Shown: positions 1 to 64,000, counted from the first letter of the stretch. The stretch: DNA of 64,000 nucleotides from Planctomycetota bacterium (GCA_019636245.1 JAHBXX010000002.1:98586-162585); one strand, 5' to 3'. Made by a program: numbers and translations. Notes: generated from the sequence alone by a model not told the origin.

Positions 1-237
1 GCCGACGACTTCCGCCGTGCCCAGCTCGCGCTGGCGAAGGCCTCGGTGCTCGACGCCACCAGCGGCGAGGCCAGCGCCAAGGCCAACTACTACCTGGGTC
101 GCTGCATGCTGGCGCTGGGTCCGGAGCGCGAGGGCGATGCGTTCAAGACGCGCGCCAACGCCTACTTCCAGGCCGTGATCTCTGGCTATCCGGCGTCGCC
201 CTGGGCGGCCGCCGCAAAGGCCGAACTGGCCAAGTGA
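1..237 (+). CDS. TPR-like protein, C-terminal fragment (gene begins upstream of window); YbgF/CpoB-like tail
   Basis: Frame 1 is open from base 1 to TGA at 235-237. The tail ...ANYYLGRCMLALG...AYFQAVISGYPASPWAAAAKAELAK resembles the last TPR of Tol-Pal-associated YbgF-type proteins. GC3 is high. Confidence 0.5.
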   Translation, partial: ADDFRRAQLALAKASVLDATSGEASAKANYYLGRCMLALGPEREGDAFKTRANAYFQAVISGYPASPWAAAAKAELAK

Positions 238-359
238 ACAACTTTCTCGGCTGGCCCCTTCCCCCCCCCAGCACCGTCCCGCAGACTTCCCCGCCCCTCT
301 CCCGAAGAGCCCCTCTCCCTCCATCACCCGAAGAGCCAAGCCCAGGCTTCCCCCGCTCC

Positions 360-1082
360 ATGATCCGCGTCCAAGTGCCCTTCGTCCGTCTCCTGGCTGT
401 CGCCGCCCCGCTGCTGCTCGCCACCTCCCTGCTGGCGCAAGAGGCCAAGGGCGGAGGCGGCGAGAGTGCGATCGCCGAGGTCTTCGCCTACCGGAACGCC
501 GGCCTGATCGGCTACCTGATCATCGTCATGTCGGTGGTCGCGCTGGCGCTGATCATCGAGAACTTCATGACGATCAAGCGCGAGAAGCTGGCGCCGCCGG
601 ACCTGCTCGGCGAACTGGAGGCGCTGTTCGACGGCGAGAACTTCCAGGAGGCCGTCGAGCTGTGCGAGCAGGAGAAGAACTACCTGACCAACTGCGTCGG
701 CGCCGGCCTGTCGAAGCTAGGCCACTCGTTCGAGACGATGCAGATCGCGCTGCGCGAGATGCAGACCGAGGAGTCGGTCAAGCTGTTCCAGAAGGTCGGC
801 TGGCTGTCGCTGATCTCCGCCATCGCCCCGATGATGGGACTGTTCGGCACGGTGACGGGCATGTTCGTCACCTTCAGCACGATCGCGGCTTCGGGCGGCT
901 CGGTCAGCCCGGCGACGCTCGCCGGCGGCATCAAGATGGCGCTGATCACCACGATCTTCGGCCTTTCGGTCGCGATCCCGGTCGGCGTGGCGTTCTTCAC
1001 CCTGCGCAACCGGGTGATCAGGACGTCGACGGAGATCAACGCCATCACCGAGGACATGTTCGAGCGCTTCCGCGGCAAGTGA
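360..1082 (+). CDS. exbB: MotA/TolQ/ExbB-family proton channel
   Basis: Track ORF 234..1082 trimmed to ATG 360 (MIRVQVPFVRLLAVAAPLLLATSLLAQ, signal-like). The C-terminal half, PMMGLFGTVTGMF...GGIKMALITTIFGLSVAIPVGVAFFTL, is the typical ExbB/TolQ TM2-TM3 core. Confidence 0.88.
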   Translation: MIRVQVPFVRLLAVAAPLLLATSLLAQEAKGGGGESAIAEVFAYRNAGLIGYLIIVMSVVALALIIENFMTIKREKLAPPDLLGELEALFDGENFQEAVELCEQEKNYLTNCVGAGLSKLGHSFETMQIALREMQTEESVKLFQKVGWLSLISAIAPMMGLFGTVTGMFVTFSTIAASGGSVSPATLAGGIKMALITTIFGLSVAIPVGVAFFTLRNRVIRTSTEINAITEDMFERFRGK

Positions 1083-1186
1083 ACGGCGGCGACCGCCCGC
1101 TCGTTCCCCCCGCTGACGCGCAGCCTCCCGCCTGAAGTCGCCCGGATCGCCCAGCCGCCGGGGATCCCACCGCACCGAGACCGCCG

Positions 1187-1714
1187 ATGGACCTCCAGAA
1201 AATAGTCAAGCAGAACGTCGAGATGGACATGACGCCCATGATCGACTGCGTGTTCCTGCTGATGATCTTCTTCGTGCTGGTCATCGACCTGAGCCAGAAG
1301 AACCTCGAGGACCTGATCCTGCCCCGCGCCGAGTACCAGGAGCCAGACGACCAGCCGCCCGAGAACCGGCCGATCATCAACGTGCTGCAGAGCGGGGCGG
1401 TCGTCTACGAGCAGAACGTCGTCTACGACCCCACGGTGCACGGCAAGAACTACGCGCCGATCAAGCAGCTGCTGCTCGACATCCGCCGGCAGGGCCTGCT
1501 CACCGGCCGGTTGAAGCTCAAGGAGGAGAAGGTCGGCAGCAAGATGGTGCCGCTGATCGACGATCCGATCCTGATCCGCGCCGACAAGTGGACCGAGTGG
1601 CACTACATCGGCGAGATCATGAAGCAGTGCAGCCAGCCGGACATCGCCTTCTGGAAGGTCGAGCTGGCGATGTCGGAGCAGGACAAGGAGAACCCGAAGA
1701 AGAGGACCCCGTGA
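1187..1714 (+). CDS. exbD: ExbD/TolR-family biopolymer transport protein (copy 1)
   Basis: The N-terminus, VEMDMTPMIDCVFLLMIFFVLV, is the ExbD/TolR signature TM segment with the conserved Asp. It follows exbB on the same strand. Confidence 0.88.
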   Translation: MDLQKIVKQNVEMDMTPMIDCVFLLMIFFVLVIDLSQKNLEDLILPRAEYQEPDDQPPENRPIINVLQSGAVVYEQNVVYDPTVHGKNYAPIKQLLLDIRRQGLLTGRLKLKEEKVGSKMVPLIDDPILIRADKWTEWHYIGEIMKQCSQPDIAFWKVELAMSEQDKENPKKRTP

Positions 1715-2256
1715 CCGCACTCGACGACGCCCAGGAAGAGGCCAAGGGCGACATGACGCCGATGATCGACGTCGTGTTCCTGATGATCATCTTCTTCATC
1801 TGCATCGACTTCAAAGTGCTCGAGTCGAAGCTGCCCGCCTACCTGCCGAAGGACAAGGGCAGCCAATCCGACGTGGTCGAGCCGCAGGAGCAGCTCTCGG
1901 TCAAGATCCACGTCGAGAGCGCCGGCACGCCGATCTACCCCGAGGGGGTGACGGCCGGCACGATCAGCCCGAACGGGCGCCCCTACCGGTTCAAGCTGGA
2001 GGGGCACCGGGTCAAGTGGGAGGTCGGGCCGAAGCCGCTCTACAACCTCGCGGACGTGCAGAAGGAGCTGGTGCGCATCGCCCAGGATCCGGCCAGCCAG
2101 GTGCCCGACAAGGAAACCGGCGGCAAGAAGCTGATGACCTGCGTGATCGAGGCCTACCCGGGGACCTACTACGAGGACGTGGCGCGGACCACCGACGCCT
2201 GCAACGCGGCGGGCTTCAAGGAGATCAACTTCGGCGGCGGCCTGGGCGCCAAGTAG
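1711..2256 (+). CDS. exbD: ExbD/TolR-family biopolymer transport protein (copy 2)
   Basis: GTG 1711 overlaps the TGA of copy 1 (GTGA). GDMTPMIDVVFLMIIFFICI is the ExbD signature. The track ORF start at 1588 would overlap copy 1 by 127 nt, so I trimmed it. Confidence 0.82.
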   Translation: MTALDDAQEEAKGDMTPMIDVVFLMIIFFICIDFKVLESKLPAYLPKDKGSQSDVVEPQEQLSVKIHVESAGTPIYPEGVTAGTISPNGRPYRFKLEGHRVKWEVGPKPLYNLADVQKELVRIAQDPASQVPDKETGGKKLMTCVIEAYPGTYYEDVARTTDACNAAGFKEINFGGGLGAK

Positions 2257-2640
2257 CCGTTTCGGCGGCCTCGGACACGACGGCCCGCGGGCGCCCCGGC
2301 GCTGCGCGGGCCGCGTTCGTTTCCGGGGCTTCGACCGACCGCCGGGACCCGCCCGGACGGCCACTCGCGGGCTTGGCCGGGCGAGAAAAAGGCACTGGCA
2401 CAAGGGTCCTGGCGTGGCTACCTTGCGCCACCCTGCCGGCTCCCGAGCGGGTCCGGCAGGTCCCCGTCCGACCACGTGTCGACAGCAAGTCCCTCTCGAC
2501 CGGCCTCGACTCCGATCGCCCCTCGGATCGGCGGCAGTGCCCTCCTGCTGCGTCGTCAGCCGTTCGCTTGCCGCCGTCACTGACAGAGTTCCGCGTCTGC
2601 GGCGCTCCCCTGCAATCTCGTACGCATCGAGCGTGAACCG

Positions 2641-5181
2641 ATGGCACTCGAACACCCGCGCCTTCTCGCTGCTTCCCTCACCGCGGCCGTTCTCGGCAGT
2701 TCCTGCTCGACTCCGCCGGAGTCGACGACTGGCACCTCGCCCGAGGATGCGCGCACCGGCGATGGCACCGCCCAGGATCCGAAGGCCGGCACGATCGAGG
2801 ATCGCGTCCGCCAGGAACGCCGGGACGCCCTGGTCGCCAACTACCTGGTGACGGCGCAGAACCTGCGCGCGAACGGCAACCTCGAGGCGGCGAAGCGCGA
2901 ACTGCTGAAGGCCAAGGAACTGGCGCCGGGCAACGACGAGGTGCGCACGCTGCTGGCCTCGGTGCAGGCGGAACTCGGCGAGCCCGCCGGCCGCGTCGTC
3001 ACCTACGGCGAGGAGCAGATGCGCCTGCGCCAGATCGGCGAGGAGCGCGCCCGCGCCTCGGTGGCGATGCAGTTGCAGACCGCACGCCAGGCGATGGCGG
3101 CCAAGAACTACGCCGGCGCGCTCGAGGAACTGCGCCTCGCCGGGCTGGCGATCCAGCTCAAGGAGGACTGCGACTGGGGCTCCCTGCCGCAGGACGTCGA
3201 GAGCACGCGCGTCGAGGCCGAACGCCTCTACGACCAGCAGCAGCGCGAGAGCCAGGCCCGCGTCAACGCCGAACTGGCCGAGCGCCTGCGGCAGGAGAAC
3301 GCCGAGATGGAGGCCCGCCGCCGGGCCCAGGTCGATGGCCTGATCCAGGAGTCGCAACGCGCCTTCGAGAGGCGGGCCTTCGGCCACGCGCAGGAGCTGG
3401 CGCAGCGCGCGCTGCAGCTCGAGCCGCAGAACATGATCGCCTTCGAGCTGCGCAGCGCCGCCGTCAAGGCCGGCCGCGACGGCGTCACCCAGGACTACTA
3501 CGAGCAGCGCGCCCGCTCCCTGCGGGCGATGATCGAAGCCGACGAGGACCTGAAGGTGCCGCAGACGGCGATCCTCGAGCTCGACATGGCGACCTGGGAA
3601 CGCGCCAGCGGCCGCGCGGCGCGCAATGCCGTCGCCAAGGCCCTCGACCCGCAGGACCAGGCCGTCTGGGACAAGGTCCGCACCGAGCAGGTCGGCAAGC
3701 TGACCTACACCGAGGAGACGGGCGACTACCTCGAGGTGGTCAAGAACCTGAACCTGATCACCGGCGTGCAGATCCTGACCACGCCCGAGGCCCGCGAGAT
3801 CATCGGCGCCGAGAGCCTCAAGGTCGTCATCGAGCTGGTTGGCTCCGTGACGCTCGAGAACTTCCTGAACCACATGGTCGGCGCCAGCGCGGGCCTCGCC
3901 TGGACGGTGCGCAACGGCGTGGTCGTGATCGGCAACCGCTCGCAGGCGGCCGGCACCATCGTCAGCGACATCTATCCGGTGAAGGACCTGGTGTTCAAGC
4001 GGACCCAGTTCCTGCCGCCGCGCATCAACCTGATCCCCGGCGAGAGCTCGGACGACACGCCGCGCACGGGCAGCGAGGGCGAAGACCCGGTCGCCGGCAT
4101 CGAACTCGGCGACCTGGTCAACAACCTGAAGGAAGCCACCGACCCGAAGTACTGGGAGCAGGAGGGCGTGGCGATCAACGCCGAGGACACCGGGCTGCTG
4201 TCGGTGCAGGCCAGCCCGGAGATGCACGCCAAGATCAAGCAGGTGCTCGACGACATGCGCCGCTTCGCGACGCCGATCGTCACCATCGATTCGAAGTTCC
4301 TGACCATCTCGCGCAACTTCCTCAGCGAGATCGGCATCGACTTCCGCGGCCTCGGCGGGTCCGGCAACAAGGGGACCGTCGCCACCCTCGACGACGTCAC
4401 CAACGGCCTGCAGAACAACGCGTCGCGCGGGCTCGACAACGGCGGCACCGGCGACCCGGCGGCCAACCCGCTCTCCGGCGCGTTCTTCAACGACGGCGCC
4501 GATGGCGACATCCGGGCCCGCACCGAGAACTACTTCGTCAACGATCTCGGTCGCGTGCTGAGCCCGAACGGCGGCCTCACCGCCGGCTGGACCCTGATCG
4601 ACGATACGCAGCTCAACATGATCCTGCGCGCCGTCGAGAAGCGGCAGGACGCCGAGATCATGAACAGCCAGATCCTGTCCGTGCTGAACCGCGAACGCGG
4701 CCACGTGGCGGTGATCAACCAGACGGCCTACGTGCGCGACTTCGACGTCGAGGTCGCCCAGGCGGCCTTCATCGCCGATCCCAAGGTCGACGTGATCCAG
4801 GACGGCATCGTGCTGGACGTGACGCCGGTCATCCACCACGACCGCAAGTACATCACCCTGAACCTGAACCCGACGGTCGCCGAGCTGCAGCGGCCGATCC
4901 CCACGTTCACGACCTCGCTCGCCGGCTCGACGCTGCCGGTCACGCTGCAGTTGCCGAACCTGACGGTGACGAACTTCGCCACCACGGCGAAGGTGCCGGA
5001 TGGCGGCACGGTGCTGATCGGCGGACTCCGCCAGGTGCTGACCCGGGAGCGGCGGGCCGAGGTGCCGGTGCTGGCGCGGCTGCCGCTGATCTCGTTCCTG
5101 TTCAAGCAGGAAGGCACCGCCGACGAGAACCGCAGCCTGATGGTGATGGTGCGCGCGCACATCACCGACGTGCGGCGCTGA
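2641..5181 (+). CDS. Secretin-domain outer-membrane protein (GspD/PilQ superfamily) with N-terminal lipoprotein-like signal, TPR/coiled-coil region and STN-like module
   Basis: The C-terminal part carries secretin hallmarks: IVLDVTPVIHHDRKYITLNLNPTVAEL, VPDGGTVLIGGL...RRAEVPVLARLPLISFLFK, SLMVMVRAHI. The N-terminus AAVLGSSCS is lipobox-like. The first ~300 aa are TPR-like helices. VIELVGSVTLENFLNHMVGASAGLAWTVRNGVVVIG resembles an STN module. Confidence 0.85.
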   Translation: MALEHPRLLAASLTAAVLGSSCSTPPESTTGTSPEDARTGDGTAQDPKAGTIEDRVRQERRDALVANYLVTAQNLRANGNLEAAKRELLKAKELAPGNDEVRTLLASVQAELGEPAGRVVTYGEEQMRLRQIGEERARASVAMQLQTARQAMAAKNYAGALEELRLAGLAIQLKEDCDWGSLPQDVESTRVEAERLYDQQQRESQARVNAELAERLRQENAEMEARRRAQVDGLIQESQRAFERRAFGHAQELAQRALQLEPQNMIAFELRSAAVKAGRDGVTQDYYEQRARSLRAMIEADEDLKVPQTAILELDMATWERASGRAARNAVAKALDPQDQAVWDKVRTEQVGKLTYTEETGDYLEVVKNLNLITGVQILTTPEAREIIGAESLKVVIELVGSVTLENFLNHMVGASAGLAWTVRNGVVVIGNRSQAAGTIVSDIYPVKDLVFKRTQFLPPRINLIPGESSDDTPRTGSEGEDPVAGIELGDLVNNLKEATDPKYWEQEGVAINAEDTGLLSVQASPEMHAKIKQVLDDMRRFATPIVTIDSKFLTISRNFLSEIGIDFRGLGGSGNKGTVATLDDVTNGLQNNASRGLDNGGTGDPAANPLSGAFFNDGADGDIRARTENYFVNDLGRVLSPNGGLTAGWTLIDDTQLNMILRAVEKRQDAEIMNSQILSVLNRERGHVAVINQTAYVRDFDVEVAQAAFIADPKVDVIQDGIVLDVTPVIHHDRKYITLNLNPTVAELQRPIPTFTTSLAGSTLPVTLQLPNLTVTNFATTAKVPDGGTVLIGGLRQVLTRERRAEVPVLARLPLISFLFKQEGTADENRSLMVMVRAHITDVRR

Positions 5182-5308
5182 CGGCCGCCGCCGGCCGACC
5201 CCCTGCAGCCGCGCTGGCGGGGCACCGATCGCAGCCGGCGTCCTCCCGCCGGCCATCGGCCGGCATCGCCCCTTGCCCGGCCCCGGCCGTTGCGCGACAA
5301 CTGGTCGC

Positions 5309-6031
5309 GTGACCAGGCTGCTGGACGCGATCTTCTTCGACATCGACGACACGCTGTTCTCGACGTCCGTTTTCGCCGAGAAGGCGCGGCGCAGCGCCGT
5401 CGAGGCGATGATCGCCGCCGGCCTGCGCGCCGACCGCGACGCGGCGATGCGGGAACTCGACGAGGTGATCGCCGAGTTCTCGAGCAACTACGGCGGCCAC
5501 TTCGACAAGGTCCTCGACCGGCTCGGGCCCGAGTCCACTGGCGGCCACAACCGGGCCGTGATCGTCGCGGCCGGCGTCGCCGCCTACCACGAGACGAAGT
5601 GGCGTGAACTCAAGGTCCACGACGACGTCTACGAGGTCCTGCAGTGGCTCTCGCGCACCCCGCTGGTGCGCGGCGTGATCTCGGCCGGCATCACCATCAA
5701 GCAGGCGGAGAAGCTGGTGCGCCTGGGCGTGCTCGGCTTCCTGACCCCGTCGGCGATCTTCTTCACCGACCAGGTCGGCTTCAGCAAGCCCAACCCCAAG
5801 CTCTACCGCCGGGTCCTGCAGCGCCTGTCCCTGCCGCCCCAGCGCTGCCTCTACGTCGGCGACAACCCGACCCACGACATCGACCCCTGCAACGCGGAAG
5901 GCTGGTGGACGGCGCGCATCCGCCGCGGCGGTCGCCACGCCGACGAGAAGGGCATGACCCAGCCAAGCCACGAGATCCGCGACTTCCACGAACTGCGGAC
6001 CATCCTGCAGCAGCACTACGGCGTGGCCTGA
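5309..6031 (+). CDS. HAD-superfamily hydrolase
   Basis: Motif I is FFDIDDTLF, with SAG...K and a C-terminal YVGDNPTHDI (motif IV). The track start 5273 is a TTG; GTG 5309 places DxDxT about 11 residues from the N-terminus, as usual for HAD enzymes. Confidence 0.82.
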   Translation: MTRLLDAIFFDIDDTLFSTSVFAEKARRSAVEAMIAAGLRADRDAAMRELDEVIAEFSSNYGGHFDKVLDRLGPESTGGHNRAVIVAAGVAAYHETKWRELKVHDDVYEVLQWLSRTPLVRGVISAGITIKQAEKLVRLGVLGFLTPSAIFFTDQVGFSKPNPKLYRRVLQRLSLPPQRCLYVGDNPTHDIDPCNAEGWWTARIRRGGRHADEKGMTQPSHEIRDFHELRTILQQHYGVA

Positions 6032-6040
6032 GCCGCTCCC

Positions 6041-6091
6041 GCGCGCACGAAGCGCGCTCGGCCGAGGTGCCGGCCGTTGGTCCCGGCCGGC
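6041..6091. terminator. Two GC-rich hairpins between convergent genes (possible bidirectional terminator)
   Basis: First hairpin: GCGCGC-ACGAA-GCGCGC (6041-6057). Second: GCCGGCC-N9-GGCCGGC (6069-6091). They lie between the HAD stop (6031) and the actin-gene stop (6104). There is no U-tract, so this is weak. Confidence 0.25.
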
Positions 6092-6103
6092 GCTGCCCGC
6101 ACC

Positions 6104-7177
6104 CTACTTGAGCTGCTCCCAGAAGTCGGCGGGCATGTCGTGGGCGATCTTGAGCGCGCCATTGGCGCCGCCGTAGACCGGCTCCTCGATGCGGATCACC
6201 TTGCCGCCGCCCAGCCGCTCCTTCATCGCCTTCTCGACCGCGGTGTCGAGACCCTTGACCATCGAGCCGCCGCCCGCCAGCAGCACGCGGTTCTTCAGCT
6301 TGGTCTGGAACTGCGGGTCGAACGAGGCGATCAGCTTGTGGATGCCCTTGAGGATCGGGTCGATCAGGATCGCGCAGGCGCCGCGGATCTGCTCGGTCAG
6401 GTCGAACGGCGTCGGCTTGCCGTCGACCGGCAACTCGACGATGCAGCGTTCGGACGGATCGCCGACGAAGCCGTAGCGCTCCTTGATCTCCTTGACCATG
6501 TGGATCGTGAACTGGGCGCCGGGGCAGGTCTCGGCGATGCGCCGCGCGAGTTCCTCGTCGACCGCGTCGCCGGCGATGTCGAACATCACCTGGTCGGTCT
6601 CCTCGGGCATCGTGCCGTGCATGCGGCAGAGGTCGGTCGTGCCGGCACCGATGTCGATCACCAGCACGTCCTCGAGCCAGTCGAGGCCGTAGGCGACCGA
6701 GAACGGCTCGCTGCACAGCATCACCGAGTCGACGTGCGCGCGAGCCGCCTCGATGATCGCCTCGCGATTCTTGACCGACGCTTCGGCGGGCGCCCCGATC
6801 ACGCAGTAGATCAGCTCGTCCTTGCGCGGACGCGCGAGCCGGATCGCCTCGCCGATCAGGTCCTGGGCGGCCTTCAGGTTGGCCTTCGCCTCGGCGTCCT
6901 TGGCGGCGTCGCCGGTGTACTTCAGCACCCCCTTCTCGAGCGGCTTGTAGAGCTTCAGCGACAGGCGCTTGTCCAGCGCCTCCTTGCCGAACAGCACGTC
7001 CTTCTTCAGCAGCTTCATGCTGACGACGTCCTTCGGGTAGCCGACCATGGAGTAGACCGTTTCGCGCACGCCATTGCTGGCCGACACGGAGGTCCGGGAG
7101 GTGCCTAGGTCCATGCCGATGTAGAGCACACCGTGGTCCTTCTTCGGCGCTTCGGGCGTCTGCTTCGTCTCGCTCAT
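6104..7177 (-). CDS. MamK-family actin-like ATPase
   Basis: It resembles MamK as I recall it along the full length: YIGMDLGTS (phosphate 1), MVGYPKDV, VLVIDIGAGTTDLC (phosphate 2), LLAGGGS (adenosine), C-terminal PADFWEQL (MamK PPQYWRQL). A purine-rich GAGAGAAG lies upstream of the ATG. Confidence 0.85.
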   Translation of the reverse strand: MSETKQTPEAPKKDHGVLYIGMDLGTSRTSVSASNGVRETVYSMVGYPKDVVSMKLLKKDVLFGKEALDKRLSLKLYKPLEKGVLKYTGDAAKDAEAKANLKAAQDLIGEAIRLARPRKDELIYCVIGAPAEASVKNREAIIEAARAHVDSVMLCSEPFSVAYGLDWLEDVLVIDIGAGTTDLCRMHGTMPEETDQVMFDIAGDAVDEELARRIAETCPGAQFTIHMVKEIKERYGFVGDPSERCIVELPVDGKPTPFDLTEQIRGACAILIDPILKGIHKLIASFDPQFQTKLKNRVLLAGGGSMVKGLDTAVEKAMKERLGGGKVIRIEEPVYGGANGALKIAHDMPADFWEQLK

Positions 7178-7202
7178 CGTCTTCTCTCGTTCGGTTTCGG
7201 CG

Positions 7203-7994
7203 TCAGGCCTTCTTCTGCAGCCGCAGGTTGGCCTTGAAGATCTCCGCCATGAGTTCCTTCTTCTTGCCGGCCTGGGTGTCGGCAGGGTCCACGCCCTGCA
7301 CCTCGCGGTAGATCGAGGAAATGCCCCCGTCCAGGCTCTTCATCGCGGCGACCGTCTGCAGGCGCTTCTCGGTCTGGTCCAGCGACTCGTTGAGCTTCTT
7401 GATGCGGCGCTGCAGCGTGCCGACCTCCCGGTCGTGCAGGGCCTTCCTGGCCTCGTCGGCCGACTGCCGCTCGACGGTGACGATGTCCATCACCAGGGCC
7501 ATCACCCGCTCCTCGGCGTCGACGATCGAGGCGCCGCCGGTGGCCGCGAGCGCGCGCAACACGTCGCGCACCTTGGCGGCGATCGCGGCGTTCTCGCCCT
7601 CGTAGCGCGTCGCCATCGCCAGCGCGCCCTCCTCGAGCTTGAGCTCCAGGGCCCGCTGCTGCGCCGACAGGTCGCGGCGCAGCTGGTCGACCTCCTCCTC
7701 GACCAGCTCCTTCTGCCGCTCGATCTCCGTCTTCTGCCGCTGCAGGTCTTCGTTGGTGCGCAGGAGCCGCAGGAACTCGGCCTTGGTCGCATCGGCGACC
7801 GCCTCGCGCTCGACCCCGACCAGGCGCGACTTCAGGCTGCGGTGCACCGCCGCCTCGATCAGCGCGATGATGCGATCGATGCCGAGCACGTTGACCTGCT
7901 GCACGCCCTGCTTCTTCAGGTTGTCCAGCGAGGTGCGGAACGACATCTGCCGCACCGCGTCCTTCAGCGTCTCCTTGAAACCCGCCACGCTCAT
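7203..7994 (-). CDS. Coiled-coil protein of unknown function (basic amphipathic C-terminal tail)
   Basis: 263 aa. There are long charged heptad-like stretches (QRQKTEIERQKELVEEEVDQLRRDLSAQQRALELKLEE; RRIKKLNESLDQTEKRLQ) and a tail MAEIFKANLRLQKKA. The ATG overlaps the upstream stop (ATGA), and the gene ends 25 nt before the actin gene. Confidence 0.7.
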   Translation of the reverse strand: MSVAGFKETLKDAVRQMSFRTSLDNLKKQGVQQVNVLGIDRIIALIEAAVHRSLKSRLVGVEREAVADATKAEFLRLLRTNEDLQRQKTEIERQKELVEEEVDQLRRDLSAQQRALELKLEEGALAMATRYEGENAAIAAKVRDVLRALAATGGASIVDAEERVMALVMDIVTVERQSADEARKALHDREVGTLQRRIKKLNESLDQTEKRLQTVAAMKSLDGGISSIYREVQGVDPADTQAGKKKELMAEIFKANLRLQKKA

Positions 7995-8764
7995 GCCTCC
8001 TCGTCCGAACGTGGTTCGTAGGCGAGGCGGCGGTCGGAATCGGGGTCGTGCCCTCGCAGTTCGGTGACGAAGCTGCCGAGCACGTTCGCGCCCATGTCCT
8101 GCAGGGTGCGCAAGGCCTCGCGGGTCTGCTTCTTCAGCGAGCGCTCCAGGCGTACCACCAGCAGCGTGCCGTCGACGCGCGCCGCGAGCACGCCCGCGTC
8201 GGTCGACGGCAGCACGGGCGGCGTGTCGACGATCACGTACTGGAACCGCTCCTTGAGCCGGTGCAGCAGTTCGTCCAGGCGCGACGAGCTCAGCACCTCG
8301 GCCGGGTTCGCCACCCGGGTCCCCGGCCCCAGCAGCATCAGCTGGCGGTAGCCCGCCGGCCGCAGCACCTTGTCGACCGTGGTGCGGCCGAGCAGGACGT
8401 CGGCGAGCCCCGGCTCCGGGTTCAGGTTCAGGTGCCGCTCGCAGCCGGGGCGGCGCATGTCGGCGTCGACCAGCACGACCTGCTGCCGTTCCAGTTCCGC
8501 CATCGCCATGGCGAGGTTCAGGGCCGAGACCGTCTTGCCTTCGTCCCGGACCGCGGAGGTCACCACCAGCGTCTTCGGCTCCCCGTCGGGGTTCATCGCC
8601 ACGAGGCGGTTCCGCAGCGCCCGCACCTGCTCGGCCCGGTAGCCCGACGGGTCGTGGAAGAGCACCAGGTACGGACTCACGGCCTGGTCGACGATGACGA
8701 CCATGTCCTCGGGCCGATCGGGCATGCGGCCGGCGTCGTTGGCTGGCTTGTGGCGGCGGAACAT
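7991..8764 (-). CDS. CpsD/CapB/Wzc-type (BY-kinase-like) P-loop ATPase, stand-alone cytoplasmic domain
   Basis: Walker A is TSAVRDEGKT, Walker A' VVLVDADMRRP and Walker B YVIVDTPPV. I trimmed the track ORF (to 9160) to ATG 8764 because the upstream 132 codons are Arg/Pro/Ala junk. There is no Tyr cluster at the C-terminus (a single Y in RRLAYEPRSDEEA). Confidence 0.75.
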   Translation of the reverse strand: MFRRHKPANDAGRMPDRPEDMVVIVDQAVSPYLVLFHDPSGYRAEQVRALRNRLVAMNPDGEPKTLVVTSAVRDEGKTVSALNLAMAMAELERQQVVLVDADMRRPGCERHLNLNPEPGLADVLLGRTTVDKVLRPAGYRQLMLLGPGTRVANPAEVLSSSRLDELLHRLKERFQYVIVDTPPVLPSTDAGVLAARVDGTLLVVRLERSLKKQTREALRTLQDMGANVLGSFVTELRGHDPDSDRRLAYEPRSDEEA

Positions 8765-8996
8765 CGCGTCGCGTCGCGGCGGGGGATCTTTCGGATCGGC
8801 GGCGACGGCTACTTGTTCAGGACATGGAGATCGGCGGCGGACGGGAGACGCGATGCAGGACGGTCGACCGGCGCCGCCGATGGCATGGAGCCGGCGCCGC
8901 CAGTGGCCGGAGGGTGCCCCCGGCCGTGGGACCGGCAGTCTACACGCCCCTGCCGGCCGATCGCCAACGGCCACCGCGGCGCGACCTGACGCGGGT

Positions 8997-10637
<1,641 letters not shown>

Positions 10638-10715
10638 CGGCGTAGCGTGGCCGCGAGGGCCGGGCGGCGCAAGCGGCGCCGGCGGGCGGGCGTTCGCGTG
10701 GTGCCGCATGGCGGG

Positions 10716-11387
10716 TCACTCGTCCCGCAGCTGCTGCAGGACCTCGCGTCGCTGCTCCGGATCCCGGCGGAACACGCCGGCGAACCACGTCGTCTCGGTC
10801 GCCGACCCGGTCTTGCCGACCCCGCGCGTCGTCATGCAGTGGTGCTCGGCGACGATCCGCACGGCGACGCCGCGCGGCTGCAGCGCCCGCTCGAGCGCGC
10901 CGCCGATCTGCGCGGTCAGACGTTCCTGGACTTGCAGTCGCCTGGCGAAGACGTCGACCAGCCGGGCCAGCTTGCTGAGGCCGACGACCCGCTCGGCGGG
11001 CAGGTAGGCGACGGCGGCATGGCCGCGGAAGGGCACCATGTGGTGCTCGCAGTGGGAGAGGACCTCGATGCCGCGGACCACCACGACGTCCTCGTAGCCA
11101 TCGAGCTCGCCGAACGTCTTCGCCAGCAGGGCCTCGACGTCGGCGCCGTAGCCGGCGAAGAACTCGCGGTAGGCGCGCAGCACCCGCGCTGGCGTCTCGC
11201 GCAGGCCTTCGCGGTCCGGATCCTCGCCGATCCAGGCCAGCAAGGTGCGCACGGCCGAGAGCGCCTGCTCCTGGGTCGGTCGCACGTCGGGTCCGGCCGG
11301 CAGCTGCACGGCGCGCAGGCGGGGCGGTTGGGCATCGGCGACAGCGGTCGGCTCCAGCCGGTTCCGGCGTTCGGGCAGCGCGTGCAT
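10716..11387 (-). CDS. folE: GTP cyclohydrolase I
   Basis: LRETPARVLRAYREFFAGY, SHCEHHMVPFRG, VGLSKLARLVDVFARRLQVQERLT and EHHCMTTRGV are classic FolE motifs. The start is ambiguous (ATG 11387 or GTG/ATG 11450). Confidence 0.9.
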   Translation of the reverse strand: MHALPERRNRLEPTAVADAQPPRLRAVQLPAGPDVRPTQEQALSAVRTLLAWIGEDPDREGLRETPARVLRAYREFFAGYGADVEALLAKTFGELDGYEDVVVVRGIEVLSHCEHHMVPFRGHAAVAYLPAERVVGLSKLARLVDVFARRLQVQERLTAQIGGALERALQPRGVAVRIVAEHHCMTTRGVGKTGSATETTWFAGVFRRDPEQRREVLQQLRDE

Positions 11388-11522
11388 GCGGCGACGTTCG
11401 CCAACGACGCGGAGCCGGATGCACGGCGGTCTGGCCCGCAGCCGCGCCACGGCGAGGTCACCGGCCTCGCTGGCGCGCGACCGCCCTCGGCGAGCCCACC
11501 GCCGGCCGCCGCCCGCTGCCGT

Positions 11523-12830
11523 TCAGCGATCGTGCCGCACTTCGCGGGCCGCACGCTCCGCCAGCTCCGCGAACACGTTGGTCCGCTCGAGAGGCAACTG
11601 GAACGCATCGGCGAACCTCGTCATGTAGTTGCACCAGGCGACGTGGTAGACCAGATCGGCGGCGCGTTCGGCGCCGAACGTCGCCGCCAGCAGCGCACGA
11701 TCGTCGGCCGAGAACGACGCCGGTGCACGGCTGAGCCGGTGCGCCGCGGCGAACGCGATCCGCTCCTCGGGAGCGAACGTCGTCCACTCGCCCCGCGCCA
11801 GGCGTTGCGCCAATCCCTCGACATCGTTCTCCGGCAGGCCCGCGACCGCGAGCAGCATTTCGCTGTGGCCCATTCAATAGAAGCAGTCGTTGGTGCGTGT
11901 CACGACCCAGAACACCGAGTTGGCGAACACGCGATCGAGGTTCGCTTCGGCCTGGAAGGCATACAGGCAGGCGAACCACGCCCGCGTCAGTCCCGGCTGG
12001 TAGCCGTAGCCGACACGGCTCCAGACCACCAACTCCGATTGCCGTCGCTCGCGTTCGGTGAGGCCTTGCAGCCGCTCGTCCTCGGGCAGCGGCATCCGCA
12101 AGGGCCGCTGCCGCTGGCCATCCTTGGCCGCGAGGAGGTCCGCCCAGCGGCGCTCGCCCCACGCAGGCAGGTCCACCACGGGCGAACCACCGGAGCCGGC
12201 CGGCGCGGCCACGGGCAGGCGCCGCGTCGAGGGCCGTGCGGCCGTTCCCGCCGCCGCCAGCAGCGCCGCCGGCACGATCGGCGTGGCATCGTGCACGCCC
12301 AGGCCGAACACGATGCGGCAGAGGAAGTTCGCATAGGCGATCGAATGCACGATCGCGGTGGCGCGCTCGGCCCCGAACTGCGCCAGCAGCGCCGCGAACT
12401 GCGCCTCGGGGATCGCATGGCCGGCCTCGGTCAGCTGGCGCGCGAACTCGACGGCGACGGTCTCGGCGTCGGGCCCCGGGTCGGCAGCAGGCCCGGCCGT
12501 GGCCGCCCGGCGCAGGTCGGACTCGGCCGCCGCCGCGACGGGATCGCAACCCAGCGCACGCGCGACGGTGAGCCGGAGGCGGGCGGCAAGTTCGTTGCCG
12601 AGCGGGTTGTGTTCCCGATGCAAGCCGTCGAGCGCCAGCAGGTTCCTGGTCGTCGCCGGCAACGGATCCGCGAGCACACCGGCCCAGGCGGGCAGGGCGA
12701 CCGCCGCGGGCAGTCCCAGCCGCGTGGCTGCAGGCACAGGAGATGCCGGGGACATGGTCTGGCAGGCAGGGAACGCCGTCGCGACGGCGATCAGGATGGC
12801 GGCGACAGCGCGCACGAGGCCCGAGAGCAT
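11523..12830 (-). CDS. Secreted AhpD/carboxymuconolactone-decarboxylase-like protein with an in-frame TGA at 11874-11876 (candidate selenocysteine CxxU, otherwise a disrupted gene)
   Basis: Track ORFs 11874..13127 and 11523..11873 are in the same frame, separated only by TGA: NDCFY-TGA-MGHSEML. That is the CxxC...H redox motif position of the CMD/AhpD fold. The N-terminus is trimmed to ATG 12830 (MLSGLVRAVAAILIAVATAFPAC, a signal peptide). GC3 is high on both sides of the TGA. Confidence 0.55.
11838..11853 (-). other. Candidate SECIS-like hairpin downstream of the in-frame TGA
   Basis: The minus-strand RNA is GCUCGC-GGUC-GCGGGC: a 6-bp stem including one G-U pair, with an apical GGUC loop. 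It lies 21-36 nt 3' of the UGA. GC-rich hairpins arise easily by chance in this DNA. Confidence 0.3.
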
Positions 12831-12870
12831 AGGGCCCAGGGTCGCGCCGCGCCTCGGAGCATGCCTGGCC

Positions 12871-14400
12871 TCACACCGCCAGCACGCCGACCGCGCGCTC
12901 GGCCGCGGCCACCAGCGTGCCGTCGACGACCAGCTGTTCCGCGGTGGCGAGGTCGGGCGCCAGGTAGCGGTCGCCGTCGAGGCCGCGCACGCGCCGCCGC
13001 AGGGCCCGGTGGGCTGCTTGCACGCCCGCGCCCGGCCGCAGCTTCCCGCCCAGGTCGAGCCCCTGCGCCGCGCACAGGAACTCGATGCCGAGCACCTTCG
13101 CCGTGTTGGCGACCACTCGCTCGGCATGCCGCGCGGCCGTGACCCCCATCGACACGTGGTCCTCGCGGTTCGCCGAGGTCGGGATCGTGTCGACGCTGGC
13201 CGGATGCGCGAGGCTCTTGTTCTCGCTGGCCAGCGCCGCCGCGACCACCTGCGGGATCATGAAGCCGCTCTCCAGCCCCGGATTGCGGGCCAGGAACGGC
13301 GGCAGCCCCGAGATGTCCGGGTTGACGAGCTGCTCGATGCGGCGCTCGCTGATGTTCGCCAGCGTGCTGACGGCGATGGCCAGGAAGTCGAGCGCCTGGC
13401 TCACCGGCTGGCCGTGGAAGTTGCCGCCGCTCACGACTTCGCCGTTCGGGAACACCAGCGGATTGTCGGTCACCGAATTGGCCTCGGTGACCAGCACCTC
13501 GACCGCGAAGCGGATGCCGTCCTTCGCCGCGCCGTGCACCTGGGGCGCGCAGCGCAGGGAATAGGCGTCCTGCACCTTCGCGCAGTCGGCATGGCTCGGC
13601 ACGATCCTGCTGTCGCGCAGCAGCGCCCGCAGGTTCGCCGCCGTGGCCTCCTGCCCCACGTGCGGCCGCAAGGCGTGCACACGCGCCTGGAACGGCTTCT
13701 CGCTGCCGCGCAGCGCCTCGACCGTCATCGCGCAGGCGACGTCGGCGGCCTTGGCCACCCGCAAGGCGCGGTGCAGCGCGAGGCAGCCGATCGCCGTCAT
13801 GATCTGCGTGCCGTTGATCAGGGCCAGGCCCTCCTTCTCGCGCAGCTGCAGCGGCTCGCGGCCGAGGCGCCGCAGGGCGGCGGCGCCGGCAAGACGCCGG
13901 GAGCCGTCCCAGACCTCGCCCTCGCCGAGCAGCGGCAGCGCCATGTGGCTGAGCGGCGCCAGGTCGCCCGACGCTCCGACGGATCCCTGGCTCGGCACCA
14001 CCGGCACGTAGCCGCCGTTCCACAGCGCCATCGCCTGCTCGAGCAGGGCCGGGCGCACACCGGAGCAGCCGAGCGCCAGGTTGTGGATGCGCAGCGCGAA
14101 CGCGAGCCGGGTCTGGTCGGGCGGCAACGGCTCGCCGACGCCCGTCGCATGGCTCAGCAGCAGGTTACGCTGCAGCTGCGCCAGCTGCTCGTCCGGGATG
14201 CGCACCCCCGCGAGCTTGCCGAAGCCGGTGTTGATGCCATACATCGTCGCGCCGTCGCGGACGGCGCCCTCGACGACGGCCCGGCTGGCCGCCACCCGCT
14301 TGCGGGCCGCCGGGGACAGCGCGATGCGCGCCTCGGGGCGGCTCAGTTCGACCAACGTGGAGAGCGGGAGCGTCGGGTCGCCGAGCTGGATCCTGGCCAC
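12871..14400 (-). CDS. hutH: Histidine ammonia-lyase
   Basis: YGINTGFGKLA and the MIO-forming GSVGASGDLAPLSH motif are present, along with NPLVF and REDHVSMG. The start is a GTG. Confidence 0.93.
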   Translation of the reverse strand: MARIQLGDPTLPLSTLVELSRPEARIALSPAARKRVAASRAVVEGAVRDGATMYGINTGFGKLAGVRIPDEQLAQLQRNLLLSHATGVGEPLPPDQTRLAFALRIHNLALGCSGVRPALLEQAMALWNGGYVPVVPSQGSVGASGDLAPLSHMALPLLGEGEVWDGSRRLAGAAALRRLGREPLQLREKEGLALINGTQIMTAIGCLALHRALRVAKAADVACAMTVEALRGSEKPFQARVHALRPHVGQEATAANLRALLRDSRIVPSHADCAKVQDAYSLRCAPQVHGAAKDGIRFAVEVLVTEANSVTDNPLVFPNGEVVSGGNFHGQPVSQALDFLAIAVSTLANISERRIEQLVNPDISGLPPFLARNPGLESGFMIPQVVAAALASENKSLAHPASVDTIPTSANREDHVSMGVTAARHAERVVANTAKVLGIEFLCAAQGLDLGGKLRPGAGVQAAHRALRRRVRGLDGDRYLAPDLATAEQLVVDGTLVAAAERAVGVLAV

Positions 14401-14452
14401 GCCGCGAACCTAGCCAGCGCCGCCGGGCGCGGCAAGGAACGTCGCCGGTGGA

Positions 14453-14872
14453 TCAGTGCGATGCCGACTCGAGCGTCAGCGGCGGCGCCGTCGGCACCAG
14501 GAAGAAGCGGCCCACGCGCACCTGGAAGCGCGAGCCGTCGTCGCGCTCGAAGGTGTAGCTGCCCTCCATCGTCCCCCACGCGGTCGGCAGCGGGCAGTAG
14601 CTGACATAGGCGTAGCTCTCCCCGACGCCGAGCTTCGGCTGTTCGCCGACGACGCCGCGGCCGCGGGTCTCCTCGCGCCGGCCATCAGCGTCGACGATGA
14701 TCCAATGGCGCGACAGCAACTTCGCGGGCGCCTCGCCGACGTTGTGCATCGTGATCTTGTAGCGGAACACGAAGCGTCCGCTCTTGGGCTCCGACTCCTG
14801 CGGCCGGAACTCGGCCGCGGCCTGGATGCGGATGCCCTGCGTCGTCGTGTCCGAGTGCGGCGTGTTGGTCAT
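14453..14872 (-). CDS. apaG: ApaG-domain protein
   Basis: 139 aa. FVFRYKITMHNVGEAPAKLLSRHWIIVDADGRREETRGRGVVGEQP...GESYAYVSYCPL...GTMEGSYTF is the typical ApaG/DUF525 pattern. The track ORF is trimmed to ATG 14872. Confidence 0.88.
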   Translation of the reverse strand: MTNTPHSDTTTQGIRIQAAAEFRPQESEPKSGRFVFRYKITMHNVGEAPAKLLSRHWIIVDADGRREETRGRGVVGEQPKLGVGESYAYVSYCPLPTAWGTMEGSYTFERDDGSRFQVRVGRFFLVPTAPPLTLESASH

Positions 14873-14928
14873 GGCCGGATGCGCTGGCGGAGGATAGGCG
14901 GAACGCCGCCATTTGCGAGGCCCCCTCG

Positions 14929-15297
14929 TCAGTGGCCGTGCGCCTTGGCGCCGCGCGCGAACTCGAGTTTCCCGTCGGCCGAACCGAGCTCCATCTGCGC
15001 CCCGCGCACGCTGCCCGTCCACGTGTCGGCCTTGCCGGCGCCCAGCAACGGGCCCTTGACCGTGAGGGCCGCCGCGGTCGCGTCCCACGCGTAGGTCACG
15101 CCCTCGATGTCGTCGTGGGTGCCGTCCGGCCGCGGCGCGCCGTGCACCACCACCCGGCTGCCGCCGAGTTCGAACTCCAGCACCATGCCCGTGCCGCCGC
15201 CGGGCAGCTTCTGCCCCCAGCCGCCGGCGAGAGGATGGTCGCTGCTGCAGGCAGCCAAGAGGAGGAACAGGACGGACCAGGGGGTGCGACGGTGCAT
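14929..15297 (-). CDS. Small lipoprotein, unknown function
   Basis: MHRRTPWSVLFLLLAACSSD has a signal peptide plus lipobox (LAAC). 122 aa with coding-like GC3. The track ORF is trimmed to ATG 15297. Confidence 0.6.
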   Translation of the reverse strand: MHRRTPWSVLFLLLAACSSDHPLAGGWGQKLPGGGTGMVLEFELGGSRVVVHGAPRPDGTHDDIEGVTYAWDATAAALTVKGPLLGAGKADTWTGSVRGAQMELGSADGKLEFARGAKAHGH

Positions 15298-15309
15298 CGG
15301 TTCGTGGTT

Positions 15310-15353
15310 TCGGGCGCGGGGCGGCGGCGACGATTGTCGGGCGCGGGGCGGCG
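15310..15353. repeat. 17-bp direct repeat x2 in a divergent promoter region
   Basis: TCGGGCGCGGGGCGGCG occurs at 15310-15326 and again at 15337-15353 (27-bp phase). It lies between the lipoprotein gene (start 15297, minus) and tpx (start 15445, plus). Confidence 0.5.
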
Positions 15354-15444
15354 AGCGCCACCCCCAGGCCACCGGGAAATGCGCCCGCGGTCCGACCGCC
15401 AGCGACCGCTGGTCCCGGATGCCGAGCCGCCCTAGCCTGCGGCC

Positions 15445-15945
15445 ATGGCCAGGATCACGTTGAAGGGCAATCCCATCCACACGGTCGGCGACCTGCCCCG
15501 GGTAGGCGCCTCGGCACCCGACTTCACGCTGGTCAAGACCGACCTCGCGCCGATCGGCAAGAGCGACCTCGCCGGCAAGAAGGTCGTGCTGAACATCTTC
15601 CCCAGCATCGACACCGCCGTGTGCGCCACGTCCGTGCGGCGGTTCCACGAGCAGGCCGCGGCGCTGCCGAACACGGTCGTGCTGTGCGTGTCGAGGGATC
15701 TGCCGTTCGCGATGAAGCGCTTCTGCGGCGCCGAGGGACTCGATCGCGTCGTCCCGGCGAGCTGGTTCCGTGGGCCGGACTTCGGCCGCGACTACGGCGT
15801 CACGATGGTCGACGGACCGCTGGCCGGCCTGTTCGCCCGCGCCGTGGTCGTGCTCGACGGCAGCGGCAAGGTCGTGCACGCCGAACTGGTGCCCGAGATC
15901 GCCCAGGAACCCGACTACGCGCGCGCCACCGCCGCGGTGCGGTGA
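15445..15945 (+). CDS. tpx: Thiol peroxidase (atypical 2-Cys peroxiredoxin)
   Basis: The match to Tpx runs the full length: APDFTLV, VLNIFPSIDTAVCATS (peroxidatic Cys), SRDLPFAMKRFCGAEG (resolving Cys), ARAVVVLD. Confidence 0.92.
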   Translation: MARITLKGNPIHTVGDLPRVGASAPDFTLVKTDLAPIGKSDLAGKKVVLNIFPSIDTAVCATSVRRFHEQAAALPNTVVLCVSRDLPFAMKRFCGAEGLDRVVPASWFRGPDFGRDYGVTMVDGPLAGLFARAVVVLDGSGKVVHAELVPEIAQEPDYARATAAVR

Positions 15946-16022
15946 CCGGGCACGCCGGGCGGTCGGGCGCGGCGGTGCCGGCCCGGGGCAGAGCCACTCA
16001 AGCCGAGCGGCCCGACCGACCG

Positions 16023-16748
16023 ATGCCATCGCGGCCTCGCCGCGCCCAGCGGACCGGAGGCGTTACCGTGCCGGCAACCAGCACCACCCGCCAACCTGCA
16101 CCCTGCCCGCCGCTGCCGGCGTCGGCACCGTGCGTGCACCTCGTCGACGACGAGCCGACCATCCAGGCGGTGTTCCGCCGCCTGGCGGCGGAACACGGCT
16201 GGCAACTGCGCGTGCACGGTTCGATCGCCGCGTTCGAGGCCCGGTCGCCGCAGGACCGCCCCAGCTGCGTGGTGCTCGACCTGGAGCTGCCCGACGGCAG
16301 CGGCCTCGACGTCCTCGAGCGGTTGCTCGGCCAGGACGACCCGCCGCCGGTGGTCTTCATCAGCGGCGTGGCCAGCGTGCCGCAGGCCGTGCGGGCCGTG
16401 CAGCTCGGCAGCGTCGACTTCGTCGAGAAACCGTTCCCGCCGGCCAGCATGCAAGCCACCGTCGCGCGGGCGATCGAGGTGGATCGGCAGCGGCGGCAGG
16501 CCACCGCCGAGCACGCGCACCTCGTGCAGCGCTTCGCGCGGTTGTCGCCACGCGAACGCGAGGTGCTGCACCTCGTGGCCCAGGGCGCCGCCAACAAGGA
16601 CGTGGCGGAGCGGCTGGGTCTGAGCCTGAAGACGGTCGAGGCCCACCGCGGCCGCGTGATGCGCAAGACGGCCGCGGGCTCGCTCGCCGAACTCGTCCGC
16701 CTGCATCTCGCCGTCTACGGCGCCCGGGGCGCCGACCGCAGGCCCTGA
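16023..16748 (+). CDS. FixJ/NarL(LuxR)-family response regulator, orphan
   Basis: The receiver domain shows VHLVDDEP...VVLDLELPDGSG...DFVEKPF. The C-terminal HTH shows LSPREREVLHLVAQGAANKDVAERLGLSLKTVEAHRGRVMRK. The start is uncertain (ATG 16023 or a downstream GTG). No histidine kinase is adjacent. Confidence 0.85.
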   Translation: MPSRPRRAQRTGGVTVPATSTTRQPAPCPPLPASAPCVHLVDDEPTIQAVFRRLAAEHGWQLRVHGSIAAFEARSPQDRPSCVVLDLELPDGSGLDVLERLLGQDDPPPVVFISGVASVPQAVRAVQLGSVDFVEKPFPPASMQATVARAIEVDRQRRQATAEHAHLVQRFARLSPREREVLHLVAQGAANKDVAERLGLSLKTVEAHRGRVMRKTAAGSLAELVRLHLAVYGARGADRRP

Positions 16749-16798
16749 CCGCGCCCTGCCGCCGACCGGCCGTCAGGCCGCGGCGGGTGCGGGCACCC

Positions 16799-17572
16799 CT
16801 AGTAGAGCAGGGTCGCCAGCCGACGCCGGAAGCCGTCGAGCCGTTCGTCGTCCTCGCCGACCAGCTGGAAGCACAACAGCATCGCCTGCCGGGCGAGGCC
16901 AGAGCGGAAGCCGCGGTCGGCGGCGACCGACGCCAGCCCTCGCTCCATCGCCCCCTCCAGATCCCCCGCCAGGAGCTGCTGGCGCGCGGCCCACAGCGCC
17001 GCTTCCGCCGGCGGGCCGCTGCTCGCCAGCGGCGCCTCGAACAGCGCCAGCCCCTGCCGCAGCCGCTCGGCCGCGCCGTGACGCTCGTCCTCCTCGGGAA
17101 TGCCCTCGAGCAGCGTGCGCGCGGCCGCGGCATCGCCCGTCCGGGCGGCGGCCAGCGCCCGTTCGAAGCGGGCCGCCGGGCTGTTCGGATCGACGGGCGC
17201 CGCCGGCGCCGGCGCCGGCACGGCGGCCAGCGGCGTGATGCCGTTGCGCTCGAGGAACTTGCGGACCTCGGCCTCGGGCAGGGCACCCTGGAAGGCATCG
17301 ACCGGGCGCCCGCCGTCGAGCAGCACGCAGAACGGAATGCCCTGGACGCCGAACGCGTAGGCGAGGTCTTGTTCGCGCTCGGTGTCGACCTTGCCGAGGT
17401 GGAACGCCCCGCCGTAGTCGGCGGCCAGGCGTTCCAGCACCGGCCCGAGGGTGCGGCACGGTCCACACCAGGCGGCCCAGAAGTCGAGCAGCACCGGGGT
17501 CGTCATCGACCGCTCGACGACGTCACGCTGGAACCCGGCTGCCGTCACATCCTGCACGTAGGTCGCTGGCAT
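16799..17572 (-). CDS. Thioredoxin-domain protein with C-terminal TPR-like domain (YbbN/CnoX-like architecture)
   Basis: LLDFWAAWCGPCRTLGP is the Trx active site. The helical C-terminal half resembles YbbN-type proteins. The track ORF is trimmed to ATG 17572. Confidence 0.85.
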   Translation of the reverse strand: MPATYVQDVTAAGFQRDVVERSMTTPVLLDFWAAWCGPCRTLGPVLERLAADYGGAFHLGKVDTEREQDLAYAFGVQGIPFCVLLDGGRPVDAFQGALPEAEVRKFLERNGITPLAAVPAPAPAAPVDPNSPAARFERALAAARTGDAAAARTLLEGIPEEDERHGAAERLRQGLALFEAPLASSGPPAEAALWAARQQLLAGDLEGAMERGLASVAADRGFRSGLARQAMLLCFQLVGEDDERLDGFRRRLATLLY

Positions 17573-17801
17573 GGCCCGTTCGTAGGAGCCAGCCCGACCG
17601 CCGTCAATGCAGCGCGGCGGCATCGTTACGCCGGCACCACGAACGGCGGCGGCGGCCAGGGCAACCGGCCCGGAACGGCGGCGGCACGCACCTTGCGATG
17701 GCAGCGCACCAGTCCGAGGCCAGTGCATCCCATGGGACGGGATGCGCGAGAGAGAGGCGACCTGGCCTCGGACTGGCATCTCCGCCCGGGCGGGCGTCGC
17801 C

Positions 17802-18608
17802 TCAGGCGGGCGGCGGCGCGACGGCGGCCAGCAGGGCGTCGATCAGTTCGAGCACGCCGAAACCCAGGGCCAGGCACCCGGCCTGCACGGCCAACGCCAG
17901 CGCCGCTCCCCCCCGGCCCAGACCGAACAGCTGGCGCAGGCCGAACACGGCCAACGCCGGGTTGCCGATCAGCATGGCGAAGGTGGCGACGTGCAGCGAA
18001 GGCACCAGGGCAGCCTGCAGCAGGCCGGTGACGCCATACCAGGCGGCCATCGCCATGCTGGCGCCGAACGCGGGTGCCTCGGCGCCCACGACGCGCACCG
18101 AGAGGTGGACGACCAGCGACAACCACGCGAGCAGGAACAGTCCGCCGCTGATCCACTGGGCCGGGCTCGTCGGCACCAGCCACGGATAGGCCTCGTCGAC
18201 CGCCTGCAGCCGCTGCCACAAGCGCGACCGATGGCGCAGGTCGTGCGGCACGGCGGCGGGATCGCTTGCGGCCACCGGGGCGGGCCGTGGCCCACGGCGC
18301 TTCGCCGGTGGCGCCGGCCGCGGCGCGGGGGGTTCGCTGGCGGCGGTCTCACCGAGCGGCGCCGCCGGCTCCGCCGCGACCGCGGCCGGCGGTGGTTCGT
18401 CGTCGTCGAACCTGCAGTTGACGATGTCCGGCGTCCGCAGCACCACCACCTCGCCGTCGACGCGCAGTTGCAGCGACCCGAGGTCGATGCCCACCACGGT
18501 GCCGGTCAGCACGCGGCCGTCGTCCAGGGTGACGGTGGCCGGCCGCTCCTGCGCCAGGAGTCCCGTGGCGGCGAGGCTGGCGAGCAGGATGGCGGCGAAG
18601 CGAGCCAT
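17802..18608 (-). CDS. Membrane protein, unknown function (signal peptide, small beta domain, Pro/Ala linker, multi-TM C-terminus)
   Basis: MARFAAILLASLAATGLLAQ is signal-like. The C-terminus has hydrophobic segments (GGLFLLAWLSLVVHL, AMAAWYGVTGLLQAALV, ALALAVQAGCLALGFGVLELI). The 574-codon track ORF is trimmed to ATG 18608. Confidence 0.55.
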   Translation of the reverse strand: MARFAAILLASLAATGLLAQERPATVTLDDGRVLTGTVVGIDLGSLQLRVDGEVVVLRTPDIVNCRFDDDEPPPAAVAAEPAAPLGETAASEPPAPRPAPPAKRRGPRPAPVAASDPAAVPHDLRHRSRLWQRLQAVDEAYPWLVPTSPAQWISGGLFLLAWLSLVVHLSVRVVGAEAPAFGASMAMAAWYGVTGLLQAALVPSLHVATFAMLIGNPALAVFGLRQLFGLGRGGAALALAVQAGCLALGFGVLELIDALLAAVAPPPA

Positions 18609-18743
18609 GACCACAGATCGTCCGCGCCACGGCGCACCTTGAGGCCGGCCGCCCCGGGGCCGATTGCGCCGATGCCGGCGGCAGCGCGGCCACCGGACCG
18701 CTAGGCTGCCGGCCGGTCTTCGGTCCGAACCAACCCCCTCCGC

Positions 18744-19604
18744 ATGCCGGCCCCCCTGCTCCTGATCGCCCTGGCGCTGGGCGCGCCCCAGGATCCGCCG
18801 CCCCGGGTGGCGGACGACCTGCGCGCCCTCGCCGCCCGCGTCGACGCCGCCCATCGTCCGCGTGGCCCCGTGCCCGAGGTGACCGCGTTCCGCAGCCACA
18901 TCGAACTCCACCTGCTGGATGCCGACCAGCAGCGCGGCGGCCAGGTCGACCTGGCGGTCCAGTTCCTGCTCTGGCGCCCGCCGGGCCGCGACCGGCCCCG
19001 GTCGCTGATCCGCTACGACGTGCTCGAGGCCGGGTCGCCGATCGTGCGCGGCCGCGACCGCAACGGCCCCTGGCAGCTGTTCCAGGGCGAGGCGCAGGAT
19101 CTGCACAAGGCCGAGTTCGCCGACGACCTCGCCGCGTGCGACCAGCACACCAACCTGGCGCGCCAGCTGCTGCGCTGCCTGGATCCCGGCGCCGTGCTGC
19201 GCTCCCTGGCGGCGCCCGGCCCCGTGCACGAGGAGGTGCTCGCCCTCGACCGCAACGCCCGCATCGACTGCCAGACCGTCGCGGGCGACCTGCCGGCGTT
19301 CCCGCTGCTGCAACAGGGTGGCGAGGACGCGCCCGTGCGCCTCAAGGTGTTCGTGCGCAAGGACGACGGGCGGCTGCTGGCGATCGAGGCGGTGCCGCTG
19401 GTCGACGGAGCGCCGGACGCGGCACGACTCGAGCGCGTGCACCTGCTCGAGCTGCACGAACAGGACGACCTGCTGGTGCCGCGCCGCATCGTGCACCTGT
19501 TCCGCAAGGCCGACGGCAGACTGCATCCGCAGTCGCGCGCGGTGCTGACTTCGCTGTCGCTGCGTCCCGAGCTGGGCGCGGCCGACTTCGACCGCCCGCG
19601 CTGA
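18744..19604 (+). CDS. Secreted hypothetical protein
   Basis: MPAPLLLIALALGAPQ is signal-like. Composition is balanced and non-repetitive, with high GC3. I recognise no family. Confidence 0.55.
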   Translation: MPAPLLLIALALGAPQDPPPRVADDLRALAARVDAAHRPRGPVPEVTAFRSHIELHLLDADQQRGGQVDLAVQFLLWRPPGRDRPRSLIRYDVLEAGSPIVRGRDRNGPWQLFQGEAQDLHKAEFADDLAACDQHTNLARQLLRCLDPGAVLRSLAAPGPVHEEVLALDRNARIDCQTVAGDLPAFPLLQQGGEDAPVRLKVFVRKDDGRLLAIEAVPLVDGAPDAARLERVHLLELHEQDDLLVPRRIVHLFRKADGRLHPQSRAVLTSLSLRPELGAADFDRPR

Positions 19605-19623
19605 GCCGGACGCCCGTCCGACC

Positions 19624-21408
19624 TCAGCAGCGACGGCGGAAGTAGCGCTCCAGCTCGGCGGTACCGAACGTCAGCACCGTCGGCCGCCCGTGCGGGCAGT
19701 TGTGCGGGTGCTCCAGCGTCGCGGCCTCCTGCAGCAGCGCCGTGATCTCGGCATCCTGCAGCCGGTCGCCGCGCATCACCGACGAACGGCAGGCCAGCGA
19801 ATGGAATCGTTCGGCGATCCGGGCCCGCACCGCGCCGGCGCCGTCTTCGGCGCCGGCCGCCAGCAGGTCCTGCAGCAGCTGCTTCGGGTCGACGCCGGCC
19901 AGCACCGCCGGCAGGCCCTGCACCGCCACTGCCGACGGCCCGAACGGCTCGACCAGGAAGCCCTGCTCGGCCAGGCCGGCGCGGGCGTCCTCGAGCCACG
20001 CCCGTTCACCCGGCGGCACCTCGACCACCGCCGGCACCAGCAGGCGCTGCACCTGCACGGCGCGGGCTGCCTGCTGGCGGCGCAGTCGTTCGTAGACGAC
20101 GCGTTCGTGCAGCGCATGCTGGTCGACCACCAGGAGCCCGTCGGGCCCCTCGAGCAGGAGGTAGAGGTCGAGCACCTGCAGGAACCGGCCGGAGACCCGC
20201 TGGAACGGGTTCGGGCGCGGCGGTGCGGCGGCTGGAGCCGCCGGGGTCGCCGCGGTCTCGCGCACGACCGCCGGTGGTGCCGGCCGCCGGTCGGGGAACG
20301 GCAGCGGGCCCGCGGCCCCGCCGAACAGGTCGCGCGGCAGGTCCGGGAAACCCGAGCGGGCGCGCGGCAGTTCGGGGCCGAGCGTGACGCCCGCGGCGGC
20401 CTGGGGGCCGCCGGGCGCCGCGCCGCCGCGGCCCTGCAGGCGCGCCCGCACCGTCTCGTGCAGGCAGCCGGCGATGCGGCGGGAGTCGACGAACCGGACC
20501 TCGGCCTTGCGCGGATGCACGTTCGCGTCGACCTGGTCGGCCGGCAGGGTCAGCTGCAGCACGTAGACCGGGAACCGACCACCCATCAGGTACTCGCGGA
20601 ACGCCTGCCGCACGGCGTGCAGGGCGCTGTTCTCGCGGGCGAGCCGGCCGTTGACGAACATCAGTTCGAGCTTGCCGTCGCGCCGCGCGAGGTCGGGCTC
20701 GGCGACCACGCCTTCGACCACGAGGCCGGGGAACGTCCTGGACACCGGCTCCAGCCCGGCGCGCAGGTCGGCGCCGAAGCAGCGCGCCAGGCGATCGGCG
20801 AGCGCTTCGCCGGCGGGCAACCGCAGCAGCTCGCGCCCGTCGGCGACCAGGGTCACGTCGACGTCGAGCCGCGCCAGCGACAGTTCGGCGACCAGTTCCT
20901 GGATGCGCGCGCGTTCGGCGCCCGGCGACTTCAGGAAGCGGCGGCGTGCCGGCACGTTGTGGAACAGATCGCGCACCTCGACGCGGGTGCCTTCGGGCGC
21001 GCCGCACGGCCCTGGCGGCGACTCGACGCCGCCGTCGCAACGCACCTCCCAGCCCTCTTGCGCGCCGCGCCGACGGCTGCGGATCGACGCCCGCGACACG
21101 GCGCCGATCGACGCCAGGGCCTCGCCGCGGAAGCCCAGGCTGGCGATGTGGTCGAGGTCGGCGACCGTCGCCAGCTTGCTGGTCGCGTGGCTGGCGAAGG
21201 CCAGCGGCAGGTCCTCGGGCAGGAAGCCGTCGCCGTCGTCGATCACGGCGATGCGCTCGGCGCCGCCGCCGTCGATCTCGATGCGAATGCGCAGGGCGCC
21301 GGCGTCGAGCGCGTTCTCGAGCAGTTCCTTGACGACCGACACCGGTCGCTCGACCACCTCGCCGGCGGCGATCTGGTTGACGACGGCGGCGGGCAGGCGG
21401 CGGATCAT
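19624..21408 (-). CDS. mutL: DNA mismatch repair protein MutL (endonuclease type)
   Basis: The N-terminus, IAAGEVVERPVSVVKELLENALDAG...IDDGDG, is the GHKL ATPase. The C-terminus has VDQHALHERVVYE (DQHAx2Ex4E nuclease motif) and CPHGRP. ATG 21408 overlaps the holA stop (ATGA). Confidence 0.92.
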   Translation of the reverse strand: MIRRLPAAVVNQIAAGEVVERPVSVVKELLENALDAGALRIRIEIDGGGAERIAVIDDGDGFLPEDLPLAFASHATSKLATVADLDHIASLGFRGEALASIGAVSRASIRSRRRGAQEGWEVRCDGGVESPPGPCGAPEGTRVEVRDLFHNVPARRRFLKSPGAERARIQELVAELSLARLDVDVTLVADGRELLRLPAGEALADRLARCFGADLRAGLEPVSRTFPGLVVEGVVAEPDLARRDGKLELMFVNGRLARENSALHAVRQAFREYLMGGRFPVYVLQLTLPADQVDANVHPRKAEVRFVDSRRIAGCLHETVRARLQGRGGAAPGGPQAAAGVTLGPELPRARSGFPDLPRDLFGGAAGPLPFPDRRPAPPAVVRETAATPAAPAAAPPRPNPFQRVSGRFLQVLDLYLLLEGPDGLLVVDQHALHERVVYERLRRQQAARAVQVQRLLVPAVVEVPPGERAWLEDARAGLAEQGFLVEPFGPSAVAVQGLPAVLAGVDPKQLLQDLLAAGAEDGAGAVRARIAERFHSLACRSSVMRGDRLQDAEITALLQEAATLEHPHNCPHGRPTVLTFGTAELERYFRRRC

Positions 21409-22616
21409 AGCTCGAGCTCCTGCGCGGTCGGGATCGGCGCGCCGTCGAACCACTGCGCCAGGAACTGCTCGAGCAGCACGTCCGGCTCCTCGGCCGAGAG
21501 CCTGGCCATGCGCTGGCAATGTCGCAGCGCCAGGAGGCCGCGGCGCAGCGTCCGGGCATCGTTGCGCCGCACCTGGGCGGTGAAGCGATCGGCGAAGGTG
21601 CGCACGCCGGCCCGGTCGGCGAGGTCGCGCGGCGACACCCCCTGGTCGAGCAACAGGCGTCCCTCGTAGACGGTGGCCAGCGTGCGGTGCAACCAGCTGG
21701 CGGTGAACGGCAGCACGCCACCCTGGTCGATGCGCTTGCCGTCGCGACCGCGGGCGCCGCGCGCGAACATCGCCTGCACGGCGCGGTGCGCGGCGCGCCG
21801 ATCGCCGCCGAGCACGGCGTCGGCGAACTCGAACGGCGTCGCCTCGAAGCTGCACGACAGGCGCTGGCGCAGGTCGTCCGGGCCGAGCGGCCGCGGCGGT
21901 TTGCCGCCGGTCTGCGCCCGCAGGCGGCCGATCTCCGCCAACAGGTCGCGCGGCGCCTTGCCGACCTGCACGACCATCAGCCAGGCGGCCTCGGGCTGCA
22001 GCGGCACCCCGGCCCGCTGCGCGCGCAGCATCACCCACTGGCAGAGTTCGCCCTCCTCCGGGCCGCGCGAGCGGTCGTAGGGCTGGTCGTACAGGTCCCG
22101 GAACTCGAACTTCGCGCCCGCGGCCTCCACTTCGCGGTCGAACGCGGCAACGGCCTTCTTGCGGCGATCGAGCTTCTGGGCCTCGACGACGAGGCCGCTG
22201 CCGCGTGGGAACCTCGCCGCCTGCGCGGCGACCGCGGCCCCGTGCAACCGCCACCAGGCGCCGCCGCGGCGGATCACGACGAAGGTCTGCCGGGCGAACA
22301 GGCCGCCGCTGCGCAGGTCCTGCAGTTCCGGGCAGCCGGCCGCCGCCGCCTCGTCGCCGGCCTCGGTCTCGTCGTCGGCCGCGGCGTCGTCCGCATCGTC
22401 GTCCGCCGCGGCACCGCCGGCACGCAGTTCCACCGCATCGACGATCCGCAGTTCCGCGTCCGCCGGCACCGCCGCCAGGACCAGTTCCATCGCCTCGGCC
22501 CGGAAGTGGTCGTTGGCGCCGGTGACCAGCAGCACCGGCGGCAAACCCTTGGCCAGCGCCTGCCGCAGCCGTTCGAGCTGCTTCTCGGGGTGGGGTACGG
22601 GCGCGGCCTTGGCCAT
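21405..22616 (-). CDS. holA: DNA polymerase III delta subunit-like protein
   Basis: About 400 aa. The N-terminus PPVLLVTGANDHFRAEA and overall layout are as in HolA, with an acidic insert. It sits in an operon with mutL. Motif support is weaker than for its neighbours. Confidence 0.65.
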   Translation of the reverse strand: MAKAAPVPHPEKQLERLRQALAKGLPPVLLVTGANDHFRAEAMELVLAAVPADAELRIVDAVELRAGGAAADDDADDAAADDETEAGDEAAAAGCPELQDLRSGGLFARQTFVVIRRGGAWWRLHGAAVAAQAARFPRGSGLVVEAQKLDRRKKAVAAFDREVEAAGAKFEFRDLYDQPYDRSRGPEEGELCQWVMLRAQRAGVPLQPEAAWLMVVQVGKAPRDLLAEIGRLRAQTGGKPPRPLGPDDLRQRLSCSFEATPFEFADAVLGGDRRAAHRAVQAMFARGARGRDGKRIDQGGVLPFTASWLHRTLATVYEGRLLLDQGVSPRDLADRAGVRTFADRFTAQVRRNDARTLRRGLLALRHCQRMARLSAEEPDVLLEQFLAQWFDGAPIPTAQELEL

Positions 22617-23506
22617 CAGCGGGTGGCGGGGAACAGGTAGAGATCGGCGCCCCCCGCCACGAACACGACCACCGCCAGCCAACCATTGGCGGTGAAGAAC
22701 GCCGTGTCGATGCGGGACAGATCCTGCGGGCGGACGAGCGCATGCTGCCAGACCATCAGTCCGAGCGCGAGTCCGACTCCGGCGAGGTAGACGGCGCCGA
22801 GCGGCGCCAGCCAGCCGAAGCCCAGGAAGCCCAGCGCCGCCAGGGCGTGCAGGCCGCGGCTCGCCCACAGGGCGCCGCGGGCGCCCATGCGCACCGGCAG
22901 CGAGTGCAGGCCCGCGGCGCGATCGAACGCCTCGTCCTGGCAGGCATAGAGCACGTCGAAGCCGGCGACCCAGGCGGCGACCCCGGCGCCGAGCACCAAC
23001 GGCGCCACGAGGCGCGGCCCGAAGGCGCCGTCGGCGGCGAACCAGGCGGCCACCGGGGCCAGGCCGAGCGCGGTGCCGAGCCACAGGTGGCACAGGGCCG
23101 AGAACCGCTTCACATGGCTGTAGGCCAGCAACCAGGCCAGGGTCGGCACGCCGAGCAGGAGGCACGCCGGCGACAGCAGCCAGCAGGCGCCGAGGAACAC
23201 CGCACCGCTGGCCACCGCCAGGCCCAGCGCCGCGCCCGGGGCGACGACGCCGCGCGGGATCTCGCGTCCCGCGGTGCGCGGGTTGCGGCCGTCGAGTTCG
23301 CGATCGGCGTAGCGGTTGTAGGCCATGGCCGCGGTGCGCGCCGCGACCACGGCCAGGACGATGCGCAGCAGCAGCCAGGCCGACGGGTGACCGGCCGTCG
23401 CCACCAGCAGCGACAGCAGCACGAACGGCAACGCGAACACCGAGTGCGACAGCTTCACCAGCGACGCCACGTCGCGCGCGCGCCGCGCCAGCACCGCCAC
23501 CGTCAC
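22616..23506 (-). CDS. UbiA-family aromatic prenyltransferase (4-hydroxybenzoate polyprenyltransferase-related; MqnP-like)
   Basis: It has a multi-TM profile. AMAYNRYADRELDGRNPRTAGREIP is the first Asp-rich motif and YACQDEAFD the second. GTG 23506 overlaps the stop of the UbiX-like gene (GTGA). Confidence 0.85.
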   Translation of the reverse strand: MTVAVLARRARDVASLVKLSHSVFALPFVLLSLLVATAGHPSAWLLLRIVLAVVAARTAAMAYNRYADRELDGRNPRTAGREIPRGVVAPGAALGLAVASGAVFLGACWLLSPACLLLGVPTLAWLLAYSHVKRFSALCHLWLGTALGLAPVAAWFAADGAFGPRLVAPLVLGAGVAAWVAGFDVLYACQDEAFDRAAGLHSLPVRMGARGALWASRGLHALAALGFLGFGWLAPLGAVYLAGVGLALGLMVWQHALVRPQDLSRIDTAFFTANGWLAVVVFVAGGADLYLFPATR

Positions 23507-24159
23507 GACTCGCCCTCGTCCCACGGCGACGACGGCCGGCTCGCCGGCGTCTGCCAGCGGCGCACCAGCGGATGCTCGACGCGCAGGCGATCGAGGATCT
23601 TGCCGACCACGAAGTCGACCAGGTCCTCGACCCGCTGCGGCCGGTGGTAGAAGCCCGGCATCGCCGGCAGCACGATCGCGCCGAGCCGGGCCAGCGCCAG
23701 CATGTTCTCCAGGTGGACGACCGACAGCGGCGTCTCGCGCGGCACCACGACGAGAGGCCGACCCTCCTTGAGCGCCACGTCGGCGGCGCGTTCGACCAGA
23801 TTGCTGGAGAAGCCGTGCGCGATGCGCGCCAGCGAACCCATGCTGCAGGGCACGACGATCGTCGCCCGGAGGCCGGCGCTGCCCGACGCCGGCGCGGCTT
23901 CGACGGCATCGAGCGCGTGCACGCGCAAGCGCGGCCGCAGCGCGGCTTCGAACAACGCCGCCAGGTCAGGGCGTGCGAGGTCGATCGCCGCCCCGGCTTC
24001 GTGGACGAGCACGCGCAAGGCCGCCTGCGTCGCGGCGAGGTGCACCTCGTGGCCGGCGCCCAGCAGCACCTCGACCAGCCGGAGGCCGTAGGCGATGCCG
24101 CTGCCGCCGGAGAAGCACACGGCGAAGCGATCGGTGCGCAGCGGTGGATCGGCGCTCAT
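23503..24159 (-). CDS. ubiX: UbiX-family flavin prenyltransferase
   Basis: FAVCFSGGSGIAYGLRL, VVPCSMGSLARIAHG, PLVVVPRETPL and VLPAMPGFYHRP are present. The track ORF is trimmed to ATG 24159, which overlaps the CPBP stop (ATGA). Confidence 0.88.
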   Translation of the reverse strand: MSADPPLRTDRFAVCFSGGSGIAYGLRLVEVLLGAGHEVHLAATQAALRVLVHEAGAAIDLARPDLAALFEAALRPRLRVHALDAVEAAPASGSAGLRATIVVPCSMGSLARIAHGFSSNLVERAADVALKEGRPLVVVPRETPLSVVHLENMLALARLGAIVLPAMPGFYHRPQRVEDLVDFVVGKILDRLRVEHPLVRRWQTPASRPSSPWDEGES

Positions 24160-24884
24160 CCCTGGGCCAGGTAGAAATAGACGTTGTAGACCACGTGGGT
24201 GTAGACGCAGACCCCGTAGCCGCGGGCCCACATCAGGCCGCCGAGCAGCAATCCGGCCATGGTGCGGAACAGGAAGCGCGTGCGATCGTACTCCTCGCCG
24301 CACAGGTGATGGAACCACGAGAACACCAGCGCGCTGACCACGACCGCGAACACGCCCACCAGCCACGGCGGCAGCGACCAGGCCCGGATCGCCCGGATCC
24401 CGATCCACACCAGCGCCGACATCAGCCCGAGCCGAAACACCAGTTCCTCGAAGATGCCGGCGCCCAGCGAACCGACGAGGTCCGCGGTCAGGCCCGGCAC
24501 CGCCCCGGCGTGCAACAGGCGCGTCGCCGAGGTGGTCATCAGCGCAGCGGTCGGCCCGAGCATCAGGCCGTACACCGCGCCCTCCAGGGCCAGCACCGCC
24601 GCCACGCGCAGCCAGGGCACCTGCCGGCGCAGCAGCGACGCGGCGGCCGACGCCGCGAGCACGGCGAAGGCCAGCCGCAGCACCAGCAATCCGGGCACGC
24701 CGAGCCGGTCGAAGCCGCGCAGCAGCAGCAGTTCGGCGCCGTTCCGCTCGGCCGGGCTCAGCAGCAGGCGCAGCAGTTCGTAGAGCAGCCAGAGCGGCAG
24801 CACGGCGAACAGGCCCACGGCCGGGTCGCGCGACCAGTCGAGGTAACCGCCCGGACCGGGCTCAGGCCGGGGCGACTTCGCCAC
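24156..24884 (-). CDS. CPBP-family intramembrane glutamic endopeptidase (CAAX protease-like)
   Basis: The profile is polytopic. FEELVFRLGL (EExxxR) and VFSWFHH (FxxxH) motifs are present. The start is a GTG. Confidence 0.8.
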   Translation of the reverse strand: MAKSPRPEPGPGGYLDWSRDPAVGLFAVLPLWLLYELLRLLLSPAERNGAELLLLRGFDRLGVPGLLVLRLAFAVLAASAAASLLRRQVPWLRVAAVLALEGAVYGLMLGPTAALMTTSATRLLHAGAVPGLTADLVGSLGAGIFEELVFRLGLMSALVWIGIRAIRAWSLPPWLVGVFAVVVSALVFSWFHHLCGEEYDRTRFLFRTMAGLLLGGLMWARGYGVCVYTHVVYNVYFYLAQG

Positions 24885-25563
24885 GGTAGAGGGCGGCGAT
24901 GCCGCCGGTGAGGAGTCGCAGCGTCGGCGTACGCAGCCCGGCGGCGCGCATCAGGTCGAGGAACTGTTCGCGCTCGGGGAACGCCATCACCGAATCGTGC
25001 AGGTAGCGGTAGGCATCGTTGCGGGCGCCGCTGATCCACTGGCCGAGGCGCGGCAGGATGCGGCGGAAGTAGAAGCGATAGGCGTGGCCGAACAACGGCA
25101 GCCGCGGCCGGGTGAACTCGAGCACGACGACCCGGCCGCCCGGACGCACCACGCGTGCCATCTCGCGCAACCCGGCGGCGGGATCGCTGACGTTGCGGAT
25201 CCCGAACGCCACCGTGGCGAAGTCGAAGGTCGCATCGGCGAACGGCAGCGCCAGCGCGTCCCCGACCAGGAACCGCGGTCGGCGGCCCGCCTCGGCCGCC
25301 ACGGCCTTCGTCGCCGCGCGCACCAGCATCGGCTGGCAGAAGTCGGACCCCACGACTTCGGCGCCCGCGCGCTGCAGCGCGAAGCTCAGGTCGCCGGTGC
25401 CCGAGCAGACGTCGAGGCCACGTTCGCCGCGACGCACCGCCGTCAGCCGGACCGCCTGACGACGCCACCAGGTGTCGATCCCCATCGACAACGCCCGGTT
25501 GGCGCGATCGTAGCCTGGCGCCACGTCGGCGAACATGCGCTGGATCGTGGGCCCATCGGGCAT
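24862..25563 (-). CDS. ubiE: Demethylmenaquinone/ubiquinone C-methyltransferase
   Basis: VAPGYDRANRALSMGIDTWWRR, LDVCSGTGDL (SAM motif I), FGIRNV and VVLEFTRP are present, with a C-terminal tail typical of UbiE/MenG. Confidence 0.9.
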   Translation of the reverse strand: MPDGPTIQRMFADVAPGYDRANRALSMGIDTWWRRQAVRLTAVRRGERGLDVCSGTGDLSFALQRAGAEVVGSDFCQPMLVRAATKAVAAEAGRRPRFLVGDALALPFADATFDFATVAFGIRNVSDPAAGLREMARVVRPGGRVVVLEFTRPRLPLFGHAYRFYFRRILPRLGQWISGARNDAYRYLHDSVMAFPEREQFLDLMRAAGLRTPTLRLLTGGIAALYRGEVAPA

Positions 25564-25645
25564 GCGCCGATTCTGCGGCGGTCACCGTCCAAGCTCAATG
25601 CACAGCCGCAGATCGTCGCCCGTTCGGCGTGCTCCGGCGGCCGGC

Positions 25646-25908
25646 AGCCGCGTCGCGCGGCGATGGAGGACGCGGCGATCGGGGCGCCTGCAGGGGCCTC
25701 CCAAGCCGCCGCCGCGGCGCCAACGGCGTCGCCACGCCCGCCTACCCGAGCCGCGTCGCCGAGGCGATGGAGAACGCGGCGATCGGGGCGCCCGCAGGGC
25801 GCCTCCCACGCCGCCGCCGCGGCGCCAACGGCGTCGCCACGCCCGCGTACCCGAGCCGCGTCGCGGCGGCGATGGAGAACGCGGTGATCGGGGCGCCCGC
25901 AGGGCGCC
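25646..25908. repeat. Intergenic tandem repeat, about 2.5 copies of a 104/105-bp unit
   Basis: The unit contains AGCCGCGTCGC..GGCGATGGAGAACGCGGCGATCGGGGCGCCCGCAGGGCGCC.... CGATGGAG recurs at 25661, 25765 and 25870, with only a few mismatches between copies. Each copy carries a hairpin GGCGCCC-GCA-GGGCGCC (for example 25787-25803 and 25892-25908). Confidence 0.85.
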
Positions 25909-25912
25909 GCGA

Positions 25913-28906
25913 TCACTGCCGCCAGTAGTTGGCGACGCAGCGCACCCCAGGAACGTTCAGGGTGGCGATGCGCGTGCCGGTACCGAGCTCCAGCACGTCG
26001 ACGCGACCGGTGTCCGACAGCGCGATGAACATCAGGCGCGGGAACGAACAGGCGGCATTGCCCTGCTTCACCACGTGCTTGCCAGAGTGGATGAAGGGCG
26101 TCTCGAAGTAACCCAGCGGCGCGTACGGCGACACCTGGCCGCGCAGCCCGCCGTTGTTGCGCAGGTCGTCGACACACAGGTCGATCACCGAGTTGCCCGA
26201 CAGCTGGTCACGGACGGGCGTTCCGGGCGTGAAACCGCCGAAACGCTGCGTCACCGTCCATTCCTTCTGCCGGTAGGTCGGCGGCTGGATGAAGCCGCCG
26301 ACGATCGGCGAGATCGGCAGCTGCCCGTTCGGTGACGCCGTCAGCGACAGGCGCGAAACCATGCCGGCACCGCTGTCGTCGACGTGGCCGACGAAGATGC
26401 CGCCGCGGGTCGCGGTGACGTCGATGGTCATCGCCTTGGCGCGCGGGAACGAGACGTTCGTCACCGAGCCGATGATGTCGTTGAAGCCGATGCCGTTGAC
26501 GCCGTCCGGCCCCGACTCGTAGACGGCGACGGTGCCGTTCGAGTTCAGGATGTAGGCGTAGTAGAGACCCGACGCGTTGCCGGTCGCCTGGTAGCGCTCC
26601 GACACCACGACGTCGATCGGCCCGTTGAGGAAGCCGCCGAGCGACCGCCGCACGGTGAAGTCCTGCGCCTTGATGATGGTCAGGAAGTTCGCCTCGGTGG
26701 ACACGACCAGCACGTCCTCGCCGTCGGGCTGCCAGGCGATGCCCGTCGGTCCCTGATCGACGCGGGTCTCGGCGACGACCTGGTGGAAGGTCAAGCTGAA
26801 CGGATTGATGTCGATGAAGCTGACCGTGGCGCTGGCGAAGTTGGTCACCGCCAGGCGGGTCAGGTTCGGCGACATCGCCATGCTCACCGGATCCGACAGC
26901 TGGATGCGATCGAGCACCGTGAAGCGGTTGCTGTTGACGATCAGCACCTGCCGGTTCTCGCGGTCGAGCACGTAGAGGAAATGGCCGACCTGCTGCCGCG
27001 AGGTGAACGGGCAGTAGGGCGTCGGCGGCGGCGGGTTGGCCGGCGGCGGCTGCGGGCCGACGAACACGTTCATGAACAGCGTGCCGTAGACGCCGAGTTC
27101 GGTCTGCACCGCCGAGAACGGGTTGCCAGCGGTCAGGAAGTTGAGGCCGGTCGACAGGCAGCCCACCGGCGGCCCGCCGGTCAGCAAGGAGCCGACCGGA
27201 CCGGTGCTCGACTTCGTGGCCGGCTCCTCGCCGAAGATCGCGCGGTTCGGGTTCGGCGGCGGGAACACCAGCCGCGGCGGGTTCGGCACCGGCGGCTGGG
27301 TGATGACGTTGCCCGGCATCGCCTGGTTCAGCAGCTGGTTGATCTGGTTGGCGCTGGTGGCGTTGAAGTTGATGTTCTCGTTGTTGAACACCAGGTCGAG
27401 CGGCGCGCCGATGTGGATGTCGGTGACGTCGCCGACGATCGGATCCCGCAAGAGGCGCGGGTTGAGCCGGGTGTCGACGGTGCGCGTCAGCACGCCGGCG
27501 CCGCCGGTGTCGATCGGCCGGTTGCTCGGCGCCAGCGACGGCACCACGCCCGGCTTGCCGATGTTCGGGTTCAACGGGAACCTGGTCACGGTCGGATCGC
27601 CGGTGCCCTGGCCGAAGCCGTTCAGGTCGATCACCGAGACGCCCGGCTCGGCGCCGCCGATGCCGATGTAGATCGCTTCGGGCGCCACGGGCGCGTTGAT
27701 GAGACCGGGGCCCTCGCCGGTGCGGAACCGCGTGGTCACCGGCTGCCCCACCGTCTGGCCGGTCAGGCTGCGGATCGTGGTCGCCTGCACGGAGACGTCG
27801 ACGTCGGCGTCGCCGGGCAGGTTGTAGGCCGGCCGGATGATGTAGTTCTGCAGGTCCCCGTAGCTGACCGGATCGGCGTGGTAGATCACCGGGAAGGTCT
27901 GCGCCGCCGCGGTCACCGACAGCGACACGCCGCCCGTCGGCGGCGTCAGCTGCTGCGGATCGAAGAACGAACCGACGTCGCCCGGCTGCACCGGCTTGTT
28001 GAAGCGGATCAGGATCGACGTGGTCGGATCGATGCCCTGCTGGTTGTTGCCCGGGATGATCTGCGGCGACGTCACGCCGGAGAAGCCGAGCACCTGCGGC
28101 GGGTTCGGGTCGGTGCCGACCGTCGTCGCCGTGGCGATCTCCTGGGCCAGGATGCGGCCCTCGTTGCTGCGCACCGCGTTGGTGACGATGATCCTGATCA
28201 GGATGTTGCTGGGGAACGCCTCGTTGTCGGTCAGCAGGTTGTTCGTGTCGGCGATGAAGACGAACGACTTCTTGGTGACCAGGTCGGCGGCGCCGGCGTA
28301 CTGCGGGAACCCGTTCGCCCGGGTGTCGAGGATGCGGACGTTGTTGCCATCGGCCTCGACGGCCAGCGTCTTCTGCAGCACGCCGCCGACGTTGTAGTAG
28401 GTGTAGCCGTTGACGAACGCCCGGCCCTTCAGCATCTCGGTCGACTCGGTGCCCGGGTTGTAGGCCAGCACCTGCAGCGCGCCCGTCAGGCCCGAGTTGT
28501 TCTGGTCGGCCAGCAGGTTGCTGAGGATCGAATCGACGTCGAGCTTGTGGCTGAACGTGAAGTGCAGGAAGTGGTTGCCCGGGTTGCCGTCGGGCAGCAC
28601 CGGCGTCGTCGGCAGGGTGGCGACCGGCAGCACGCCGTTGCTGCCGCTGACGTTGTTCTTCAGGGTGTCGATGCTCTCGATGTTCAGCACCGTCGAGGTC
28701 GGGTTGCGGAACGAGTCCGCCTGGCGGATGCGGTACGGATAGACGCTGCCGGTGCCCGTACTGACGCTGACGACCTTGAACTCACCGCGGTTGTCGGGAT
28801 CGCCCTTGGTGCCGCCGGCGCAGCCCATGACGAGGAGCATCGGGGCGAGCAGGGCGCCCCCGAGGCAGGCGGATCGGCACGACCAGGACGTGGGATTGGC
28901 GTTCAT
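25913..28906 (-). CDS. Large surface lipoprotein with Ig-like (SbsA-type) and YVTN/beta-propeller-like repeats
   Basis: MNANPTSW...ALLAPMLLVMGCAGG has a lipobox. ILIRFNKPVQPGDV is Ig-like. LYVLDRENRQVLIVNSNRFTVLDRIQL, LAVTNFASATVSFIDI and GIAWQPDGEDVLVVSTE are propeller-blade-like. The protein is rich in Asn, Thr and Gly. The track ORF is trimmed to ATG 28906. Confidence 0.75.
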   Translation of the reverse strand: MNANPTSWSCRSACLGGALLAPMLLVMGCAGGTKGDPDNRGEFKVVSVSTGTGSVYPYRIRQADSFRNPTSTVLNIESIDTLKNNVSGSNGVLPVATLPTTPVLPDGNPGNHFLHFTFSHKLDVDSILSNLLADQNNSGLTGALQVLAYNPGTESTEMLKGRAFVNGYTYYNVGGVLQKTLAVEADGNNVRILDTRANGFPQYAGAADLVTKKSFVFIADTNNLLTDNEAFPSNILIRIIVTNAVRSNEGRILAQEIATATTVGTDPNPPQVLGFSGVTSPQIIPGNNQQGIDPTTSILIRFNKPVQPGDVGSFFDPQQLTPPTGGVSLSVTAAAQTFPVIYHADPVSYGDLQNYIIRPAYNLPGDADVDVSVQATTIRSLTGQTVGQPVTTRFRTGEGPGLINAPVAPEAIYIGIGGAEPGVSVIDLNGFGQGTGDPTVTRFPLNPNIGKPGVVPSLAPSNRPIDTGGAGVLTRTVDTRLNPRLLRDPIVGDVTDIHIGAPLDLVFNNENINFNATSANQINQLLNQAMPGNVITQPPVPNPPRLVFPPPNPNRAIFGEEPATKSSTGPVGSLLTGGPPVGCLSTGLNFLTAGNPFSAVQTELGVYGTLFMNVFVGPQPPPANPPPPTPYCPFTSRQQVGHFLYVLDRENRQVLIVNSNRFTVLDRIQLSDPVSMAMSPNLTRLAVTNFASATVSFIDINPFSLTFHQVVAETRVDQGPTGIAWQPDGEDVLVVSTEANFLTIIKAQDFTVRRSLGGFLNGPIDVVVSERYQATGNASGLYYAYILNSNGTVAVYESGPDGVNGIGFNDIIGSVTNVSFPRAKAMTIDVTATRGGIFVGHVDDSGAGMVSRLSLTASPNGQLPISPIVGGFIQPPTYRQKEWTVTQRFGGFTPGTPVRDQLSGNSVIDLCVDDLRNNGGLRGQVSPYAPLGYFETPFIHSGKHVVKQGNAACSFPRLMFIALSDTGRVDVLELGTGTRIATLNVPGVRCVANYWRQ

Positions 28907-28976
28907 GGGATGCGAAGTCCGACCGCGGGCATGCGGCCGGGAAGGGTCAACTCCGGACGGTTCCAGCCAAGCGAGA

Positions 28977-28993
28977 CCTAGTACCTTACTAGG
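28977..28993. promoter_or_regulatory. AT-rich perfect dyad CCTAGTA-CCT-TACTAGG (candidate operator)
   Basis: The arms are 7 bp with a 3-bp spacer. It is conspicuously AT-rich against the GC-rich background. It lies in the 361-bp divergent region between the lipoprotein gene (start 28906) and ligD (start 29268). Confidence 0.3.
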
Positions 28994-29267
28994 GCAGGGC
29001 TTCCATGCAAGGTGAACGTTCGGACGGCGACCGGGCAGGAAGCGGGGTGCGACCGACGGTGCGCAAGGAGGATGCCATGCCGTACGGCCGCCACCGCCGG
29101 GGCGGCCGCGCCGGCCCCGTTTCGCCCCGCTCCGCGCCGAAGTGCTTGGCCGAGGCGAGGCTGCGGCCCGGCAACCCGCAGCGTCGCCGCTCCGCGCGGC
29201 CTCGCTCGACGTGCGCGACCGCACGCACGAGAGCACATCGGGCCGGCTACCATGCCCCGCGCGGCCG

Positions 29268-31280
29268 ATGACCGACCCGCTCGACGAGTACCGGCGCAAG
29301 CGCGACTTCGCCCGCACCCCGGAACCCGCCGGCGCGGACGCCGGCCACCGGCCGGGATCCACCTTCGTCGTGCACCGCCACGAGGCCCGCAACCTGCACT
29401 ACGACCTGCGGCTCGAGCATGGCGGCGTGCTGTGCTCCTGGGCGGTGCCCAGGGGCTTCAGCTACGACCCCGGCGAGAAGCGGCTCGCGGTGCGCACCGA
29501 GGACCATCCGCTGGCCTACGAGCACTTCCACGGCCGCATCCCCAAGGGCCAGTACGGCGCCGGCACGATGGCGATCTGGGACCGGGGCGAGTACACGCTG
29601 GCCAAGGTGGTCGACTGGGACGAGGCCATGGCGCGCGGCGAGTTGAAGCTGCTGCTGCGCGGCCGCCGGCTGCGGGGCGAATGGCACCTGGTGCGCACGC
29701 AGCAGGGCCCCAACACCTGGCTGCTGTTCAAGTCGAAGGACGTCTGGGCCGGCCCGGCGCGCGACAGCGCGCTCGGCGTCGACCTCGACGCGGCCGCGGC
29801 CGCGCCGCTGCCGGACGAGCTGGCGCCGATGCGGCACACCGCGGCGCGCGCGCCGTTCCGCGATCCGGACTGGCTGTTCGAGATGGAGTTCGCGGGCCGC
29901 CGCTGCTTCGCGCTGCGCGACGGCGCCACCGCGACGCTGCGCGGCGTTGCCATGACGCCGGCCGCGGTCCGCGACGGGCTGCTGGCGCTGCGCTGCGAAC
30001 GCGCGCTGCTCGACGGCGTGCTGGTCGCGCTCGACGCGGCGGGCCGGCCCTGCCGCGCGGCGCTCGACGCGGCGCTCGCCGGCGCCGCCGCGGCGCCGGT
30101 CGCCTACTACGCGTTCGACCTCTTGCACTGGGAGGAGTTCGACCTGCGCGCGCTGCCGCTGCTCGACCGCAAGGCGGCGCTGCGCGCGACGGTCGCCGAC
30201 ACGCCGGCGGTGCTCTACGTCGACCACGTGATCGGCAACGGCCCGGCGCTGCTCGACGCGATCGTCGCCGCGGGCCTGCCGGCGGCGATCGCCAAGCGCG
30301 GCGCGAGTCCGTATGCGAGCGGCCCGAGCGACGCCTGGGTGCGCGTGCCCGCCGCCGCGGCGCCGAGCGCAGCGCCCGCGCCGCGCCGCGTCGGCCGCAG
30401 CCGGCCGACCAACCTCGGCAAGGTCTACTGGCCGGCCGAGGGCTACACCAAGGGCGACCTGCTCGCCTACTACCACGCAGTCGCCGACGGGCTGCTGCCG
30501 CACCTGCGCGACCGGCCGGTGCACCTGAACCGCTTCCCCGACGGCATCGACGGCAAGTCGTTCTACCAGCGCGAGGCGAAGCCCGGCACGCCAGCGTGGG
30601 TGCGCACGGTGCCGATCGAGCGCGACGGCGAGGTGGTCCCCCACCACGTGATCGACGACCTCGAGACGCTGCTCTACGTGGTCAACCTCGGCAGCATCGA
30701 CCTGCATCCGTGGCTGTCGCGCATCGGCTCGCTCGACGCGCCGGACTGGGCCGTGCTCGACCTCGACCCGAAGAGCGCGCCGTTCCCGCACGTCGTGCGC
30801 ATCGCGCGCGCCGCCGGTCGGCTGCTGCGAGGCATCGGCCTGCGCCCGCTGCTGAAGACGTCGGGCAAGTTCGGCATGCACGTGTTCGTGCCGCTGCGCG
30901 CCGGCTACACGTACGACCACGCGCGCATGTTCACCGAAGCCGTCGCGCGCGTGCTCGTGCGCGAGCTGCCCGACATCGCGACGGTCGAGCGGCTGCCCGA
31001 TCGGCGCGAGGGCAAGGTCTACCTCGACTTCCTGCAGAACCGCAGGAGCCAGACGGTCGTGCCACCGTACGTGGTGCGGCCGGTGCGCGGCGCGTCGGTG
31101 TCGGCGCCGCTGCGCTGGGACGAACTCGAGGACGGCGGCCTCACGCCGCAGCGGTTCACGATCCAGACGATGCCGGCACGGCTCGCCGAGCTCGGCGACC
31201 TGTTCCGGCCGGCACTCGAGGACCCGCAGGACCTGCTGCCGGCGATCGGGGCGCTCGAGGACGTGCTGCGGCAGAAGTGA
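29268..31280 (+). CDS. ligD: LigD-like NHEJ protein: phosphoesterase domain + degenerate (catalytically dead) ligase-like domain + polymerase/primase domain
   Basis: PE domain: YRRKRDF..TPEP, FVVHRHEARNLHYDLRLE, WAVPRG, EDHPLAYEHFHGRIPKGQYGAG, WLLFK. Middle domain: WLFEMEFAGRRC where EIKWDGVR is expected, DGVLVA for DGELVV, AAIAKR for EGVVGK, WVRVP for WQKIK, and no OB fold. Pol domain: VYWPAEGYTKGDLLAYY, FPDGI...FYQRE, DLDP, KTSGKFGMHVFVPL, KVYLDFLQN. Confidence 0.85.
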   Translation: MTDPLDEYRRKRDFARTPEPAGADAGHRPGSTFVVHRHEARNLHYDLRLEHGGVLCSWAVPRGFSYDPGEKRLAVRTEDHPLAYEHFHGRIPKGQYGAGTMAIWDRGEYTLAKVVDWDEAMARGELKLLLRGRRLRGEWHLVRTQQGPNTWLLFKSKDVWAGPARDSALGVDLDAAAAAPLPDELAPMRHTAARAPFRDPDWLFEMEFAGRRCFALRDGATATLRGVAMTPAAVRDGLLALRCERALLDGVLVALDAAGRPCRAALDAALAGAAAAPVAYYAFDLLHWEEFDLRALPLLDRKAALRATVADTPAVLYVDHVIGNGPALLDAIVAAGLPAAIAKRGASPYASGPSDAWVRVPAAAAPSAAPAPRRVGRSRPTNLGKVYWPAEGYTKGDLLAYYHAVADGLLPHLRDRPVHLNRFPDGIDGKSFYQREAKPGTPAWVRTVPIERDGEVVPHHVIDDLETLLYVVNLGSIDLHPWLSRIGSLDAPDWAVLDLDPKSAPFPHVVRIARAAGRLLRGIGLRPLLKTSGKFGMHVFVPLRAGYTYDHARMFTEAVARVLVRELPDIATVERLPDRREGKVYLDFLQNRRSQTVVPPYVVRPVRGASVSAPLRWDELEDGGLTPQRFTIQTMPARLAELGDLFRPALEDPQDLLPAIGALEDVLRQK

Positions 31281-31286
31281 GCCGGC

Positions 31287-32150
31287 TCACGGCCGCTCGC
31301 CGCCGTGCGCCTGCAGCCGCCGCCGCACCTGGTCGGCCCAGCGGCTGTTCGGGTCGAACGACAGGTAGGCGCGCCAGTGGCGCCGCGCGTCGTCGACCTC
31401 GCCGGCGACCGCGAGCGCCTCGGCGAGGTTGTAGTGCGCGTCGGCATAGTGCGGCACCAGCGCCAGCGAGCGCCGCAGCGCCGCGATCGACCCATCGCGA
31501 TCGCCGAGTTCGCCGCGCACGATGCCGAGGTTGTTCCAGGCCTCGGCGTAGTCCGGCGCCGCCGCGACCGCGGCCTCGAACTGCGCCGCCGCGTCGCCGC
31601 GCCGGCGCAACGCGTAGAGGCAGTTGCCGAGGTTGAAGTGCGCCTCGGCGTTGCCGCTGCCGAGCGCATGTTCGTAGGCGCGCACCGCGTCCTCGAGCCG
31701 ACCGGCCGCCTCGGCGTCGACGCCGGCCTGGAACCAATCGTGCGCCGAGCGCAGGCTCGGCAGCGCCGGCGAGTCCGGGCGGGCGCCGAAGTCGAACAGC
31801 AGCTGGCCGCCGGGTTCGACCAGCCTGCCGTCGGGCGTTCGCACGGTGACGCGGCGCCGGCCGATGCTGGCGAGCAGGCCGGTCAGCGCCGCGTCGGCGT
31901 CGCCGACGACGGTGCGCGCGAGCTGCCACGCGCGCTGGATCCGCGGTGCCGTCCAGCCGGCGCGCCACAGCTGCGCCAGCGTGCGGGCCGCCCCGAGCGC
32001 GCGGAACGGGAACGCGTCGGTCGAGCCGCGCCGCGGCTGCAGCAGGTCGCGTTCGACCCAGCGCCGCACCACGGTCGCCGGCAGCCCCGCCAGCTCGGCC
32101 AGTTCGGCGAGCGTGAACGTGCGTTCGGATCCGGTCGGTGTCGTCGTCAC
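31287..32150 (-). CDS. MerR-type HTH + TPR domain protein
   Basis: The N-terminus FTLAELAELAGLPATVVRRWVERDLLQP is a MerR-like HTH. The C-terminus has 4-5 TPRs (AEAHFNLGNCLYALRRRGDAAAQFEAAVAAAPDYAEAWNNLGIVRGELGD...). GTG 32150 overlaps the ligase TGA (GTGA). Confidence 0.75.
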   Translation of the reverse strand: MTTTPTGSERTFTLAELAELAGLPATVVRRWVERDLLQPRRGSTDAFPFRALGAARTLAQLWRAGWTAPRIQRAWQLARTVVGDADAALTGLLASIGRRRVTVRTPDGRLVEPGGQLLFDFGARPDSPALPSLRSAHDWFQAGVDAEAAGRLEDAVRAYEHALGSGNAEAHFNLGNCLYALRRRGDAAAQFEAAVAAAPDYAEAWNNLGIVRGELGDRDGSIAALRRSLALVPHYADAHYNLAEALAVAGEVDDARRHWRAYLSFDPNSRWADQVRRRLQAHGGERP

Positions 32151-33070
32151 TGGGCCCCCGCCTCCACGATGCCGAGGAACACCGGCGCGCGCAATGCACC
32201 GCTGTCGGTGCGCTCGAGGAAACCGACGCGGCAGAACAGGCCGGGCTGCACCCAGGCGCCGCCCTGCGGCACCGGCACCAGCGGCCGCTCGGCCGGGTGC
32301 GCGAACAGCCACGCGCGCAGCCTCGCCCGGGTCGCCGCGTCGATGCCCGAGCCGACCCTGCCGACGCACCGCAGGGTGCCATCGAGGTCGGTGCCGACGA
32401 TCAGCGACTTGAAGCCGCGCTCGCCGTCGGGCTCGTAGCCGAGCACCAGGCAGTGCGCGACCTGCTGCGGCTTGATCTTCTGCCACGCGTCGCTGCGCTC
32501 GCCGGGGCGGTAGGGCGACGCCAGGCGCTTGCCGACCACGCCCTCGAGACCGCGCTCGCAGGCGGCGGCGAACAGCGCGCGGCCCTGGCCGACGACGCCC
32601 TCCGACAGCCGCAGGCGCGGCTGCCCGGCCGCGGCGACCAGCGTCGCGAGCGCCTGCCGCCGTTCGGCCAGCGGCCGGTCGAGCAGCGACGTGAAGCCGA
32701 GCCACAGCAGGTCGAACACGACGTAGTGGACGGGCGTCGTGCGCGCCGCCGCGGCCGCGCGCGCGGCAGGGGCGTTCTCGCGGCCGATCATCGCGCGGAA
32801 GTCGGGCCGCCCGTCCTCGCGCAGCACGACGAGTTCGCCGTCGACGATCGTGCCGGCGGGCAGCGCGCGCAGCGCGTCGAGCTCGGGATAGCGTCCGGCG
32901 AGGTCGCGCCGGCGCCGACCGTGCAGCCGCAGCGCGCCCGCTTCGACGTAGGCGACCGCGCGCACGCCGTCCCACTTGATCTCGAACAGCCAGCCGTCGT
33001 CGTCGAACGGCTGGCCGAGGCGCGCCAGCATCGGCTCGACGTGCGCGGGCAGTCGGCGCTCGTCCACCAC
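32147..33070 (-). CDS. ATP-dependent DNA ligase (LigD-type ligase domain, stand-alone, with OB fold)
   Basis: Motif I is EIKWDGVR, motif III DGELVVL, motif IIIa YVVFDLL, motif IV EGVVGK and motif V WQKIK. An OB-like C-terminus follows. The gene lies directly downstream of ku. Confidence 0.9.
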   Translation of the reverse strand: MVDERRLPAHVEPMLARLGQPFDDDGWLFEIKWDGVRAVAYVEAGALRLHGRRRRDLAGRYPELDALRALPAGTIVDGELVVLREDGRPDFRAMIGRENAPAARAAAAARTTPVHYVVFDLLWLGFTSLLDRPLAERRQALATLVAAAGQPRLRLSEGVVGQGRALFAAACERGLEGVVGKRLASPYRPGERSDAWQKIKPQQVAHCLVLGYEPDGERGFKSLIVGTDLDGTLRCVGRVGSGIDAATRARLRAWLFAHPAERPLVPVPQGGAWVQPGLFCRVGFLERTDSGALRAPVFLGIVEAGAQ

Positions 33071-33076
33071 CCGGCG

Positions 33077-33994
33077 CTACTCGCCGCCGACCTTGCGCGG
33101 TCCCTTCTTGCGGCCCGCGCTCGGCGCCAGCTTCTTGGCGGCCGCGGCCGGATCTTCGCCGTCGCCCGCATCCGCGTCGGCTGGCGGCGGCACGCCGGCG
33201 GCGCGCGCTTGCGCCTCGGCGACGCTCTTCTTCAGCGCGTCCATCAGGTTCAGGATCTTCGGCTCCTCGTGGTCGGGCACCTGCACGACCTCCTGGCCGG
33301 CGACCTTGAGCTCGATCAGGCGCTTCAGCTTGGTCACGTACTGGTCCGAGTAGCCGCCGAGGTCGAAGTCGGCGATCCTCGACGCGCCGATCAACGTGTC
33401 GGTCAGCGCTTCCTCCTGCGGTTTCAGCGCGATCTCGTCGACCGCCTGCTCGAACTCGCCGGCGGCGCGCACGCGCTGCGGATAGTGCAGGCCGGTCAGC
33501 ACCAGGAGCCGGCCGTGCGGCCGCACCAGCACGAGCTGTTCGCGGCCGGACATCACGACCTGCGCGATCGCGCAAACGCCGTTCTTGCGCATGCCCTCGC
33601 GCAGCAGCGCGTAGGGCCGTTCGCCGGCCGGGCCGTCGGGCAGCAGGTAGTGCGTCTTGCCGGCGTAGAACGACGCGTCGATCGCATCCATCGGCACGAA
33701 GCCGTCGATGCTGACCGCGCGGTCGCTCTTGGTGCGCAGCTTGTCGAGCTCGTCGGGGTCGACGACCACGTAGCTGTCCTTCTGGTGCTCGTAGCCGCTG
33801 ACGATGTCCTCGCTCTTCAGCTCGCCGTGCGCCGGGCAGACCTTCTGGTACTTGACGCGGCTGTTGCAGCCCTTGTGCAGCTGGTTCAGATGCACTTCGC
33901 CGGCGGTCTCGTTGGCGGTGAACGCCTTCACCGGCACGGAGATCAGGCTCAGCTTCAGGAATCCTCGCCAGGAGGTGCGCGACGGAGCAGCCAT
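33077..33994 (-). CDS. ku: Ku DNA end-binding protein
   Basis: SWRGFLKLSLISVPVKAFTA and VVMSGREQLVLVRPHGRLLVLTGLHYPQRVR are present, with a basic C-terminal tail (KKLAPSAGRKKGPRKVGGE). Confidence 0.92.
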   Translation of the reverse strand: MAAPSRTSWRGFLKLSLISVPVKAFTANETAGEVHLNQLHKGCNSRVKYQKVCPAHGELKSEDIVSGYEHQKDSYVVVDPDELDKLRTKSDRAVSIDGFVPMDAIDASFYAGKTHYLLPDGPAGERPYALLREGMRKNGVCAIAQVVMSGREQLVLVRPHGRLLVLTGLHYPQRVRAAGEFEQAVDEIALKPQEEALTDTLIGASRIADFDLGGYSDQYVTKLKRLIELKVAGQEVVQVPDHEEPKILNLMDALKKSVAEAQARAAGVPPPADADAGDGEDPAAAAKKLAPSAGRKKGPRKVGGE

Positions 33995-34027
33995 GGGGCC
34001 CTGGGGTCTTGGACGCGGGACGGCGCG

Positions 34028-34753
34028 TCAGGATACCACGCCGCGGTCGAGGTCCAGAAACCGCCGTGCTAGCGCCGGCCCCGCACACGAATCCTCGTGC
34101 TTGAAGAACAGGAACACCGAGGCGAAGCCGCGCGTTCGCAGCGCGTCGCGCCAGCGGCGCAGGTCGTCGTCCGTGTACGCCGTGCGCCGCAGCCGCAGGT
34201 AGGCCCAGCTGGCGGTGTCGGCGAACTCGGGTTCGGGCGCGTCGTCCCGGTCGCTGAGCACGAGCGCGGCATCCCGTTCGCGCAGCGCCTGCAGCGCGTC
34301 GTCCGCGAACCAGCTCGCGTGCGCGAACTCGAACGCGACCTTGACCCCCGGCCGCTGCAGGGCGAGGAACTCGCGCAGGACCGGGGTGTCCTTCCGCACC
34401 CACTTCGGCACCTGGTAGAACACGCAGCCGAGCCGATCGCCGAGCGGCACCAGCACGTTCCACAGCACCGTCAGCAGCTCGCCGCAGTCCTGGAGCTTCT
34501 GCGTCCAGGTCAGCCGCTGCGTCGCCTTGATCGCGAACCGGAACGTGTCCGGCACCTGCTGCGCCCAGGCCGCGACCATCTTGGTCGACGGCATGCGATA
34601 GAAGGTGTTGTTCAGTTCGACGGCCGGCAGCCGCTCGGCGTAGAACGCCAGCATGCGGTCCTTCCGCAGGTCGTCCGGGTAGAACGCCGGCCGCCACTCG
34701 TCGTAGCTGAAGCCGCTGGTGCCGACGTGGAAGGTCACGGGAAGCGCGGGCAC
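34028..34753 (-). CDS. DUF72 (YecE-like) family protein
   Basis: HVGTSGFSYDEWRPAFYP, VELNNTFYRMP, FRFAIKA and VFYQVPKW give the DUF72 pattern. The start is a GTG. Confidence 0.85.
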   Translation of the reverse strand: MPALPVTFHVGTSGFSYDEWRPAFYPDDLRKDRMLAFYAERLPAVELNNTFYRMPSTKMVAAWAQQVPDTFRFAIKATQRLTWTQKLQDCGELLTVLWNVLVPLGDRLGCVFYQVPKWVRKDTPVLREFLALQRPGVKVAFEFAHASWFADDALQALRERDAALVLSDRDDAPEPEFADTASWAYLRLRRTAYTDDDLRRWRDALRTRGFASVFLFFKHEDSCAGPALARRFLDLDRGVVS

Positions 34754-34808
34754 GGCAGCGCACCATACGACGCCGGGGCCTACGGCGCGAACCGGGAGCG
34801 CCGGGCGC

Positions 34809-37800
34809 TCAGGCCCACAGCACGAGGCCGCGCACCTTCGCGTCGTGCCCGCCGCGCGCCGGCACCCGCACCCGCATGCCGTGCTGGTAGTGCCCGGCGA
34901 GTTCGACGCGGTAGCCGCCGTCGAACTGGTGCACGGTGCCGCTCTTCGGCCCGCGGTGCTGCAGCCGCACCACGACCGTCTCCTGCTGGCTGCCGGCCTC
35001 GCCGCGCGTCACCACCAGTTCGACCAGCACGTCGCCGGGCTGCAGCGGCCCGAGGTCGACCTCCAGGTGCACGTCGAGGTGCTGGCCGACCTTGAAGTCC
35101 TGCAGCTCGACGGTCGTGGCGGCCGTGATCCGGACCTTGTCGAACCCGGCGCGCACGCGCAGGAAGTCCTTGGCGAGGTCGCGTGCCGGCGCCTTCTTCG
35201 CCGCCTGCTGGGCGAAGTAGTTCGCCGCCAGCGGCCGGTACGCGGACTCGAGGTAGTCGGTCACCATGCGGTCGGTGTTGAACACGGTCGGCACGCTCTC
35301 GAGGTCGTGCACGACCAGCTCCATCCACGCCGCCGGCAGCCCGTCCTTGTCGCGCGAGAAGTAGCTCGGCACCACCTCCTCCTCGAGCAGGCGGTAGAGC
35401 GCCGTCGCGTCGGCCTGGTTCTGCAGCTCGTGGCTGCCATAGACCTGCGAGCCGCCGATCGTCCAGCCGTTGCCGCCGTCGGCCGCCTCCGGCCACCAGC
35501 CGTCGGCGATCGACAGGTTGAGCACGCCGTTGGCGGCCGCCTTCATGCCCGAGGTGCCGCTGGCCTCCTCCATGCGGGTCGGGGTGTTGACCCAGACGTC
35601 GACGCCCTGCACGAGCGCCCGCGCCAGCGCCATGTCGTAGTCCTCGAGGAAGAACACCCGGCCGATGAACTCGGGCGATCGCGCGATCTGCACGATCGAT
35701 TTCATGATGTCCTGGCCCATGCGGTCGCGCGGGTGCGCCTTGCCGGCCACGAGCAGCCGGACGGGCCGCTCGGGGTTCGACAGGATCTTGCGCAACCGCT
35801 CGGGATCGGTGAACAGCAGGTGCGCGCGCTTGTAGGGCGCGAACCGCCGCGCGAAGCCGAGGTAGAGCGCCTTGTCGTCGAGACCGGCGAGCATCGCGCT
35901 GAGCACGACCGGGCTGTCGCCACGGGCGTGGAAGTGCCGCGTCAGCGCGTCGCGGGCCGCGTCCAGCATCAGGCCCTTGTTGGCCTGGCGCACGCGCCAG
36001 AGGTCGCGCCGCGGCACCTTCGCGGCGCGGGCGAAGTCCTGCGGCCGGATGCCGCCGTCGTCGCCGCGCAGCAGCCGGGCGATGCCCGCGTGCGTCCAGG
36101 TCGCCAGGTGCACGCCGTTGGTGATCGCCGCGACCGGCACCTCGTTCTCGAGCAGGCCGGGCCAGAACGCATGCAGCAGCTTCTGCGACGCCTTGCCGTG
36201 CAACTTGCTGACGCCGTTGACGAAGCCGGCAAAGTTCATCGCCAGGTAGGTCATGTTGAACTCCGAGGTGCCGCCGCTCGCCTGGCCCAGCGCGAAGAAG
36301 CGGTCCCACGGCAGGCCGACCCACTCCTCGGCGTCGCCGAAGTAGCGGCGCATCAGGTCCTCGGCGAAGCGGTCGTGGCCGGCCGGCACCGGCGTGTGGG
36401 TCGTGAACAGCGTCGTCGCCGCGACGTACTCGCGGGCCGCCTCGAACGACAGGCCCTCGCCGCGCACCAGTCGGCTCGTGCGCTCGAGCGTCAGGAACGC
36501 CGCGTGCCCCTCGTTCATGTGGTAGACCGCGGGCCGCAGGCCGAGCGCCCGCAGCAGGCGCACGCCGCCGCGGCCGAGCACGATCTCCTGCTGGATGCGG
36601 GTCTCGACGTCGCCGCCGTAGAGGTTGCGCGTGAGATCGCGGTCCTCGGGCCGGTTCTGCGTCACGTTGGCGTCGAGCAGGTAGAGCGGCACGCGACCGA
36701 CCATCGCCCGCCAGGCGCGCAGGAACACCTCGCGGCCGGGCAACGGCACCGAGATCTCGAGCGGGCGGCCGTCGGCGGCGCGCACGACCTCGAGCGCCAG
36801 CTGGCGCGGCCGGTTCTCGAGGTCGGCGGCGATCTGCTGGCCGTCGCTCGACATCTGCTGGCTCATGTAGCCGAAGCGGTAGAACAGGCCGACGGCCACC
36901 AGCGGGATGCCGAGATCGCTGGCGGACTTCAGGTGGTCGCCGGCGAGGATGCCGAGACCGCCGCTGTAGATCGGCAGCGAGTGGTGCACGCCGAACTCGG
37001 CCGAGAAGTAGGCGACCGGGTGCGCGCCGTTCAGCGCCGGACCGTCGCCGCCGTGCAGCTGCAGCGGCTGTTGCGCCGTCGCCATGTAGTCGTCGAAGCG
37101 CTTGCCGACGTCCTGCAGCCGGCGCAGGAAGTTCTTGTCCCTGGCCTTGGTCTCCAGCGCCTCGAGACCGACGCTCTGCAGGAAGGCGACCGGGTTCTCG
37201 CGGCTGTGGCCGAAGCCCGGCGCCAGCTCCTCGAACAGGCCGCGCACGCCGCCGTTCCACACCCACCAGAAGTTGCGCGCCAGCCGTTCGAGGCCGCGCA
37301 GGCTCTGCGGCAGCGTCGCCGAGGCCTCGAACGGCGACAGCCGCGGCGTCGTGCCGGAACCGGGCGACGGCAGCGCACGGCGCGGCAGCCGGAACTGCAC
37401 CACGCCGCTGGTGCTGCGCAGCTGCACCGCGTGCAGCGCCTGGTCGTAGGCGCGAACGTAGTTGGCGTACAGATCGCGCCAGGCGGTGCGGCCGGCGGCG
37501 GCGCGACAACGTTCGCGCAGGCCGGGTCCGGCGTGGCCGGCGGCGAGCTGAGCCTCCAGCGCCTCGACCAGCGACACGACGACGTCCTGGTAGGGCACGC
37601 GCTCCCGGCGCAACACGGTGATGCCGTCGGCGGGGCCGAGGCCGGCGCCGACCGCCCAGCGGCCGAAGCCGGCGAGGTCGGTGGTGATCGTCGGGATGCC
37701 GACCGCCAGCGCCTCCTGCGGCGTGTATCCCCACGGCTCGTAGTACGACGGGTAGACGCCGACGTCCATCGCCGCCAGCACCGACTCGTACTCGCGGCCG

Positions 37801-39035
37801 AACAGGCCGTCGTCCGGGCGCAGGTAGATCGGCACCTGCACGACCCTGGCCCGGCTGCCCAGGCGGTTGTCGATGCCGATGCGCTTGCAGTGCGCGTGCA
37901 CCGGATCGTGTTCCTCGTCGAACAGGTTGTGCGTGCAGAGGCCGATCGGCGTGTTCGCCGGCGCGCCGGCGAGGCGGTCGATCAGCTCGGCGCGCATGCC
38001 GGAGTTGCCGGCCGGCACCAGCAGGAAGGCGACCAGCCGCCGGCCCTTGCGGCCCTGCAGCTGCGCCATCGCATCGAGCAGCAGCTCGATGCCCTTGTTG
38101 TGGAACTCGTAGCGGCCGGCGAGGGCGACGAACAGCGCGTCGCCGACGTCCTCGCCGAGCACCGCCCGGGCCACGCGCTCGAGCTGGCCGCGCATCGCGG
38201 CGCGATCGCCGGCGGCCAGTTCGTCGACGACGGCGAGGTCGATGCCGTTGGGCAGCAGCGGATCGACCTTGCGGCCGTGCAGCAGTTCGGCTTCGGCGGC
38301 GGTGATCGAGCTGACGGTCGTGAACACGTCGGCCTTGCGGGCGCAGACGCCCTCGATCGAGTGCTTGGCCTGCACGCCGTGCGAGCGGGCCAGGTCCTCC
38401 ACCGTCTTGCCGCCGAGGCCCTTGTCGGGCGCCGCCGGGTCGGGCGTGATGCCCAGCGACGCCAGCGCCCGGCCGAGCATCGTCGCGTGGGTCGTGAACA
38501 CGGTGCCGATGCTGGGGATGCGCTCCTGCAGGTGCAGCAGCGCCGCGCCCGTCATCCACTCGTGCGCCTGGACCACGGCACGGCGGTGGAACGGCGCCAG
38601 GAACTCCTCCCACCAGCGCTCGATCACCATGCCGGCGGCGACCGAGAACAGCACCGGTTCGACGTAGTCCCAGTCGCCGGCGATCGAGTCGACCTTGTGG
38701 CGCTCCCACAGGCCGGACAGGATGCCGTTCTTCTGCTCGAACAGGCCGGAGAAGCCGACCAGGATGCAGCGCGGCCGGCCGGGGATGCGCCAGCGGCCGA
38801 CCCGGATCGGCACACCGAGCTGGCGGCAGCTCTGGGCGAAGTCCTCGAAGCCGGGCTCCTCGTCGAACGGCGGCTGGTGGCCGGCCGCCAGCAGCTGCGG
38901 CCCGATCGTGATGTAGTCGTCGCCGAAGCGCTCGACCGCCGTCACCGCCTTGCTCGACAGCACCGTGTGGATGCCGCCGACCTTGTTGCACACCTCCCAA
39001 CTGATCTCGAACAGCTGGTACGAACGTTCCTGCAT
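34809..39035 (-). CDS. Fusion protein: GT3-type glycogen synthase (N) + DUF3417/GT35 alpha-glucan phosphorylase (C)
   Basis: The N-terminal ~600 aa, LFEISWEVCNKVGGIHTVLSSKA...AHEWMTG...FTTHATMLGR...YPSYYEPWGYTPQE, is eukaryote/Bacteroidota-type GT3. The C-terminal ~800 aa has LARNFWWVWN (DUF3417), YFSAEFG...LPIYSGGLGILAGDH, HMNEGHAAF, FTTHTPVPAGHD, GKAHP.D, EASGTSGMKAA (PLP Lys). It is one uninterrupted frame of 1408 codons from ATG 39035. Confidence 0.85.
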   Translation of the reverse strand: MQERSYQLFEISWEVCNKVGGIHTVLSSKAVTAVERFGDDYITIGPQLLAAGHQPPFDEEPGFEDFAQSCRQLGVPIRVGRWRIPGRPRCILVGFSGLFEQKNGILSGLWERHKVDSIAGDWDYVEPVLFSVAAGMVIERWWEEFLAPFHRRAVVQAHEWMTGAALLHLQERIPSIGTVFTTHATMLGRALASLGITPDPAAPDKGLGGKTVEDLARSHGVQAKHSIEGVCARKADVFTTVSSITAAEAELLHGRKVDPLLPNGIDLAVVDELAAGDRAAMRGQLERVARAVLGEDVGDALFVALAGRYEFHNKGIELLLDAMAQLQGRKGRRLVAFLLVPAGNSGMRAELIDRLAGAPANTPIGLCTHNLFDEEHDPVHAHCKRIGIDNRLGSRARVVQVPIYLRPDDGLFGREYESVLAAMDVGVYPSYYEPWGYTPQEALAVGIPTITTDLAGFGRWAVGAGLGPADGITVLRRERVPYQDVVVSLVEALEAQLAAGHAGPGLRERCRAAAGRTAWRDLYANYVRAYDQALHAVQLRSTSGVVQFRLPRRALPSPGSGTTPRLSPFEASATLPQSLRGLERLARNFWWVWNGGVRGLFEELAPGFGHSRENPVAFLQSVGLEALETKARDKNFLRRLQDVGKRFDDYMATAQQPLQLHGGDGPALNGAHPVAYFSAEFGVHHSLPIYSGGLGILAGDHLKSASDLGIPLVAVGLFYRFGYMSQQMSSDGQQIAADLENRPRQLALEVVRAADGRPLEISVPLPGREVFLRAWRAMVGRVPLYLLDANVTQNRPEDRDLTRNLYGGDVETRIQQEIVLGRGGVRLLRALGLRPAVYHMNEGHAAFLTLERTSRLVRGEGLSFEAAREYVAATTLFTTHTPVPAGHDRFAEDLMRRYFGDAEEWVGLPWDRFFALGQASGGTSEFNMTYLAMNFAGFVNGVSKLHGKASQKLLHAFWPGLLENEVPVAAITNGVHLATWTHAGIARLLRGDDGGIRPQDFARAAKVPRRDLWRVRQANKGLMLDAARDALTRHFHARGDSPVVLSAMLAGLDDKALYLGFARRFAPYKRAHLLFTDPERLRKILSNPERPVRLLVAGKAHPRDRMGQDIMKSIVQIARSPEFIGRVFFLEDYDMALARALVQGVDVWVNTPTRMEEASGTSGMKAAANGVLNLSIADGWWPEAADGGNGWTIGGSQVYGSHELQNQADATALYRLLEEEVVPSYFSRDKDGLPAAWMELVVHDLESVPTVFNTDRMVTDYLESAYRPLAANYFAQQAAKKAPARDLAKDFLRVRAGFDKVRITAATTVELQDFKVGQHLDVHLEVDLGPLQPGDVLVELVVTRGEAGSQQETVVVRLQHRGPKSGTVHQFDGGYRVELAGHYQHGMRVRVPARGGHDAKVRGLVLWA

Positions 39036-39037
39036 GG

Positions 39038-40246
39038 TCAGTGCTGCTTCTGCTTGGCTGCGACCTTCCGGACCTGCGCGCGCAGGTCGTCGAGAGCGGT
39101 CATCAGGGTCACGAACGCCGCGTGCGGCGAGTCGTAGGGACTGAAGTACTCGTGCACCTCGGCATCGCTGTGATGCTTCGTCGCGACGTAGTAGACGTGG
39201 TCGGAAGTGGTGAAGTGGCGCCAGATCGCCAGCAGTTCGGGGCGCTCGGCGGCGGCGGCGAGCACCTCGGACCGCAGCGCGTAGATCGCCTCGTTGGCCG
39301 CGACCTGCATCGGGTTGCCGAGCCAGGCCGACAGGTTGCGCTCGACGTCGGCCCACGACACCGGGTTCGGGATGTCCAGTTCGCCGATCGCCTCGCGCTC
39401 GGCGGCCACCTGCGCCGGCGTGCGGAAACGGAACCCTGGCTCCTGCAGCACCTGCTCGGGCAGGTGCTGCATGAAGTCGAGGATGCCGGTGTGCGCGCCC
39501 TGGTGCTCGCCGAAGGTCTCGTAGTCCATGAACAGACCGATGAACTGGGCCGGCGGAGGCACGTCGTGCAGCCACCCGGCGTAGGTATCGGCGAACAGCG
39601 GGTAGGAAGGCCACTTCCGGTTCGAGAACCGGAAGGCGATGTCGTCGGACAGCGAGTAGCTGCGCAGCAGCAGCTTGAGCCGCGCGCACCCCTTCGGCCG
39701 GTACGGCACCTGCGGGCTGCGCCAGCCGAGCAGCCGGTCGGCGCCCTCGCCGAGCATGCACTCGAAGCCGAGGTCCTCGACCTTGCGGCAGATGCGGTTG
39801 TCGAGGATCAGCTCGGTGTCGCGGAACGACGTCGGCGCGCCGAACAGGTCGGTGACGGTCCGGCGCTGCAGCTCGACCTGGTCGGCGAATTCGTCGAGGT
39901 CGGTGACCGCGGCGAGGCTGTGCTGGCTGGTCTCGCACAGGAACTCGACGTTGCCGGTCTCGGCGAGATCGACGAAGCTCTGCAGGGCGTCCGGCACCCA
40001 GTCGCGCAGCTGCTGGATCACCGTGCCCGACAGCGAGAAGGCGCAGCGGAACTGGCCGTCGGTGCGCTCGATCGCCGCCAACAGCAGGCGGTTCATCGGC
40101 AGGTAGCAGCGCTCGGCGACGCGCTCGGCGACCAGGCGGTTCAGCGGCGCGTCGAAGTAGTCGAGCTTGCGGATGCGATCACCCGGCTTCCACTTGCGCA
40201 GTCGGTAGGGCTGGTGCACCTGGAAGTAGAAGACCACGTCGATCAC
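39038..40246 (-). CDS. Glycoside hydrolase family 57 protein
   Basis: VVFYFQVHQPYRL, FSLSGTVIQQL, EFLCETSQHS and MDYETFGEH are GH57 conserved regions. GTG 40246 overlaps the upstream TGA (GTGA). Confidence 0.85.
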   Translation of the reverse strand: MIDVVFYFQVHQPYRLRKWKPGDRIRKLDYFDAPLNRLVAERVAERCYLPMNRLLLAAIERTDGQFRCAFSLSGTVIQQLRDWVPDALQSFVDLAETGNVEFLCETSQHSLAAVTDLDEFADQVELQRRTVTDLFGAPTSFRDTELILDNRICRKVEDLGFECMLGEGADRLLGWRSPQVPYRPKGCARLKLLLRSYSLSDDIAFRFSNRKWPSYPLFADTYAGWLHDVPPPAQFIGLFMDYETFGEHQGAHTGILDFMQHLPEQVLQEPGFRFRTPAQVAAEREAIGELDIPNPVSWADVERNLSAWLGNPMQVAANEAIYALRSEVLAAAAERPELLAIWRHFTTSDHVYYVATKHHSDAEVHEYFSPYDSPHAAFVTLMTALDDLRAQVRKVAAKQKQH

Positions 40247-42249
40247 GACGTGGCCTCCGCACCGGCCCCGGGCGGCGCATCGAGCAGCGCCAGGGCGCGC
40301 AGCAGCTCGCCGGTGTTCCACGCCTGCGCGAAGGTGCCGCCCGGCGCCTGCGGCAGGTCGCCGTCGAACACCTCGCTGACGTGGTCGAGACCGGCGCGGT
40401 CGAGCTCCGGCAGGAAGCCGTCGAGCCAGGCGCGCAGTTCGCGCCGCACCCGCGGCAGCGTCTTGCGGGTCGCCGCGCGCAGCGCCGCCTCGACGTAGAA
40501 GCCGCCGAGCCACGGCCAGGCCGTGCCCTGGTGGTAGGCGAGGTCGCGCGCCTCGACGCCGCCGCCGTAACGGCCGCGGTAGGCCGGATCCCGCGGCGCC
40601 AGCGTGCGCAGGCCGCGCGGGGTCAGCAGCTCGGCCGCGGCCTGCCGCACCACCGCCGCGCGCTGGGCGGCCTTCAGCGGCGACGCCGGCAGCGCCGCCG
40701 CCAGCACCATGTTCGGCCGCAGGCTCGGATCGGCCGCGCCGTGCTCGACGCGGTCGGCGAGCCGGCCGTGGTCCGCGAGCCAGAACCGGCGCACGAACGC
40801 CTCGCCGCAGCGGTCGCGGGCCGCGGCCCAGTCGCGGTCGCCGGCCTCGGCGAGCGACGCCAGCAGCGAGTACCACAGCGCCTGGATCTCGACCGGCAGA
40901 CCGGAACGCGGCGTCACCGGCCCGTGCTGGGTGCGGGCATCCATCCAGGTCGCATTGAGGTCGCGGCGGCCCGCCTGCAGCAGCCCTTCGGCGTCGACGG
41001 CGAGGCCGAGGTCGGTGCCCGCCGTGTAGTCGGCGGCGATGCGGCGCAACGCCGGCAGGAACTCCTCGCGCAGCCGTTCGCGGCTGCCGCCCGCGTCGGC
41101 CCAGCGCCGCACCGCCAGGGCGAACCACAACGCCGCGTCGCAGCTGCCGTAGTGGCTGTCGGCCGGCGTGCGACCGTAGATGTTCGGCAGCAGCCCACGG
41201 CGCAGGAACGGCAGCGCGCCGGCGAGCACGCGTTCGCACAGGTCGAGCCGACCGCGCGCCAGCGTCAGCCCCGGCAGCGCGACGAACACGTCGCGCCCCC
41301 ACTCGCCGAACCACGGGAACCCGGCCAGCACGCCCAGGCGCCCGCCCGGCGCCTCGTAGAGGAAGTGGTCGGCGCCGTGCGCGAGCCGGGCGCGCAGCGG
41401 ATCGGCGGCGTCCAGCGCGCGGGCCCGCTGCTGCGCCGCCGCCAACGCCGCCGCGAACGCCGGCCACGGCGCCGGCACGGCCTCGCCGAGCGCGAACGCG
41501 GCCACGGCCTCGCCGCCGGGCGGCAGGTCGAGCTCGAGCACGCCGGGGCTCCAGCGGTCGCCGACGTGGTCGTAGCCGCGCGCGCGGTCGGTGGCGTAGA
41601 GGAAGCCGCGGTACCAGGTCGGCTCGGCGCGGAAGGCGGCGACGCCGTCGACCGTGAGCCAGAGCGTCGGCAGCACCTGGCTGGGGCGGAACCCCCAGCT
41701 GGCGCCGGCCGCCGCCACCACGGGATCGAAGCCCGCATCGGCGGCCGGCAGGTGGTCGGCGTCGCAGAAGCCGAGCAGCGGCCGCACCGACAGGCGCAAC
41801 GGCTCGCCGCCGCGGTTGCGCCAGCGCACGAACAGCGCCGGCTCGCCGCCCCCGTCGCCGGCCGGCGCCAGCAGCACCGCACGTTCGATCGCGTGCCGGG
41901 CGGTGCGGAAGGTCCAGGTCGGGCAGGGCCGCAGGGCGAACGCCACCGCGGCCGGTGGCGCCTGGGGAGCGACCGCGCCCGCCCAATGCGCGTGCAGCAG
42001 CGACACCGCCGCGTCGTCCTGGCCGAGACGCTCGTCGAGGCCGGCCACGGCGAGGCAACGCCGGGCCGAGTCGGGCGGCCGAGCGACCCACAGGCCGTGG
42101 TAGCGGCGCTGCGGCAGGTCGGCGACGGTGCCGCACGCGTAGCCGCCGCGGCCGTCGACCTGCAACCACTCGGCGTCGGCCGGCCACGGCTCGCCGCCGA
42201 CGGCGGTCTCGGCAGCGGAGGGACCAACGCGGGACTGGGCTTCGGCCAT
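40243..42249 (-). CDS. Glycogen debranching enzyme (amylo-alpha-1,6-glucosidase, archaeal/bacterial GDE type)
   Basis: RRYHGLWV, GFPWFGEWGRDVFVALPGL, LPNIYG, NATWMDA, VEIQALWY, YHQGTAWPWLGG and FAQAWNTGELLRA are present. The track ORF is trimmed to ATG 42249. Confidence 0.85.
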   Translation of the reverse strand: MAEAQSRVGPSAAETAVGGEPWPADAEWLQVDGRGGYACGTVADLPQRRYHGLWVARPPDSARRCLAVAGLDERLGQDDAAVSLLHAHWAGAVAPQAPPAAVAFALRPCPTWTFRTARHAIERAVLLAPAGDGGGEPALFVRWRNRGGEPLRLSVRPLLGFCDADHLPAADAGFDPVVAAAGASWGFRPSQVLPTLWLTVDGVAAFRAEPTWYRGFLYATDRARGYDHVGDRWSPGVLELDLPPGGEAVAAFALGEAVPAPWPAFAAALAAAQQRARALDAADPLRARLAHGADHFLYEAPGGRLGVLAGFPWFGEWGRDVFVALPGLTLARGRLDLCERVLAGALPFLRRGLLPNIYGRTPADSHYGSCDAALWFALAVRRWADAGGSRERLREEFLPALRRIAADYTAGTDLGLAVDAEGLLQAGRRDLNATWMDARTQHGPVTPRSGLPVEIQALWYSLLASLAEAGDRDWAAARDRCGEAFVRRFWLADHGRLADRVEHGAADPSLRPNMVLAAALPASPLKAAQRAAVVRQAAAELLTPRGLRTLAPRDPAYRGRYGGGVEARDLAYHQGTAWPWLGGFYVEAALRAATRKTLPRVRRELRAWLDGFLPELDRAGLDHVSEVFDGDLPQAPGGTFAQAWNTGELLRALALLDAPPGAGAEATS

Positions 42250-42405
42250 CGAGATCGGAACCGGCGGGCGGCTGCGGGCGGTGCAGCCTACGTCGGACCC
42301 GGGCGGTATCAACGACCGATCACGGGCGGATTCCCGGACGGGATCTGTCCCCCGCCGCGCGGCAGTTGCATCCTTGTGCCACCTCGCCCGGCGGCCACCG
42401 GGCCG

Positions 42406-43656
42406 ATGCCCTCGCCCATGGTCACGCTCGACCTCAAGAACACGCTCGCGTTCATCCTCGCCGGCGGCGAAGGCAGCCGCCTGAAGCCGCTGACGCAGTT
42501 CCGCGCCAAGCCGGCGGTGCCGTTCGGCGGCAACTACCGCATCATCGACTTCACGCTCAGCAACTGCATCCACTCCGGCCTGCGCCGCATCCACCTGCTG
42601 ACGCAGTACCAGGCGCGCTCGCTCGAGGAGCACATCCGCTTCGGCTGGAACTTCCTGCCGCGCCGGCTCGAGCAGTGGATCACCTGCACGCCGCCCCACC
42701 ACGTGACCGTCGGTCGGTGGTACCGCGGCACGGCCGACGCGATCTTCCAGAACCTCGACACGATCCGCGACTGGGAGCCGCCGACGGTCGTCGTGCTGTC
42801 CGGCGACCACATCTACCAGATGGACTACCGCGACATGCTGCGCGAGCACGTCGAGCACGAAGCGGCCCTGACGATCGGCGCGGTGCGCATCCGCGCCGAG
42901 GAAGCGCACCAGTTCGGCGTCCTGCAGGTGGCGGCCGACGGCCGCGTCACCGGCTTCGTCGAGAAGCCGAAGCACGACGCGCCGCAGATCCCCGGCGATC
43001 CGGGCCACTGCCTCGCGTCGATGGGCATCTACGTGTTCGAGACCGGCGAGCTGATCGGGCGGCTGGTCGAGGACAACCGCATGCCCGAGGGCCATGGCGG
43101 CGACTTCGGCCACCACGTGATCCCGCGCATGATCGGCGCGGTGCCCGTCTACGCGCACATGTACCGCGGCATCGAGGGCGAGAAGGACCCGTACTGGCGC
43201 GACGTCGGCACGATCGAGGCCTACTTCGACGCCAACATGGACCTGTGCAGCGTCAAGCCGCAGCTGAACCTCTACCGCGAGGACTGGCCGACCTACACGC
43301 TGTGGCACAACGACCCGCCGGCGAAGACCGTCTTCTCGGAGCCGGGCGAGGGACGCCGCGCCGAGGTGCAGGACTCGCTGCTGAGCCCCGGCGTGGTCGT
43401 GTCCGGCGCCAAGGTGCGCCGTTCGCTGCTCAGCAACCGGGTGCGCGTCGACGAGCACAGCCAGCTGGACGAGTGCATCGTCCTGCGCGGCGCGCAGATC
43501 GGCAGGCACTGCCGGCTCAAGCGCACGATCGTGGACAAGTGGAACAAGGTCCCCGACGGCACCGTGATCGGCTACGACCAGGAGCAGGACCGGCAGCGCT
43601 TCGCGGTGTCGCCGACGGGCATCGTCGTGGTGCCGCACGGGCACCCCTGGAGCTGA
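42406..43656 (+). CDS. glgC: Glucose-1-phosphate adenylyltransferase
   Basis: AFILAGGEGSRLKPLT..RAKPAVPFGG.YRIIDFTLSNC, WYRGTADA, LSGDHIYQMDY, ASMGIYVF and YWRDVGT are present, with a beta-helix C-terminus. The alternative start is ATG 42418. Confidence 0.92.
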   Translation: MPSPMVTLDLKNTLAFILAGGEGSRLKPLTQFRAKPAVPFGGNYRIIDFTLSNCIHSGLRRIHLLTQYQARSLEEHIRFGWNFLPRRLEQWITCTPPHHVTVGRWYRGTADAIFQNLDTIRDWEPPTVVVLSGDHIYQMDYRDMLREHVEHEAALTIGAVRIRAEEAHQFGVLQVAADGRVTGFVEKPKHDAPQIPGDPGHCLASMGIYVFETGELIGRLVEDNRMPEGHGGDFGHHVIPRMIGAVPVYAHMYRGIEGEKDPYWRDVGTIEAYFDANMDLCSVKPQLNLYREDWPTYTLWHNDPPAKTVFSEPGEGRRAEVQDSLLSPGVVVSGAKVRRSLLSNRVRVDEHSQLDECIVLRGAQIGRHCRLKRTIVDKWNKVPDGTVIGYDQEQDRQRFAVSPTGIVVVPHGHPWS

Positions 43657-43665
43657 GGCCCGGCG

Positions 43666-44868
43666 TCAGCGCAGGGCCGGAGCCAGTTCGGCGGCCAGCC
43701 AGCGGCCGACGACCTCGTTGCCGCGCACGCTGAGGTGGCCGCCATCGGCGATGAAGAGCCCGTTCGGGTCGGGCTCGGCGGCCAGGACCGGCGTCGCGTC
43801 GAGCACCCGGACGCCGAGCTCGCGCGCGACCGCCGCCCAGCGTTCCTGCGCCAGGCCGCGGCGGAAGTCCGCCGGCGCGAAGCCGAGTTCCGCCAGGCGC
43901 GCCAGCCGCCGGCCCTCGTCGACCTGCCAGACGGTCGGCAGGATCACGAACCACAGCGGCCGGGCGCCGGCCAGCCCCTTCGCCCGCTGCAACGAGTCGC
44001 GCAGCGCCTGCAGCACGCGCGGGATCACCGGCGGCGCGCCGGCCGGCCACGCGGCGTTGGCGTCGGCGACGTCGAGGAACAGCCCCGCGTGCTGCTGGGC
44101 ATCCGGCGGGAAGCCTGCCGTGCGCGCGAGGTCCTCGGCGTCGGGCGCCAGCTGCGCCAGCGGCGACCACTGCGGCCGGTTGGTGAAGATCCAGGTCTCG
44201 AACCACAGCGCCGCGCGCGAACGCAGCGCCAGCCGCGCCCGCCACGACGTGTGCACCAGGCGGGCCATCGGCCCCTGCAGCAGGAGCCCGGCGTAGACCG
44301 TGCGCCGCGGGCTGACGTCGTCCATCGCGTCGTTGCCGAGGAAGCCGCACAGCACGAACGCGTCGGCGCCGAACGGCCCATCCAGGCGTGCCATGTGCGC
44401 CACCGCGTGCCGGCTGCCGTAGCCGGGCACGCCGCCGTTGCCGACGGCGACCGGCACGCCGCCCGCGCGCAGTTCCTGCTCCAGCCGGGCCGGCAGCGCC
44501 TGCCCGGCCTCGACGCCGTAGCCGAACACCAGCGAGTCGCCGACGACCAGCAGGCGGCGCTCGCCCGGCCGCCTGGGGCCGGGGTCGACGCCGCGCAGCC
44601 CGAGCGAGTCGATCGCCACCGCCGTCGTCACGTCGGAGTCGCCGATGCGGAGCGTGCCGCGGTAGCCCGGCCGCAGCGCCGTGTCCTGGTCGGGCGTGGC
44701 GACGTACATGCCCGCCTGCTGGAACTCGGCGAAGCCCGGCGGCAGCGTCCAGAAGCACCGGAACGCCAGTTCGGCCAGCAGCGCCGCGCCGACGAGACCG
44801 AGCAGCAGCGCGACCAGGACGAACGACCAACGGCGCCGCCGTCGCGCCGGCGCGGCGGGCGCGGTCAC
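43666..44868 (-). CDS. Membrane-anchored SGNH/GDSL-family hydrolase
   Basis: The N-terminal TM segment is WSFVLVALLLGLVGAALLAELAF. Block I is LVVGDSLVFGYG, block II GNGGVPGYG, block III GFLGNDAMD and block V ADGGHLS. GTG 44868 overlaps the cytochrome TGA (GTGA). Confidence 0.72.
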   Translation of the reverse strand: MTAPAAPARRRRRWSFVLVALLLGLVGAALLAELAFRCFWTLPPGFAEFQQAGMYVATPDQDTALRPGYRGTLRIGDSDVTTAVAIDSLGLRGVDPGPRRPGERRLLVVGDSLVFGYGVEAGQALPARLEQELRAGGVPVAVGNGGVPGYGSRHAVAHMARLDGPFGADAFVLCGFLGNDAMDDVSPRRTVYAGLLLQGPMARLVHTSWRARLALRSRAALWFETWIFTNRPQWSPLAQLAPDAEDLARTAGFPPDAQQHAGLFLDVADANAAWPAGAPPVIPRVLQALRDSLQRAKGLAGARPLWFVILPTVWQVDEGRRLARLAELGFAPADFRRGLAQERWAAVARELGVRVLDATPVLAAEPDPNGLFIADGGHLSVRGNEVVGRWLAAELAPALR

Positions 44869-46517
44869 CGTTCGCGCGCCTCGGAGCGCGCCGCCACGCC
44901 CGCGGTGTCCGGCGTCTTGTCGGCGGCGTCGTACATCGCCACGAAGCTGCGGCACTCGTCCGCGTCGACGGCGCGCAGCGGATCGACCCAGTGCGGCGGG
45001 ATCGACTGGTAACGCACCCACGCGACCACCGACGCCGGAGGCGCCGCGTCCGCCAGCGGCACGGCGAAGTGCACCACGTCGCCGCCGGCGGCGAAGTCCT
45101 GGTCACCGTCGATGCCGACCGGGGCGGTGTCCTCGGCGTGCGGCCCGTCGGCACGCCAGCCGCGCGGCAGCAGGCGCGTGTCCTTGTGCCGACGGTGCAT
45201 GCGCGACAGGTGGGTCGTCGGCGCGCCCGCCTCGTCGACGGCGACCAGCTCCCACACCACGACCTGCTCCGGGGAGGTCACCCGGGCATGGTGCGGCTGC
45301 CGCAGCTCGTCGGCGACGCCGGCCAGGCGCCCGTCCCGGGTCCAGCCGCCGCTGTCGAACACGACGTCGCCGGCGCGCACCTGCACCTGCAGCCAGGCGC
45401 GCCGCGACGGGTAGCCGGTCGGGAACTTGTGGCCGGTCAGGTTGTCGACGCGCACCGCGAAGTGCAGCGCGCCGTCCCGGCGCACCAGTTCGCCGATCGA
45501 CACCGCGACCGTCTCCTCGGCGAGCAGCCGCCGCGACGCGATCGCGTTCCGTCGCAGCGCCGAGGCGTCGGCGGTGACGCCGAGCGCCTCGCGGTTGGCC
45601 GCCAGCAGGTCGAGCAGGAAGGCGTTGCCGCCGACGAACGCGTGCGACCGGTAGCCCTCGCGCACCGGGATCAGGAAGTCGCGCCCGCCCGGATTGCGGG
45701 CGATGCGCGTGCGGCCGAGTTCGGCCATGTGGCATTGCTGGCAGGTCCGCGACGTCGCGGTCGTCCCCCGCTCGTCGTCGAACTCGCTGTTGCGCCACTC
45801 GAGGTAGGGCGTCTGCTCGGGGAACCGCACGCCGGTGTGGCCGGTGTGCAGCGTGTGGCAGCTGCCGCACATCGCCGACGTGCGCACGTGCGCGCCGTGC
45901 TGGACCTCGTAGCTGGTGTGCATGCGCATCGGCCCCGCCACCGGCTCCTCGTAGGGGCCGAAGATGCGCCGCCCCTTGTCGATCTTCACCTTGCCCGCGA
46001 AGGTCGCCTCGGTGCCGAGTCCCTCCGGCTGGACCTGGTGGCACACCGTGCACGAGACGCCATCCTGCGCCAGCGGGTCGGCGGCGGCGGCGGCGACGGC
46101 GATCGGCCCCTGGCCGGCCAGCCGCCGGCTGTGGTGCAGCATCGGCGCGTGGCAGCGCAGGCACAGGGCCTGCACGTCCTCGGCGGCGCCCGCGTCGTCG
46201 GCGGCGGCGACCTCCTTGGCGACCTGGGCGCGCCAGTAGGGATCGCGGAAGCTGTTGGCCATCACCGATGCCTGCCACAGCGCGTGCGGCGACACGTCCG
46301 CGCCGGTCGGGTCGCGCATCGCCGTGGCCCGCGGGGCCGCGCTGTGGCACATCGCGCAGCCGTCGCCGGTCGCGAAGGCCTCGTTCTGGGCCACAGGCCG
46401 CACGGGGCCGCGCCACTGCGGCCCGCGGCCGAGCGGCGGCTTGTCGACCGGATCCTGGGCCAGGGTGGCCAGCCCGCAGGCGAACACGATCGAGGCGACC
46501 ACCGAAGCGGCATGCAT
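44865..46517 (-). CDS. Secreted multihaem (five CxxCH) c-type cytochrome with non-haem C-terminal domain
   Basis: The signal peptide is MHAASVVASIVFACGLATLAQD. The haem motifs are CAMCH, CLRCH, CTVCH, CGSCH and CQQCH. The C-terminal ~250 aa contain NLTGHKFPTGYPSRRAWL. Confidence 0.85.
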   Translation of the reverse strand: MHAASVVASIVFACGLATLAQDPVDKPPLGRGPQWRGPVRPVAQNEAFATGDGCAMCHSAAPRATAMRDPTGADVSPHALWQASVMANSFRDPYWRAQVAKEVAAADDAGAAEDVQALCLRCHAPMLHHSRRLAGQGPIAVAAAAADPLAQDGVSCTVCHQVQPEGLGTEATFAGKVKIDKGRRIFGPYEEPVAGPMRMHTSYEVQHGAHVRTSAMCGSCHTLHTGHTGVRFPEQTPYLEWRNSEFDDERGTTATSRTCQQCHMAELGRTRIARNPGGRDFLIPVREGYRSHAFVGGNAFLLDLLAANREALGVTADASALRRNAIASRRLLAEETVAVSIGELVRRDGALHFAVRVDNLTGHKFPTGYPSRRAWLQVQVRAGDVVFDSGGWTRDGRLAGVADELRQPHHARVTSPEQVVVWELVAVDEAGAPTTHLSRMHRRHKDTRLLPRGWRADGPHAEDTAPVGIDGDQDFAAGGDVVHFAVPLADAAPPASVVAWVRYQSIPPHWVDPLRAVDADECRSFVAMYDAADKTPDTAGVAARSEARER

Positions 46518-46527
46518 CGGCGAGCGC

Positions 46528-47283
46528 TCAGTTCTTTGCCGCAGGGGCCGGCGGCAGGAACTCGCCGAGGAACTGCGGCAGCATCCGGCGCCAGGTCACC
46601 CAGTCGTGGCGCCAGCTCTGGTCCCAGGCGTCGACGCGATTGGGGATGCCCTTGGGTCCGAGCACGCGCTCGACCTTCCAGCTCTGGTCGGGGTCCTCGT
46701 AGGCGCCCTGGCCGTGCGCCAGCAGGATGTGGCGTTGGCGCAGCAGGTCGAGGTGCTTGCCCTGCAGGTGCGGCACGAAGTCGAGCGGGCTGCTCTGGAA
46801 GTAGTCGTGGTTGATCCGCCCCTCGAGGAAGCGGTTCATGTTGTAGGTGCCGGAGAGGCAGATCGCGCGTGCGAACACATCGGGATGCCGGCAGACCAGC
46901 GCCAGCGCGTTGAACGCGCCGATCGACGCGCCCGCCGTCCAGATCAGGCCGCCGTCGCCGCCGCAGTCGCGGTGGATCGCCGGGACCACTTCGCGATAGA
47001 GGCACTGGTCGAACTTGTTCTGCACCGCCGCGGCTTCCTCGAGTGTCTTGCACTCCTTCAGCCACGCCTGGCCGGCGATCGAGTCGACGCAGTAGACCTT
47101 GAGCCGCAGGTCCTCGAGGAACTCGCCGATCGCGCTGATCAGGTGGAAGCGCTCGGGCTCCTCGGCGTCGCCGCCGGCGGTCGGGAACAACAAGAGGGGC
47201 GTGCCGCTGACGCCGTAGCGGACGAAGTTGATCTCGCGGCCGCCGAGCGACGGCGACCTCCAGCTGACCTTGTGCTTGCTCAC
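46528..47283 (-). CDS. Alpha/beta-hydrolase, putative esterase family (esterase D-like)
   Basis: PLLLFPTAGGD is present, with nucleophile elbow GASIGAFNA and RHDWVTWRRMLPQFL near the C-terminus. GTG 47283 overlaps the upstream TGA (GTGA). No signal peptide. Confidence 0.7.
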   Translation of the reverse strand: MSKHKVSWRSPSLGGREINFVRYGVSGTPLLLFPTAGGDAEEPERFHLISAIGEFLEDLRLKVYCVDSIAGQAWLKECKTLEEAAAVQNKFDQCLYREVVPAIHRDCGGDGGLIWTAGASIGAFNALALVCRHPDVFARAICLSGTYNMNRFLEGRINHDYFQSSPLDFVPHLQGKHLDLLRQRHILLAHGQGAYEDPDQSWKVERVLGPKGIPNRVDAWDQSWRHDWVTWRRMLPQFLGEFLPPAPAAKN

Positions 47284-48527
47284 TGCCTCGACTCCTTCTC
47301 GCTGTCGCTGACGTACTTCTGCACCAGCGCGAAGAACCGGGTCGAGAACTCGTCGACCTCGTGCGCCGGATACATGTTGGCCACCTTGCGCCTGATCGCG
47401 TCGCGGCAGCGATCGCTGCGGAACCAGTTGCGCGCCGCCTCCTCGAGCGGGCCGAAGTGCTTCTGGCAGAACTCGGCGAACTTCTCGGCGTCGAGCCGCT
47501 CGCGGGCGATCCGGGCGTAGCCCTTCAGCTTCTCGCGGTACGGCAGGTCCTTGCGGGCGATCGCGTAGTAGGGCTCGAAGTCGAGCGTCTTCCGCATCGG
47601 CCGCCTGGTCGCGGCGCAGAACAGTGCCCACTTCAGGTTGCTGGTCACGTACCACGGCCAGTGGTAGTGGATCGAGTTGACCTGGTTGTCCGGGCAGGGG
47701 TTGGCGAAGTCGATCGGGTGGAACACGCCGTCCTTGCGCAGCGCCTCGACGCTGTTGAAGTCCCAGCCGAAGAACGTGTTGATCAGCAGGCAGGTGTCGA
47801 CCATGACCTGCTCGTCCTCGGGGCTGCAGAAGTTGCGGTCGGGCAGGTAGCGGCCGTGCAGCGGCTGGCTGGCGTCGTACTTGATGACGCGCACCTGCGG
47901 CCCGATGCCGACGGCGCGCACGAACAGGTCGAAGCCGGCCACGGCCCGCTGCACGTGCATCAGCCACTTCTCGCTCTTCTCGTAGCTGTCGCGCAGCTGC
48001 GCCTCGTCGTCGATCTTGGTGACGCCCTGCCAGCCGCCGCCGTCGTAGGGCTTCATGAACAGCGGATAGCCGATCTGCGCGCCGACCTTGCCGAGGTCGA
48101 ACAGCCGCGCGTAGGCCTTCAGCGTGTAGTCGAGGTCGGGCTTCGGCTCGTAGTTCTTCTGCGGCACCATCATGGTCGGCGGCACGGGCATGCCGAGCGC
48201 CGTCATCGCGCAGTAGGACGAGTGCTTCTCGTAGCTCTGCACCGACCAGGGGTTGTTGTAGACGTACAACCCGTCCATCAGGATGCACTTCTTGATCCAC
48301 TCGCGCTGGATCGCGAGCCAGTGCGTCAGGCGGTCGACGACGAGGTCGTACTTGCAGCCCGGCTGCAGCATGAAGGGCTCGATCGCGACCCGTTCGCAGG
48401 CGAACGAGACCACGTCCTTGCCGATCTTCAGTTCGAGCTTGGCGTCGGCGAGGATCTGCTCGAAGGCCAGCGGCCAGCAGATGTCGGCGCCGAGGGAGAG
48501 TCCGATGTGGCGGGTTACGGCGGGCAT
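47280..48527 (-). CDS. ATP-grasp-like enzyme, unknown substrate
   Basis: IGYPLFMKPYDGGGWQGVTKIDDEAQL, MHVQRAV..DLFVRAVGIG and PIDFANPCPD resemble RimK/glutathione-synthetase-type ATP-grasp motifs. The track ORF is trimmed to ATG 48527. The assignment is by motif only. Confidence 0.55.
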   Translation of the reverse strand: MPAVTRHIGLSLGADICWPLAFEQILADAKLELKIGKDVVSFACERVAIEPFMLQPGCKYDLVVDRLTHWLAIQREWIKKCILMDGLYVYNNPWSVQSYEKHSSYCAMTALGMPVPPTMMVPQKNYEPKPDLDYTLKAYARLFDLGKVGAQIGYPLFMKPYDGGGWQGVTKIDDEAQLRDSYEKSEKWLMHVQRAVAGFDLFVRAVGIGPQVRVIKYDASQPLHGRYLPDRNFCSPEDEQVMVDTCLLINTFFGWDFNSVEALRKDGVFHPIDFANPCPDNQVNSIHYHWPWYVTSNLKWALFCAATRRPMRKTLDFEPYYAIARKDLPYREKLKGYARIARERLDAEKFAEFCQKHFGPLEEAARNWFRSDRCRDAIRRKVANMYPAHEVDEFSTRFFALVQKYVSDSEKESRQ

Positions 48528-48741
48528 GGGGAGGCGGCGCAGCACTATGCCGGGACGGCGCCGGCGGAGCCAGAGTCGCCCTGGTCCCGGTACGGGGCCG
48601 CCGCGGCCGACCCGATGCCGCCCCGGCCGGCAATGCATGCCACCGACGACACCCGGTGCGGCCGCGCGGTGTCGGGGTCGCGCGGCGGCGATCGCCGGCC
48701 CCGGCTCGGGCCCCCGACCCGAGCCGGGGCGGCTCGGTCGG

Positions 48742-50715
48742 CTACTGCGGGTAGGTCGTGCTCAGGACGCCGTTGCTGAGCAGGAACCCGCCACTCTCGC
48801 CGTTGGCCAGCGGGAAGGCCGCGTCGAACAGCGCCACGGCCTGCGCAGCGATCACGTTGCCCGGCGCGAAGAACATGCTGTCGTAGTCGAAGGTCCAGGA
48901 CAACGTGGGCGCGACGTTGACGCCGGCGCCAAGGTCGAGGTCGAGCGTGGCGACGTAGGCCTTGCAGCCCGGCACCGTGGTCAGGATGCCCGCCACGTCG
49001 AATCCGCCGGGCAGCGGGTTCACGCTCAGGAACATCGTGCCGAGATGGATGCCCGATCCGGGCAGGAACTCGGGCACGTTGTTCGCCGTGTAGGTCACCA
49101 CCGTGCTCGGATTGATCACCGGGTGCGGCGCAGCCGACAGCGTCATCAGCAACGTGTCGTCGGGCCTGAGCACGAAGGGCGTCACCGCCGACAGCGCCTG
49201 CGAGACCGGGACCGGGCCGGCGCCGGCCAGCGTGCAGCCGACCAGCATGTCGCTCGTCGAGTTGCTGCTCGACATCGAGACCCACACCATCGTGACCGTG
49301 CCGGTCGCCTGGTCGAGCTGCCACTGGAAGGTGCTCGGCGCCACCGTCGGCGTGCCGGTGGCGCACTCGACGCCGTCGAACGTCACGTAGAGCACGCCGC
49401 CGACTTCCTCCCATTTGACCTTGCCGCTGCCGGCCTCGGTGGGGTTCTGGCTGAACCAGGTGTAGAAGCCCAGGCCGAGCGCGCTCGCCGTCTCCGCCAG
49501 GGTCGGCGTCGTGTCGGTGCCCTCGTTGCCGACCGAGCCCGCCGTCAGGATGCCCTCGGACGAAACCGTCCATTGGGTGGCAACCCCGCCTGGCACCGGG
49601 ACTGGCGCAGTCGGCGTGAAGGTCTCGATCACGGTACTGCCGTTCGCGACGATCGTGGCGCCGATGGTTGGCGGCACGTACAGCGCCGCGCCGCCGGCGA
49701 TCCAGGTGGCGACGTAGCCGTTCGCTGTCATGACGAACTGCAGCGCGTTGCCATCCAGTGCCGCCTTCGCACTCGGGATGTCGGCGAAGAACTGGAACAG
49801 GCTCGAGTTGTCCGAGACGAGGTAGTCGTGGCAGCCGGCGCCGAGCCTGCGGTTGCAGGCGGTCTGGTTGGTGTATGGAGCGATGTGGTAGCTCTGGCCC
49901 GACGCGACCAGCGTCGAGGTCATCGAGCTCATGTCGTACACCCACGCGCCGGTGCCGTTGGTCCACAGCAGGTTGCCGTTCTGCAGCTCGTAGACGCCGC
50001 GTGGCCCGGAGGCGGTGATCGTGCTCAGGATCGCCCCGGAGGTCGCGTCGAGCTTGTAGATGCCCTGCGTGGTCGAGAACCCCGCGACCCAGACGTTGCC
50101 GTCGGAAGCCGGCGAGATCTGATGCGCGAACCCGATCGTGCCCGAGTTGTGGAACGTTCCGACCGAGGCGCCGGAGGTGGTGAAGCGACGCACGTCGTCA
50201 CCGCCGCTGCTCCCGGTCACGAGCAGATCGCCGAGCCAGGGGATGATCGAGTACGGCGACTGCAGCCCGGTCAGCGGGTAGGTCGCCAGCCAGTTGCCGG
50301 CAGTGTCGAACGTGACCAGCGAGTCGGCGGTGGCCCCGTTGAGGTTGCCGTCGTTGGCGACGTAGACGATGCCCCCGATCAGGTTCAGGCCGCGGATGTT
50401 GTCGAGTCCACCGCCCGGGAACGTCGGGCCGATGACTCCGAGCACGTCGCCACAGGCCGAGTAGCGGACGATGCGGTCGGTGGTCTGTTCGGTGACCCAG
50501 ACCTCGCCGTTGACACCGATCGCGCCGACCCGGGCGCCGCCCCCGTCGAGCATGGGCGTGAAACCGGCATCGACCAGGCTGCCATCGACCGGGTCGAAGG
50601 CGGCGACGTGCAGGCTGGTGGTGTTGGGTACGATCAGGAGCTGCTGGGCAGTGGCAGGCATCGCGACCGCCAGCGCTGCAACCAGCAGAGGGGCATGGGA
50701 AGTGGCGTGGAGCAT
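48742..50715 (-). CDS. Secreted protein: N-terminal beta-propeller-like region + uncharacterised C-terminal domains
   Basis: The signal peptide is MLHATSHAPLLVAALAVAMPATAQ. NHL/SMP30-like blades are visible (GEVWVTEQTTDRIVRY, GIVYVANDGN, GNVWVAGFST, GNLLWTNGTG). The C-terminal ~130 aa are paralogous to the C-terminus of the 56245..57378 product. Confidence 0.7.
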   Translation of the reverse strand: MLHATSHAPLLVAALAVAMPATAQQLLIVPNTTSLHVAAFDPVDGSLVDAGFTPMLDGGGARVGAIGVNGEVWVTEQTTDRIVRYSACGDVLGVIGPTFPGGGLDNIRGLNLIGGIVYVANDGNLNGATADSLVTFDTAGNWLATYPLTGLQSPYSIIPWLGDLLVTGSSGGDDVRRFTTSGASVGTFHNSGTIGFAHQISPASDGNVWVAGFSTTQGIYKLDATSGAILSTITASGPRGVYELQNGNLLWTNGTGAWVYDMSSMTSTLVASGQSYHIAPYTNQTACNRRLGAGCHDYLVSDNSSLFQFFADIPSAKAALDGNALQFVMTANGYVATWIAGGAALYVPPTIGATIVANGSTVIETFTPTAPVPVPGGVATQWTVSSEGILTAGSVGNEGTDTTPTLAETASALGLGFYTWFSQNPTEAGSGKVKWEEVGGVLYVTFDGVECATGTPTVAPSTFQWQLDQATGTVTMVWVSMSSSNSTSDMLVGCTLAGAGPVPVSQALSAVTPFVLRPDDTLLMTLSAAPHPVINPSTVVTYTANNVPEFLPGSGIHLGTMFLSVNPLPGGFDVAGILTTVPGCKAYVATLDLDLGAGVNVAPTLSWTFDYDSMFFAPGNVIAAQAVALFDAAFPLANGESGGFLLSNGVLSTTYPQ

Positions 50716-50882
50716 GTGGCGTGGAGCGGGTCAGGGGTCGGAGGGAGTGCGCACCGCGGGGGGGCAGTGGATGCGACACCATACGCAACAAGCCGATCGG
50801 GCTGTCGACGATTGGCCGGACCGACGGCGGAGCCACCGGACGACCCGACCTGATGCGGCCAGGCGCATGGCGATCCGCCCCC

Positions 50883-52031
50883 CTACTCGTAGACGAGCCA
50901 CAGCGGGCCCGGGAACAGCCAGCTCAGCCCCTCGCGCAGCCGGTCGCGCCAGTTCTCCCAGTTGTGGCCGTCGTTGGCCTCGCGGAAGCGGACCTGCATG
51001 CCCGTCTCCTGCAGCAGCGGCACCAGCGACCGGTTGTAGTAGATCAGCGATTCGTAGACGCCGCAGCTGACGAACACCGACTCGCTCGGCCGGCCTGGCG
51101 CCCGCCGGAACTCGTTGACGAACTTGACCACCGGATCGAAGACCGGGCCGCGGTCGTGGTCGCCGATCTCGGTGAACACGAACGAACCGGACTGCAGCAG
51201 CAGCTTGCCGAAGTAGCCCGGGTGCCGCCACGCGGTCGACAGCGACGCGACGGCGCCGAAGCTGGCGCCGAGCAGCGCACGCGCCGACGGCTGCGGCACC
51301 AGCGGCAGCAGCCGCTCCATCTGCGGCACCAGGTCCTTGACCAGGAAGTCCGCGTGCCGCGGATCGGCCGCGTACTCGTGCATGCGATCGGGCGACTGCG
51401 TCAGGATCGCCACCAGCGGCGGCAGCTCGAGCCGATGGATCAGGTTGTCGAGCACGGTCTGCAGGTTCGCGAACGACAGGTAGTCGAAGCCGTCGTGGAC
51501 CACCAGCAGCGGATAGCGGCGCGACTCGCGGAAGCGCGCCGGCCGGTAGACCCTGATCGGCCGCCAGTCGCCGAACACCGGACTGTCGACATGGCGATCC
51601 TCGATCGTGCCCTTGCGCGCCTCGGGGTCCTCGACGGTCCAGTCCGGCGGCGCGTAGCCCTCGCCGTAGACGACCGAGTTGGCGCCGAACGGATCGCGCG
51701 CGGTGTGGCGGTTCAGCGGGTCGCGGATCAGCGTGCCGCGGCCGAACATCGCCACGCCGAGCTTGTATTCCATGCGCGACTTCGGCGGCAGGTCGATCTG
51801 CAGCACCCAGCAGTCGGTGTGGTGGATGCGGCGGAACGGCAGCGAGCCGGGCAGGCCGTGGATCCAGTGGTGCAGCGTCACCTCCTGCGCCTCGCCGCAG
51901 AACAGGAACGTCACCGACCGGCCGCGCACGTGCGGGAACTCGGTCGCGGCGACGAAGCGCTGCAGCGCCGCCGGCCCCTCCGCCACCGCGGCCTCGAGCT
52001 GCTGCACGACGTCGACCTCGGTCTCGGTCAC
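50883..52031 (-). CDS. Esterase-family alpha/beta hydrolase with N-terminal Ig-like domain (enterochelin-esterase-like architecture)
   Basis: YPLLVVHDG is present, with nucleophile elbow GASFGAVAS and DGHNWENWRD. The N-terminal ~120 aa beta domain has VTFLFCGEAQEVTL. GTG 52031 overlaps the upstream TGA (GTGA). Confidence 0.72.
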   Translation of the reverse strand: MTETEVDVVQQLEAAVAEGPAALQRFVAATEFPHVRGRSVTFLFCGEAQEVTLHHWIHGLPGSLPFRRIHHTDCWVLQIDLPPKSRMEYKLGVAMFGRGTLIRDPLNRHTARDPFGANSVVYGEGYAPPDWTVEDPEARKGTIEDRHVDSPVFGDWRPIRVYRPARFRESRRYPLLVVHDGFDYLSFANLQTVLDNLIHRLELPPLVAILTQSPDRMHEYAADPRHADFLVKDLVPQMERLLPLVPQPSARALLGASFGAVASLSTAWRHPGYFGKLLLQSGSFVFTEIGDHDRGPVFDPVVKFVNEFRRAPGRPSESVFVSCGVYESLIYYNRSLVPLLQETGMQVRFREANDGHNWENWRDRLREGLSWLFPGPLWLVYE

Positions 52032-52966
52032 GTGCCCACCTCGGCGGTGCCGCCGGCCGTGGTCAGCTGCCGCGTGCCCGGCGCCGGCTGCCAGCGTCCG
52101 GCACGCCAGTCGAGCCGCGCCCCCTTGTCGAGCAGGGCGCAGACCGCCGGTGCGAAGCGCTGCGCCATCAGCTGCACGCGCTCGGCGTCGCCGGTCTGCA
52201 GGCGGTGGCGGGCGTGCGGCAGCGCGACCAGGCCGCGCACGAGGCCGAAACCCGCCTCCATGACCTCGGCGTGCGCGCTGCCCTGCGGCGGGTCGTCGTG
52301 GAACAGCACGATGCGCTCGGTCAGCACCATCGCCCCGGCCGACCAGGCGATCACCGGCCGGTCGCCGTAGAGGCCGAACAGGTCGAACAGGCGCAGGCGG
52401 TGCAGCAGCACGGAGACGTGGCCGCCAGCCACCAGCAAGCACGAAGACGAGGCAAGCCAGCGCTGCAGGTCGCGCCGCTCGCGCTGCACGGCGGCGCGCT
52501 CGCCGGGTCGGTGGCGGTCCTCGAACTCGGCGTGGATCGCCGCCACGCGCCGCTGGTGCTGTTCGTCGAGCACCTTCACCATCGCCATCGCGTCCTCGCG
52601 CTCCGGCGCGAGCAGCGCCTCGTCGCCGGCGCGCCGCATCAGTTCGCGCATCGGTTCGATCAGGCCGCCGAGCCGCAGGCGGTAGAGCTCCTGCACGGCG
52701 CGCAGCCGGTCGTGGCGCTCGCGCATCGCCAGCAGCAGGTCGCGGTCGCGCTCGAAGATGCGCTCGACGCGGCCCCAGACCTCCAGGTTGACGACCGGGC
52801 GCTGCACGTGTTCGCGCAGTTCCTGGTCCTCGCTCTCGCGCTCCTCCCAGCCGGCGGTCACCGCCGCGAGCGGCCGACGGTCGTCGCGCGCCACCAGCGC
52901 CGCGACGGCCTCGCGCACGATCGGCACGTGGCGCTGCGGGCCGAGCAGGATCGCGGAGGACAGCAT
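52028..52966 (-). CDS. Peptidase S51 / cyanophycinase-like (class I glutamine-amidotransferase-like fold) protein with helical insert
   Basis: LLVAGGHVSVLLHRL matches the GG(N/H)xxxLL pattern. VIAWSAGAMVL matches the S51 nucleophile motif xSAGA. ALPHARHR is also present. The central region is charged and helical. The assignment is by motif only. Confidence 0.5.
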   Translation of the reverse strand: MLSSAILLGPQRHVPIVREAVAALVARDDRRPLAAVTAGWEERESEDQELREHVQRPVVNLEVWGRVERIFERDRDLLLAMRERHDRLRAVQELYRLRLGGLIEPMRELMRRAGDEALLAPEREDAMAMVKVLDEQHQRRVAAIHAEFEDRHRPGERAAVQRERRDLQRWLASSSCLLVAGGHVSVLLHRLRLFDLFGLYGDRPVIAWSAGAMVLTERIVLFHDDPPQGSAHAEVMEAGFGLVRGLVALPHARHRLQTGDAERVQLMAQRFAPAVCALLDKGARLDWRAGRWQPAPGTRQLTTAGGTAEVGT

Positions 52967-53045
52967 GGCGGGGCGGTTTCCTTACCCGACCACGCGCGGC
53001 GAGGGAAGCGCGCCGCCCCCGGCGCGGACGGGGACCGCCGCTCCG

Positions 53046-54065
53046 TCACGCCAGGTCGCTGTCGCCGAGCGCGTACCACCAGTCGCGCTGCAGCACCGCC
53101 GCGGTCAGCGGCGAACCGGTCAGCAGGTAGACGAGCCGGCGCTGCAGCCAGTTCGCCGATGGCGTCTTCGCGAACGCGCGCGCCTCGAAGGCCCGCCACT
53201 CGGCCGACCACTCCGGGAACACCGCCACCACACCATGCCGACCGGCCGACCGCGTACGGCCGGCGACGGCGTGCAGCAGCGCATCGGCGGCGGCGGCATC
53301 GTCCTCGCGGGCCAGCCAGTCGGCGACGGTCGCGTGGTCGGGCACCAGCCCCCCGCCGGGCTTGAACACGCACAGCCCGCGCAGCGCACCCGAGCGATCG
53401 CGCGCGGTCCACAGCTCGTAGTCGGCCCGGTTGGGGTTCTGCACGTAGCGCCAGTGCAGGTAGCGGTGGTCGCGCCGCAGCAAGAGGCGCTTCTCGGCGC
53501 GCACCCGTTCGTACAGCGAGCCGACGTCCGGCGGGATCGCGTCGACGCGCGCCAGCTCCAGCCCGGCCGGGGCCGCCGGCGGCGCCAGCGCCGCGTCGCG
53601 GATCAGGAAGTCGATGTCGCGCAGGAAGTGGTACTCGAGGTAGCGCGAGCCGATGCGGAACGCAGCGTCGACCGGGAAGCCGTAGAGCACCGCGTCGCCG
53701 ATGCGGCGGCTGTGGGCGGAGAACGGCAGGCCGGTGATCACGAAGATGCCCGGCCGCTTCAGGCCGCCGCGCCACGCCGGGTGCGTCATCGAGTCGACGC
53801 AGTGGATGAACCGCTGCGGTCCGCTGGGCGTGTCGGCCAGCACCGGCACGCCGGCGTACTGCGACACGACGGTGCCGTCCGGCGCGACCGCCAGCGACAT
53901 GCGGTGCCCCATCGGGTTCTCCAGGTACTGCCAGCGCCACTGCGCGAGCGTGCGGTCGACGTAGCCGGGGCCGCACACCTCGCGGAACACGAGGTTGAAC
54001 GTGGCGAGGATCTGCGCCTCGTCGCCCGGCCGGTACGGCCGGATCGTCAGCTCGGGCAGCGTCAT
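53046..54065 (-). CDS. GNAT-family N-acetyltransferase (two-lobed, Eis-like layout)
   Basis: IRPYRPGDEAQILATFNLVF is present, along with HPAWRGGLKRPG, which looks like an acetyl-CoA pocket Q/RxxGxG/A-type segment. ATG 54065 overlaps the upstream TGA (ATGA). Confidence 0.65.
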   Translation of the reverse strand: MTLPELTIRPYRPGDEAQILATFNLVFREVCGPGYVDRTLAQWRWQYLENPMGHRMSLAVAPDGTVVSQYAGVPVLADTPSGPQRFIHCVDSMTHPAWRGGLKRPGIFVITGLPFSAHSRRIGDAVLYGFPVDAAFRIGSRYLEYHFLRDIDFLIRDAALAPPAAPAGLELARVDAIPPDVGSLYERVRAEKRLLLRRDHRYLHWRYVQNPNRADYELWTARDRSGALRGLCVFKPGGGLVPDHATVADWLAREDDAAAADALLHAVAGRTRSAGRHGVVAVFPEWSAEWRAFEARAFAKTPSANWLQRRLVYLLTGSPLTAAVLQRDWWYALGDSDLA

Positions 54066-54895
54066 GCCGGCAGCCGGCCGCAGAACTCCGTCACCAGCGC
54101 CGTCATCAGGGCCGCGGCGCCGCGGCCGGCGGCGACCACCTCGTCGTGCGACAACAGCTGGTCGGCGATGCCGGCGGCGAGGTTGGTGACCAGCGACAGG
54201 CCGGCGACGCTGGCCCCCATCGCGTTCAGGGCGATCGCCTCGTGCACGGTGCTCATGCCGACGGCGTCGGCGCCGAGCGCGCGCAGCATGCGGACCTCCG
54301 CCGGCGTCTCGTACGACGGGCCGAGCAGGCCGGCGTAGACGCCGGGCCGCAGCCGCTGGCCGCACTGCTGCAGCAGGCTGCGCAGCTTCGGCGCGTAGAC
54401 CCGCGACTGGTCGGGGAAGCGCGGCCCGAACGCCGGCTCGTGGCCGCCGACCAGCGGCGACCGGCCGGTGAGGTTCAGGTGGTCGCTGATCAGCATCAGG
54501 TCGCCCGCCGACAGGTCGTCGGCGATGCCGCCGGCGGCGTTGGTGAGCAGGAAGTGCGGCACGCCGAGCCGGCGCAGCGTGCGCACCGGGCGAACGACCT
54601 CGGCCGGCGTCCAGCCCTCGTAGAGGTGCACGCGGCCGGTCAGGCAGGCGATGGCGCAGCCGGCGACGGTGCCGACGACGAGCGCGCCGCCATGGCCCTC
54701 GACGCGCGGCCGCGGCCAGCCCGGCACGTCGGCGAACGGGATCTCCAAGGGGCGTTCGACGGTGGCGGCGAAGTCGCGCAGGCCGCTGCCGAGCACCAGG
54801 CCGAGGCGCAGGCCCGCCGCCCGTTCGGCGCCGAGGCGGTCGCGCAGGAACGCGACCGCGCGGTCGATGCGCTGCAGTTCGTTGCCGTCGGTCAT
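54062..54895 (-). CDS. Purine nucleoside phosphorylase (trimeric PNP/PunA family)
   Basis: LVLGSGL, EGHGGALVVG, GRVHLYEG, LLTNAAGG, GPSYETPAE and MSTVHEAI are present. ATG 54895 overlaps the nupC stop (ATGA). Confidence 0.9.
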   Translation of the reverse strand: MTDGNELQRIDRAVAFLRDRLGAERAAGLRLGLVLGSGLRDFAATVERPLEIPFADVPGWPRPRVEGHGGALVVGTVAGCAIACLTGRVHLYEGWTPAEVVRPVRTLRRLGVPHFLLTNAAGGIADDLSAGDLMLISDHLNLTGRSPLVGGHEPAFGPRFPDQSRVYAPKLRSLLQQCGQRLRPGVYAGLLGPSYETPAEVRMLRALGADAVGMSTVHEAIALNAMGASVAGLSLVTNLAAGIADQLLSHDEVVAAGRGAAALMTALVTEFCGRLPA

Positions 54896-56136
54896 GCCGC
54901 CTCCACCGCCAGGACGCCGGCCACGCAGGCCGTCATGCAGGTCGCGATCGCGCCGCAGAACATCGTGCGCAGGCCGAGCTTCGCCAGCTCCGACCGGCGC
55001 TCGGGCGCCATCGCCCCGAGGCCGCCGATCTGGATCGCCACGCTGCCCAGGTTGGCGAAGCCGCACAAGGCGAAACTGGCGATCAGCTGCAGCCGCGGCG
55101 ACACCGCGCCCGCCTGCATCAGTTCGCCGAGGCGGCTGTAGGCGATCAGCTCGGTGGCGACGATCTTGGTGCCGAGCAGCTCGGACAGGGTCGTGATCTC
55201 GGCGCCCGGCACGCCCATCACGGCGGCGACCGGCCAGAACACCACCGCCAGGATCGACTGCACGCTCAGCGATTCGTGGCAGAGGCCCAGCCCCGCGTTC
55301 AGCACCGCGACCAGGCCGAGGAACGCGATCAGCATCGCGCCGACGTTGAGCGCCAGCTTCAGGCCGTCGCCGGCGCCGCCGGCGGCGGCCTCGATGACGT
55401 TGCCGTAGCCGCCGCGCTCGATGCGTTCGACGCGGCCGAGCGTCTCGCTGCGCTCGGTCTCGGGCCACATCATCTTGCTGCAGACGAGCCCGGCCGGCAC
55501 CGCCATCACGCTGGCGACCATCAGGTGCCCGGCCGGCACGCCGAAGCCGACGTAGAGGGCGAACACGCCGCCGGCGATGGTCGCGAAGCCGCCGACCATG
55601 ATCGCGTGCAGTTCGCTGGTCGTCATCCGGGCGAGGAACGGCCGCACCAGCAGCGGCGCCTCGGTCTGGCCGACGAACACGTTGGCGCACGCCGACAGCG
55701 ACTCGCTGCCCGAGGTGCCGAGCACGCGCACCATCAGCCAGGCCATGCCGCGCACGACCCACTGCATCACCCCGAGGTGGTAGAGCACCGCCATGAAGCT
55801 GCTGAAGAAGATCAGCGTCGGCAGCACCATGAACGCGAAGATGAAGCCGCCGTACTTGTCGGGCAGCGCCTTGGCGACGATGTCCTGCTCGGCGAGCGCG
55901 TTGAACACGAACGCGCTGCCGCCCTTCGACAACTGCAGGAAGGCCTCCACCCCCCGGCCGCAGGCGCGCAGCGCCGCGTTGCCGGCCTCCCAGTAGAGGA
56001 AGGTGAAGCCGAGCAGCGCCTGCAGCAGGAGGCCCACCCCGACCAGGCGCCACGAGATCGCGCGGCGGTGCCGCGAGACGGCGTAGCAGATCGCCAGCAT
56101 CACGAAGATGCCGCCCAGCGAGACGAGGCGCAGCAT
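54892..56136 (-). CDS. nupC: NupC-family concentrative nucleoside transporter
   Basis: FVFNAL, GGFIFAFMVLPTLIFFS, VFVGQTEAPLLVRP, MVGGFATIAGG and FALCGFANLGSVAIQIGG are present. The start is ATG 56136, or alternatively ATG 56214. Confidence 0.88.
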   Translation of the reverse strand: MLRLVSLGGIFVMLAICYAVSRHRRAISWRLVGVGLLLQALLGFTFLYWEAGNAALRACGRGVEAFLQLSKGGSAFVFNALAEQDIVAKALPDKYGGFIFAFMVLPTLIFFSSFMAVLYHLGVMQWVVRGMAWLMVRVLGTSGSESLSACANVFVGQTEAPLLVRPFLARMTTSELHAIMVGGFATIAGGVFALYVGFGVPAGHLMVASVMAVPAGLVCSKMMWPETERSETLGRVERIERGGYGNVIEAAAGGAGDGLKLALNVGAMLIAFLGLVAVLNAGLGLCHESLSVQSILAVVFWPVAAVMGVPGAEITTLSELLGTKIVATELIAYSRLGELMQAGAVSPRLQLIASFALCGFANLGSVAIQIGGLGAMAPERRSELAKLGLRTMFCGAIATCMTACVAGVLAVEAA

Positions 56137-56244
56137 GGCGCGCGGGATGGTAGCCCTGCGGCGGCGCGAGGCCACCCTGTGGTCCTTGACGGTGGCCCGC
56201 AGGCCCTCGACCATGGCCGCACCTCGTCCCCTACCGGAGGCTCC

Positions 56245-57378
56245 ATGCCGATCTGCGCCGTCCGTTGCGTCGCTGCCGCGACCCTCGTCTCGTTGGGCTT
56301 CGTCGTCGCCGTGCCCGGCCAGGGCTGCAGCGCCGGCGGCACGTTCTGGAAGCGCGACAACCTGCCGGTGGTGCCCAGCGGCGCCACGGCGGCCGCCGTG
56401 GTGCGCGGCATGTGCGAGGGCGAGAGCGCCGGCGTCGTGTTCGAGATGCCCGCCGGCATGCCGCCGCAGAAGGTGCTGCAGGTGGTCGCGCCCTGGGGCG
56501 AAGCCTTCAGCGGCGTGCCGGGCTTCCAGGCGCTGCTCGACGTCGAGGTCTACGACGGCGTCGCGTTCAGCGGCAGCCTGCCGGTGATGCCGAGCCCGAC
56601 CTTCCGGCTGTCGAACACGGGCTCGTCGATGCAGGTGCAGACCCACGGCCTCAACACGCTCGACGTCAGCGGCTACGACATCGTCGTCGGTCTGGCGCCG
56701 GCGACCGGCACGCCGCCGGTGCGCCGCTTCGCCATCTGCTTCCGCATCGACCTGAACGCCCACCCGACCGGCAGCTGCGCCAGCGGCTATCCGGCCAACT
56801 TCTTCACCGACGCGCAGACGACGTTGTTCCCCTGTGCGACCCCGCCGCGCACCGCGCTGATGGAGATCCAGGGCCAGGGCTGGCGCGACGCTTCGCAGAC
56901 CACGGTCTCCGGCTTCCCGATCTGTCCTGCCTACTACAACGGCACGTGGGCGATCCGCTGCTGCACCCAGGACGCCTTCCCGGCCTACTACACGACCTTC
57001 GCGCCGGGCTGCCCGAGCACGTTGGGCGTCTCGAGCCTGGTGCCGGCGACGCTGCCGCGCATCGGCACGACGATGCTCGTGATCGTCGACAAGCTGCCAT
57101 ACAACATCGCGCTGATGCTGATGGGCTTCACCAGTTCGGCGCCGTATCCGCTCGACGTGACGCCGTTCGGCCTGCCCGGCTGCTTCCTGCGCGTGTCGAT
57201 GGAGTTCGACTACCTGCTGCTCGGCGGCGGCACCACCGCCGTGCATTCGCTGGCCCTGCCGTTCGACAACACGCTGCTGGGTCTGATCCTGCACCAGCAG
57301 GCGTTCGTGCTCGACCCGCCGCTGAACGCGTTCGGCGGCGCGCTGTCGAACGCCGCCACGCTGCAGATCGGCATCTGA
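56245..57378 (+). CDS. Secreted Cys-rich hypothetical protein
   Basis: GGAGG lies 5 nt upstream of ATG 56245. The signal-like N-terminus is MPICAVRCVAAATLVSLGFVVAVPGQG. About 14 Cys residues. The C-terminal ~125 aa share the pattern ..LP..G..PGC....QA..LD...N..GG.LSN.. with the 48742..50715 product. Confidence 0.65.
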   Translation: MPICAVRCVAAATLVSLGFVVAVPGQGCSAGGTFWKRDNLPVVPSGATAAAVVRGMCEGESAGVVFEMPAGMPPQKVLQVVAPWGEAFSGVPGFQALLDVEVYDGVAFSGSLPVMPSPTFRLSNTGSSMQVQTHGLNTLDVSGYDIVVGLAPATGTPPVRRFAICFRIDLNAHPTGSCASGYPANFFTDAQTTLFPCATPPRTALMEIQGQGWRDASQTTVSGFPICPAYYNGTWAIRCCTQDAFPAYYTTFAPGCPSTLGVSSLVPATLPRIGTTMLVIVDKLPYNIALMLMGFTSSAPYPLDVTPFGLPGCFLRVSMEFDYLLLGGGTTAVHSLALPFDNTLLGLILHQQAFVLDPPLNAFGGALSNAATLQIGI

Positions 57379-57381
57379 GCC

Positions 57382-58194
57382 GTGGCACCGGGCGCCGACG
57401 AGCCGGTCGTGGGCGCCGCCCGGCGCACGCTGGCGTCCGGCCGCGACGACCTGCTGGTCCGCGAGGAGCCGCTGCTGCTGGTCGTGCACGGGCAGCAGCT
57501 GCTGACCATGCGCACGCCGGGCCGCGACGAGGAGCTCGCGCTCGGCTTCCTGCTCGGCGAGGGCATCGTCGCCGCCGCGGCCGACGTCGCCGCGCTGCGC
57601 GCGGTGCCGGGCAACGCCGAGGCGCAGCGCGCCGACGAACTGCACGTCACCCTGCGCACCCCGCCCGACGCGCTGGGGCGGTCGCGGCTGGCGCGCACGC
57701 ACGAGATCCGCAGTTCGTGCGGCGTCTGCGGCCTCGCCGATCCGCACGCGATCCTCGCCGGCACGCCGCCGCTGCTGCCGGGCGTGCCGAAGGTCCGGGC
57801 CGCCCTGATCGGGGAACTGGTCGCGGTGCTGCGCGCGCGCCAGCCGCTGTTCGCCGCCACCGGCGGCTGCCACGGCGCGCTGCTCGCGACGGCCGAGGGC
57901 GCGGTGCTCGGCGCCGCCGAGGACGTCGGCCGCCACAACGCGCTCGACAAGGCGATCGGCCAGGCCGCCCGCGCCGGCGCCGACCTGCCGCACGCGATCG
58001 CCGTGCTGTCCGGCCGGGCCGGCTTCGACCTGGTGGTCAAGTGCCTGCGCGTGCGCATCCCGGTCGTGGTGTCGGTCTCGGCGCCGAGCGCGCTGGCGTT
58101 CGATCTGTGCGCGGCCGCCGGGGCGACGCTGGTCGGCTTCGCGCGCGGCGATCGCCACGCGGTCTACTGCGGCGGCGAACGGCTGCTGCCCTGA
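57382..58194 (+). CDS. fdhD: Formate dehydrogenase accessory sulfurtransferase FdhD
   Basis: REEPLLLVVHG, TMRTPGRDEELALGFLLGEGI, SSCGVCG, TGGCHGA, EDVGRHNALDK and SGRAGFDLVVK are present. The start is a GTG. Confidence 0.88.
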   Translation: MAPGADEPVVGAARRTLASGRDDLLVREEPLLLVVHGQQLLTMRTPGRDEELALGFLLGEGIVAAAADVAALRAVPGNAEAQRADELHVTLRTPPDALGRSRLARTHEIRSSCGVCGLADPHAILAGTPPLLPGVPKVRAALIGELVAVLRARQPLFAATGGCHGALLATAEGAVLGAAEDVGRHNALDKAIGQAARAGADLPHAIAVLSGRAGFDLVVKCLRVRIPVVVSVSAPSALAFDLCAAAGATLVGFARGDRHAVYCGGERLLP

Positions 58195-58297
58195 CGAAAG
58201 CACGCGGCGCGTTCGCGCCCGTCGACCCGCGACCGGCCCGCCCGGGCACGGTCCGGATCGGCGGCGGCCGCCGGCACGACGGCGGCGCCGGTGAGCC

Positions 58298-58864
58298 TCA
58301 GCGCGCCGGCTGGCGGCCCGCCTGCAGCGCGGCCGCGAGGTGCACGGCCAGCGTCGTCTCCAGGGCGTGCAGCGCCTTCGCCTGCGGCAGCAGGTTGTCG
58401 GCCGGGCGATCGAAGATGCAGGCGGTGACCGCGCCGCGCACGAACTCGACCAGCGCGCGGGCGCCTTCGCGGGCGATGCGCAGCTCGGGCCCGGTGCCGG
58501 CCAGCAGCGGCAGCCACTGCGTCGCCACCGCATGGCAGGTCGCCGCATCGACCTTGGCGCCGACCACGGCCAGCAACCACGAGCGCGCCGCCCGGCGGCG
58601 GCGGTTCAGCACCGAGACCTGGATCGGCTCGGCGCGGCCGCGCGCCCGGGCGCTGCGGTTCTGCCTCGCCACGGTGTGGTCGACCAGCGACCGCACCAAC
58701 GCCGGCAGGCTGGCGTCGGCGGCCGCCGCCAGGCGCACCGCCCCGGCGGGATCGATCGGGTTCTGGCGCAGCGGCAGGGCCGCCGGCGCGAGGAACAGGA
58801 ACGGACGAACCTCGCGCACCGCGGCGGGTGCGGCGTTCGCCTCGGAGACAGCCGGCTTCGTCAT
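58298..58864 (-). CDS. Hypothetical protein
   Basis: 188 codons with high GC3 and balanced composition. It is co-directional with pabC, 33 nt downstream. I recognise no family motif. Confidence 0.4.
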   Translation of the reverse strand: MTKPAVSEANAAPAAVREVRPFLFLAPAALPLRQNPIDPAGAVRLAAAADASLPALVRSLVDHTVARQNRSARARGRAEPIQVSVLNRRRRAARSWLLAVVGAKVDAATCHAVATQWLPLLAGTGPELRIAREGARALVEFVRGAVTACIFDRPADNLLPQAKALHALETTLAVHLAAALQAGRQPAR

Positions 58865-58897
58865 GCCGGCGCTATCGACGCCATGGCGCCGCCGACT

Positions 58898-59671
58898 TCA
58901 GTCGAGCGGCGGCTCGCGCCACAGCGGCAGCAGCTCGCTGTCGACGAAACCACCAGCCGGCGGCGACCCGCCGAGCAGCACGGCCGGCCGCGGTCCGTAG
59001 GCGGCGTTGCCGTGCGCCAGCGCCTCGGCCCGGTGCAGGTCGCCGAGGTCGACCGGGCGTTCGGCGACCGGCAGCCCGCGGCGGCGCGCGGCGGCCAGCA
59101 GGTGGGCACGGGCGAGGCCGGGCAGCACCCGGCCGTCCAGCGGCGGCGTCGTCCAGGTGCCGTCGAGGCGCAGCCACAGGTTGCCGACCGCGGTCTCGAG
59201 CAGCGCCCCGTCGGGCGCGACGACGATGCCGTCGTCGGCGCCGCCGTCCTGGGCCTGCTGCCGCACGGCGTCGTAGAACGGCCGCGGCCACAGCTTCAGG
59301 TCGCGCGGCGGCTCGCCCGCCACCGGCGCGACCACGGTCGGCAGCAGGCGCACGACCGAGGTCGGCGCCCGCGGCCGCGAGGCCAGCACGACGTGCACGA
59401 CCGGTCCCGCGGGCACCAGCGAGAGGCGCAGGATGCCGTCGTCGTGGCCGTTGCGCCGCAGCAGCTCCGCCGCGGCGGCCAGCAGCCGGGGCGAGCCGTC
59501 GAAGGCCAGCCCGAGCCGGGCCGCCGCCGCGGCGAGCCGCCGCAGGTGCTGCCGCCACAGCCGCAGTTCGCCGCGCTCGGCGCCGAGGGTCTCGAACGGG
59601 CCGGGTGCGGCCGCGGTCGCCTGCGGTGCAGCGCCGGCGGCGACGAAGGCGCCATCCACCCAGGCGGTCAC
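58898..59671 (-). CDS. pabC: Aminodeoxychorismate lyase / class IV aminotransferase-fold protein
   Basis: FETLG, GILRLSL, NLWLRLDG.W.TPPLDGRVLPGLAR and the fold-type IV layout are present. GTG 59671 overlaps the pabB TGA (GTGA). Confidence 0.72.
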   Translation of the reverse strand: MTAWVDGAFVAAGAAPQATAAAPGPFETLGAERGELRLWRQHLRRLAAAAARLGLAFDGSPRLLAAAAELLRRNGHDDGILRLSLVPAGPVVHVVLASRPRAPTSVVRLLPTVVAPVAGEPPRDLKLWPRPFYDAVRQQAQDGGADDGIVVAPDGALLETAVGNLWLRLDGTWTTPPLDGRVLPGLARAHLLAAARRRGLPVAERPVDLGDLHRAEALAHGNAAYGPRPAVLLGGSPPAGGFVDSELLPLWREPPLD

Positions 59672-60879
59672 GGCCCCGCCTCCGGCGCCGGCGCGATGCG
59701 GACCTGCAGCGCGCGCTCCAGCCCGGCCATCTTCGCCAGCGACTCGCGCCACTCGGCGTGCGGGTCGCTGAGCGCGGTGACGCCGCCGCCGGCATTGGCG
59801 CGCAGACGGCCGTCGCGGTGCACCAGCGTGCGGATGGCGACGTTCAGGTGCAGGGCGGGGCCCGGGCCGAACCAGCCGATCGCCCCGGTGTAGACGCCGC
59901 GGCGCGTCCACTCGAGCTCGTCCAGCAGTTCGAGGCAGCGCAGCTTCGGACAACCGGTCACCGAGCCGCCGGGGAACGTCGCGCGCAGCAGGTCGACGGT
60001 CGCGACGTGCGGCCGCAGCCGGGCGGTCACCGTGGCGAACAGGTGGTGCACCTGCGCGAACGAGGCGCGTTCGGGGAACGCACCGACCCGCACGCTGCCG
60101 ACCGCGGCGACCTTGCCGAGGTCGTTGCGCAACAGGTCGACGATCATCGCCAGTTCGGCCTGGTCCTTCTCGCTGCGCAGCAGCTCGGCCAGCAGCCGCG
60201 CGTCGCAGGCCGGATCCGCGCCGCGGGGCCGCGTGCCCTTGATCGGCCGCGTGCGCACGGCGTCGCCCTGCCGCCACAGGAACTCCTCCGGCGAGCTGCT
60301 GAGCACGGCGGTGCCCACGCCGTCCTCGACGTAGGCGGCGAACGGCGCCGGGCTCTCGGCGCACAGCCGCCAGAACAGCGCCCGCGGGTCGCCGCGCCAC
60401 GCGGCGGTGAACGGCTGGGTCAGGTTGGCCTGGAACACGTCCCCGGCCCGGATGTGCTCGATGACCGCGGCGACCCGGCGTTCGTAGTCGGCCTGCGTCG
60501 CGTGCGCGCGCAGCCCTGTCGCCGGCGCGACGGCCGGCGCCGGCGGCACGCCGCCGGACGCGAACTCCTGCACGCGGGCGAACGCAGCGGCGTGCAGCAC
60601 CGGCACGGGGAAGTCGTCGCCGAGCCGCCGCGGCCAGGCCTCGACGTCGAGGCCGAGGTCGTAGCCGAGCCAGCCGACGACGCGCCGGTCGGCGTGCCGG
60701 CGCAGGAAGGCATCGAGCGCGGCGAAGGCGCCCTGCCAGGCCCCCGCGGGCAGGGTCAGCGCGTCGACGGGCTCGGTGCACAGCCACGCCGGACCGGCGC
60801 CGCAGCTGTGCAGCAGCGCCACGGGGCCCGCGCGCGGCGCGGCCAGCAGCGCCTCGAACGGCTCGGCGCCGGCGGCCAC
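59668..60879 (-). CDS. pabB: Aminodeoxychorismate synthase component I (chorismate-binding enzyme, short form)
   Basis: IRAGDVFQANLTQPF, SSSPEEFL, RTRPIKGTRPRG, EKDQAELAMIVDLLRNDLG, FPGGSVTGCPK, RGVYTGAIGW and GGGVTALSDP are present. The start is a GTG. Confidence 0.85.
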   Translation of the reverse strand: MAAGAEPFEALLAAPRAGPVALLHSCGAGPAWLCTEPVDALTLPAGAWQGAFAALDAFLRRHADRRVVGWLGYDLGLDVEAWPRRLGDDFPVPVLHAAAFARVQEFASGGVPPAPAVAPATGLRAHATQADYERRVAAVIEHIRAGDVFQANLTQPFTAAWRGDPRALFWRLCAESPAPFAAYVEDGVGTAVLSSSPEEFLWRQGDAVRTRPIKGTRPRGADPACDARLLAELLRSEKDQAELAMIVDLLRNDLGKVAAVGSVRVGAFPERASFAQVHHLFATVTARLRPHVATVDLLRATFPGGSVTGCPKLRCLELLDELEWTRRGVYTGAIGWFGPGPALHLNVAIRTLVHRDGRLRANAGGGVTALSDPHAEWRESLAKMAGLERALQVRIAPAPEAGP

Positions 60880-60883
60880 GGCC

Positions 60884-61684
60884 TCAGCCGCGCAGCCAGG
60901 ACGGCTTGCGCTTCTCGAGGAACGCCGCCATGCCTTCCTTCATCTCGGCGGTGCTGCTGATCAGGCCGAACAGGTCGGCCTCGAGCAAGAGGCCCTCGGC
61001 CAGCGGCAGCTGGGTGCCGCGGCGCACGGCCTGCTTCGCCAGCGCCACCGCGATCGGCCCGCGCGACACCATGCGCCTCGCCACGGCCTTGCAGTGGTCG
61101 AGCAGTTCGCCGGGCTCGCAGACGCCGTTGACGAGGCCGATGCGCTCGGCCTCGTCGGCGGTCACCGGGTCGCCGGTCAGGATCAGCTGCAGGGCGCGGC
61201 CCGCGCCGCACAGGCGCGGCAGCCGCTGCGTGCCGCCGTAGCCCGGGATGATGCCGAGCGACACCTCGGGCAGGCCCATCTTCGCCGCCTTGCTGGCGAA
61301 GCGCAGGTCGCACGCCAGCGCCAGCTCGAGGCCGCCGCCGAACGCGTAGCCGTTGATCGCGGCGATCACCGGCTTGCCGAGCTGCTCGATGCGCAGAGTC
61401 AGGGCCTGGCCGCGGCGCGCGTTGTCCTTGCCGTCGAGCACGCCCTGCTTCGCCAGCACGCCGATGTCGGCGCCGGCCACGAACGCCTTGTCGCCGGCGC
61501 CGGTCAGGATCACGGCGCCGATGCCCGCGTCGGCGTCGAGCGCGGAGAACAGGCAGTCGAGTTCGCCGATCGTCGCGTCGTCGAGCGCGTTCAACTTGCT
61601 GGGGCGGTCGACGCGCACGATCGCCAGGGCGCCATCGCGCTCGAGCCGCACGTTCTGCAGCGCCCGCGGGTCGAAGTCCGCCAT
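60884..61684 (-). CDS. Enoyl-CoA hydratase/isomerase (crotonase) family protein
   Basis: ALAIVRVDRPSKLNAL, VILTGAGDKAFVAGADI, AAINGYAFGGGLELALACD, MGLPEVSLGIIPGYGGTQRL and EGMAAFLEKRKP are present. Confidence 0.9.
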   Translation of the reverse strand: MADFDPRALQNVRLERDGALAIVRVDRPSKLNALDDATIGELDCLFSALDADAGIGAVILTGAGDKAFVAGADIGVLAKQGVLDGKDNARRGQALTLRIEQLGKPVIAAINGYAFGGGLELALACDLRFASKAAKMGLPEVSLGIIPGYGGTQRLPRLCGAGRALQLILTGDPVTADEAERIGLVNGVCEPGELLDHCKAVARRMVSRGPIAVALAKQAVRRGTQLPLAEGLLLEADLFGLISSTAEMKEGMAAFLEKRKPSWLRG

Positions 61685-61686
61685 CG

Positions 61687-62274
61687 TCACGCCTCCGCCT
61701 CGCCGGCCGCCGCGTCGTCCCCGCCCGCGCCCTGGTCCTCGCGCTGCTGCCGCGGCCGCAGCTCGATGTGCCGGATCTCGATGCGCTGCCTGGGCGCCGA
61801 GCGCTCGCCCATCGGCCCGAAGTCGCAGTCGACGCCGGCGATCTCGTCGAGCACGTCGAGGCCCTCCTCGACCTTGCCGAACACCGTGTATTGGCCGTCG
61901 AGGAAGTCGACGTGCGCCCCGTGCACGATGAAGAACTGCGAGCCGGCCGAGTTCGGATCGCGCGTGCGCGCCATCGACAGGGTGCCGCGCACATGCGGCA
62001 GGTCGCTGAATTCCGCCGGCAGCGTGTAGCCCGGGCCGCCGGTGCCCGGCTGGCCGCCGGCGCCGCGCTTGCTGTGCGGGCAACCGGTCTGGACCATGAA
62101 GTTGCGCACGATGCGGTGGAAGGCGATGCCGTCGTAGAACCCCTGCTGGGCGAGGTTCAGGAAGCTGCGCACGTGCTGGGGCGCCTGCTCGGGGAAGAAC
62201 GTGACGACCAGCGTGCCCTTGTCGGTGACGAGGGCGGCTTCGATCGTCGCGGGGTCGGTCTGGTCGAGGTCCAT
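61687..62274 (-). CDS. Cyclophilin-type peptidyl-prolyl cis-trans isomerase (cytoplasmic)
   Basis: FYDGIAFHRIVRNFMVQTG, GTLSMARTRDPNSAGSQFFI and YTVFGKV are present, with an acidic C-terminal tail. Confidence 0.9.
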   Translation of the reverse strand: MDLDQTDPATIEAALVTDKGTLVVTFFPEQAPQHVRSFLNLAQQGFYDGIAFHRIVRNFMVQTGCPHSKRGAGGQPGTGGPGYTLPAEFSDLPHVRGTLSMARTRDPNSAGSQFFIVHGAHVDFLDGQYTVFGKVEEGLDVLDEIAGVDCDFGPMGERSAPRQRIEIRHIELRPRQQREDQGAGGDDAAAGEAEA

Positions 62275-62368
62275 CGGCCGGGATCCTGCCGCAAAGGCGC
62301 GCCGACTGCGAGGGCACGCACCAGCTTCCTGGCCGGAACGGCGCCGTGCCCCCCCGCCGCCAGCCGCC

Positions 62369-63313
62369 CTACTTCTTCGCCGGCAGGATCACCGTGCCCA
62401 GCAGCACCACCGGCTGCACCGGCGTGCTGTTCTGGGGTCCGCCGCAGCGCACGCCCGCGATCGCGTCGAGCACGTCGGCGCCCTTCTCGAGGTTGCCGAA
62501 CGCCGTGTACTGGTTGTCGAGGTGGGCCGAGTCCTTGTGCACGAGGAAGAACTGCGAGCCGGCCGAGTTCGGATCCGAGCTGCGCGCCATCGACAGCGTG
62601 CCGCGCACGTGGCGCAGGTCGTTGAACTCGGCATCGACCGTCCAGCCCGGGCCGCCCTGCCCCCAGGTCTCGGGCTTGCTGTCGTCCTTCGTGTTCGGGT
62701 CGCCGCCCTGGATCATGAAGTTGCGGATCACGCGGTGGAACTTGGTGCCGTCGTAGAAGCCCTGCTTGCACAGCTTCAGGAAGTTCTCGACGTGCCGCGG
62801 CGCCTTGTCGGGCCGGAACGACAGCGTCATCTCGCCGTAGTTGGTCAGCAGCACCACCTGCGTCCTGGCGAGGTCGAGCACGGCGAGGTCGATCTTGCTG
62901 GCGTCGGGCGCGATCCGCACCACGCAGTTCACCCCGGCCATGCCCTCCCAGGCGATCGCCGCCGCGGTCACGGCGTTGGCATCGGTGTTCGGCGCCACCC
63001 GCGCGCAGGGCAGCGCCAGCCGGCGCTCGATGCGGGTGCCGGCGGCGAGCGCGACCGGGCCGCCCTTGCCCGCCTCGACGATCTTCGGTCCCGCCTGCTC
63101 GCCGACGGTGACCTGCAGCCGCAGGCCGGTCAGCAGTTCGGCGGGCACATCGACGTCGGCGCTGGCGTCGAGCACCAGCACCAGGTCGATCGTGGTGCCG
63201 GCGGCGACCATGCCGCGCACCGGGCTCAGGGTGGCGCGCAGGCCGGGGATCTCCTGCGCGAGGCCGGCGACGGCGAGGACGAGAACGGACAGCGAGGACA
63301 ACAGGCGGCGCAT
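62369..63313 (-). CDS. Secreted cyclophilin-type PPIase with ~150-aa N-terminal extra domain
   Basis: The signal peptide is MRRLLSSLSVLVLAVAGLAQ. The cyclophilin core shows FYDGTKFHRVIRNFMIQGGDP, GTLSMARSSDPNSAGSQFFL and YTAFGNL. The start is set at ATG 63313. Confidence 0.88.
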   Translation of the reverse strand: MRRLLSSLSVLVLAVAGLAQEIPGLRATLSPVRGMVAAGTTIDLVLVLDASADVDVPAELLTGLRLQVTVGEQAGPKIVEAGKGGPVALAAGTRIERRLALPCARVAPNTDANAVTAAAIAWEGMAGVNCVVRIAPDASKIDLAVLDLARTQVVLLTNYGEMTLSFRPDKAPRHVENFLKLCKQGFYDGTKFHRVIRNFMIQGGDPNTKDDSKPETWGQGGPGWTVDAEFNDLRHVRGTLSMARSSDPNSAGSQFFLVHKDSAHLDNQYTAFGNLEKGADVLDAIAGVRCGGPQNSTPVQPVVLLGTVILPAKK

Positions 63314-63380
63314 GCTCGGTGGATCGGAGGAGGGAAAGCGCCACGTCATACCGCGGCCGCCCGACGCCCGGAAGCGCCGG

Positions 63381-63833
63381 TCACGGCTCGGGCACCGCGG
63401 CCGGCCGGCGCCGCCAGGCGAGCAGTTCGCCGACGAGTCCCATGCGGCACGCCTCGAGCCGCAGGTCGGGTCCGAACCACAGCATGCAGCCGGGCAGGTC
63501 GATGCCGTCGAGGTCGAAGCTCAGGCTGCCGCGCACCTCGTCCGAGGGCGACGACAGCTCGACGCCGAAGCCGCGCTGCGCGCGCCAGACCCACAGCAGC
63601 GCCATGCCGGCCGACAGGTCGGGCCCGACCCGGTACTCGAACACCCGGTGCGGCGCGCCGAGCGCGGCCAGGCAGCCGCCGAGGTCGTCCTGGCCTGGCT
63701 GCAGCTGTTCGAGGCGCGCCGCCGGGATCGGCTCGTCGAACGTGGCGCGGGCGTACTCACCGGAGATGCACCCGGCGAGCGCCAGCGCCAGGGCGCCAGC
63801 CGCCGTCGCCGGCGCGGCCCGGCGGCGGCTCAC
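63381..63833 (-). CDS. Small lipoprotein, unknown function
   Basis: GTG 63833 overlaps the upstream TGA (GTGA). AAGALALALAGCISGE is a lipobox. 150 aa. Confidence 0.5.
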   Translation of the reverse strand: MSRRRAAPATAAGALALALAGCISGEYARATFDEPIPAARLEQLQPGQDDLGGCLAALGAPHRVFEYRVGPDLSAGMALLWVWRAQRGFGVELSSPSDEVRGSLSFDLDGIDLPGCMLWFGPDLRLEACRMGLVGELLAWRRRPAAVPEP

Positions 63834-64000
63834 GGCACGAGCCCGGGCCGTTCGGCATCGCGCGCCGCGTTGTCGGCGTCCTCGTGCACGTCCTCCCACG
63901 GCAGCGCGTACTGCGTGCGGTGCGTGCCGAACCACGCGCCGGCATGGGTCAGCACGTCGCGCTCGTCGAAGAACACCCACAACCGGTCGCTGCGCGTGTC
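63830..64000 (-). CDS. C-terminal fragment of an unidentified protein (gene starts beyond window end)
   Basis: The minus frame is open from 64000 to TGA 63830-63832: DTRSDRLWVFFDERDVLTHAGAWFGTHRTQYALPWEDVHEDADNAARDAERPGLVP. Composition is protein-like and GC3 is high. It is absent from the ORF track because it has no in-window start. Confidence 0.45.
   Translation of the reverse strand, partial: DTRSDRLWVFFDERDVLTHAGAWFGTHRTQYALPWEDVHEDADNAARDAERPGLVP

Follow-up and report, generated by a model that had tools for sequence, protein, structure and literature searches.

A probable saltatorellin operon of Planctomycetota encoding a MamK-family actin, a BY-kinase-type ATPase and a conserved coiled-coil protein

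On the minus strand of a 64,000-nt stretch of planctomycete DNA (the window), three adjacent genes encode a P-loop ATPase, a coiled-coil protein and an actin-like ATPase. This locus is probably a saltatorellin operon on the chromosome of a Planctomycetota lineage within the Saltatorellus/OM190 clade, and would represent a dedicated three-gene cytoskeletal module in which the ATPase and the coiled-coil protein control the filaments. On the best reading, the trio would be an actin module of its own that includes both an adaptor and a regulator of the kinase type. Bacteria of the Saltatorellus clade live without FtsZ and change shape, and to our knowledge saltatorellin is the sole candidate proposed so far for their shape-shifting and amoeba-like movement. 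The actin was already known; its two partners are apparently undescribed, and a search of the accessible literature found no description of the ATPase and coiled-coil partner genes. Saltatorellin would belong to a strictly conserved three-gene unit, which supplies two concrete partner proteins.

The first gene of the trio (7991..8764, minus strand) encodes a soluble BY-kinase-type P-loop ATPase of 257 aa, assigned by profile and structure matches. The second (7203..7994, minus strand) encodes a conserved coiled-coil protein of 263 aa without a Pfam or NCBIfam family, and the third (6104..7177, minus strand) a 357-aa actin-like ATPase of the MamK family and saltatorellin type, matching NF040964 and the MamK structures in the PDB. 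As the initial annotation had described, the ATPase stop and the start of the coiled-coil gene overlap in the sequence ATGA, and 25 nt separate the coiled-coil gene from the actin gene. The raw ATPase reading frame reaches 9160; the start at 8764 is supported by its relatives, because orthologues are 246-270 aa long and most share an N-terminal Met-Phe-Arg. The upstream spacer of 232 nt that had been pointed out earlier (8765..8996), presumably the promoter region, was measured up to the stop of a urocanase gene at 8997. In relatives with gene tables the spacer 5' of the ATPase gene is ~80-310 nt long and the upstream gene differs. Downstream, a 72-nt intergenic region (6032..6103) lies between the actin stop and a convergent gene, and the transcription unit would, from this arrangement, end there. 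The convergent gene had been noted together with GC hairpins; it is real and encodes a HAD hydrolase, but the hairpins are no more stable than those of shuffled sequence (z = -0.63). Neither a sigma-70-like promoter nor a convincing terminator turned up in searches of the locus, Rfam returned nothing for 5500-9500 beyond one chance-level match, and PADLOC gave no match to a defence system.

Judged by its sequence, the third gene product is a MamK-family actin of the filament-forming saltatorellin type. Its initial assignment to MamK, not MreB or ParM, held: it scored 404 bits against the NCBIfam MamK model NF040964 (E=4e-121, residues 18-356 of 357), a borderline pass of the cut-off of 400, versus 201 bits for BeeR, 55 bits for MreB and 13.6 bits for ParM. 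The nearest solved structure is MamK (5jyg/5ljv, E=2e-73, residues 17-356), with MreB 1jce at 1e-11. By pairwise identity, which together with the HMM scores defines this class assignment and for which a single MamK sequence rebuilt from a PDB alignment served, the window actin is 37% identical to Magnetospirillum MamK AMB-1 and 65-93% identical to its clade orthologues, the clade actins in general being 36-42% identical to MamK AMB-1. The peptides that had been quoted from the actin (DLGTS, VGYPKDV, VIDIGAGTTDLC, LAGGGS and PADFWEQL) and from the tail of the middle protein (MAEIFKANLRLQKKA) are all present. Within the trio, conservation is highest in the actin, where 45% of positions are at least 97% conserved among 75 species. 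An exact-sequence look-up of the window actin returned nothing on record.

Saltatorellin, a MamK-like actin from Saltatorellus ferox Poly30, forms filaments in E. coli and in M. gryphiswaldense (Wiegand et al., bioRxiv 10.1101/817700). It is the case behind the initial annotation's mention of MamK-like actins in shape-changing relatives of planctomycetes. The preprint covers the actin alone, and the words operon and neighbour are absent from its text (bioRxiv 10.1101/817700). Like the window actin, saltatorellin is MamK-like, comes from non-magnetotactic, high-GC Planctomycetota of the same clade, and has a matching C-terminus. This comparison covers the primer-encoded termini of saltatorellin (MTDITTD..., ...YWEQLK) and not the full S. 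ferox sequence: the C-terminus [FY]WEQLK occurs in most of the 75 actins, where the saltatorellin primer encodes YWEQLK, and the MTD-type N-termini of many clade actins resemble the primer-encoded MTDITTD. The cloning primers themselves occur in none of the 87 fetched loci.

Whether the window came from such a lineage had been left open, and the evidence places it in the Saltatorellus/OM190/UBA1135 clade, the clade of the saltatorellin host. Its source is a Planctomycetota MAG of the OM190/UBA1135 group. The trio is also carried by a CL500-15 MAG, in which the actin orthologue is 83% identical; CL500-15 belongs to OM190 (PMC5607371), and OM190 is counted in the Saltatorellus clade (bioRxiv 10.1101/817700). 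The GC content of the window is 65-78%, and that of cultured isolates of the clade is 67-70.5% (bioRxiv 10.1101/817700).

The arrangement of the trio is conserved far beyond chance. Among 84 distinct related loci, 81 keep the ATPase, coiled-coil and actin genes in this order and on one strand, and in the remaining three a contig end truncates the locus. The genome scan behind this set kept the best 80 of 126 matches and used a narrower coiled-coil alignment, the broad one being too diverse; the sample does not include the loci of the cultured shape-shifters S. ferox, Engelhardtia and Rohdeia. Most loci have -4 to +8 nt between the first two genes, ATPase and coiled-coil; the median distance from the coiled-coil to the actin gene is 33 nt. 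Flanking genes differ between sub-clades, and the trio persists even in clades with wholly different flanks and a mere 39-47% identity of the coiled-coil protein. Since hutU and the HAD-secretin block, too, are frequently retained beside the trio, part of the synteny could be due to slow rearrangement in the clade. In all species found, the locus is chromosomal and lies among housekeeping genes. None of three outcomes set beforehand as refutations was observed: an actin that groups with another family, a trio that is not syntenic in relatives, and an ATPase with EPS-locus neighbours.

BY-kinases normally need a transmembrane modulator of the CapA/Wzz type. In the window ATPase the kinase domain is aligned from about residue 32 of the 257, and a transmembrane modulator domain of its own is absent. 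The protein carries a Walker A motif SAVRDEGKT (residues 70-78), a Walker A' motif VDADMRRP, a Walker B motif YVIVDTPP and an acidic C-terminal tail with one Tyr (RLAYEPRSDEEA). The claim that these are the Walker motifs of a BY-kinase was borne out by a score of 118.9 bits against the BY-kinase domain model TIGR01007 (cut-off 108.05) and by the best solved relatives, namely CapB, BceF, VpsO, Etk and Wzc (E=1e-21 to 1e-28). The score against TIGR03018 was 159 bits, and the protein stays below the cut-offs for the TIGR03018, EpsG, Wzc and Etk equivalogs. With DxDxR taken as the BY-kinase consensus for Walker A' and hhhhDxxP for Walker B, the residues E75-G76-K77-[TS]78, D100-x-D102-x-R104-x-P106 and Y176-h-h-h-D180-T-P-P show little or no variation across 80 orthologues; catalysis is, to all appearances, under purifying selection. 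The initial annotation had contrasted the single tail Tyr with the usual cluster. That description stands for the window protein, and the single Tyr turns out to be conserved: among the 80 orthologues the last 20 residues hold one Tyr in 65, two in nine, three in one and none in five, and the most divergent relatives have 2-3. Because the single Tyr is conserved and divergent relatives carry 2-3, the tail looks like a minimal BY-kinase tail and not a lost one. The five ATPases without a tail Tyr mean that autophosphorylation may not be essential.

A close parallel for the ATPase is offered by split BY-kinase pairs such as CapA/CapB, TkmA/PtkA and the XrtA-associated EpsG. The window ATPase likewise consists of a kinase domain that is soluble and contains the Walker A, A' and B motifs, preceded by an N-terminal ..AEQ.R.LRN.L helix and followed by a C-terminal Tyr tail, and its gene tightly adjoins that of a possible modulator. 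It differs from these pairs in that a cytoplasmic coiled coil takes the place of a Wzz-type membrane protein as partner, the tail carries one Tyr, in rare cases 2-3, where those kinases have a cluster, polysaccharide genes are absent, and the third member of the operon is an actin.

The middle protein had been described as mostly charged coiled coil, and a coiled coil it is, but not a generic one: to judge from its conserved end motifs, it is a member of a real family. A conserved N-terminal region (RGV..V.V.G.DRI..LIE.AV) is followed by a long, variable helical hairpin, and the C-terminus holds a conserved motif G-I-x-S-I-Y-R-x-V-Q-G and then an amphipathic helix LM..IF.ANL.LQ. The invariant columns are G30, R197, K200, G224, S227, G234, K245 and N256, and the family, sizeable and uncharacterised, comprises 313 representative homologues or clusters at E<=1e-10. 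An AlphaFold model is all-helical, with helices at 61-151 and 157-221 and a mean pLDDT of 73. Searches returned no Pfam or NCBIfam family and no DNA-binding domain; a fold search found no relative in the PDB, where the sequence profile gave generic coiled-coil noise only. None of 10 longer homologues contains an ATPase domain, so that fusions of the two partners were not seen among them. Distant family members stand alone, without an adjacent ATPase or actin gene, and the coiled-coil protein would therefore have no intrinsic need of these partners.

We propose that the ATPase and the coiled-coil protein form a complex in which the latter would replace the transmembrane modulator of the CapA/Wzz type. 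The ATPase would cycle by binding ATP and phosphorylating its own conserved C-terminal Tyr; the actin, or the invariant Tyr229 of its coiled-coil partner, might be a further substrate. The coiled-coil protein could connect this ATPase switch to the actin filament, while its conserved terminal amphipathic helix would tie it to the membrane or to another partner. As a whole, the module would govern the place and time of saltatorellin filament assembly. A more far-reaching version, which we put forward only tentatively, is an actin system controlled by tyrosine phosphorylation, in which a soluble BY-kinase would owe its activation to a coiled-coil modulator in the cytoplasm and not to a membrane protein. 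By phosphorylating itself and either the adaptor or the actin, the kinase would switch the assembly or anchoring of saltatorellin and drive the shape change, amoeboid movement or FtsZ-independent division for which the clade is known. If true, no dedicated kinase-adaptor-actin module would precede it in bacteria, and it would functionally parallel the tyrosine-kinase control of eukaryotic actin. The proposed module would also extend BY-kinases past the control of polysaccharides into a dedicated cytoskeletal role. The organisms of the clade are not genetically tractable. With ATP and tyrosine phosphorylation as a testable biochemical switch and with the partners known, however, heterologous co-expression or reconstitution in vitro becomes feasible.

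Adaptors are familiar companions of the actin's own subfamily, to which HMM scores and solved structures assign the window protein. Coiled-coil or adaptor proteins act with MamK or are encoded with it, namely MamJ/MamY in Magnetospirillum and Mad20/23/25/26/28 in Desulfovibrio magneticus (PMC12748827). The window differs from these MamK systems by its 37% identity to MamK and by having no magnetosome gene cluster, and the literature yielded no precedent for a BY-kinase-type ATPase as a MamK partner. The window coiled-coil protein was compared with Pfam/NCBIfam and with solved structures and matched none of them.

Since MamK positions organelles via adaptors (PMC12748827), the trio could instead serve cargo positioning or segregation, with the ATPase as a ParA/MinD-like switch, the coiled-coil protein as an adaptor in the manner of ParR, ParB, McdB or MamJ, and the actin moving or anchoring an organelle, an inclusion or DNA. 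BY-kinases share their P-loop class with MinD and ParA, and the window ATPase does match MinD, FleN and McdA, but weakly (E about 1e-5 to 1e-7), with BY-kinases ahead by about 20 orders of magnitude in E-value; against the MinD and ParA HMMs it falls well short of the cut-offs. The signature Lys of ParA/MinD (KGGxxGK[ST]), which stands five residues ahead of the catalytic Lys, never occurs at position 72, which is V, I, G or M in the 75 sequences tallied, whereas the BY-kinase motifs, including Walker A' DxDxR, and the Tyr tail are conserved. The pairing of a bacterial actin with a small adaptor in one operon resembles ParM-ParR, that is, ParMRC, and also Alp7AR. Those systems differ from the window, where the locus is chromosomal, clade-wide and single, the ParM score is a mere 13.6 bits, a kinase-type ATPase is added and the coiled-coil protein has no recognisable DNA-binding domain. 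Iterated repeats of the centromere kind are absent from the region 8700-9050, whose few repeats are short, GC-rich and at chance level, and among the housekeeping flanks no cargo genes co-conserved with the trio were found. We consider cargo positioning unlikely.

Very improbable is a further reading, in which the ATPase would be a common BY-kinase of polysaccharide export, possibly one that serves the secretin/ExbBD block next door, and its adjacency to the actin would be meaningless. Its best profile matches, TIGR01007 and TIGR03018, are polysaccharide-associated autokinase families, and of the 50 loci with enough flank, 43 have a secretin gene and ExbB/ExbD genes close by. The frequent neighbour, a HAD-secretin-ExbD-ExbD-ExbB block, is however convergent to the trio and missing from the most divergent loci, where the trio stays, and the ATPase gene overlaps or abuts the coiled-coil gene. 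As initially claimed, there is no polysaccharide context: export domains are absent from the scanned window genes, and no gene for a Wzz/GNVR-type modulator, Wza/Wzx/Wzy or a glycosyltransferase was found there or in the annotated relatives, so that in no relative with annotated flanks does the ATPase adjoin Wzz/CapA or export genes. Hardly credible, finally, is a true mamK that survived the loss of its magnetosome cluster, although the actin reaches the MamK cut-off and magnetosome clusters are mentioned for some Planctomycetes MAGs (PMC12748827): its identity to MamK AMB-1 is low compared with that inside the clade, its rank as the most conserved gene of the trio indicates an active, clade-wide function, and, in keeping with the initial annotation, no mam-type domain occurs in the scanned window genes or in the annotated flanks of six relatives. 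On the evidence given here we rejected a magnetosome relic, an EPS kinase placed by chance and ParMRC-like segregation.

The actin has a further relative in BeeR, the three-stranded tubular actin of Verrucomicrobiota, which is MamK-related, comes from non-magnetotactic PVC bacteria and is marked by a disordered N-terminal domain (PMC11929497). BeeR is the second-best match of the window actin (201 bits; PDB 8r2n, E=8.5e-41); the window protein differs from it in falling far below the BeeR cut-off (530) and lying closer to MamK. At its N-terminus the window actin extends 16 residues beyond the aligned core. Databases name its relatives inconsistently, either as 'MamK family' or as 'rod shape-determining protein'.

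The ATPase, coiled-coil protein and actin genes constitute a tightly packed, clade-wide operon that combines an actin of the MamK/saltatorellin type with a family-specific coiled-coil protein and a soluble ATPase of the BY-kinase (bacterial tyrosine autokinase) type. In the window, which has a GC content of 65–78%, the trio lies on the minus strand: the ATPase gene (8764..7991, 257 aa), the coiled-coil gene (7994..7203, 263 aa), whose ATG overlaps the ATPase TGA as ATGA, and, 25 nt further on, the actin gene (7177..6104, 357 aa). The ATPase frame is open as far as 9160, and a longer version would overlap the urocanase gene hutU (8997–10709, minus), whose stop lies 232 nt upstream of the ATPase gene. 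The start at 8764 is supported by the orthologue lengths (246–270 aa) and by the Met-Phe-Arg start of most orthologues. Neither centromere-like repeats nor a promoter consensus could be found in the upstream spacer, and an Rfam search around the trio returned no element. On the other side, a HAD-hydrolase gene (5273–6031, plus) is convergent with the actin gene. All peptide motifs quoted in the initial annotation are present in the window translations; the one detail that failed was a downstream GC hairpin, since the 79-nt intergenic RNA is no more stable than shuffled sequences (z = −0.63).

The coiled-coil alignment was scanned against one genome per GTDB species; the best 80 of 126 matching loci were taken, and further trio loci were added from look-ups of individual proteins. 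By tblastn, the order and strand of the three genes are kept in 81 of the 84 distinct loci, the other three being interrupted by contig ends, and there is no counter-example among the 84. Most loci have an ATPase/coiled-coil junction of −4 to +8 nt, and the median gap between the coiled-coil and actin genes is 33 nt. Identity to the window proteins is 65–93% for the actin, 50–87% for the ATPase and 39–89% for the coiled-coil protein. The flanks vary: urocanase is upstream in 36 of 66 loci; downstream, the convergent HAD gene (51/59) and a secretin (43/50) are common among loci with enough flank. In the most divergent loci (L060, L078–L080, L083, L086, L087, L124 and L125), the flanking genes are unrelated and the trio is kept. 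It can therefore be deduced that the trio is an invariant unit, which bears out the earlier proposal of an autonomous module.

Constraint is strongest on the actin, in which 45% of positions are at least 97% conserved, against 20% in the ATPase and 11% in the coiled-coil protein. The actin's NCBIfam scores are 404 bits for MamK (cut-off 400), 201 for BeeR, 55 for MreB and 13.6 for ParM, and among solved structures it matches MamK (E = 2e-73, residues 17–356), BeeR (8.5e-41) and MreB (1e-11); identity to Magnetospirillum magneticum MamK is 37%. Saltatorellin is a MamK-like actin described in a 2019 preprint from three shape-shifting "Saltatorellota" isolates, and it makes filaments in E. coli and M. 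gryphiswaldense (bioRxiv 10.1101/817700). The primers in that report encode MTDITTD (forward) and ...YWEQLK-stop (reverse). The window actin ends in ...FWEQLK, and among 75 clade orthologues [FY]WEQLK is nearly always the C-terminus and many start with MTD. Saltatorellota corresponds to GTDB UBA1135/UBA8108/GCA-002687715 and SILVA OM190, with a GC content of 67–70.5% (10.1101/817700). CL500-15 falls within OM190 (PMC5607371), and a CL500-15 MAG (L051) carries the trio, its actin being 83% identical to that of the window. On the indirect evidence of the primer-encoded termini and this clade placement, the window actin is best regarded as a putative saltatorellin orthologue. Many source records call the orthologues "rod shape-determining protein (MreB)" and others "MamK family actin-like protein", an inconsistency attributable to a score right at the MamK cut-off.

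Close homologues of all three proteins come without exception from Planctomycetota MAGs, and KF830_01210 of a "Planctomycetes bacterium" MAG shares 100% identity with the coiled-coil protein. Nine trio-bearing contigs (L047, L072, L011, L027, L035, L039, L043, L045 and L062) bear record titles such as "Luminiphilus sp.", "Candidatus Kuenenia stuttgartiensis", "candidatus Brocadiaceae" and "Singulisphaera sp."; their actins are 71–91% identical to that of the window, which suggests mis-binned or mis-labelled MAGs.

The coiled-coil protein has no relative in Pfam, NCBIfam or the PDB. Its AlphaFold model (38 homologues; mean pLDDT 73, pTM 0.35) is all helical, with long helices at 61–151 and 157–221 and short terminal helices, and a fold search with this model gave no match. 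Searched exhaustively, a set of 1.84 billion cluster representatives contains 753 relatives with E ≤ 1e-3, of which 313 reach E ≤ 1e-10; most are about 260 aa long and align over the full length. In a 45-member alignment, G30, R197, K200, G224, S227, G234, K245 and N256 are invariant and Y229 and F253 nearly so; the consensus motifs are RGV..V.V.GLDRI..LIE.AVNRTL and LERRI.KL...D.GIASIYR.VQGL...K..LM..IF.ANL.LQ, and the central helical region is variable. That N256 and F253 of the terminal helix are so strictly retained would suit contact with a specific protein better than non-specific binding to membrane. No ATPase domain was found in ten longer homologues. A distant subgroup (~30% identity; 36 metagenome loci, L088–L123) consists of stand-alone genes with variable neighbours, none adjoined by an ATPase or actin gene. 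The family is thus wider than the trio, into which it was probably recruited. Neighbours of the stand-alone genes include a conserved convergent gene of ~413–434 aa and, in several loci, a ~950-aa coiled-coil protein.

With 118.9 bits the ATPase clears the cut-off of 108 for the BY-kinase domain model TIGR01007; it scores highest, at 159 bits, against the XrtA-associated soluble autokinase model, whose cut-off of 230 it does not reach. The kinase domain starts at about residue 32, and there is no membrane domain. Conservation over 80 orthologues covers Walker A (E75-G76-K77-[ST]78), Walker A' (D100-x-D102-x-R104-x-P106), Walker B (Y176-h-h-h-D180-T-P-P) and the N-terminal helix typical of BY-kinases (R43-A-E-Q-x-R48-x-L-R-N52). 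The tail consensus is RG-x-DP-x-SD-x-RL-A-Y-E followed by acidic residues, with one Tyr in the last 20 residues of 65 of the 80 proteins, two in nine, three in one and none in five. On these features the protein resembles a BY-kinase that is catalytically active and has a minimal phospho-acceptor tail, rather than a degenerate ATPase. Another reading, a positioning system like ParA/MinD, is rather improbable: MinD and FleN are matched at about 1e-7 and the solved kinases CapB, BceF, VpsO, Etk and Wzc at 1e-21 to 1e-28, and V, I, G or M occupies the ParA/MinD signature-lysine position in the 75 orthologues tallied.

The three proteins are probably functional partners in a cytoskeletal module. 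A complex of the ATPase and the coiled-coil protein would be expected from the overlap of their genes, an arrangement shared with split kinase/modulator pairs, and from the kinase's lack of the usual membrane modulator; no Wzz/CapA-type gene was found near the ATPase gene in the scanned window genes or the annotated relatives. The coiled-coil protein could then connect the ATPase switch with the actin filament as well as with the membrane or some other partner, with ATP binding and tyrosine autophosphorylation gating filament assembly or anchoring. A specific tyrosine-phosphorylation switch acting on filaments is a tentative and somewhat doubtful part of this scheme. There are precedents for the individual parts. 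The Bacillus BY-kinase PtkA can be activated by cytosolic proteins such as MinD and SalA. MamK works with MamJ/MamY or the coiled-coil Mad proteins (PMC12748827). In our literature search, no pairing of a BY-kinase and a bacterial actin came up, nor did any account of the genes next to saltatorellin. That an EPS kinase sits beside the actin by chance is very unlikely and is defeated by the constancy of the trio. A magnetosome relic, for all the likeness to MamK, is scarcely credible; neither magnetosome-type nor polysaccharide-export domains occur in the scanned window genes. The actin itself is known already, from the preprint (10.1101/817700) and from the "MamK family" name in relatives, and the operon and both partner genes appear to be undescribed so far. 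The operon is a variant on a bacterial actin with accessory proteins, and its main value is that saltatorellin function becomes experimentally approachable.

The scanned genes include hutU, hutH, ApaG, Tpx, a thioredoxin-TPR protein, UbiA, UbiE, glycogen-metabolism genes and a multihaem cytochrome; a defence-system search gave no match. An ExbB-ExbD-ExbD-secretin-HAD block (234–6031, plus) converges on the trio and comprises ExbB (234–1082), two ExbD genes (1187–1714 and 1720–2256), the secretin (2641–5181) and the HAD gene. It adjoins the trio in most relatives, is absent from the most divergent ones, and may be functionally linked to the actin module. Unusual in itself is the combination of ExbB/ExbD with an 846-aa secretin whose long N-terminal region has no family match. 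Between the histidine-utilisation genes hutU and hutH (12871–14400) in the minus-strand stretch 8997–14400 are a putative folE, assigned from translation alone (10716–11450), and two ORFs lacking family matches (11523–11873 and 11874–13127). A 1709-aa ORF (34809–39938, minus) carries glycogen synthase, glycosyltransferase, DUF3417 and glycogen phosphorylase domains, which points to either a true fusion or ORFs merged by crude gene calling in high-GC DNA. The 1091-aa ORF at 40381–43656 (plus) is probably over-extended; its GlgC-like nucleotidyl transferase domain spans only residues 690–1084, and for the N-terminal ~690 aa no family match was obtained. Finally, a 550-aa protein (44865–46517, minus) shows weak multihaem cytochrome matches (MtrC/MtrF-like, cytochrome c3/c7) below curated cut-offs.
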